Assembly (NCBI GenBank): GCA_002269645.1
Contig: NIVC01001800.1
Span: 1-35,047 of the forward strand
Length of the DNA: 35,047 nt
Source: Macrostomum lignano
Taxonomy: Eukaryota
Direction: 5' to 3'
Part shown: one piece after another, positions 1-35,047 of the stretch
Numbering within the stretch: the first letter of the stretch is position 1
How the letters are laid out: the number at the start of each line of letters is the position of its first letter
Translations under genes and position numbers: made by a program
Notes under the pieces: generated by a model
Database searches by the model: none
Seen by the model: the letters and a program-made list of their open reading frames with translations, nothing else
What the model was told of the DNA's origin: nothing

Positions 1-2560
1 TGAAGATTGCTGAGGCTGTACAGGCCAGGCCTCATCCTGATCAGGAACCCTGGATGCGCAACGGTAAGTTGCCCAACATTCCTCTGGCTACTCTGATTTT
101 TATGTGTGTGGCCGGGGACAGCCGCCCTAGAGCGGCTATCCTCGCTGCTAGCCATCTCCAAGCTTGGCTGAGGACTGATCTCTCTGATGGAGACCTTTGT
201 GTCATCCAATCTAATCATTTCTCTCCGCGTACGTGTCTTGTTGCCTCGGTTTATATCCCAGGCGACAGAGACCCTGCTCCTGAGAGTTTACTGCGCCTCG
301 CGCAGTACTGCGAGTCCCAGAACGCTGAGCTGTGCTTAGGGGGCGACCTCAACGCGCACCACAAGCACTGGGGCAGCAAAGATACCACACTAGAGGAGAG
401 GAGCTTCTGGCCCTCATCTCTAACACAAACCTCATGCTCTGCAACCGCGGCAGCACTCCTACCTTTAATAATGGCAGATGGACCGAGGTCCTCGACGCCA
501 CACTCGTTACCCCAAGACTCTTTGACAGAGTTGAGGAGTGGAGAGTCTGGTCTGAGGAGCCCTCCCTGTCTGACCACTGCTTTATCGCCTTTAACATCGC
601 GGACACTAAAACCCAGTCTCCGATCACTTGGAGACGCAATATCCGCAACACTGATTGGGCGGCCTACAAGGCTGCCCTTGATCTGCACCTGCAGGAACTC
701 ACGGACTTACGTCCGATTGAGACCTGCGAGGATGTGGATCATATGGCTGAGACGCTGACAGGTTGCATTATTGAAGCCTACGAAGCGGCTTGTCCTGCTC
801 GCGCCTACAAAGGCAAGACCTCGGCGCCGTGGTGGAACCCGGAGCTGGGGAAACTCAGGCGGAAGGCCAAAAGCCTTCATCGCCGTGCCATGAAGACCGG
901 AAACCCGGAGGACATGGAGCTTTTCCGGCAAGCCTCCCGCAATTTAAAATCTGAAGTGCGCAAGGCCAAGGAATGTAAGTGGCGCCAATTCTGCAATGAA
1001 TTGGATCAAGACAGACCTACTTCTAGGCTTGTCAAGGCCCTTACAATGGACAAAATGTCCAAATTAGCCATGATCAAAAAAGATGATGGCTCTCTTACTA
1101 AAGACCCTGAAGAAGTGCTTCAGCATATGCTTAGCACATTCTTCCCGAGGGTACCTACTGCTAGACCGGAGCCCAACCATTCGATGGATGGAGCCACCCT
1201 AGCGGCGGGCATTGTCACTGAAGACCTAATCGCTCGTGCGGTCAGAACCTTCAAACCCTTCAAATCTCCTGGACCTGATGGTATCTACCCTGTTCTCCTT
1301 CGTGAAGCAGCCAAGATACCCTCGTTCCTGAGACTCACCCGCAATCTCATGCGGGCCTCTATCCAGCTGGGATACGTTCCCAAATGCTGGACTGAAGCTC
1401 GGGTAGTCTTTATTCCCAAACCTGGGAAGGGTGACTACCAAAGCGTCAAGGCCTTCCGGCCTATTAGCTTAACGTCAGCAATGCTTAAGCTCACTGAGAG
1501 GCTTATTCTCTGGCGGCTGCTGTCCTGCGAGCTGACAGCGATGCCCCTCAGCAATAATCAGCACGCCTTCCGCACCGGGAGGTCGACTGACAGCGCCCTG
1601 CATGCGATTGTCGAGAAGATTGAAAGGGCGGTACTGGGTGACGGTTACGCTCTGGCTCTCTTTCTTGACATTGTTGGCGCCTTCGACAACGTTATCTTTG
1701 AAGCGTTTCAGAGGGCCCTTCAAAATCGCAAAGCTCATGCTACCCTCATACGGTGGATCATGTACATGATCTCCAACCGTACGGTCACTGCCCAACTTCT
1801 TGGGCAAACTGCCTCCACCAGAGTCTGTAAGGGTGGACCCCAAGGCGGAGTCCTCACCCCGACGCTCTGGAACCTGGTCATGGACGCTCTTTTGAGTGAC
1901 TCCCGACCCGACCCCGTCTTCAAAGTCGGGTATGCTCATGACGTCACGGCCATTGTGGCAGGACCGTCTCCCAGCACGCTCAGGGATCTGATGCAGAGCT
2001 TTATCCTTAAATTACCCTTAAGTGGGTTCCGGGGCATGTGGGGATCCGAGGAAATGAGTTGGCTGACACCCTTGCAAAAGTTGGTGCCTCCGGCTCCTCT
2101 CTCGGCCCCGAACCTCTTGTCCCGATTCCTGGCTGTGTCATCGACTCGCGCATCAAAGCGTGGATCAGGACTCAGCACCGCTCGACTTGGGCGAACCGCA
2201 CGAACTGCAGGCAATCCAGAGGCGCTGTCCCTCAGCCCTCTCACCAGCTCCGGAAGCTCCTCTTGCGCCTCTCGCGCAGAGACATCCGGGCTGCCACCAT
2301 GACCCTCTCTGGTCACGGCTGCTTCTCCAGGCACCAGTACCTGCAGGGCAACGCCACCAACGCCACCTGCAGTTTCTGCAACTCAGGTGACGAAACCGCT
2401 GAGCATTTCGTCAGCATCTGTCCCGCCTTCACGCGGGCCAGACTCACTTACCTCGGGCCACACACATCTATTACTGAAGCGTGCAAACCCGAAAACTTTA
2501 ATCAGCTCATGCGCTACCTTCGGGCCACCCGCAGGGCTGAACTCTCCTTTCCAGAGAGCA
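1..2560 (+). pseudogene. Disrupted LINE ORF2 (endonuclease/reverse transcriptase/RNase H)
   Basis: 1-nt frameshifts near 41 and 388; catalytic YADD reads YAHD (1931-1942); RT is joined directly to the RNase H C-terminus at ~2000-2010 with a frame change, implying a large internal deletion. Confidence 0.85.
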
Positions 2561-2716
2561 TTATAGCTGCTGGCGACACTGGGGACCTCCCTGGGCGGCG
2601 CCAACCCTCCGTCCATAGCGACGCGTCGGCCGTTCAGGGACTAGCGGAATGGGCGCTCGCGCCTTCCCGCTGTGTCCCCTCCGGGACAGCCCTGCAGCTA
2701 AGTCAAGTAAGTCAAG
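1..2716 (+). mobile_element. Non-LTR retrotransposon (I group, most like LOA/R1-type: APE-RT-RNase H-Cys/His), 5' end outside window, inactive copy
   Basis: APE motifs (I)QEPW ~40-53 and GGDLNAHH; RT motifs KSPGPDGIYP, FIPKPGK, FRPISLTS, QHAFRTGRST, FLDIVGAFD, PQGGVLTPTLWN; RNase H C-terminal WVPGHVGIRGNELADTLAK from 2023; C-terminal CSFC..ETAEHFVSIC; ends in (TAAGTCAAG)2 at 2699-2716. Confidence 0.9.
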
Positions 2717-2966
2717 AGTCTCGACGCCACAGTGTTCACCATGGATCGCATTACTGCAGACACGTACATGGGCCGAGATCTCACGACAGCTATAAGTGTG
2801 CGAAAGGTTCTGGCGACATGCCCTAGCTAAAGAAGCGTCCGACTATGTCGCTTCCTGCCAGACCTACACTCAGAGCAAAGGACGGCGACGAGTTCCGGCG
2901 CATGCACAGTCGTTTCCGGTCTACGAACTTAATGGGCGATGTGCAATTGACATCCTAGGTCCCACT
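2717..2966 (+). mobile_element. Ty3/Gypsy-like integrase remnant (Zn-binding domain and start of core)
   Basis: Across one frameshift reads MGRDLTT..VCERFWRHALAKEASDYVASCQTY...PVYELNGRCAIDILGP, matching the H-x-G..T..RFW..V..C..C / IDxxGP pattern of LTR integrases. Confidence 0.65.
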
Positions 2967-4008
2967 GGATACTTACTTACTTAAATACGTCACAAGATAA
3001 TGCTGTTTTTGATCTACAAATAGATCATTATCTCTACAACAATCAAAAATGGAAGCAAAAACGTTTAGCTCATATTTTGCCTTAAAATTTCAACCCAAAA
3101 GCTTAAAAACCTGTATATTTCTGATCCTGGGATCGCAAAAACCGGGATTTTGCACTCCCTAATTCTGAAATAGTATTCATTTGCATGCCACTTAAACTTA
3201 AAGTTTAAATTACATGAATAAATGTTTAAATGAAGTTGTGTCTTGCGCTAGAAATTTATTTGCCAGACTGCTCCTCTTGGAGTCGTGGTGGCTGGGGAAT
3301 TGTTTGGTGGGGTGAAGAAAGAATGCCCCCATCTTGTACAGGCCGCAATTTCGCTTCCAGTCCACGTGAGGAAAGGAAGTGTTGCGGACAACGGCCCCCA
3401 CTCCCCCCTTCCTCAGAAGCCCACACGTTGGGGAAGCTTTGCCCCCATGTTGTACAGAAAAAAATTCTTATTCGTTTCGCGTCCCGGTACTTAAATATAG
3501 CCGTCCATGGGTTAAGCCAGACTGCCAGAGACTTCTAAATATACTGGTAACAGCTGTTATCTGTTATCTTCAGAGCTCCCTGGTGGAAGCAAAGGAAAGG
3601 AAAGAAGCAAAAAAGCAAAAAAATGGAAGCAAAAAAAGAAGCAAAAAAAATAAAGGAGGAAGCAAAGGCACCCCTCCCAGTCCTGGTTTTCAATCGAGCC
3701 TGAGCCTGGGAAATTTATGTAAGGGCCTCTTATAGATCTGCCCCACTCCTAATGCCCTTTCTTTTGCCCCCTTTGTTGTACATGTAACTCCTTTAGGGAG
3801 ATCTGTGCAACCATTTTTGTTATTATATAGCATTATCTGTTTTGCTCAAAAAATTTTAGTAAGAAGGAGCCCCAAGCTCTGCTCCCATACTATGTTTACG
3901 CTGAATTCTAGCCTCTCTCAGTTGCGAACCCCATTTAATGTGAGCTCGTTTGGGCACCCCATTTTAATCAACCAGGTGGCTCCAGAGCACAGACCATATA
4001 GAATAGAA

Positions 4009-4037
4009 CTAGCAATCTTCGCCCCCCGATGGGGGGC
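4009..4037 (-). mobile_element. Helitron-like 3' terminus
   Basis: Minus strand reads GCCCCCC-ATC-GGGGGGC (7-bp hairpin), 8-nt spacer, CTAG, then T; this is the canonical Helitron 3' architecture. 5' end not located. Confidence 0.45.
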
Positions 4038-4154
4038 ATCTAGATAGAATCTCTGGCTCTCTACAAGTATTAAAAAGACGGCCAAAAAAGTCTTCACATA
4101 GACAATAGAAAAACTGCTCAAATGAAGTGCAATGCAAAAAGAAAACATCCTAGG

Positions 4155-5045
4155 ACAGCAAGCAACCCCCCAGATAGCAAGCATCTCCAGATAGCAAGCA
4201 CCCCCAGATAGCAAGCACCCCCAGATAGCAAGCACCCCCAGATAGCAAGCACCCCCAGATAGCAAGCACCCCCAGATAGCAAGCACCCCCAGATCGCAAG
4301 CATCTCCAGATAGCAAGCACCCCCAGATAGCAGGCACCCCAGATAGCAAGCATCCACCTAATAGCAAGCACCCCAAGATAGCAAGCATCCACCTAATAGC
4401 AAGCACCCTTAGAAAGCAAGCACCTACAGATAGCAAGCATCCCCAGATAGCAAGCACCCCCAGATAGCAAGCATCTCCAGATAGCAAGCACCCCCAGATA
4501 GCAGGCAACCCAGATAGCAAGCATCCACCTAATAGCAAGCACCCCAAGATAGCAAGCATCCACCTAATAGCAAGCACCCTTAGAAAGCAAGCACCCCCAG
4601 TTAGCAAGCACCCTTAGATAGCAAGCACCCCCCAGATAGCAAGCACCCTCAGATAGCAGGCACCCCAGATAGCAAGCATCCACCTAATAGCAAGCACTCC
4701 AAGATAGCAGGCACCCCAGATAGCAAGCATCCACCTAATAGCAAGCACCCCCAGATAGCTAGAACCCCCAAGATAGCAAGCATCCCCCCCCCAGATAGCA
4801 TGCACCCCCAGATAGCACGCATCTCCAGATAGCAAGCACTCCAAGATAGCAGGCACCCCAGATAGCAAGCATCCACCTAATAGCAAGCACCCTTAGATAG
4901 CAAGCACCCCCAGATAGCAAGCACCCCCAGATAGCAAGCACCCCCAGATAGCAAGCACCCCCAGATAGCAAGCACCCCCAGATAGCAAGCACCCGGCCCA
5001 GATAGCACGCATCTCCAGATAGCAAGCACTCCAAGATAGTAGGCA
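4155..5045. repeat. 17-bp minisatellite (CCCCCAGATAGCAAGCA)n with higher-order duplicated blocks
   Basis: Period 17 (4207, 4224, ...); a variant block with CCACCTAATAG and CCCTTAGAAAG occurs at ~4290-4425 and again at ~4460-4595. Confidence 0.95.
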
Positions 5046-5049
5046 CCCC

Positions 5050-5310
5050 ATTTATGTTTGACATGGTAGCTGTTTTGTGTTTGACATTGTGGCTTTTTAA
5101 TGTTTGACCTGGTGGCACTTTAATGTATGCAATGATGGCTCTTTAATGTCTGACATGGAGTCACTTATACGCTTGACATGGTGGCTCTTTAATATTTGAC
5201 ATGGTGGCACTTTAATGTCTGAAATGAAGTCATGTATGTACGCTTGACATGGTGACTCGTTGATGTTTGACATAGTGGCTCTTTTATGTTCGACATGGTG
5301 GCTCTTTAAT
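5050..5310. repeat. Degenerate 23-bp minisatellite (TTTGACATGGTGGCTCTTTAATG)n
   Basis: TGACATGG recurs with ~23-bp period (e.g. 5174, 5197). Confidence 0.85.
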
Positions 5311-5499
5311 GTTCTCCGGACCCCTACCTCGCGGTTATCATTTTTATTGCTGCCTGAATTCACTCACCCACCCCATCCCCATAGAACCCCACCCCCACCC
5401 CACCCCTGTTCCCTGTCCACCCCAACACTGTTCTCACTCCCTGTATGTGATCTTTATTTATTTTTGCTCATTGTCCCCATTGCTTATTTTGTTTGCCCC

Positions 5500-6865
5500 T
5501 GTACTTTCTGCCGCCTCTTTGATTCTCCGCGACTGCCGTGACTGACGACCCAATGCTGGGAGGTGCCGAGAGTCGCCACTCGACCCGGCGGCGCTACTGG
5601 ACATGTTTGGCCGAGCCAATGGCCATCCCGATGGCTGTATGAACTGATGGACGAAGTCAGCGCTGTGACGCTAGCCCCCGAGCCAGAAGCCGTCCGGTCT
5701 CTGGAGCCGGACCGGCACAAAACGTCGCCACTGCCGCCCACGAATTGGTCCAGCGATTCCAGCTACCAGCTACCGGCCCACCATCTTCCTAGGAGGCGGC
5801 ACCAACGTCCGAGCCCGACACACGCGTAGCAGCTGTCGGAACTGCTGCTATGGGAACTTGCGAGCGAGGCCAGGGCCCGCCACTTCAGCAACTGCCCCCA
5901 TTGGAGCCGTCTGGCCCAACGATACGGGCCACAGGCGGCCGCCCAAGCGGTAGTGATGACGGCCGATCTACTAGGCGAGCGTCTACGTGTCGGGACGTCC
6001 GGCCCACAACTCGGCCCCGTCTGCTCGTTGATCGCCCTGGGAGTCGATCACTCGGCCAGAGCTAGGTCTAGGTCGACTAGGTCGGCCAGACTATAGGTCG
6101 AGGAATGCCGCCGACGGTCCTTCCTGTAGCTGTGCCGCAACGCCCGCATTGCCAGCTCAGCCCCGGCCGGAGCGGATCCGCGGGAGCGCGCCCTGCCAAC
6201 TGCGGAGGCCGCGCGACCGCCACCCGAAGCCGCTACCCCTAGACAGCCGGGGACGACGTCTGTCGCCACGCTAGTGCACGGCGCCTCCGTGCCTGTGGTA
6301 GAGTGGGCTACCACTGATGCGTTCCGGCTTCGTCATTGCGCCCTTTTGCTGGTCCCGCGCCTGGCCCCTTCATTGGTGTCCCGATCGTCCCCCTTTTGGT
6401 CCTCCCTAGTCTCCCCATCGTTGGTTTTTATATATTTTTTCGCCATTTATTTTTTTGTTCTTTTTGCTGTTTTCAAAGCGTTGACTAAACCCCGGAACTC
6501 CCTTTTTCACCGGTTGCCCCATGCCCTGGCGATAATTTTTATGTTGCATATACATGTATTTACGGTTCGGAATGTCCCGGTCTGTTGACTTTTCCTCCAA
6601 CTGTCCTTCCCCTTTTACTTTTCACCTTTTGTCATTTCTCGATTCTTCCCTTTTCCCGCCTTTTGTATAGCTAACTATTGAACTAAACTTGTTCTGATCA
6701 AGCGTTAATCAGTACTCTAGCTTTCGCACCGCGGCTCTGCCGGATCACCTCACCTCGATTGTACAGTCGCGACCGAACCGGATAAACTAAGCAATTCAGC
6801 ATTATTGCAATAGCTAAATAAACACTATTATTTATTCTTTGAAAAATAAGCCTAGGCTGCCTACA
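5500..6865 (+). other. Unassigned GC-rich segment, possibly an LTR or retroelement remnant
   Basis: CpG-rich block, then a pyrimidine-rich tract, AATAAA near 6817 and a ...CTACA end at 6865; no matching TG start or TSD and no recognisable protein in any frame. Confidence 0.25.
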
Positions 6866-6870
6866 TATCT

Positions 6871-6904
6871 TTGAGTACTTTGCCCGTGGGGCGTAAAATA
6901 ACCA
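6871..6904 (+). repeat. Outer part of left arm of an old long inverted repeat (split by the EnSpm insertion)
   Basis: TTGAGTACTTTGCCCGTGGGGCGTAAAATAACCA versus reverse complement of 19011-19044 TTGAGTCATTTGCCCGTGGGGTGTAAAACAACCA. Confidence 0.85.
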
Positions 6905-7317
6905 CCCTACTCTCCTTGCATGGATAAATCATGGATGAAGCATCCATGATGCCATGTATGGATCATACCTGAACATGTATGGAGCCATACCTGATCATAC
7001 ATGGTTCCACGTAAACTTCATCCATGGTTACTTTCCATCCATGTACATTGATGTATGATTTTAAATATAATTTTCCTTACTACACTACTGTTAGTAGAAC
7101 GCAATGTTTGCGTAGGTTCATTTTAAAGCTGAAATTTTCTAAACAAATTCGGCAGCATCTTTAGTGCTGCTGAGAAATATGTTTCCATTCCCTTATAAAT
7201 CACTTTCAAAACAAAAAAGTATCAGAACAAATACTTATGCAATTAAATGTAGAAGTAATTGAAAACTCGTATGATGACCATTTCGAGACTTATATTATTA
7301 ATGATAATTAGGCATAA

Positions 7318-7942
7318 TTCATTTCAAAGTACTGTAAGAAAAAATAAGACAGCTCAGTCTCAGAGAGCTTTAAAATACAGAATGGACAGAATTTGACGCA
7401 TTTCAAGGTACTGTAAGAAAAAATAAGACAGCTCAGAGAGCTTTAAAATACAGAATAGACAGAATTTGACGCATTTCAAGGTACTGTAAGAAAAAATAAA
7501 ACAGCTCAGAGAGCTTTAAAATACAGAATAGACAGAATTTGACGCATTTCAAGGTACTGTAAGAAAAAATAAAACAGCTCAGAGAGCTTTAAAATACAGA
7601 ATAGACAGAATTTGACGCATTTCAAGGTACTGTAAGAAAAAATAAAACAGCTCAGAGAGCTTTAAAATACAGAATAGACAGAATTTGACGCATTTCAAGG
7701 TACTGTAAGAAAAAATAAAACAGCTCAGAGAGCTTTAAAATACAGAATAGACAGAATTTGACGCATTTCAAGGTACTGTAAGAAAAATAAAACAGCTCAG
7801 AGAGCTTTAAGATACAGAATAGACAGAATTTGACGCATTTCAAGGTACTGTAAGAAAAAATAAAACAGCTCAGAGAGCTTTAAGATACAGAATAGACAGA
7901 ATTTGACGCATTTCAAGGTACTGTAAGAAAAAATAAAACAGT
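7318..7942. repeat. 73-bp tandem array (~8.5 near-identical copies) inside the EnSpm element
   Basis: TTTCAAGGTACTGTAAG starts at 7401, 7474, 7547, 7620 and onward. Confidence 0.95.
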
Positions 7943-8270
7943 AAATTTTACTGAACAGTCAATAAATAGAATTAGCCGAATTCGGTACGCATTAAGGGCA
8001 AGGGCCGACTAATCCTTTACGAAACGAAGTTAATGCTGCATTAGTCAATTATTTGCGCACAGAAACTTGGAGATTTTGAATATGGAGAGATCGGACAAAG
8101 AGAGGTAACGGTGGGAGTCTGAGAGGGAGGAAGTTGGGCATCTGGAAAGTTATTCTGATTCCCTGATGGTTTTATCTTGGTCATGGAGCATAATTTTATT
8201 TTCTGCCAGACTTTGCAGCATTAATAATAAAATAATCGGATCTAAGGTACGGACACATACTCGTACCTTT

Positions 8271-10571
8271 TTAATCATGTTCAAACTCTTTGAACAATGG
8301 CACAGCGCAATAACAGTCTTTGCTGAACGATTCTACTGGAACAGCGATGCAGGGTCGATCGACCTCTGAAAAATTAACTATACGTTCGCGTCTGGCCGAT
8401 CTGGGCGCATTAGACAGGGATATCAATACAAAATTGAATGTCGAAGACTTTTTGAACATGGATTCCAGCAATGCTTTCCAATTAAGTAAATCGATGGGGA
8501 AAGTTGCTGCTGGTACTCGTAAAACAAAATCAAACAGCGAACCAATGGGATCCAAAATTTGCACTCGAATAGTATTAGGCTCGAGGAACTCTGCAATAGT
8601 GCAGATTTCGCCGGACTTCAATTGGCAAAGATGGTTAGAATTTTTCGACGCACAAGCTGAGCTTGTCGAGAAAAAATGTCCATTAAAATAAGCAAGTGAG
8701 TTTCGAAGAATACCATGTGGCCTGGATGGCTCTAAAGATATAGAGTTAACTGCATCCACTACAATAGAGTCCTTAACACAAGAAAAGTAGTGATGTAGCA
8801 ACTTTTGAAACAAAAACTTGCGAACAAGCTGTGGGCCAAATGACACAGTTCCGCATAAGAACTTTTTGAACATGCCAATGGAGCTCTCAAATGCGAACAT
8901 AGAATAATTAAATACAGGTCCGTACAATTCGTACTGTTCAGCCATATGCAAAAGCAGGTGGAAATTAAGGCGGAGTACTTTCGGTCCGAATATTTGCTGA
9001 GCATTGGAGATAAAAGCTTTGCATAGCTTTTCGATATCAGTCTTATTTGATTGGGGGCTATACAACATGTGATAAATAAGAACTAAATTAGTTAACAGCA
9101 GTTTCAATGGAAAATGCGAAATTCTCTGCAAAAACGTAGGAAGAAGAAAGTATAGCGCAAAGTTTTTAAAATGCTTTGCTTTCCAATCTGAAAAGCCTTT
9201 AAAATTTGTGTTGATTGTGATGCTAGAAGGAGTTGTAGATTGACGAATACAATTAGATATGAAATCCATGCAATTAGCTGAGCAAAAATACAACTCGCGC
9301 CTGTTTGCAGGTAATGACAGCTCTTCTAGTAGATACTTGGTGTGGCCTTCGAAAAAGCAGTGTAAACTGTCAATAGGATTGCAGCTGGGAAACGGAACAT
9401 AGTCTAACAAGCAACTGCGCATCTTTACGCCAAAAACAGGCCGATTTCGAATTTGTGCGAGCCGACAGTGTTCAAGATGGGAAGATGGGTTTCTCAAAGG
9501 AAACAAGTAGCCTTCACCATAGCGGAAGATCCAGTTTTTACCTTTCTCGGATACTTTAAAGCTCTCACCTGGGTGCAAGCACCTAGGACAGCTAAACGCA
9601 CCATTGTACTGGTGAATGCAGAAGAGCTTAGCAAGAGCGGGCAAGTCACAAACAAAGAGTGTGTAATGGACATGAACGGTGTATTCCGAGAATATAAACT
9701 GTTTTGGCAAATTGTTCATAATTTCAGACAGAAAAGACTGGAAATGCGGGACTGCCTTCGATGAAACAAGAGCAATTAGAATTAAATTTGCAAAGCGTTG
9801 ACGGATGTAAACAGGAAGGTTTAGAAGTTGAGCCTGAAATGGCCAAAAGCTACTCTGAACAGATTCAAAAAAATTGGCGCCATCAGCTGAGATTAGAAGA
9901 TGCAAGTGAAGCGACTTGCCAGAAGATAGGCTTAAGCCTTGTTCTTTAACTATTTTGGAATTCAAAACGTCTGTGTTTTTATCCTTTTGCAATTCTTGCT
10001 CATACTGCAGAATAGTTGAAGTGTGGCTGCTTAAGATAGTCCGCAGCTGTGGAACAATATTGAGCTGTGTCACAGCAACCTTTGACTTTGGGGAATGAAC
10101 CTGACACTGGCTTTTGCATTCTGGGCAAAAGCCAAATTCAGACACGTCACTATCATCAAGAGGGCAAGTATCTTGAATCAATGATTTGAGCAACTTGACG
10201 CTATTTGGAAGAGCTAGAGAATCTCTACTAAAAATAGAAAGTAGCTTCAGGAGTCTATCAAGAGCAGCCTCTGAAACTCCGGAAGTAATTGCCCACTGAA
10301 AAATCAGAGCCGCCTGCACACTGGGATCTGAGATGGAAGCCAAATTCGCTAAGCTATCTGAACTCTCCTCAAGCACAGGCACAGCATTGTTTTCACCAAT
10401 AAAAGTTTCCACAGCGTCAGGACAGCTGTGCGAGTGCGTTACACCGGCTTCGCTTGAAATTGAACTCCTATTACTTGTAGAAAAACTATTTGAGGGAGAA
10501 GAAATCGCCTGACAAGAGTAGGCTGAGTAATTAGTAGAAAGAGAGTGCTCAGATTCTGATTTACTAGACAT
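8271..10571 (-). CDS. EnSpm/CACTA DDE transposase (TnpD-like), 766 aa, single exon, intact
   Basis: Motifs ISADG...WP...NLP..R, VCDLPA, CPRC, GVK, IDSLHCFFEG, WKAKHF, FHLLLH (H-x3-H), GPVFNYSMFAFES; uninterrupted ORF between the TIRs. Confidence 0.92.
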   Translation of the reverse strand: MSSKSESEHSLSTNYSAYSCQAISSPSNSFSTSNRSSISSEAGVTHSHSCPDAVETFIGENNAVPVLEESSDSLANLASISDPSVQAALIFQWAITSGVSEAALDRLLKLLSIFSRDSLALPNSVKLLKSLIQDTCPLDDSDVSEFGFCPECKSQCQVHSPKSKVAVTQLNIVPQLRTILSSHTSTILQYEQELQKDKNTDVLNSKIVKEQGLSLSSGKSLHLHLLISADGANFFESVQSSFWPFQAQLLNLPVYIRQRFANLILIALVSSKAVPHFQSFLSEIMNNLPKQFIFSEYTVHVHYTLFVCDLPALAKLFCIHQYNGAFSCPRCLHPGESFKVSEKGKNWIFRYGEGYLFPLRNPSSHLEHCRLAQIRNRPVFGVKMRSCLLDYVPFPSCNPIDSLHCFFEGHTKYLLEELSLPANRRELYFCSANCMDFISNCIRQSTTPSSITINTNFKGFSDWKAKHFKNFALYFLLPTFLQRISHFPLKLLLTNLVLIYHMLYSPQSNKTDIEKLCKAFISNAQQIFGPKVLRLNFHLLLHMAEQYELYGPVFNYSMFAFESSIGMFKKFLCGTVSFGPQLVRKFLFQKLLHHYFSCVKDSIVVDAVNSISLEPSRPHGILRNSLAYFNGHFFSTSSACASKNSNHLCQLKSGEICTIAEFLEPNTIRVQILDPIGSLFDFVLRVPAATFPIDLLNWKALLESMFKKSSTFNFVLISLSNAPRSARRERIVNFSEVDRPCIAVPVESFSKDCYCAVPLFKEFEHD

Positions 10572-10620
10572 AAAAATAGCAATTCAAATATTCAAAAGTT
10601 ACTAGAATTTTTTCCGCAAT

Positions 10621-12571
10621 TCACGGTCCCATTCGCCTTGAGCGGGAAATGGAATCCCCTGACTCGGGTCCAGAAGCAGCAGTTGAAGTTCGCTTTCTCG
10701 CCCGTGTCTCCTCCCTGGCCAGCTGATTGAGATGGTCTCGTACAGACTTCCAGATTTCGTGGAAGTCGTAGCCAGATGTTCGATAGCACAATTGAAGCAA
10801 ACCTGAAAATTCACGAGTATAGTAAAATATTTTTACAATAGACATTGTGTACTGTGTTTATAGTAGAAATAGGCTAAATTTAAAAGGAAGTTGATTTATG
10901 ATGCTAATCATTAAATAGGTCAATGGGATGTATTGAACTTTAGAACTATTTTTCCTCAATTTCTTTTATCTCAGACCTAAATGTGTTTTTTTAGAAAATA
11001 TCCCAAGTATTGGATTCAGATCATTTAGCATTAATTAGCCTAAATTGCTTTATAATAAAAAAATTGCACAAAACTGTGAAAAAATTATATATATATATTT
11101 ACGTTGAAACTCTGTCACATGCTCAGATGGAGCAGGCCTTCGGGAACTGCGAGCACCACAGGATGAATCGATTATATGCTCAAGCAAGTAGCCTTCGCCA
11201 AATCGCAGCTTGATATACCTTCGGAGGAACACCTTAGGATCGTTGCAAAGAATTGAAGACAGCTCAGCTAGGGAACCATCAATGCACCTAAATTCCTAAA
11301 AAATGTTATTATATAGTAGAACTTTTATACTACAGACGTGATGCTGCTGATGCTAAGAAAAAACTGACATACCTCATTTTGGTATTCTTTAATTGTTAGC
11401 ATTCCACCAAAGTTGTCATCCTTTTTTAAAAGTCGGCATATCCTTGCAGCAAGACGCTTCTCAAGAGAAAGCAACTCGGATTGAATGAACAGTTTTAGAT
11501 CTAGAGTAAGATATATGCTCATATATAAAAATATGGTGATTTTGATTTTTAATAATGTGATTGTATCATATTAAAAAAATAAAATTATACCTTTCATTGT
11601 TGCATCCGATTCACTGTTTACTATCTGTACCCCTCGGAGGGGTTGCACTTCTTGAATTGCACCTAGTGATAAAAAAGGCTTATTGCTACAAAAATATTGA
11701 CTCATTTGGTATTTGGTTTTCAATTAGGTGTAATAGAATATACAAACTTGATTCCAAGAGGCCTGTGGCACGAGCTTGCTCATTTTCAACCAAAGATGCC
11801 TCTCTCTCAAATGCAGAAATGGCTTTTTCTAAAAAATAATAATTAATCAAATAATACAACAAAAAAAACAAATTGCAAACAATTAATAGTTCATATATAT
11901 TGCAGTTTTACCCATTGATTGAGTAGCTGGTATCGCCAAATTTGGTTCGCCACTTTCACTATCCACTTCATAAAGCTCGTCAAGTAGTCCATGCTGATGA
12001 CAACTAGAACTTGAAGCAACCTGCTTTGAACTAGATGACCTTATTGTCCTTACATTTGCAATGCCAGCTTGGGGATCTTTCATTGCAAAAAGCTCAATAG
12101 CTTGGCTAATCAATGAATCAGTATTTTCAGCCTCACTAACCAAGTTGGAAAGTTGGTTCATAGTTGAAGCCATTTGCCTTTCACTACCTTTTGCCACAAG
12201 TGTAGCAGAAAATAGTTTGCCATACATGCGTAAAAAGACTTTAGTCCCCTAAAATATAATTTAATAAAGTAATATTACATTTGTAGTTGGAATAATTTGT
12301 TTTAGAAACCATGTACTCAATAACAAAATATTATGCATATAAATCCAACTTAAAATCTTACTTGTGCAAGTTCCAACTTTTCATCATTAGTTATTGTACT
12401 TGGCCAATAGGGAGACCCAAATGCAATGGTCACATATTGCTCATCATGGCCAACATTGTGAAGAATAAAGCAGAAAAACAATGCTGAATTGTCATTTCCA
12501 AATTTAGAAGTACTTTTTGTCTGCTTTCGAAGAGGCCTAGAATTAGATGCACTTAATCCAATATCATCCAT
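10621..12571 (-). CDS. EnSpm second gene (TnpA-role candidate), 7 exons, 400 aa, predicted C-terminal BEN-like domain
   Basis: Exons 12571-12362, 12248-11912, 11828-11748, 11662-11591, 11500-11373, 11295-11103, 10802-10621 (1203 nt). All six introns are GT-AG with matching phases, no internal stop. C-terminus FLRRYIKLRFGEGYLL...CG...EIWKSVRDHLNQLAREETRARKR resembles BEN by eye. Confidence 0.8.
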
Positions 12572-13709
12572 AACAATTTGTTCTGAAAAAGTTTCACAAG
12601 GAGATAAGGTTTGAAGAATCAATCAAGAGGCCAATGACAAACCAATTAGAATTGTATATAAAAAAAATTTAATGTAGGGACCCTAGGCCCCTATGATTTT
12701 AAATAAAAATTATAATATAAGGCCTAGGCCCTATATATAGGCCTATAATTATAAAGTTGTGCCATTGTGGATTTTCTGATACAAAGTAGACAATATTAGG
12801 CCTAATTGGGCCTAGTCTAGTCTAGTTTTGATTATAGACTGTATATTAGATAAAAGGACATGAAAGGTCTCGAAATTAAGTACCAATTACCATAATATAC
12901 TATTATTTTTTATTATTTTGAAACTGTCAGCCTACCATGTGATTTTTATCATTAGGCTATGGCCTAGGTCTAGGATGCCACTTTAGACTAGGCCTTTGGC
13001 TTTGGTTAGGCCAACCTATCATTATAAAAATGCAGCAAAATATCATTCAAAAATATACATCTAACCCCTATAGGTTATCTTTGCATCCCAAATATAATAT
13101 ATAATAGGGTTTCTATTTTCTAATATATCTACAAATACAATTTTCACTGAAGGAGTGAAGATCAAAATTAGCATGTCAAAAAACCTTACAAGCCACCGAA
13201 TTTTAAAACTAGCTACCAAAAGTGGAACTGGAAGTATATAGCTAAGAAAAAACATAAACATAAACATAGCACATAGTGACACATAATGAAATGATGACAA
13301 CATGCAAGAGTGACAGAGTCCTCTTAGAAAGGAAAAATAGGCCTAGTAATTTATGTTTATGGGAAGTTAAGTCCGTAATTAACTAAACCGAAACAAAATG
13401 GCCAACAAAATTGCTGGTAATATATTCAAAGCAATTTGTAGGTGAAGATTTTAACAAATTTATTAAACTATTTTTTGTATTTACAATTTCGCTTTTATTA
13501 AATATATTTAAAACTTTATTAGATATACATAAAATAGCCTGAAATTTTTTATAAGCTTAGTTATTTATTTTCCCGTATGAACTCCCTGACATGGATGATT
13601 TTACCATGGAAAGTTTTAAAAATCCATGCATGAAAATACCATGAACATGCATGATTTATCAATGGATCATGGATCATAGATGATTTATCCATGATAAGAG
13701 AGTAGGGCA

Positions 13710-13985
13710 ATTCTCAACTGTAAGCAAGCTCTGAGAATCTAACGGTCTGCAATACGTTAATTAGGGTGGTGGCAGCTACGCTACTCATAGTAAGCTTAAC
13801 GCAAATCGAAGTACATTGAATACGGTGTCTGAAAAACTGAATGACCGTGCCTAATCTACGACCACTCGACTTAAACTACCCTCCCCCGGAATTAAGGACC
13901 CCGGCAGGAGTAACCCAGCGAAATTCGGCGGACCTTTTGAGATTCGACTGGGCGATATTTCCGGCTTTAAACGCGTGAACTGAAA
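13710..13985 (+). repeat. Inner part of left arm of old long inverted repeat
   Basis: Blocks AGCTCTGAGA, AATTAGGGTGGTGGCAGC, AACTACCCTCCCCCGGA and GATTCGACTGGGCGAT align in order with the reverse complement of ~18715-19010. Confidence 0.8.
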
Positions 13986-14364
13986 CGCAGGCGGATGTCA
14001 AAGTAGTAAACCGACAAGTCGCTGATTTAAATACGAGTATGTTTCGCAAACCAACTGCCCTCAGCTTTTAGCTTTAATGGGTAATCGACCTACCACCACT
14101 GATAGTGATAAGTATTATTACAGTATTATTTCAATACTCACTAAAGCCCATACATAACATTACACGAAAATTTACACGAAAATTTACCAGTATAATTCAT
14201 TTTTTGCGCACCATTTTGTGTTAACTATCTCAGACCAGCTTTATTGCTGTGCGCCATTCCCATGTGCGTGCTGCGACTCTTGCACACTTTTTGTGTAGGT
14301 AGGCTAGGGCTTACACCAAATTTCCGCCATAAATTAGGGCCTAAATACCCAGACCCATAGCTAG

Positions 14365-15048
14365 GGGAACTGGTTACTTCGGTGACAGTCACTTCGGTGA
14401 CAACCGTTCGGTGACAGGTTACTTCGGTGACAAACGTGTGTCGAGCCAATGCGAATGGTTCAATAGGACATTTTTGTAAAAAAAACCTTTTGCATTGGTC
14501 AATAATTTAAAATCGATTTTGAATTTAAGTTAAAATAGTTTTCTTAGAAATTACTGTACTTCAATGTCCTGCTAAAGACAAAGTGAAGATACAAAATATA
14601 TGTAAGGTACAATATAATTTTTGTTCAAGAGAAGGGTTTCTAAGAAATGAACATAAAAAATTGCTCTAAGAAATAAATCTAAGCCTTAATTAATCTATCT
14701 TGTAATTTTACCTTTGCATCTATGCTTTGCCGATGTGCATGGACACAGTATTTTATATATTTATTTTGTAAGCTTTTGACAAGTTACGTTTTCGACGAAA
14801 TAATATAGCATGTTTCTGAGAAGCTGCACTTTGCTTTGAAAAGAAATCTTAAAAATTAAAATATATGTTCTTTTTCTTAGAAACACCTCACTTTAACAAG
14901 CAATATACGTCCTTTTCAAAACTGACCTATTTAAGCAAGGCATTAAATTACGAGTGACTAATCTAGAGTATTTATTTCAGTTTAGATGTGAAATTATGCA
15001 CACATTATTTTGTCACCGAAATGGATGTCACCGAAGTAACCGTAATCC
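14365..15048. mobile_element. Non-autonomous MULE-like element, 684 bp
   Basis: GG termini; TIRs made of repeated TTCGGTGACA units (GGTTACTTCGGTGACA at both ends, inverted); 9-bp TSD CATAGCTAG (14356-14364) / CTTAGCTAG (15049-15057), 8/9 match. Confidence 0.75.
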
Positions 15049-15109
15049 CTTAGCTAGGTAGGTATATTACAAATTTACTAATAAAATGAGAATATTTCAT
15101 AGATAAAAT

Positions 15110-17479
15110 CAGGGGCGCGTCCAGAGTTTTCAGGATGGGGGGGCCAGTTAGGGCCCAGTAAAAACTGAAGGGGCAATACCAACATCTTGAATTGAGTTTT
15201 TTAATTATTGTAAAAGCTAATTTTTACCGAAAAGTAAAAATGACATCCAAAAAAGATCTCACAAAGAATGAATGCTATAGCTAAGTTGATTTATATTCTC
15301 TCTTATTTACATTTAGACATTCTAAATGTTTTTTGCCCAAGAACACTTTTTAGGATTTGCAATTGGAAAATTTTTGAATAGAAAGCTAAACACAAATTCA
15401 TTTAACTTTACAGTTTACTTTTCCTGGCAGATTCTTATCAAAAAACTCTGTTGGTTCATTTAATTATTGGCTAATCTCTGCAAAGTATATATTTTTACTG
15501 AGAGGAGAGGGCAGAGAAGAAGGGGAGAGAGTAGGGAGAGATAAATAGGAGGAGAGAGTAGAGGTGAGAAGAGGGAGAGATGAGAGAGATGAGATGAGAG
15601 AGGAGAGAGTAGATAGGATGAAGTAGATAGGATAAAGGATAAAGAGAGGAGATAGAAGAGAGTAGAGATGAGAGAAGAGAGAAAAGATGGAAGAAAGTAG
15701 AGAGCAGATAGAAGAGAGTAGAGATGAGAGAGGAGAGAGTATATAGCAGAGAGTAGAAAGATGAGAGTGGAGAAAGGAGAGATTAGAAAGGGTGGAGATA
15801 AGCAAGCAGAGAAAAGAAAGAAGAGACGTTAAAAAGGATAGTACAGACTAGAGATCAGGGAGAGAGGAGATAGATAGGAGAGATGAGAAATGAGAGCAGA
15901 GAAGTAGAAAGAAGAGAGGAGAGAGAGAAGAGGAGGGAAGTTTTGAGAGATAGGAGAGTGAGAAGTGAGAAGAGGAGAGAGAGGAAACAGTGGAGAGCAG
16001 AGAGAAATGAGAAGAGATAAGAGAGCAAGCAAAGATAAACGAAGAAAAATGAGAGACGAATGACTAAAGTTAAGAGAAAAGAGATAAGGTGGTAGAGATG
16101 ACAGGAGAAATAAGAAATGAGATATGAGATATGAAAGAGAAGAGAGAGGAAAGTGGAGAGAGAAGAGAAGAGACAAGAGAAGAGAAGAGAGGAGAAAGGA
16201 AAGAGAGGAGTCAAAGATGGGAAATAAAAGAGTACAGGGAAAAGACATGAGAGAACATATAAGAGATTAAAGTTGACAGAAGAGAGAACAGAGACGAGAG
16301 TAAACAGACAAGAGATGGGAGAGTAGAGAGAACAGAGGACAGAGAAGAGATTATGAAGATGAGAGAAAAGAGTAGGGAGAAGAAAAATGTGTAAGAGCAG
16401 AGAAGAGATACAAAGGGAGAAAGAAGTGGAGTAAAGAGAGAAGAGGGGAGAGAATCGACAACAGATGGGAGAGAGGGGAGAGGAAAGAAGAGAATGGAGA
16501 GGGGAGAAAGTAGAGAGAAGAGAGATGGGCAGCGGAGAGCAGAGAGATAAATAAGAGGAGAGAGGAGAGAGGAAATAAGAGAGAAGATATGAGATGAGAG
16601 AGATGAGAGAGAAGAGAAGAGAGGAGAGAAAAGAGAGGAAAGGAAAGAGACGAGAGTAGAGGGGAAAGAGGAGAGAGGAGAGCAGAGAGAAAAAAGTAAG
16701 GAAAGAGGAAAGAACAGGGAAGAGATGAGATGAGAGAAGAGAGAGGCAAGAAAAAAGAGAAATGTGAAGCGATAAGAGTGCAGAGATAAAAGAAGAGAAA
16801 GGAGGGATCAGAGAAAAGACGTGAGAGAAGAGAGGTGGGGGAAGAGACAAAAGAAGAGGGGAGAGAGAAGAGAGGAAAGAGGAAAGAAGAGATGACAGGA
16901 GAGACGAAAGATGAGAGAATAGAGAAAAGAGAGGAAACAGAAGCAAAGATAGAAGTTTCAAAGGATCTGAGGGATGTACATGTAGAGAGAGGCAGAGGCA
17001 GAGGTCAGTTTTTTGTTGACTTTTCCAGTACATGTTTTAGATCGACATTGCCTGATATTCTGCACAGCATCCTAGCCAACGAGATCAATGCTTGCCTCAA
17101 ATCTTAATTTTACATGAATTTACTCCATTTTATGTTCATCTCCATCCTAACTATTAACAAGTTTTTGTTTGAGTATGACTTCAAATTCTAGAATATGTGC
17201 GAAAATAATTCCCGAGATTGGAATTCCACGGGTTCAAGATCCACAGGTTTCAACAGCTTACAAGTGTTTGTATAAAAACTATTGTTTCTAAAATTAAAAC
17301 TGCAAAAAAGAAAAAAAGGGTTTTTCAAACTATTTTTTGGAAAATCCAAAGTGAAAAAAACTGAAAGTGGGGGTGGGCCACAGGGGGGCCCGTGGCTTAA
17401 TTGGGGGGGGCCACAGGGGGGCCCGTGGCTTAATTGGGGGGCCCAGGCCCCCCCTAGCCCCCCCTTGGACGCGCCACTG
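15110..17479. mobile_element. Non-autonomous hAT-like element, 2370 bp
   Basis: TIR CAGGGGCGCGTCCA / reverse complement CAGTGGCGCGTCCA; perfect 8-bp TSD GATAAAAT (15102-15109 and 17480-17487); GGGGCCC-rich subterminal repeats. Confidence 0.88.
15497..17005 (+). repeat. ~1.5-kb purine-rich (A/G) low-complexity tract within the hAT element
   Basis: Plus strand almost entirely A and G with no fixed period; accounts for the L/S/F-rich minus-strand ORFs. Confidence 0.95.
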
Positions 17480-17577
17480 GATAAAATACACAACTTTCAC
17501 GGAAGAATATACAAAAAATACTTTACAATTGTGCCGATAGAAAGAAGGCATACTTGATACTACATGTATATGTTATG

Positions 17578-17688
17578 GGCTATCCTTCAGTTTCGTTCGT
17601 TTAATTATTTCCGGAATTATTTCGCCCTCTATTCAAGGGTGGTGGGGGGTGGGTGTTGGAATTAAACGAACGAAACTAGAAGATAGCC
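17578..17688. mobile_element. 111-bp MITE with GG termini and 8-bp TSD (Merlin- or MULE-like; superfamily uncertain)
   Basis: ~29-bp TIRs GGCTATC.....AGTTTCGTTCGTTTAATT; perfect TSD ATGTTATG (17570-17577 and 17689-17696). Confidence 0.85.
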
Positions 17689-18714
17689 ATGTTATGTTAA
17701 CTTTTAATAAGCAAAAAAGTGAACTAGACATATTGGACAAGTTTTTCATATAGATTATAGTATTAAATTCGGTATCCATGCTTTTCAGTGCCTGTGCTTT
17801 TTGGTTCCCGGCATTTTGGTGCTTCAGTTTGCTTTTTGGTACCTAAATTATTAAGGGCATAGGCCTAATAAGAATTAAAACAAAAACATAGAAAATGAGC
17901 CCTAATTAAGGCTAATTTAGCAGTGTGTTGCAGTACTTCTTTACTTTAAAAACTAAGGTATTATTCATTTTGTTAAGCTGACACTGACCTAGTATTCTAA
18001 TTAAAAAGTGCTACCCCTGGACTAGGGGTAGAAAAAAATTATACCCCTAGGCCTAACTACAAAAAACTGCTGCCTCATATGCACAAAATGTCGCTAGCTA
18101 ATTGGTTTATATATTCTAGTTAAGTTAATGAGTGTTAAAGTTTAAAAAATCAAATTTGTTAGCTATGACCATAGATACAACTTACAAGATACTAGGCCTA
18201 GAATATATGGCTATGCTTCTAGCTAGAATGTATGCTTCTTTGCTACTGAAGTGAAAGTAGAAAGCTGTTTATTTAGTATATATACCTAAGTGGCCCTGGC
18301 CCATCTAGTTATTTTAGCAATAGGCCTAGCATCTGTGATTATGATGTCATATGATACATACAATAATTGTCAAACTTTTGAGCTTTTAAGATAGAGCTTT
18401 TGATTGCAAAAACTATTACAATCCATATATTAAAAATGGTTTGTTTGCATGTGTGTGATCAATTTTAGCAAAAATTTTCATTTTTAGTATATAAGGATGG
18501 CTCAAACAATTTTCTTTGAACCTATCTACTATTTTGCCATTACTATATGACTTTCCAGTTCTCAATATTTCCTGAAATGTATATTCCTTTTTGAAATTTT
18601 TAGTATACTGTTGAGGTGGGGGCAGAGAAGAATTTTTTTGGTATTCTCGGGTTTTGAAATATTGGCTGACACCAGTGAGGTGGGGCAGATTCCTCGTTTG
18701 AATTGCTGCCAATG

Positions 18715-19044
18715 TTGAGTTCGCACAAATTTAATCCAAAAAATCGCGTAGATGAATCACAACAAATTTTTTTCTCCTTTTACTCCGACTGCTGGGTTCT
18801 CAAGTCCGGGGGGAAGGTAGTTGTAATCGCAGCAGAACGGTTGTGTAGTGGCGCGGTTTCAAAGCGATGAAACACTGGAGATTGTTGGCACAATAAATTA
18901 ATGTGTCGTTTTGCTCAGCTCATTACTTTCAATAGGGTAGTTGCTGCCACCACCGTAATTTACATATTACAGAACGGATAAGTCTCAGAGCTATCTTTGA
19001 GATGAGAACTTGGTTGTTTTACACCCCACGGGCAAATGACTCAA
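18715..19044 (-). repeat. Right arm of old long inverted repeat (uninterrupted)
   Basis: Reverse complement is colinear with 6871-6904 joined to 13710-13985; diverged with conserved blocks. Confidence 0.8.
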
Positions 19045-20487
19045 TAAATACTATGGCTTATAGTTCAACAAATAAATATGGTTTGGCATTTATTAAGTTT
19101 CTTAATAAATTAAATAGAGCAGGCTTATTAATTAATACTGAATTATTAAAGGCTACGAGAGAGTAATTCGTTTGCGGCGCTGGATAAATATAACAAGTTA
19201 AGAAAACTAGCAAATAGAAAACAAACGGAAGAAGAGGTGCAAAGGGGAGGGACCAGAGGGAGTTACAATTTCGCCTCAAAATGGAGGGTTTAAATACAGA
19301 TAAAAAACTGTTCTCCAGCTAGAGCAGTGACTAGACTGAGCGATAGATAAGCACCACACAAGTGCTGGATTGCGCAAAAAAATACCGTAAAGGAGCTCAT
19401 TCCAACAAACAGTTCAGACCGTGGGCACAGTCGTGCACCATATGGAAACCACAATGGGATATAAATTGGGCACAATTCCAAACTATGAAGGAAAAATGGA
19501 TGAACATTGCACAGACAGTTCTTGCCAAGCCAAAATTTGTTACCAATTTAGAACTTCAATCAAAAGTGGCATCCGCCTGCCACACTGTTGTACTTCTTAA
19601 TGCTTTATTGCTTCTACAAGTATAGAAGCTGATCACTTGAAAAATATGTTCAATAAAAGACTAGAACTTAAACAAATATAAAATAAATTTAACAAAGAAT
19701 CAAGCCAAGTCCATAGTCTGTTTCCTACTTGCAGTTAGGTTGGATGAAAACTGATGAAATGTCATCATTTATGCCATTATGCCAGGCTTATGCACCACAT
19801 GCCAGGCATAATGCCTGGACTAAGGTAGGGGAGGCAGTTTGTACAAACATTATTTTTCAAAAAAGTTTATTAATGTTTCCATTTGTATATTAAAATTAAA
19901 ACTTTAAAACATATAAGTTAATAAAGTTAAACAAAAAGATAATAAAATAAAAGTTTTTGTGTTACAGTACAATTTCTAGATTTTAAACTTTGTTTTACTT
20001 TTTATAAATAATAAAATATGTTGTTAATAAATTCTCTATTTTATTCAAATATTTGAAATAAGTTATGGTCATTGAAACCATAGTCACATTTATTTTGGGT
20101 TAGGGAAATATGCCAAAGGATCATCTATAGTTGTTTTTATGCCAGTCAATTATGCCAATCCATTTTTCTATTAATTCTTACGCCAAGCATTTATGCAAAG
20201 GCTAATTTTTGTCTAGAATTATGCCAGAGATTTCCAGCATAACTGTAATAAAATGGACTGTGGAGCTAAGTTAGTCCAATAAAGATAAAGAGAAAATAAG
20301 ATTAAACCTAAACAGTCATATATGAAAACTATTTCAGACAATAGTTAGCTAAAAGTAACACATCTAAGAATTTGCTATGGTGCATGGTCATAGCATATCT
20401 CTACCAGGTTTGGGAAAATCTATGGCATATACTGAATGGCTTGCTCACTAAACATTCCAAGTAAGCTACCAGTGATGTTGCAAAAGG

Positions 20488-20599
20488 CACAGATACTATA
20501 TAATATTATAATAATGTTAATATAATATTATATGAATATAAAATAATTATAAGATATAAGAATATAATAATAAGATAATACTGTTAGATAGTATCTGTG
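20488..20599. mobile_element. 112-bp MITE, P-superfamily-like
   Basis: Perfect 12-bp TIR CACAGATACTAT; perfect 8-bp TSD GCAAAAGG (20480-20487 and 20600-20607); interior almost purely A/T. Confidence 0.85.
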
Positions 20600-20750
20600 G
20601 CAAAAGGTTTATATATATAGTGTAGTAGCATATGCACCTTGGGGAAAATCAATAGACTAAGCAGCTCAAATGCAACTTTGAATTACAAAATTTACTGCTA
20701 AAAATTTGCGTAGCTAAGAACCCTACATTATCATCCTACACGAGTTCAAA

Positions 20751-21332
20751 TCAAGCATAAAAAATGCAATTCATTATGCCAAGCATCAGGTACAGTTCTG
20801 GTAGAGGCAGAATGAACAGAATCTTGCCTTTATCCTCTGCTTGAAGCAAAGGGGCCTCAATGCAGTTTTGGAACTTCTTTGCATTATTCCTCTCTTTGCC
20901 ACTATTGGCATAGTCCAAGGCCATCTGCCATATTCTTCCAATAGTTCTTATTGGGCCACAGATAAGGTCCACAACCTTCATGTTGGCTGCTACTGCACTC
21001 ACTATTATTCCTCCAAGGCTCAAATGCTAAAAAAGAACTTTAATGTTGTTGTAGCACTCACTGTCTGGTAATAGCATCAGCTTCTTCATTCCAGAATCGC
21101 AAATAGCTGGTCCTTTGACAATGGATTTTCTTGACTCTCACCTTGACGCAGCAGGCTGGCACAAATTAAATAGTCCATCGCCTCTGTCAAGACCAAGCTT
21201 CATGTCGACATCTGTGTAGCCCCTCTCAGAAGCGACCTTCTCAGTCAAGCCTCGCACATTGCTGCAGATTGTGGCGTTATTGCTATCAACTTCTAGCAAC
21301 TTGCCAGTTGAAAAGGTTACTGTGACAAGAAT
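20751..21332 (-). pseudogene. Chapaev (CMC) transposase fragment
   Basis: One frame with stops at 21140 and 21029 reads KLGLDRGDG..DSGMKKL..ECYNNIKVLF..ANMKVVDLICG..RTIG..AKKFQNCIEAPLL..PLPELYLMLGIMN, matching remembered Chapaev motifs KIGIDGGGG, DSGVKK, ENY, DLK..N, PPPELHLMLG. Confidence 0.7.
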
Positions 21333-22059
21333 CGCTTAATAATTGCAAACAACTCTCTAGTGACTCTAGCGACTCCAGGATGACTCTTGTGACTCTATGA
21401 GCCTTGAAATACCTAAAATCCCCTGTATGAGCCTTGACATATCAGCAATTCTTTCGGTGAGCCCACAGATACTTAAATAACTGGATTGGCCACTCAGGCA
21501 CATATACTTAGTAAAATTGCTTTCTACTTTCAGTTCAGTAGCAAAGAAGAATACATAAGCTATTTTATAAAAATAAAGGCAGCTGAAATGGCTTCGATAA
21601 GTTTAGAAGGCCAAGCTTGCAGGCGTAAACAACTTGCTAATTGGTTCAGCCAGAATGTACATTGGCCAGTCCACTGAAATGTACATGGCAGCTTATGGCT
21701 GGAATTCCGAGAAAGGCAATAAAATTGGGGCGGGACGGTTGTGGGGTAGTGGGAAATGCGCGATTAGAGGGTTTAAGCTGGGGGAGGTAAGAGCCAATAA
21801 ATGAGCCTTGACTTTAAAAATACATTAAAATGCTTTTGTCTAACTACTACTAAACTGAAAGTAGCTTACACGCAAATGTGCTGAGTGACCCATCTAGTTA
21901 TTCTAGTATCTGCAGGTGAGCCTAAATAAAATAGTAATAACTCCTAAATATTGTAATAGTAGCCAAATAAACTTATAAAGCTGATTATGTCTGCTTTTCA
22001 CTTTTCAGATCTTTCTGTTTAGAAAAAACAGCAATTTTTGTAGTTGAATACAATAAGCC

Positions 22060-25000
22060 ATGTCTACTACATTGCTGCGCCTCTCAGCCAATGCCGCGAC
22101 ACTTGCCCGGCATCTACCCGTATATGGTCGCTGTTTGACCAATTGCGCTGCATTGACAGCAATGACAGCTACTCCCACTATTAGACCTACCTGGCAATTA
22201 GGCAAGACTCGATTTTCTTCCATCGCCGCTCTCTACAACAATCGCCGACCATTGTCAACAACCTCGTCATCAGCTTCATCAGCACCGGAGCCTGATCCAG
22301 ACTATCACAGCATCATCAGCAATGCCGAGCGAAGTCGCGGCTCATCGGAGCGACACGCCTTTCAAGCGGAAACTCGCCAATTATTAGACATTGTTGCCAA
22401 GTCATTGTACAGCGATAGGCACGTGTTTGTTCGCGAATTAGTGTCCAACGCTAGCGACGCTTTGGAGAAGCTGCGCCATTTGAGATTGTCCTCGGCGGCT
22501 GACAGCAACCAGCAGTTTGGTCCGCTAGAGATTCACCTGCAAACTGATGAGGATAAACGAACTCTAACTATACAGGACACCGGTATTGGCATGACGCGAG
22601 ATGAAGCCGTGTCTAATTTAGGCACTATAGCAAGGTCTGGCAGTCAAGAGTTTATCAAGCAGGCAGCATCGGGCTCCGGAGGTCAGACTGCCTCCGCCTC
22701 TGTGATTGGCCAATTTGGCGTTGGCTTCTATGCCTCGTTTATGGTGGCCGATAAAATTGACGTCTACAGCCAGAGCAGCTGTCAGGCCGATGCTAAACCT
22801 GTCAAGTGGAGCTCAGATGGATTGGGGAGCTATGAGGTTGGTGTGATTTGCCTAGCTTAGCAGTGATCCAAAGTATGCGGCTTTGTTTTGGGGCATTGTG
22901 CTGCTCACGACTCTAAATTGGCGCTCAAGTCTCACCTATGAGCCTCATATGGCGCTCAAGTCTCACCTATGAGCCTCATATGGCGCTCAAGTCTCACCTA
23001 TGAGCCTCATATGGCGCTCAAGTCTCACCTATGAGCCTCATATGGCGCTCAAGTCTCACCTATGAGCCTCATATGGCGCTCAAGTCTCACCTCTGAGCCT
23101 CAATTGGCGCTCAAGTCTCACCTATGAGCCACAATTGGCGCTCCAGTCTCACCTATGAGCCTCATATGGCGCTCAAGTCTCACCTATGGGGCTAAATTGG
23201 CGCTTAAGTTTCATTTATGGCGCTAAATTGGCGCTCGTCTCACCTATGGCGCTAAATTTTCGCTCAAGTCTCACCTATGAGCCTCAATTGGCGCTCAAGT
23301 CTCACCTATGAGCCTCAATTGCCAAATTGGCGCTCAAGTCTCACCTATGAGCCTCATATGGCGCTCAGGTCTCACCTATGAGCCTCAATTGGCGCTCAAT
23401 TCTCACCTATGAGCCTCATATGGCGCTCAGGTCTCACCTATGAGCCTCAATTGGCGCTCAATTCTCACCTATGAGCCTCATATGGCGCTCAGGTCTCACC
23501 TATGAGCCTCAATTGGCGCTCAATTCTCACCTATGAGCCTCATATGGCGCTCAGGTCTCACCTATGAGCCTCAATTGGCGCTCAAGTCTCACCTATGAGC
23601 CACAGTTGGCGCTCCAGTCTCCTATGGGGCTAAATTGGCGCTCAAGGTTCACATATGGCGCTAAATTGGCGCTAAAGTCTCACCTAGGATGCTAATTAAA
23701 ACATCTCCATTGTCTTTTTCATAAATAAGCAAGTGATGCTACTCTCCAATCCTGCACAGGTATCAGAGGCCGAGAACGTCAGCCCAGGCACCAAGATAGT
23801 GCTACACCTGAAGCCTGACTCTCTAGAATTTGCTAAAGACGAGAATTTGCGCACTATTGTGCAGCGCTACAGCGGCTTCGTTGCGGCCCCAATCTTTGTT
23901 AATGGACGGCGGGTGAATCCTGCGGAGCCATTGTGGCTCAAGGATGCCAGCAAAGTGACGCAAGAGGAGCACCAAGAGTTTTATAGGCTCGTATCCGGGG
24001 CCTATGATGCGCCTAGGTAATCCAGATGTTCTTTTAGAGTGCTCATTTCTCTACTGCTAATATCTAGACTTTTAAATTTGATCATAAAATCTGTCGCTTT
24101 ATCTACCCATAGAATCGCCCTTATCTACCCATAGAATCGCCCTTATCTACCCATAGAATCGCCCTTCTACCCATAGAATCGGCCTTATCTACCCATAGAA
24201 TCGCCCTTATCTAACCATAGAATCGCCCTTATCTAACCATAGAATCGCCCTTATCTACTCATAAAATCGCTCTTATCTACCCATAGAATCGCGCCCTTAT
24301 CTAACCATAGAATCGCCCTTATCTAACCATAGAATCGCCCTTATCTACCCATAGAATCGCCCTTCTACCCATAGAATCGGCCTTATCTAACCATAGAATC
24401 GCCCTTATCTAACCATAGAATCGCCCTTATCTACTCATAAAATCGCTCTTATCTACCCATAGAATCGCGCCCTTATCTAACCATAGAATCGCCCTTATCT
24501 AACCATAGAATCGCCCTTATCTACCCATAGAATCGCCCTTCTACCCATAGAATCGGCCTTATCTACCCATAGAATCGCCCTTATCTAACCATAGAATCGC
24601 CCTTATCTAACCATAGAATCGCCCTTATCTACTCATAAATCGCTCTTATCTACCCATAGAATCGCGCCCTTATCTAACCATAGAATCGCCCTTATCTAAC
24701 CATAGAATCGCCCTTATCTACCCATAGAATCGCCCTTCTACCCATAGAATCGGCCTTATCTACCCATAGAATCGCCCTTATCTAACCATAGAATCGCCCT
24801 TATCTAACCATAGAATCGCCCTTATCTACTCATAGAATCGCTCTTATCTACCCATAGAATCGCCCTTATCTAACCATAGAATCGCCCTTATCTAACCATA
24901 GAATCGCCCTTATCTACTCATAGAATCGCTCTTATCTACTCATAGAATCGCTCTTATCTACCCATAGAATCGGCCTTATCTACCCATAGAATCGCCCTTA

Positions 25001-28000
25001 TCTACCCATAGAATCGGCCTTATCTAACCATAGAATCGCCCTTCTACCCATAGAATCGGCTTTATCTAACCATAGAATCGCCCTTCTACCCATAGAATCG
25101 GCTTTATCTAACCATAGAATCGCCCTTCTACCCATAGAATCGGCTTTATCTAACCATAGCATCGCCCTACCATCATAGGTGCTCTAGGCTGCTGTAGTAA
25201 TCAATCACCGCCATTAACCTACTGACCCAGGTACGTGTTCTCGTACAAGACGGACGCTCCTCTGAACCTCCGCGCCCTGCTGTACATCCCGGAGTCCAAG
25301 CCGGCCCTATGGGAGATGAGTCGAGACTCGGAGTCAGGCGTGGCCCTCTACTCCAAAAGGGTGCTGGTGCTGCCCAAAGCTCAGCCGCTTCTGCCAAGAT
25401 GGCTGCGATTTCTCAAAGGCGTTGTGGACTCGGAAGATGTACCGCTAAACCTCAGCAGAGAGCTGCTGCAGGACAGCAGGCTGATTAGAAGGATTAACCT
25501 GGCACTGACTGGGCGTGTTATTCGGTTTCTTAGCGAGCAGGCTAAGAAAGATGCTGAGAAGTGAGTTAGTTGATGGCCGTTGATGCTTTTAAATCCCCCG
25601 GCTTTGAATTATGAAAATTTTGCTCCTGAAGCACACTGAGAATCGCCCCTGAAGTACACTGAGAATCGCCCCTGAAGTATACTGACAATCGCCCCTGAAG
25701 TACACTGACAATCGCCCCTGAAGTACACTGACAATCGCCCCTAAAGTACACTGAGAATCGCCCCTGAAGTACACTGAGATCTGAGAATACCCCTGTAAAA
25801 GTACACTGAGAATCACCCCTGCAGCACACTGAGATATCGCCCATGAAGCAGACTGAAAATCGCCCCTGAAGCACACTGAGAATCGGCCATGAAGCAGACT
25901 AAGAATCGCCCCTGAAGCACACTGAGAATCGCCCCTGAAGCACACTGAGATATCGCCCATGAAGCAGACTGAGAATCGCCCCTGAAGCTCACTGAGATAT
26001 CGCCCATGAAGCAGACTGAGAATCGCCCCTGAAGCACACTGAGATATCGCCCATGAAGCACACTGAGAATCGCCCCTGAAGCACACTGAGAATTCCCCCT
26101 GTAAAAGTACACTGAGAATCACCCCTGCAGCACACTGAGATATCGCCCATGAAGCAGACTGAGAAATCGCCCCTGAAGCAGATTGAGAATCGCCCCTGAA
26201 GCTTACTGAGAATCGCCCCTCCGCAGGTACGCCGGCTTCCACCGCGACTTCGGCCTATTCCTCAAAGAAGGCATCGTCACCACCCAGGACCAGGCTGAGA
26301 GAGAGAAAATCGCTGACTTATTGAGATTCGAAACCTCTGCCCAGCAACCGGGCCAGCTGACTTCTCTATCAGAATACGTGGCCCGCCAGGACGCCAGCTC
26401 GCGTAATATTCTGTTCCTTAGCGCTCCCAGCCGGCAGCTGGCGGAGACTTCGCCCTACCTTGAGGCCGTTCGCCATCGCAATCTGGAAGTAATTTTCCTG
26501 TACGAACCCTACGACGAATTGGTGCTGATGCAGTTGGGCCAATTTGCCGGCAAACAGTTGCAATCTGTTGAGAATGAAGCGTCAAGATCTGCTAGCGATG
26601 ATGATAATGCCAGCAAAGATGAGACAAGCACCAAACCGGATGCTGATAGCGAACAGCATGACAGTGCTGGGGACAATCGTTTATCTGAACGCGACGCCAA
26701 CGATCTGTCCTCGTTTATGACTACAGCTCTAGCTGGCCGAGTGAAATTAGTGAAGCCGACTAATCGGCTGACTACTCATCCTTGCGTTGTGTGTATTAAA
26801 GATCTGGGCGCTGTTAGACACCTGCTTAGGACTACAATGCACGATAGGTGAGTTGGGTAGGGTAAATAGGTTTTATGGTAGGTTTGGGTATGTTAGTAGG
26901 TTTCATGGTATGTTAAGGGTAGGGTAGTAGGTTTAATGGTAGGTTTTGGTAGTAGGTTTCATGGTAGGTTAGAGTAGTAGGTTTCATGGCAGGTTGGGGT
27001 AGTAGGTTTCATGGTAGGTTAGGGTAGTAGGTTTTATGGTAGGTTGAGGTAGTAAGTTTCATGGTAGGTTTTGGTAGTAGGTTTCATGGTAGGTTAGAGT
27101 AGTAGGTTTCATGGGAGGTTAGGGTACATGTAGGTTTCATGGTAGGTTAGGGTAGTACATGTAGATTTCATGGTAGGTTAAGGTAGTACATGTAGGTTTC
27201 ATGGTAGGTTAGGGTAGTAGGTTAGGGTAGTAGGTTTCATGGTAGGTTAGGGTGGTCGTTTTCATGGAAGGTTAGGGTAGTAGGCTTCATGGTAGGTTAG
27301 GGTAGTAGGTTTCATGGCAGGTTAGGGTAGTACATGTAGGTTTCATGGTAGGTTAGGGTAGTACATGTAGGTTTCATGGTAGGTTAGGGTAGTACATGTA
27401 GGTTTCATGGTAGGTTAGGGTAGTACATGTAGGTTTCATGGTAGGTTAGGGTAGTACATGTAGGTTTCATGGTAGGTTAGGGTGGTCGTTTTCATGGTAG
27501 GTTAGAGTTGTAGGCTTCATGGTAGGTTAGGGTGGTAGGCTTCATGGTAGGTTAGGGTAGTAGGTTTTATGTTAGGTTAGGGTAGTAGGCTTCATGGTAG
27601 GTTAGGGTGGTAGGCTTCATGGTAGGTTAGGGTAGTAGGTTTCATGGTAAGTTAGGGTGGTAGGCTTCATGGTAGGTTAGGGTAGTAAGTTTCATGGTAA
27701 GTTAGGGTGGTAGGCTTCATGGTAGGTTAGGGTAGTAGGCTTCATGGTAGGTTAGGGTAGTAGGTTTCATGGTAGGTTTGGGTAGTAGGCTTCATGGTAG
27801 GTTAGGGTAGTAGGCTTCATGGTAGGTTAGGGTAGTAGGTTTCATGGTAGGTTTGGGTAGTAGGCTTCATGGTAGGTTAGGGTGGTAGGCTTCATGGTAG
27901 GTTAGGGTAGTAGGTTTCATGGTAAGTTAGGGTGGTAGGCTTCATGGTAGGTTAGGGTAGTAGGCTTCATGGTAGGTTAGGGTAGTAGGTTTCATGGTAG

Positions 28001-28567
28001 GTTTGGGTAGTAGGTTTCATGTTAGGTTAGGGTAGTAGGTTATATGGTAGGTTTAGGTAGTAGGTTTCATGCATTCATGGGAGGTTAGGGTAGTAGTTTT
28101 TATGGTATGTTAGGGTAGTAGATTTCATGGTAGGATAATATTATTAGAGTGTTGGAGAGTATAGTATGCTATTATGAATACAGTTTCTGCTACCGTAGGC
28201 CTATAAGCTAAACTGTCTATTTACTAGCGAAATGTTTTTATTTCTACTTACAGTAGGCTGTTAGCGCACAGCGCCGTATCTTTATTCTAAATATAATAGG
28301 TAACAATAAAAATTCAATTTGTAATTCCATGCTAGGCCAGCCGAGGAGCGCCTTCGCCTGATGGAGCCGGTGCTGGAGATCAACGCTAAGCACCCGCTAA
28401 TCCGCAAGCTGTCAATCATGCGAACGGGCGATCCGGATCTGGCTAAATTATTCGCTCTGCAGTTGTGCGACAATGCGCTCACCATTGCCGGGGTGCTGGA
28501 AGATCCCAGGGCGATGATCGATCGGTTGAACGAGTTGCTAACGAAAGCGGCGGAGAAGATGCCTTGA
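22060..28567 (+). CDS. TRAP1: Mitochondrial HSP90 (TRAP1/HSP75), 5 coding exons, 738 aa
   Basis: Exons 22060-22836, 23760-24016, 25231-25560, 26227-26847, 28336-28567 (2217 nt, GT-AG, phases 0,2,2,2). [65 protein letters not shown]; Arg/Ser/Thr-rich presequence; no charged linker, no MEEVD. Confidence 0.95.
22905..23690. repeat. 31-bp minisatellite in TRAP1 intron 1 (GGCGCTCAAGTCTCACCTATGAGCCTCATAT)n
   Basis: Period 31 (22920, 22951, ...). Confidence 0.95.
24100..25170. repeat. 22-bp minisatellite in TRAP1 intron 2 (AGAATCGCCCTTATCTAMCCAT)n
   Basis: Period 22 (24135, 24157); the GCGCCC variant recurs at ~24291, 24467, 24664, indicating higher-order units. Confidence 0.95.
25625..26220. repeat. 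23-bp minisatellite in TRAP1 intron 3 (TGAGAATCGCCCCTGAAGCACAC)n
   Basis: Period 23 (25641, 25664); runs to within 6 nt of the acceptor at 26226. Confidence 0.95.
26855..28135. repeat. 25/31-bp minisatellite in TRAP1 intron 4 (GGTAGTAGGTTTCATGGTAGGTTAG)n
   Basis: 25-bp unit, with a 31-bp TACAT-containing variant (27331, 27362); TTAGGG forms at most unit junctions. Confidence 0.95.
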
Positions 28568-28794
28568 CTTTATTGCTGTTTGACTGGACAGTATCCATTG
28601 TGTGCTTGTGCTGTTAGTGGTTAATTACTGCCGGCTTTACATCCTTTGCTTTTCGTGTTGCATAAATATTGAGAAACAGTTTATAGGACTGTCCAGTTGA
28701 GAGAATTTATATGGCTAGAGTATAGAAAAGGATAGATCAATAAATAAAAAAGGTTTTGTGGTAAATAAAGAGTGGGTGGTATAAAGAAGCGTAG

Positions 28795-29342
28795 CTAGGA
28801 GAGTAGAACGGTAGACAGGAGGGTAGAGTGGTAGACAGGAGGGTAGAGCGGTAGACAGGAGGGTAGAGTGGTAGACAGGAGGGTAGAGCGGTAGATAGGA
28901 GGGTAGAGCGGTAGACAGGAGGGTAGAGCGGTAGACAGGAGAGTAGAACGGTAGACAGGAGGGTAGAGTGGTAGACAGGAGAGTAGAACGGTAGACAGGA
29001 GGGTAGAGCGGTAGTCAAGAGGGTAGAGCGGTAGACAGGAGGGTAGACAGGAGGGTAGAGCGGTAGTCAAGAGGGTAGAGCGGTAGACAGGAGGGTAGAG
29101 TGGTAGACAGGAGGGTAGACAGGAGGGTAGAGCGGTAGTCAAGAGGGTAGAGCGGTAGACAGGAGGGTAGAGTGGTAGACAGGAGGGTAGAGTGGTAGAC
29201 AGGAGAGTAGAGCGGTAGATAGGAGGGTAGAGTGGTAGACAGGAGGGTAGAGTGGTAGACAGGAGGGTAGAGTGGTAGACAGGAGGGTAGAGTGGTAGAC
29301 AGGAGAGTAGAGCGGTAGATAGGAGGGTAGAGTGGTAGACGC
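28795..29342. repeat. 20-bp minisatellite (GAGGGTAGAGCGGTAGACAG)n downstream of TRAP1
   Basis: Direct tandem repeat beginning just after an AATAAA at ~28740. Confidence 0.95.
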
Positions 29343-29742
29343 AAGAACAAGATGTTTACATGCGGCAGCAATTAAGATTTATGAGCAACTTTGATAACTC
29401 TTTACACCAGCAATATTTGAGAACTCATGAAAAGCTTAACTAGCTGATATATGATTAGTGTCTTTGCTTCTTATCTTTCAATGTTGCACTGACTGTAACA
29501 ACATAATTTAATTCTTGAACAACAATTAAGGAAAATTGCTTTTTAACCAGCTTTTTGTCTGAGAATAATTAATTCAGCATTTTGTGGACAAGATACATAT
29601 TGCTCTAGTAAGTTTCACATATTACTGCTTGTTAGTTTGAATTGAAAATACAACTGTGTTTTATTAGGAAAAAATATTACACCTGTTGTAGTTGTTATGA
29701 CGAACAAACCAATTTATTTGGATATTAGATATAAAAGTACCT

Positions 29743-30283
29743 GTTGCCATAGCAACCACATATTTTAACATAATCTAAATTCTTATTATGATAATGATCT
29801 CAGTTCTCATAGCAACCAGGCACATTCATATAGCTAGTCTCAATTATAATTCCTGTTGCCATAGCAACCAAACACTTTCATATATTAGCCAGTCTCAATC
29901 AGAATGCCAGTTGCCATGGCAACCAAACATTCATATAGCTAGTCTCAATAATTATCCCAGTTGCCATAGCAGCCAAACACATTCATGTAGCTAGTCCGAA
30001 TGATAATCCCTGTTGCCATAGAAACCAAACACATTCATATATGGCTAGTCTCATTCACAACTCCAGTTGCCATAGCAACCAAACACATGGCTAGTCTCAA
30101 TAATAATCCCTGTTGCCATAGCAACCAAACAAATTCATATATGGCTAGTCTCATTCACAACTCCAGTTGCCATAGCAACCAAACACATATATAGCTAGTC
30201 TCAATAATAATCCCAGTTACCATAGCAACCAAACACATTCATATATGGCTAGTCTCATTGCATGCTCCAGTTGCCATGACAAC
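29743..30283. promoter_or_regulatory. Tandem array of 11 RFX X-box-like motifs (GTTRCCATRGCAAC) ending over the DTYMK start codon
   Basis: 14-mers start at 29743, 29803, 29855, 29910 (perfect palindrome GTTGCCATGGCAAC), 29960, 30012, 30066, 30112, 30166, 30216, 30270. Motif match is direct; function is unproven. Confidence 0.6.
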
Positions 30284-31431
30284 CAAGCGCGGCCTATTCG
30301 TAGTCCTAGAAGGCATGGACCGGGCCGGCAAGTCCTCGCAGTGCCGCCGGCTTGTGGACCACCTGAACAGCATCGGGCATCGAACCGAGCTCATGCGATT
30401 CCCCGAGCGCGACTCGGCCATCGGCAGCCTGATTGGCCAGTATCTGGGCAGGAAAATCGAACTTGACGATCACGCCGTCCACCTGCTGTTCTCGGCCAAT
30501 CGCTGGGAGTTTCGGCCGCATATCTTGGACACCCTGGCCAGTGGAGTGAACATTGTGTGCGACAGATATGCATACAGCGGCATTGCCTTCACCGCCGCCA
30601 AGGCTGATGGCCCCGACTTTCACTGGTGCTGCCAGCCCGAGGTGGGCCTGCCCGCTCCCGACCTCAAGGTCAGATCTGGGCAGATGGGATCAGGAAGTGG
30701 GGAGATGGGATCAGGGAGTGGGGAAGATGGGATCAGGGAGTGGGCAGATGGGATCAGGGAGTAGGGAGATGGGATCAGCGAGTGGGGAGATGGGATCAGG
30801 GAGTGGGAATATGGGATCAGGCAGTGGGAGATGAGATCATGGAGTGGAAAGCTGGTATCAGATAGTGGGGAGATGGGATCAGGGATCGTGGGAGATGGGA
30901 TCAGGGATCGTGGGAGATGGGATCAGGGATCGTGGGAGATGGGATCAGGGATCGTGGGAGATGGGATCAGGGATCGTGGGAGATGGGATCAGGGATCGTG
31001 GGAGATGGGATCAGGGATCGTAGGAGATGGGATCAGGGATCGTGGGAGATGGGATCAGGGATCGTGGGAGATGGGATCAGATAGTGGGGAGATGGGAACA
31101 TGGAATAGGACAGATCCCCACCATCTTGCAGATCTTCCTGTCTGTGAGCCCCGAGGCGCAGGCAAGTCGCGGCGGCTTCGGAGCCGAGCGCTACGAAGTG
31201 GCGGACTTCCAGCGACGGGTCGGCGAGGCCTACGCCAGACTGATGCGGCTGGAGGACCAGGCGGGCGGCTCCTGCCCTGCCTGGCTCACCATCAACGCCG
31301 ACGGCGCCTTCGACGAGGTGCAGCAGCAGCTGGCTAAGGCCGTGGTTGCCGCCATCGACTGTCCGCGCTCTGCCGGTCCGCCCGCTGGCCTGCGGTTTCC
31401 GACTGCCGGTGGCCGAGGCTGCGAGGCCTGA
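30276..31431 (+). CDS. DTYMK: Thymidylate (dTMP) kinase, 2 exons, 230 aa
   Basis: Exons 30276-30668 and 31132-31431; P-loop LEGMDRAGKSSQ, RFPER, HLLFSANRWE, DRYAYSG, PDLK|IFL, FGAERYE. Confidence 0.93.
30683..31100 (+). repeat. 22-bp G-rich minisatellite filling the DTYMK intron (GGGAGATGGGATCAGGGATCGT)n
   Basis: Three GGG runs per unit on the sense strand; occupies most of intron 30669-31131. Confidence 0.95.
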
Positions 31432-31454
31432 CTGCGGCGGGCTCTCGGTGGGTG

Positions 31455-31702
31455 ACTGGGACTGTCTGTGTCTATGTGTCTTTCTGTTTGACTGTCTGTG
31501 TCTATGTGTCTTTCTGTTTGACTGTCTGCCTGCCTGCCTGCCTGCCTGTCTGTCTGTCTGCCTGTCTGTCTGTCTGCCTGCCTGTCTGTCTGTCTGCCTG
31601 TCTTCCTGTCTGTCTGTCTGTCTGTCTGTCTTCCTGTCTGCCTGTCTGTCTGTCTGCCTGTCTGCCTGTCTGCCTGTCTGTCTGTCTGTTTGACTGTCTT
31701 CC

Positions 31703-31771
<69 letters not shown>

Positions 31772-31810
31772 GCCTGCCTGTCTGCCTGCCTGTCTGTCTG
31801 TCTGTCTCTG
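31455..31810. repeat. (CTGT/CTGC)n microsatellite in DTYMK 3' region
   Basis: Tetranucleotide repeats starting ~25 nt after the stop codon. Confidence 0.95.
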
Positions 31811-32419
31811 TGTATTCTTATGTTTCTTATATTTACCATTTTTATAAATCAAGTTCAACAATGGGTTAACCAAGTGTAACACTGTCAAGTCTTATAAAAT
31901 GGAATTAATATTTCCGTAGTTATTTCTATGAGACGGCAATGTAGTTAGCATTATTTTCATCGATCGAAATTCCTTGCTGCTTACTATGCAGATTTGTATC
32001 TTTTTTATATGGCATTTCATGTTTTTTCAAGTCGGTTATTTTTATAACTGTTTATAATAGTAAGTTCTGCTTTCCTTGTAATTTAAAAACTTTACAGCAC
32101 GCGAATACAAATAAGTAAAATTGGAAATAAACATTGACTTAAATGTCTTTAAAGTGTATCATGCACCATATTGCATTTTTTGTTATAAATTCTGTTTGAG
32201 CTTTCTGTATTTTAGTGATTTTTTACTTTTAATGACAAAATACCTGCCTTCTGACGGTGAAAATTGTCTGCAGAGAGAAATTTCTGCGATGAGACAAGCC
32301 TAATTAACTAAAATTTACTTCCTCGGGAAGCTATCCGTAGTTGGGTGACCTCTGGCTTGAGCACTGCTGCTGAGATGTCAAACCAGTTGATAAATTCTCT
32401 CACGAGTATCTGAAGCGAT

Positions 32420-33930
32420 TGAGAAATTGCTGAAGCGCATGAAGAGTTGTTGATTGAGGTGCGTTAAAAAATTTCTGAAGTGCCTGAAGAGTTGCTGAAG
32501 TGCCTGAAGAGTTGCTGAAGTGCCTGAAGGGTTGCTGAAGTGCCTGAAGAGTTGCTGAAGTGCCTGAAGAGTTGCTGAAGCGCATGAAGAGTTGTTGATT
32601 GAGGTGCGTTAAAAAATTTCTGAAGTGCCTGAAGAGTTGCTGAAGTGCCTGAAGAGTTGCTGAAGTGCCTGAAGGGTTGCTGAAGTGCCTGAAGAGTTGC
32701 TGAAGTGCCTGAAGAGTTGTTGAAGCGCATGAAGAGTTGTTGATTGAGGTGCGTTAAAAAATTTCTGAAGTGCCTGAAGAGTTGCTGAAGTGCCTGAAGG
32801 GTTGCTGAAGTGCCTGAAGAGTTGCTGAAGTGCCTGAAGAGTTGCTGAAGTGCCTGAAGAGTTGCTGAAGTGCCTGAAGAGTTGCTGAAGTGCCTGAAGG
32901 TTGCTGAAGTGCCTGAAGAGTTGCTGAAGTGCCTGAAGAGTTGCTGAAGTGCCTGAAGAGTTGCTGAAGTGCCTGAAGAGTTGCTGAAGTGCCTGAAGAG
33001 TTGCTGAAGTGCCTGAAGAGTTGCTGAAGTGCCTGAAGAGTTGCTGAAGCGCATGAAGAGTTGCTGAAGCGATTGAGAAGTTGCTGAAGCGATTGAGAAG
33101 TTGCTGAAGTGCCTGAAGAGTTGCTGAAGTGCATGAAGAGTTGCTGAAGTGCCTGAAGAGTTGCTGAAGTGCCTGAAGAGTTGCTGAAGTGCCTGAAGAG
33201 TTGCTGAAGTGCCTGAAGAGTTGCTGAAGTGCCTGAAGAGTTGCTGAAGTGCCTGAAGAGTTGCTGAAGTGCCTGAAGAGTTGCTGAAGTGCATGAAGAG
33301 TTGCTGAAGTGCATGAAGAGTTGCTGAAGTGCCTGAAGAGTTGCTGAAGTGCCTGAAGAGTTGCTGAAGTGCCTGAAGAGTTGCTGAAGTGCCTGAAGAG
33401 TTGCTGAAGTGCCTGAAGAGTTGCTGAAGTGCCTGAAGAGTTGCTGAAGTGCCTGAAGAGTTGCTGAAGTGCCTGAAGAGTTGCTGAAGTGCCTGAAGAG
33501 TTGCTGAAGTGCCTGAAGAGTTGCTGAAGTGCCTGAAGAGTTGCTGAAGTGCCTGAAGAGTTGCTGAAGTGCCTGAAGAGTTGCTGAAGTGCCTGAAGAG
33601 TTGCTGAAGTGCCTGAAGAGTTGCTGAAGTGCCTGAAGAGTTGCTGAAGTGCCTGAAGAGTTGCTGAAGTGCCTGAAGGGTTGCTGAAGTGCCTGAAGAG
33701 TTGCTGAAGTGCCTGAAGAGTTGCTGAAGTGCCTGAAGGGTTGCTGAAGTGCCTGAAGAGTTGCTGAAGCACATAAAGAGTTGCTGAAGCACATGAAGAG
33801 TTGCTGAAGCACATAAAGAGTTGCTGAAGCACATAAAGAGTTGCTGAAGCGCATGAAGAGTTGCTGAAGCGCATGAAGAGTTGCTGAAGCGCATGAAGAG
33901 TTGCTGAAGCGCATGAAGAGTTTCTGAAGC
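32420..33930. repeat. 20-bp satellite (GAAGAGTTGCTGAAGTGCCT)n, ~1.5 kb
   Basis: Very homogeneous core; interrupting block GCGCATGAAGAGTTGTTGATTGAGGTGCGTTAAAAAATTT occurs three times (~32436, 32580, 32726). Confidence 0.97.
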
Positions 33931-34376
33931 GGGTCAATTTGATGAATCAACTTAAAAAGGTTTCTGAAGCGCAATTTAATTGATAAAACGCCGGAAGAGA
34001 GCCGCATTGCAGGAGCTGTTGAAGCCTTAATCAAAATGAATTTTGTTTAGAACTCCACGTTTCAATGCTCACGCGCATGCACCAGTTAAAATGAAAACTA
34101 CTTAATTTAGTCAATTGCTAAAGCCTTCGCTCTACCTTACGCCCAATGCCTTTCTTCCCAAGAATTACTGTAGCGACGCTATCTCCACCGGGCACAATGC
34201 TGAGCAGTGGACTCAATAGTCTCCAGTGCCTGGCAGACTTGGCCTGATAAAGCATTGTGGAGGGGTCGAGATAAGACCCATATAGCTTTATACAACTGCA
34301 GAAAATTTTATACCCTGCTTTTAGACCTGCCTGGCAACAGAATTTGGCCTTGTTCTGCTTTCTCATTACACTGTCA

Positions 34377-34778
34377 ATGGACACCGGCTTCTTCAAGGCC
34401 GTCAGCGGCTTCAAGTTCACCAGCCGCAAGCACCGAGTATCAGACGATGACGCCGTTGACAGGATCAACTCTTACTATGCTCCTGTGCTCATTGTGATCA
34501 TGTCATCGATTGTCATGACCAAGATGTACCTCCTTGGCGACCCCGTGCAGTGCTGGATTCCACCGGAGTTCAAGCCGGCCTGGGAGCAGTACGCAGAGAC
34601 CTACTGCTGGCTGAAGAACACCTACTTTGTGCCTCCGAACGGCAGCATTCCGGCGACGAGACGGTCAGGCAGGGCGAGGAGCTCAAGTACTACCAGTGGG
34701 TGCCGTTCGTGCTGGCTATCCAGGCACTCATGTTCCACTTGCCGGCTGTGATCTGGAAGCTGATGAACTGGCAGTCAG
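34377..34778 (+). CDS. Innexin, first coding exon, with a 1-nt frameshift at ~34650-34654; gene continues beyond window
   Basis: DDAVDRINSYY, GDPVQCWIP, YAETYCWLKNTYF, then in the shifted frame YYQWVPFVLAIQALMFHLPAVIWK; GT donor at 34779. Confidence 0.9.
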
Positions 34779-34789
34779 GTTGGTTGCTT

Positions 34790-35047
34790 GATCTGTCTGC
34801 TGCTGCCTGTCTGCTGCTGCCTGTCTGTCTGTCTGTCTGCTATTGCCTGTCTGCTGCTGCCTGTCTGTCTGTCTGTCTGCTATTGCCTGTCTGCTGCTGC
34901 CTGTCTGCTGCTGCCCTGTCTGTCTGTCTGTCTGCTATTGCCTGTCTGCTGCTGCCTGTCTGTCTGCTATTGCCTGTCTGCTGCCTGTCTGCTGCTGCCT
35001 GTCTGCCTGTCTGCTATTGCCTGTCTGCTTGCTGCCTGTCTGCTGCT
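34790..35047. repeat. CTG/CTGT compound microsatellite in innexin intron 1
   Basis: Mixed CTGCTG, CTGT and CTATTG units beginning ~10 nt after the donor. Confidence 0.95.

Follow-up and report, generated by a model that had tools for sequence, protein, structure and literature searches.

The tandem array of X-boxes that runs into the start codon of the dTMP kinase gene (DTYMK) of the flatworm Macrostomum lignano is, at a probability that we place near 85%, a locus-private minisatellite that arose from the gene's acceptor/start segment and sits in a spacer annotated as precursor RNA, from which it is removed to yield the mature mRNA. That the resulting X-box cluster is a neutral or nearly neutral by-product of pervasive minisatellite formation we hold to be slightly better than an even bet. 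Throughout, the window denotes the whole 35,047-nucleotide stretch of contig NIVC01001800.1 that was analysed, and coordinates are positions within it.

Architecture of the X-box array

A search of the window with the 14-mer GTTGCCATGGCAAC, allowing up to 3 mismatches, returned 12 matches, 11 of which lie inside the array; shuffled sequences gave a mean of 1.46. An earlier note on this DNA had described eleven X-box 14-mers at 29743–30283, and all of them were recovered by this motif search, with the reported spacings of 60, 52, 55, 50, 52, 54, 46, 54, 50 and 54 bp between them reproduced. Of the 11 copies, 10 match the strict nematode-type X-box consensus GTHNYYATRRNAAC (chance expectation, 0.2 matches per window), and both GTTRCY half-sites are present in seven. 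The array comprises the following features.

29689–29742, plus strand: decayed unit 0, with a broken X-box (GTTGTTATGACGAAC) and ATGAC in common with copy 11
29730–29737, plus strand: TATA-box-like octamer TATAAAAG, 6 nt 5' of X-box 1, conserved in the diverged allele L001
29743–30269, plus strand: units 1–10 of the X-box array, a 46–60-bp repeat with an X-box 14-mer heading each unit; units 6–10 form A/B dimers
30061–30066, plus strand: CTCCAG upstream of X-box 7, with a second at 30161–30166 upstream of X-box 9; potential alternative spliced-leader acceptors
30264–30286, plus strand: terminal partial unit of 23 nt, GCTCCAG TTGCC ATG ACAACCAA, holding the CTCCAG acceptor (30265–30270), X-box 11 (30270–30283), the ATG (30276) and the first 11 nt (3.7 codons) of the coding sequence

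TRF resolved the repeat at a period of 52 bp (9.4 copies) and again at 104 bp (4.8 copies), from which it follows that the 3' half of the array is a dimeric A/B higher-order repeat. The segment at 29689 aligned to the repeat unit with a score of 27.5, as compared to 0.4 ± 6.2 for shuffled sequence (none of 2000 shuffles scored as well); adding this decayed unit to the eleven X-box copies gives an array of 12 units. With head-to-tail units that fall within 10–100 bp and decayed edge units (0 and 1), the array has the make-up of a minisatellite or VNTR. Edge units 0 and 11 carry ATGAC and the interior units carry ATAGC, the palindrome being slightly better in the interior (amplified) variant than in the ancestral or edge form. 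The proposed phasing of the X-boxes at five helical turns did not survive, as the X-box starts prefer no helical face (mean resultant length 0.23, Rayleigh p = 0.55). The octamer TATAAAAG could, judging by its sequence, possibly mark the start point of an independent transcript.

The gene order TRAP1, DTYMK, innexin is shared by four assembly copies, the Mlig_3_7 contig NIVC01001800.1 included. Two of the other three (L002 and L003) are near-identical to the window, and the third, L001, is a diverged allele that differs from it by 2.3% substitutions in the unique spacer and 1.0–1.3% in the DTYMK exons. An assembly artefact was rejected on these grounds, the array being found on four contigs that represent two alleles about 2% apart. 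In L001, unit 5 is duplicated, there is one A/B dimer fewer and two X-boxes are mutated (GTTACC and GCTACC); an allelic difference in unit number or order, as is characteristic of minisatellites and VNTRs, is thus present. The notion that copy number serves as a tunable dial found no backing, with 11 X-boxes counted in all four assembly copies though the order of the units differs. The neighbouring arrays differ about two-fold in copy number between the alleles.

Probable origin at the dTMP kinase acceptor and start codon

The gene at the 3' end of the array encodes a dTMP kinase in two exons; the protein begins MTTKRG, matches Pfam PF02223 (Thymidylate_kin) with E = 4e-40 and shares 52% identity with animal DTYMK. 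Similarity to relatives starts at residues 5–6 (RG), which identifies the ATG at 30276 as the DTYMK start. This ATG and the first codons are contained in copy 11 of the X-box (GTTGCCATGACAAC, 30270–30283), just as the earlier note had it. The gene and the spacer that separates it from the upstream gene TRAP1 are laid out as follows.

28565–28567, plus strand: stop codon of TRAP1/HSP75, the upstream gene, on the same strand as DTYMK
28739, 28743 and 28764: AATAAA signals of TRAP1
28797–29340, no strand assigned: 20-bp minisatellite in 28 copies, unrelated to the X-box array, in the first third of the spacer; also in L001
29564–29607, plus strand: mini-exon (IINSAFCGQDTYCS) of the fused gene model P0245, with its donor GTAAG at 29608
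30270, plus strand: annotated start of the 5'-partial DTYMK coding sequence (VAMTTK..., PAA52608.1 and others)
30276–30668, plus strand: dTMP kinase exon 1, 131 codons
30673–31104, no strand assigned: 22-bp minisatellite that fills the sole DTYMK intron (30669–31131)
31132–31431, plus strand: dTMP kinase exon 2, stop codon included

The last 23 nt of the array are the gene's own 5' edge, comprising the acceptor, the ATG and the first codons, and amplification of the start region is on this account the simplest origin for the array; the corresponding suggestion in the earlier note is thereby upheld. The array has the X-box segment at both of its ends, which is what growth through exchange between short direct repeats at the edge of the exon would produce. 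Two other derivations were rejected. A repeat unit taken from more than 23 nt of the coding sequence is contradicted by the alignments, in which no unit matched the sequence past 30286 better than it matched shuffled or other coding segments. A retro-copy of a spliced-leader-bearing mRNA is contradicted by the 35-nt leader, whose similarity to the array is not significant (96 of 500 shuffles did equally well).

Position of the array within the annotated TRAP1–DTYMK transcript

The array occupies the 1.7-kb spacer between TRAP1 and DTYMK, two genes annotated as one transcriptional unit, whose common prefix appears in the names Mlig021008.g1/.g2 (L001) and Mlig002182.g40/.g41 (window). Transcriptional units in this annotation are assembled precursor RNAs, which TBONE cut into genes wherever trans-splicing and polyadenylation had been mapped by experiment (PMC5730564). 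CTCCAG, immediately 5' of TTGCCATG, is where the annotated DTYMK mRNA begins, and the 5'-partial DTYMK coding sequences start at 30270 in the window (VAMTTK) and at L001:17004 (AMTTK), 0–3 nt from the CAG. This junction hexamer (30265–30270) fits [T/C]TNCAG, the top motif at spliced-leader acceptors of M. lignano (PMC8629364). Between 29500 and 30300 CTCCAG occurs three times, always in register with the repeat, upstream of X-boxes 7, 9 and 11; the whole spacer has a single GTRAG donor, at 29608.

An annotated mRNA start at an acceptor of the spliced-leader type means that the array most likely belongs to an outron or to intercistronic RNA, rather than being a classical upstream promoter. All of the X-box sites, 0–530 bp from the ATG, fall inside the annotated TRAP1–DTYMK transcriptional unit and 5' of the splice acceptor. 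A promoter role for the array finds no support in the annotation, which puts the mRNA 5' end at the CAG in copy 11; on that reading copies 0–10 would be lost with an outron or intron. An independent UniProt model, P0245, which may be purely computational, fuses TRAP1 to DTYMK and splices the mini-exon at 29564–29607 to the acceptor at copy 11, which makes the whole array intronic in that model. Further, the array holds 12 upstream ATGs, including that of an out-of-frame 73-codon ORF that runs from 30245 and overlaps the start; a 5'UTR extending through them should be poorly translated, so that the array would have to be removed for translation. Once the two arrays are subtracted, about 470 bp lie between the TRAP1 poly(A) signals and the acceptor, and the threshold for operons in M. 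lignano is a repeat-adjusted distance below 1 kb (PMC8629364). Together with the common strand and the shared transcriptional-unit name, this distance would be compatible with an operon, in which DTYMK would be trans-spliced, to judge from the annotation.

Variation of the X-box within the array and beyond it

The claim that the 14-mer is the best-kept part of the unit holds only as a marginal edge: substitutions across units amount to 4.8% in the 14-mer, to 6.7% in the remainder of the unit with the A/B junction set aside (Fisher p = 0.64) and to 18–25% at the junction, and the best-kept window of the unit is CATAGCAACCAAACA, which is offset from the X-box. The companion claim, that little else survives in the first two copies, holds for copy 1, which has a perfect X-box in a decayed unit, and fails for copy 2, which has a well-kept spacer and the worst X-box. 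Between the alleles, orthologous units 1–5 diverge by 1.9%, versus 2.3% in the adjacent unique spacer, and the X-box positions show 0 differences in 84 where about 1.7 are expected, a comparison that has no power. Neither within the units nor between the two alleles was X-box conservation in excess of the flanks found, and the per-position comparison that the earlier note had called for thus returned a 14-mer no better conserved than its surroundings.

The distribution of the substitutions within the X-box depends on the consensus against which it is read. The nematode consensus is degenerate at the sites of nine of the 11 substitution events (p = 0.01), and four of the same 11 are tolerated under GTTRCY-NN-RGYAAC (p = 0.65); the signal hinges on which of the two is chosen.

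The earlier note had also pointed to other species as a check. In none of the six other animals sampled, namely Watersipora, Capitella, Xenopus tropicalis, Strongylocentrotus, Lytechinus and Saccoglossus, did the ~3 kb 5' of DTYMK contain an X-box, which means that there is no conserved link between RFX and dNTP supply.

Minisatellite load of the genome

Minisatellites are a pervasive feature of M. lignano DNA. We counted 79 distinct ones in 284 kb, or one per 3.6 kb, and at the present locus a private minisatellite fills almost entirely each TRAP1 intron as well as the single DTYMK intron. Simple and tandem repeats make up 15% of the M. lignano genome (PMC5730564), and repeats inflate its operon spacers (PMC8629364). 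An nhmmer search with the 52-bp unit returned no other copy in 223 kb of unrelated M. lignano loci, a sample of 0.03% of the genome that gives the search low power. Strict X-boxes occur in the same 223 kb at chance level (one site), and among 77 other arrays a strict X-box was present in none and a loose match in one. From our own estimates and the density of arrays, chance would be expected to furnish the 764-Mb genome with about 60 arrays that carry a strict X-box and with 1–2 that carry a near-perfect palindrome.

Taken together, a model for the origin of the array emerges. The seed segment would have been the spliced-leader acceptor CTCCAG followed by TTGCC-ATG-ACAACCAA, and from this 23-nt exon-1 edge the array of 12 units of ~52–54 bp would have grown by unequal exchange or replication slippage. 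The seed appears to be a good RFX X-box by happenstance, through the G of the acceptor, a Kozak-like GCCATG and the Thr-Thr codons that give ACAAC; such ordinary constraints (acceptor, Kozak-like centre and Thr codons) explain the 14-mer in part. A seed that is itself an X-box endows each copy with one, giving 10 consensus sites. Going by the annotation, the array would be transcribed within the TRAP1-to-DTYMK unit as outron or intercistronic RNA and discarded when a spliced leader or the upstream mini-exon is joined at 30270|30271; the mature DTYMK mRNA would then start 5 nt before its AUG. Our best estimate is that the array is neutral and, if it acts at all, probably no more than mildly modulatory. 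On this view RFX could still bind the X-box cluster, which would have been neither built nor retained for that purpose.

Several observations run against neutrality. The strict X-box is kept in 10 of 11 copies, and in copy 1 it is perfect within an otherwise decayed unit; nine of 11 substitutions lie at degenerate positions of the nematode consensus (p = 0.01); the interior palindromes are better than those at the edge; X-boxes number exactly 11 in four assembly copies while the neighbouring arrays vary about two-fold; and a near-perfect palindrome on a gene start is rare by chance.

A separate observation concerns the extended form of the X-box. The core TTGCCATAGCAAC(C)AAA...ATTGTTTTTT is present at two unrelated M. 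lignano loci, and a metagenome scan with the 20-mer GTTGCCATAGCAACCAAACA retrieved 21 contigs, about ten of which derive from one conserved noncoding element. One environmental animal contig (L029) carries a 58-bp × 16 intronic array with the 20-mer, in a gene that is HDAC6-like as read from its exon translations. This 58-bp X-box array was rejected as a homologue, the units having only the 20-mer in common. These occurrences hint that the extended X-box form recurs in invertebrate DNA, and they leave the verdict on the array unchanged.

Alternative explanations

The X-boxes may instead be in use as a functional homotypic cluster, which we consider unlikely though deserving of real weight. In that case the 10–11 X-boxes would recruit RFX dimers to the DNA of the TRAP1–DTYMK spacer, to act as an internal promoter, an enhancer or a Crt1-like repressor; DTYMK would be regulated apart from TRAP1, and unequal exchange would tune the number of sites. 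Binding of RFX to the cluster is plausible by sequence: the 14-mers had been taken for RFX X-boxes, and they are indeed sequence-perfect, conforming to GTNRCC N0-3 RGYAAC or GTHNYY AT RRNAAC. The former is the published X-box consensus, and RFX recognition, including the GTTRCY monomer site and the DNA-contacting residues, is conserved from fungi to animals (bioRxiv 10.1101/2022.11.11.515474). A tapeworm has an rfx3-like gene (PMC6225667), several X-boxes tune expression in C. elegans (PMC3245922), and reporters have been driven by synthetic 3x X-box repeats. The octamer TATAAAAG at the 5' edge of the array, the equal number of X-boxes across alleles and, under one consensus, the bias of substitutions toward tolerated positions (p = 0.01) point in the same direction.

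Against such a cluster stand i) the 14-mer, which shows no excess conservation in the units (Fisher p = 0.64) or between alleles (a test with no power), ii) the loss of the tolerance signal under the GTTRCY-based consensus (p = 0.65), iii) the lack of helical phasing, iv) the annotation of the array as transcribed precursor, v) the absence of X-boxes at DTYMK in the six other animals, and vi) the ~60 strict-X-box arrays and 1–2 near-perfect-palindrome arrays that chance predicts for the genome. Among the attributes of an RFX element the array has the sequence alone; it lacks both an excess of conservation and linkage across species. A more specific form of the idea holds that a minisatellite from the DTYMK trans-splice acceptor and start codon became a multi-site RFX platform, its site number evolving by unequal exchange, and that the array would now be an RFX-bound internal control element in a flatworm operon, an activator or a Crt1-like repressor that uncouples a dTTP-supply gene from TRAP1; we regard it as more doubtful still. 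As for the earlier interpretation as a whole, the X-box sequence and the origin in the start region stand, while for the promoter role, the excess conservation, the phasing, the dial and the cross-species link the results either gave no support or spoke against them.

We give little credence to a role at the level of RNA, by which the outron acceptor and hairpin modules would offer the spliced leader decoy or alternative acceptors, or would act as structured spacers, and would set the trans-splicing and translation efficiency of the downstream cistron. Three exact [T/C]TNCAG acceptors lie in repeat register (upstream of X-boxes 7, 9 and 11) in a spacer with a single GTRAG donor. Each palindrome (GUUGC-CAUA-GCAAC) is predicted to form a hairpin of 5 bp, and shuffles fold less well than the array (z = −3.7), but such hairpins are both short and weak, and any repeat that bears palindromes should give a low fold z-score. 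A spliced leader joined at 30271 would create a 3-codon uORF (MLP*) with its UGA overlapping the main AUG (AUGA). Rfam hits in the window number 0, which removes a known RNA family from consideration and counts against the RNA-level role, as does the fact that we know of no comparable element in flatworm trans-splicing.

Helitron hairpins typically lie ~10–12 nt upstream of the CTRR end. Least credible of all is a transposon-derived or dispersed repeat, such as a Helitron-type end, whose insertion 5' of DTYMK would have brought in the acceptor and ATG: a phase of TC...GTTGCCATAGCAAC...CTAG can be assigned to the unit, the core TTGCCATAGCAAC(C)AAA is found again at two unrelated loci of M. lignano (twice in L010 and in L013) and the unrelated environmental animal (L029) has its 58-bp intronic array with the same 20-mer, but the hairpin is 27 nt from the CTAG, as opposed to ~10–12 nt in Helitrons, similarity to L010, L013 and L029 ends after ~17–28 nt, the 52-bp unit has no other copy in the 223 kb searched by nhmmer (0.03% of the genome, low power), and the window contains no Rep/helicase gene. 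Helitron families can be largely minisatellites (PMC12001565); on hairpin position, copies in the 223 kb and Rep/helicase content, the array does not resemble a minisatellite derived from one.

Implications

Were the X-boxes to be used, the locus would be the first homotypic array of X-boxes from nature; it would exemplify a transcription-factor platform that a minisatellite had built out of a gene's splice-acceptor/start segment, and would offer a candidate for an internal promoter or silencer within an operon of a flatworm. M. lignano is the one flatworm with stable transgenesis, which makes these ideas testable. Were they unused, the locus would be a caution: at one minisatellite per 3.6 kb, perfect-looking site clusters would arise as by-products, and gene-adjacent motif arrays could not be read as regulation without binding data. 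In either event, a repeat has grown into functional sequence, with its last unit supplying the 3' splice site, the AUG and the first codons of the gene.

Comparison with known systems

We found no natural tandem X-box array in the literature searched. The X-box promoters of RFX/DAF-19 targets, as in C. elegans, Drosophila and vertebrate ciliary genes, have the same 14-mer consensus with sites near the ATG, and additional sites at a gene are known to tune its output (F25B4.2, PMC3245922). Such targets have 1–3 sites, however, whereas the flatworm array has 10–12 in a head-to-tail repeat. Their sites lie upstream of the transcript; those of the flatworm lie in annotated precursor RNA, the last spanning the splice acceptor and the start codon. 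Finally, RFX/DAF-19 targets are ciliary, and the putative flatworm target is a nucleotide kinase.

Yeast Crt1/Rfx1 represses RNR2/3/4 via several X-boxes. The likeness to the flatworm locus is that of a dNTP-supply gene with multiple X-boxes; the difference is that Crt1/Rfx1 is a fungal damage-checkpoint repressor, and that DTYMK has no X-box in the six other animals sampled.

The operon spacers of M. lignano itself (Ustyantsev & Berezikov 2021, PMC8629364) resemble the present one in their same-strand genes, in the [T/C]TNCAG at the downstream mRNA start and in an adjusted distance of <1 kb. That work treats operon repeats as neutral filler and has no case in which the unit is an acceptor/start segment or a transcription-factor consensus. 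What is unusual here, relative to the known repeat-inflated operon spacers, is that the repeat unit is the acceptor/start segment itself.

The nearest analogue, in the same pathway, is the TSER of human TYMS, 28-bp repeats with USF E-boxes just 5' of the ATG (PMC7712088). It is likewise a minisatellite at a thymidylate-pathway gene, with a transcription-factor motif in each unit and a repeat structure that varies between alleles. The TSER has 2–9 repeats that lie within the 5'UTR of the mature mRNA and carry E-boxes, whereas the flatworm array carries X-boxes, includes the start codon and is spliced off according to the annotation. By this analogy, the array could act like a promoter-proximal VNTR with transcription-factor sites.

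X-box-like cores at other loci

The extended X-box core, TTGCCATAGCAAC(C)AAA..ATTGTTTTTT, is found again at unrelated M. lignano loci, two tandem copies of it lying at L010; the chance expectation for the 13-mer is ~0.007 per 223 kb.

Extended X-box core at other M. lignano loci
L010:1584-1640
L013:18270-18305, minus strand
L012:3840

The recurring core could be a preferred form of the X-box or a piece of a small dispersed repeat. The ANAPC10 gene contains a 34-bp minisatellite of 22 copies (L012:15671-16421) with a loose X-box match (GTGGCCCCAGCAAC), which makes it the only array with any X-box-like match among 77 other arrays.

The X-box-containing 20-mer of the flatworm unit, GTTGCCATAGCAGCCAAACA, was also present in metagenome contigs. 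In the environmental animal contig L029 (Ga0224511_10119663), an HDAC6-like gene has an intron with a 58-bp minisatellite of 16 copies, whose unit contains the 20-mer and is otherwise without homology to the flatworm unit. A further 30-bp array on this contig contains GTAGTCATGACAAC, and the L029 arrays lie at 1882-2812 and 1-115. Ten metagenome contigs (L021-L023, L027, L030, L033-L035, L040 and L041; Ga0126336-41, Ga0099809) have in common a ~400-bp conserved noncoding element with this X-box+CCAAACA 20-mer at its centre. As several of the ten derive from a single sample, the element would be a dispersed repeat or else a promoter present in multiple copies in some invertebrate host.

Mobile elements and low-complexity sequence in the window

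Away from the array, the window holds the following features.

8271-10571, minus strand, intact 766-aa transposase-like ORF (DUF1258/DUF4218)
332-2302, plus strand, non-LTR retrotransposon ORF with endonuclease and reverse transcriptase
15500-16940, GA-rich low-complexity tract of 1.4 kb
17368-17441, direct repeat of a G-rich 33-mer (TGGGGGGGGCCACAGGGGGGCCCGTGGCTTAAT)

The 766-aa ORF, which recurs at 100% identity on 8 other Mlig_3_7 contigs (P0248) and has two paralogous families at 62-63% identity (P0249, P0250), looks like a DNA transposon that was active recently.

Structure of the TRAP1-DTYMK locus

One private minisatellite occupies nearly the whole of each TRAP1 intron and of the single DTYMK intron, the splice sites lying only a few nucleotides from the array ends. 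These arrays are common to the window and to L001, the contig with a diverged allele, with copy numbers up to two-fold apart for some.

Intron arrays of TRAP1 and DTYMK (periods 31, 22, 23, 25/50, 22)
22916-28134 and 30673-31104, window
10848-15083 and 17408-17780, L001

The ~230-bp TRAP1 3'UTR with AATAAA signals (window 28568-28796) is missing from L001 (15517-15540), so the two alleles may differ in their poly(A) sites; in L001 the 20-bp minisatellite of the spacer starts 21 nt past the TRAP1 stop codon. Further downstream, TATAAAAG (window 29730-29737), which is kept in L001, precedes X-box 1 by 6 nt; it could point to an independent start of transcription at the 5' edge of the X-box array.

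Owing to the fused 971-aa model P0245 (UniProt A0A1I8HW21), TRAP1 and DTYMK proteins are mixed in one 90% cluster, that of P0121, which masked M. lignano DTYMK in a homology search.

In the model mRNA of DTYMK, the 35-nt spliced leader, which ends in ...TTGCATG, is joined at window 30271. Were this the junction used, the leader AUG would open a 3-codon uORF (MLP*), and the uORF UGA would overlap the DTYMK AUG as AUGA, a layout like that of termination-reinitiation.
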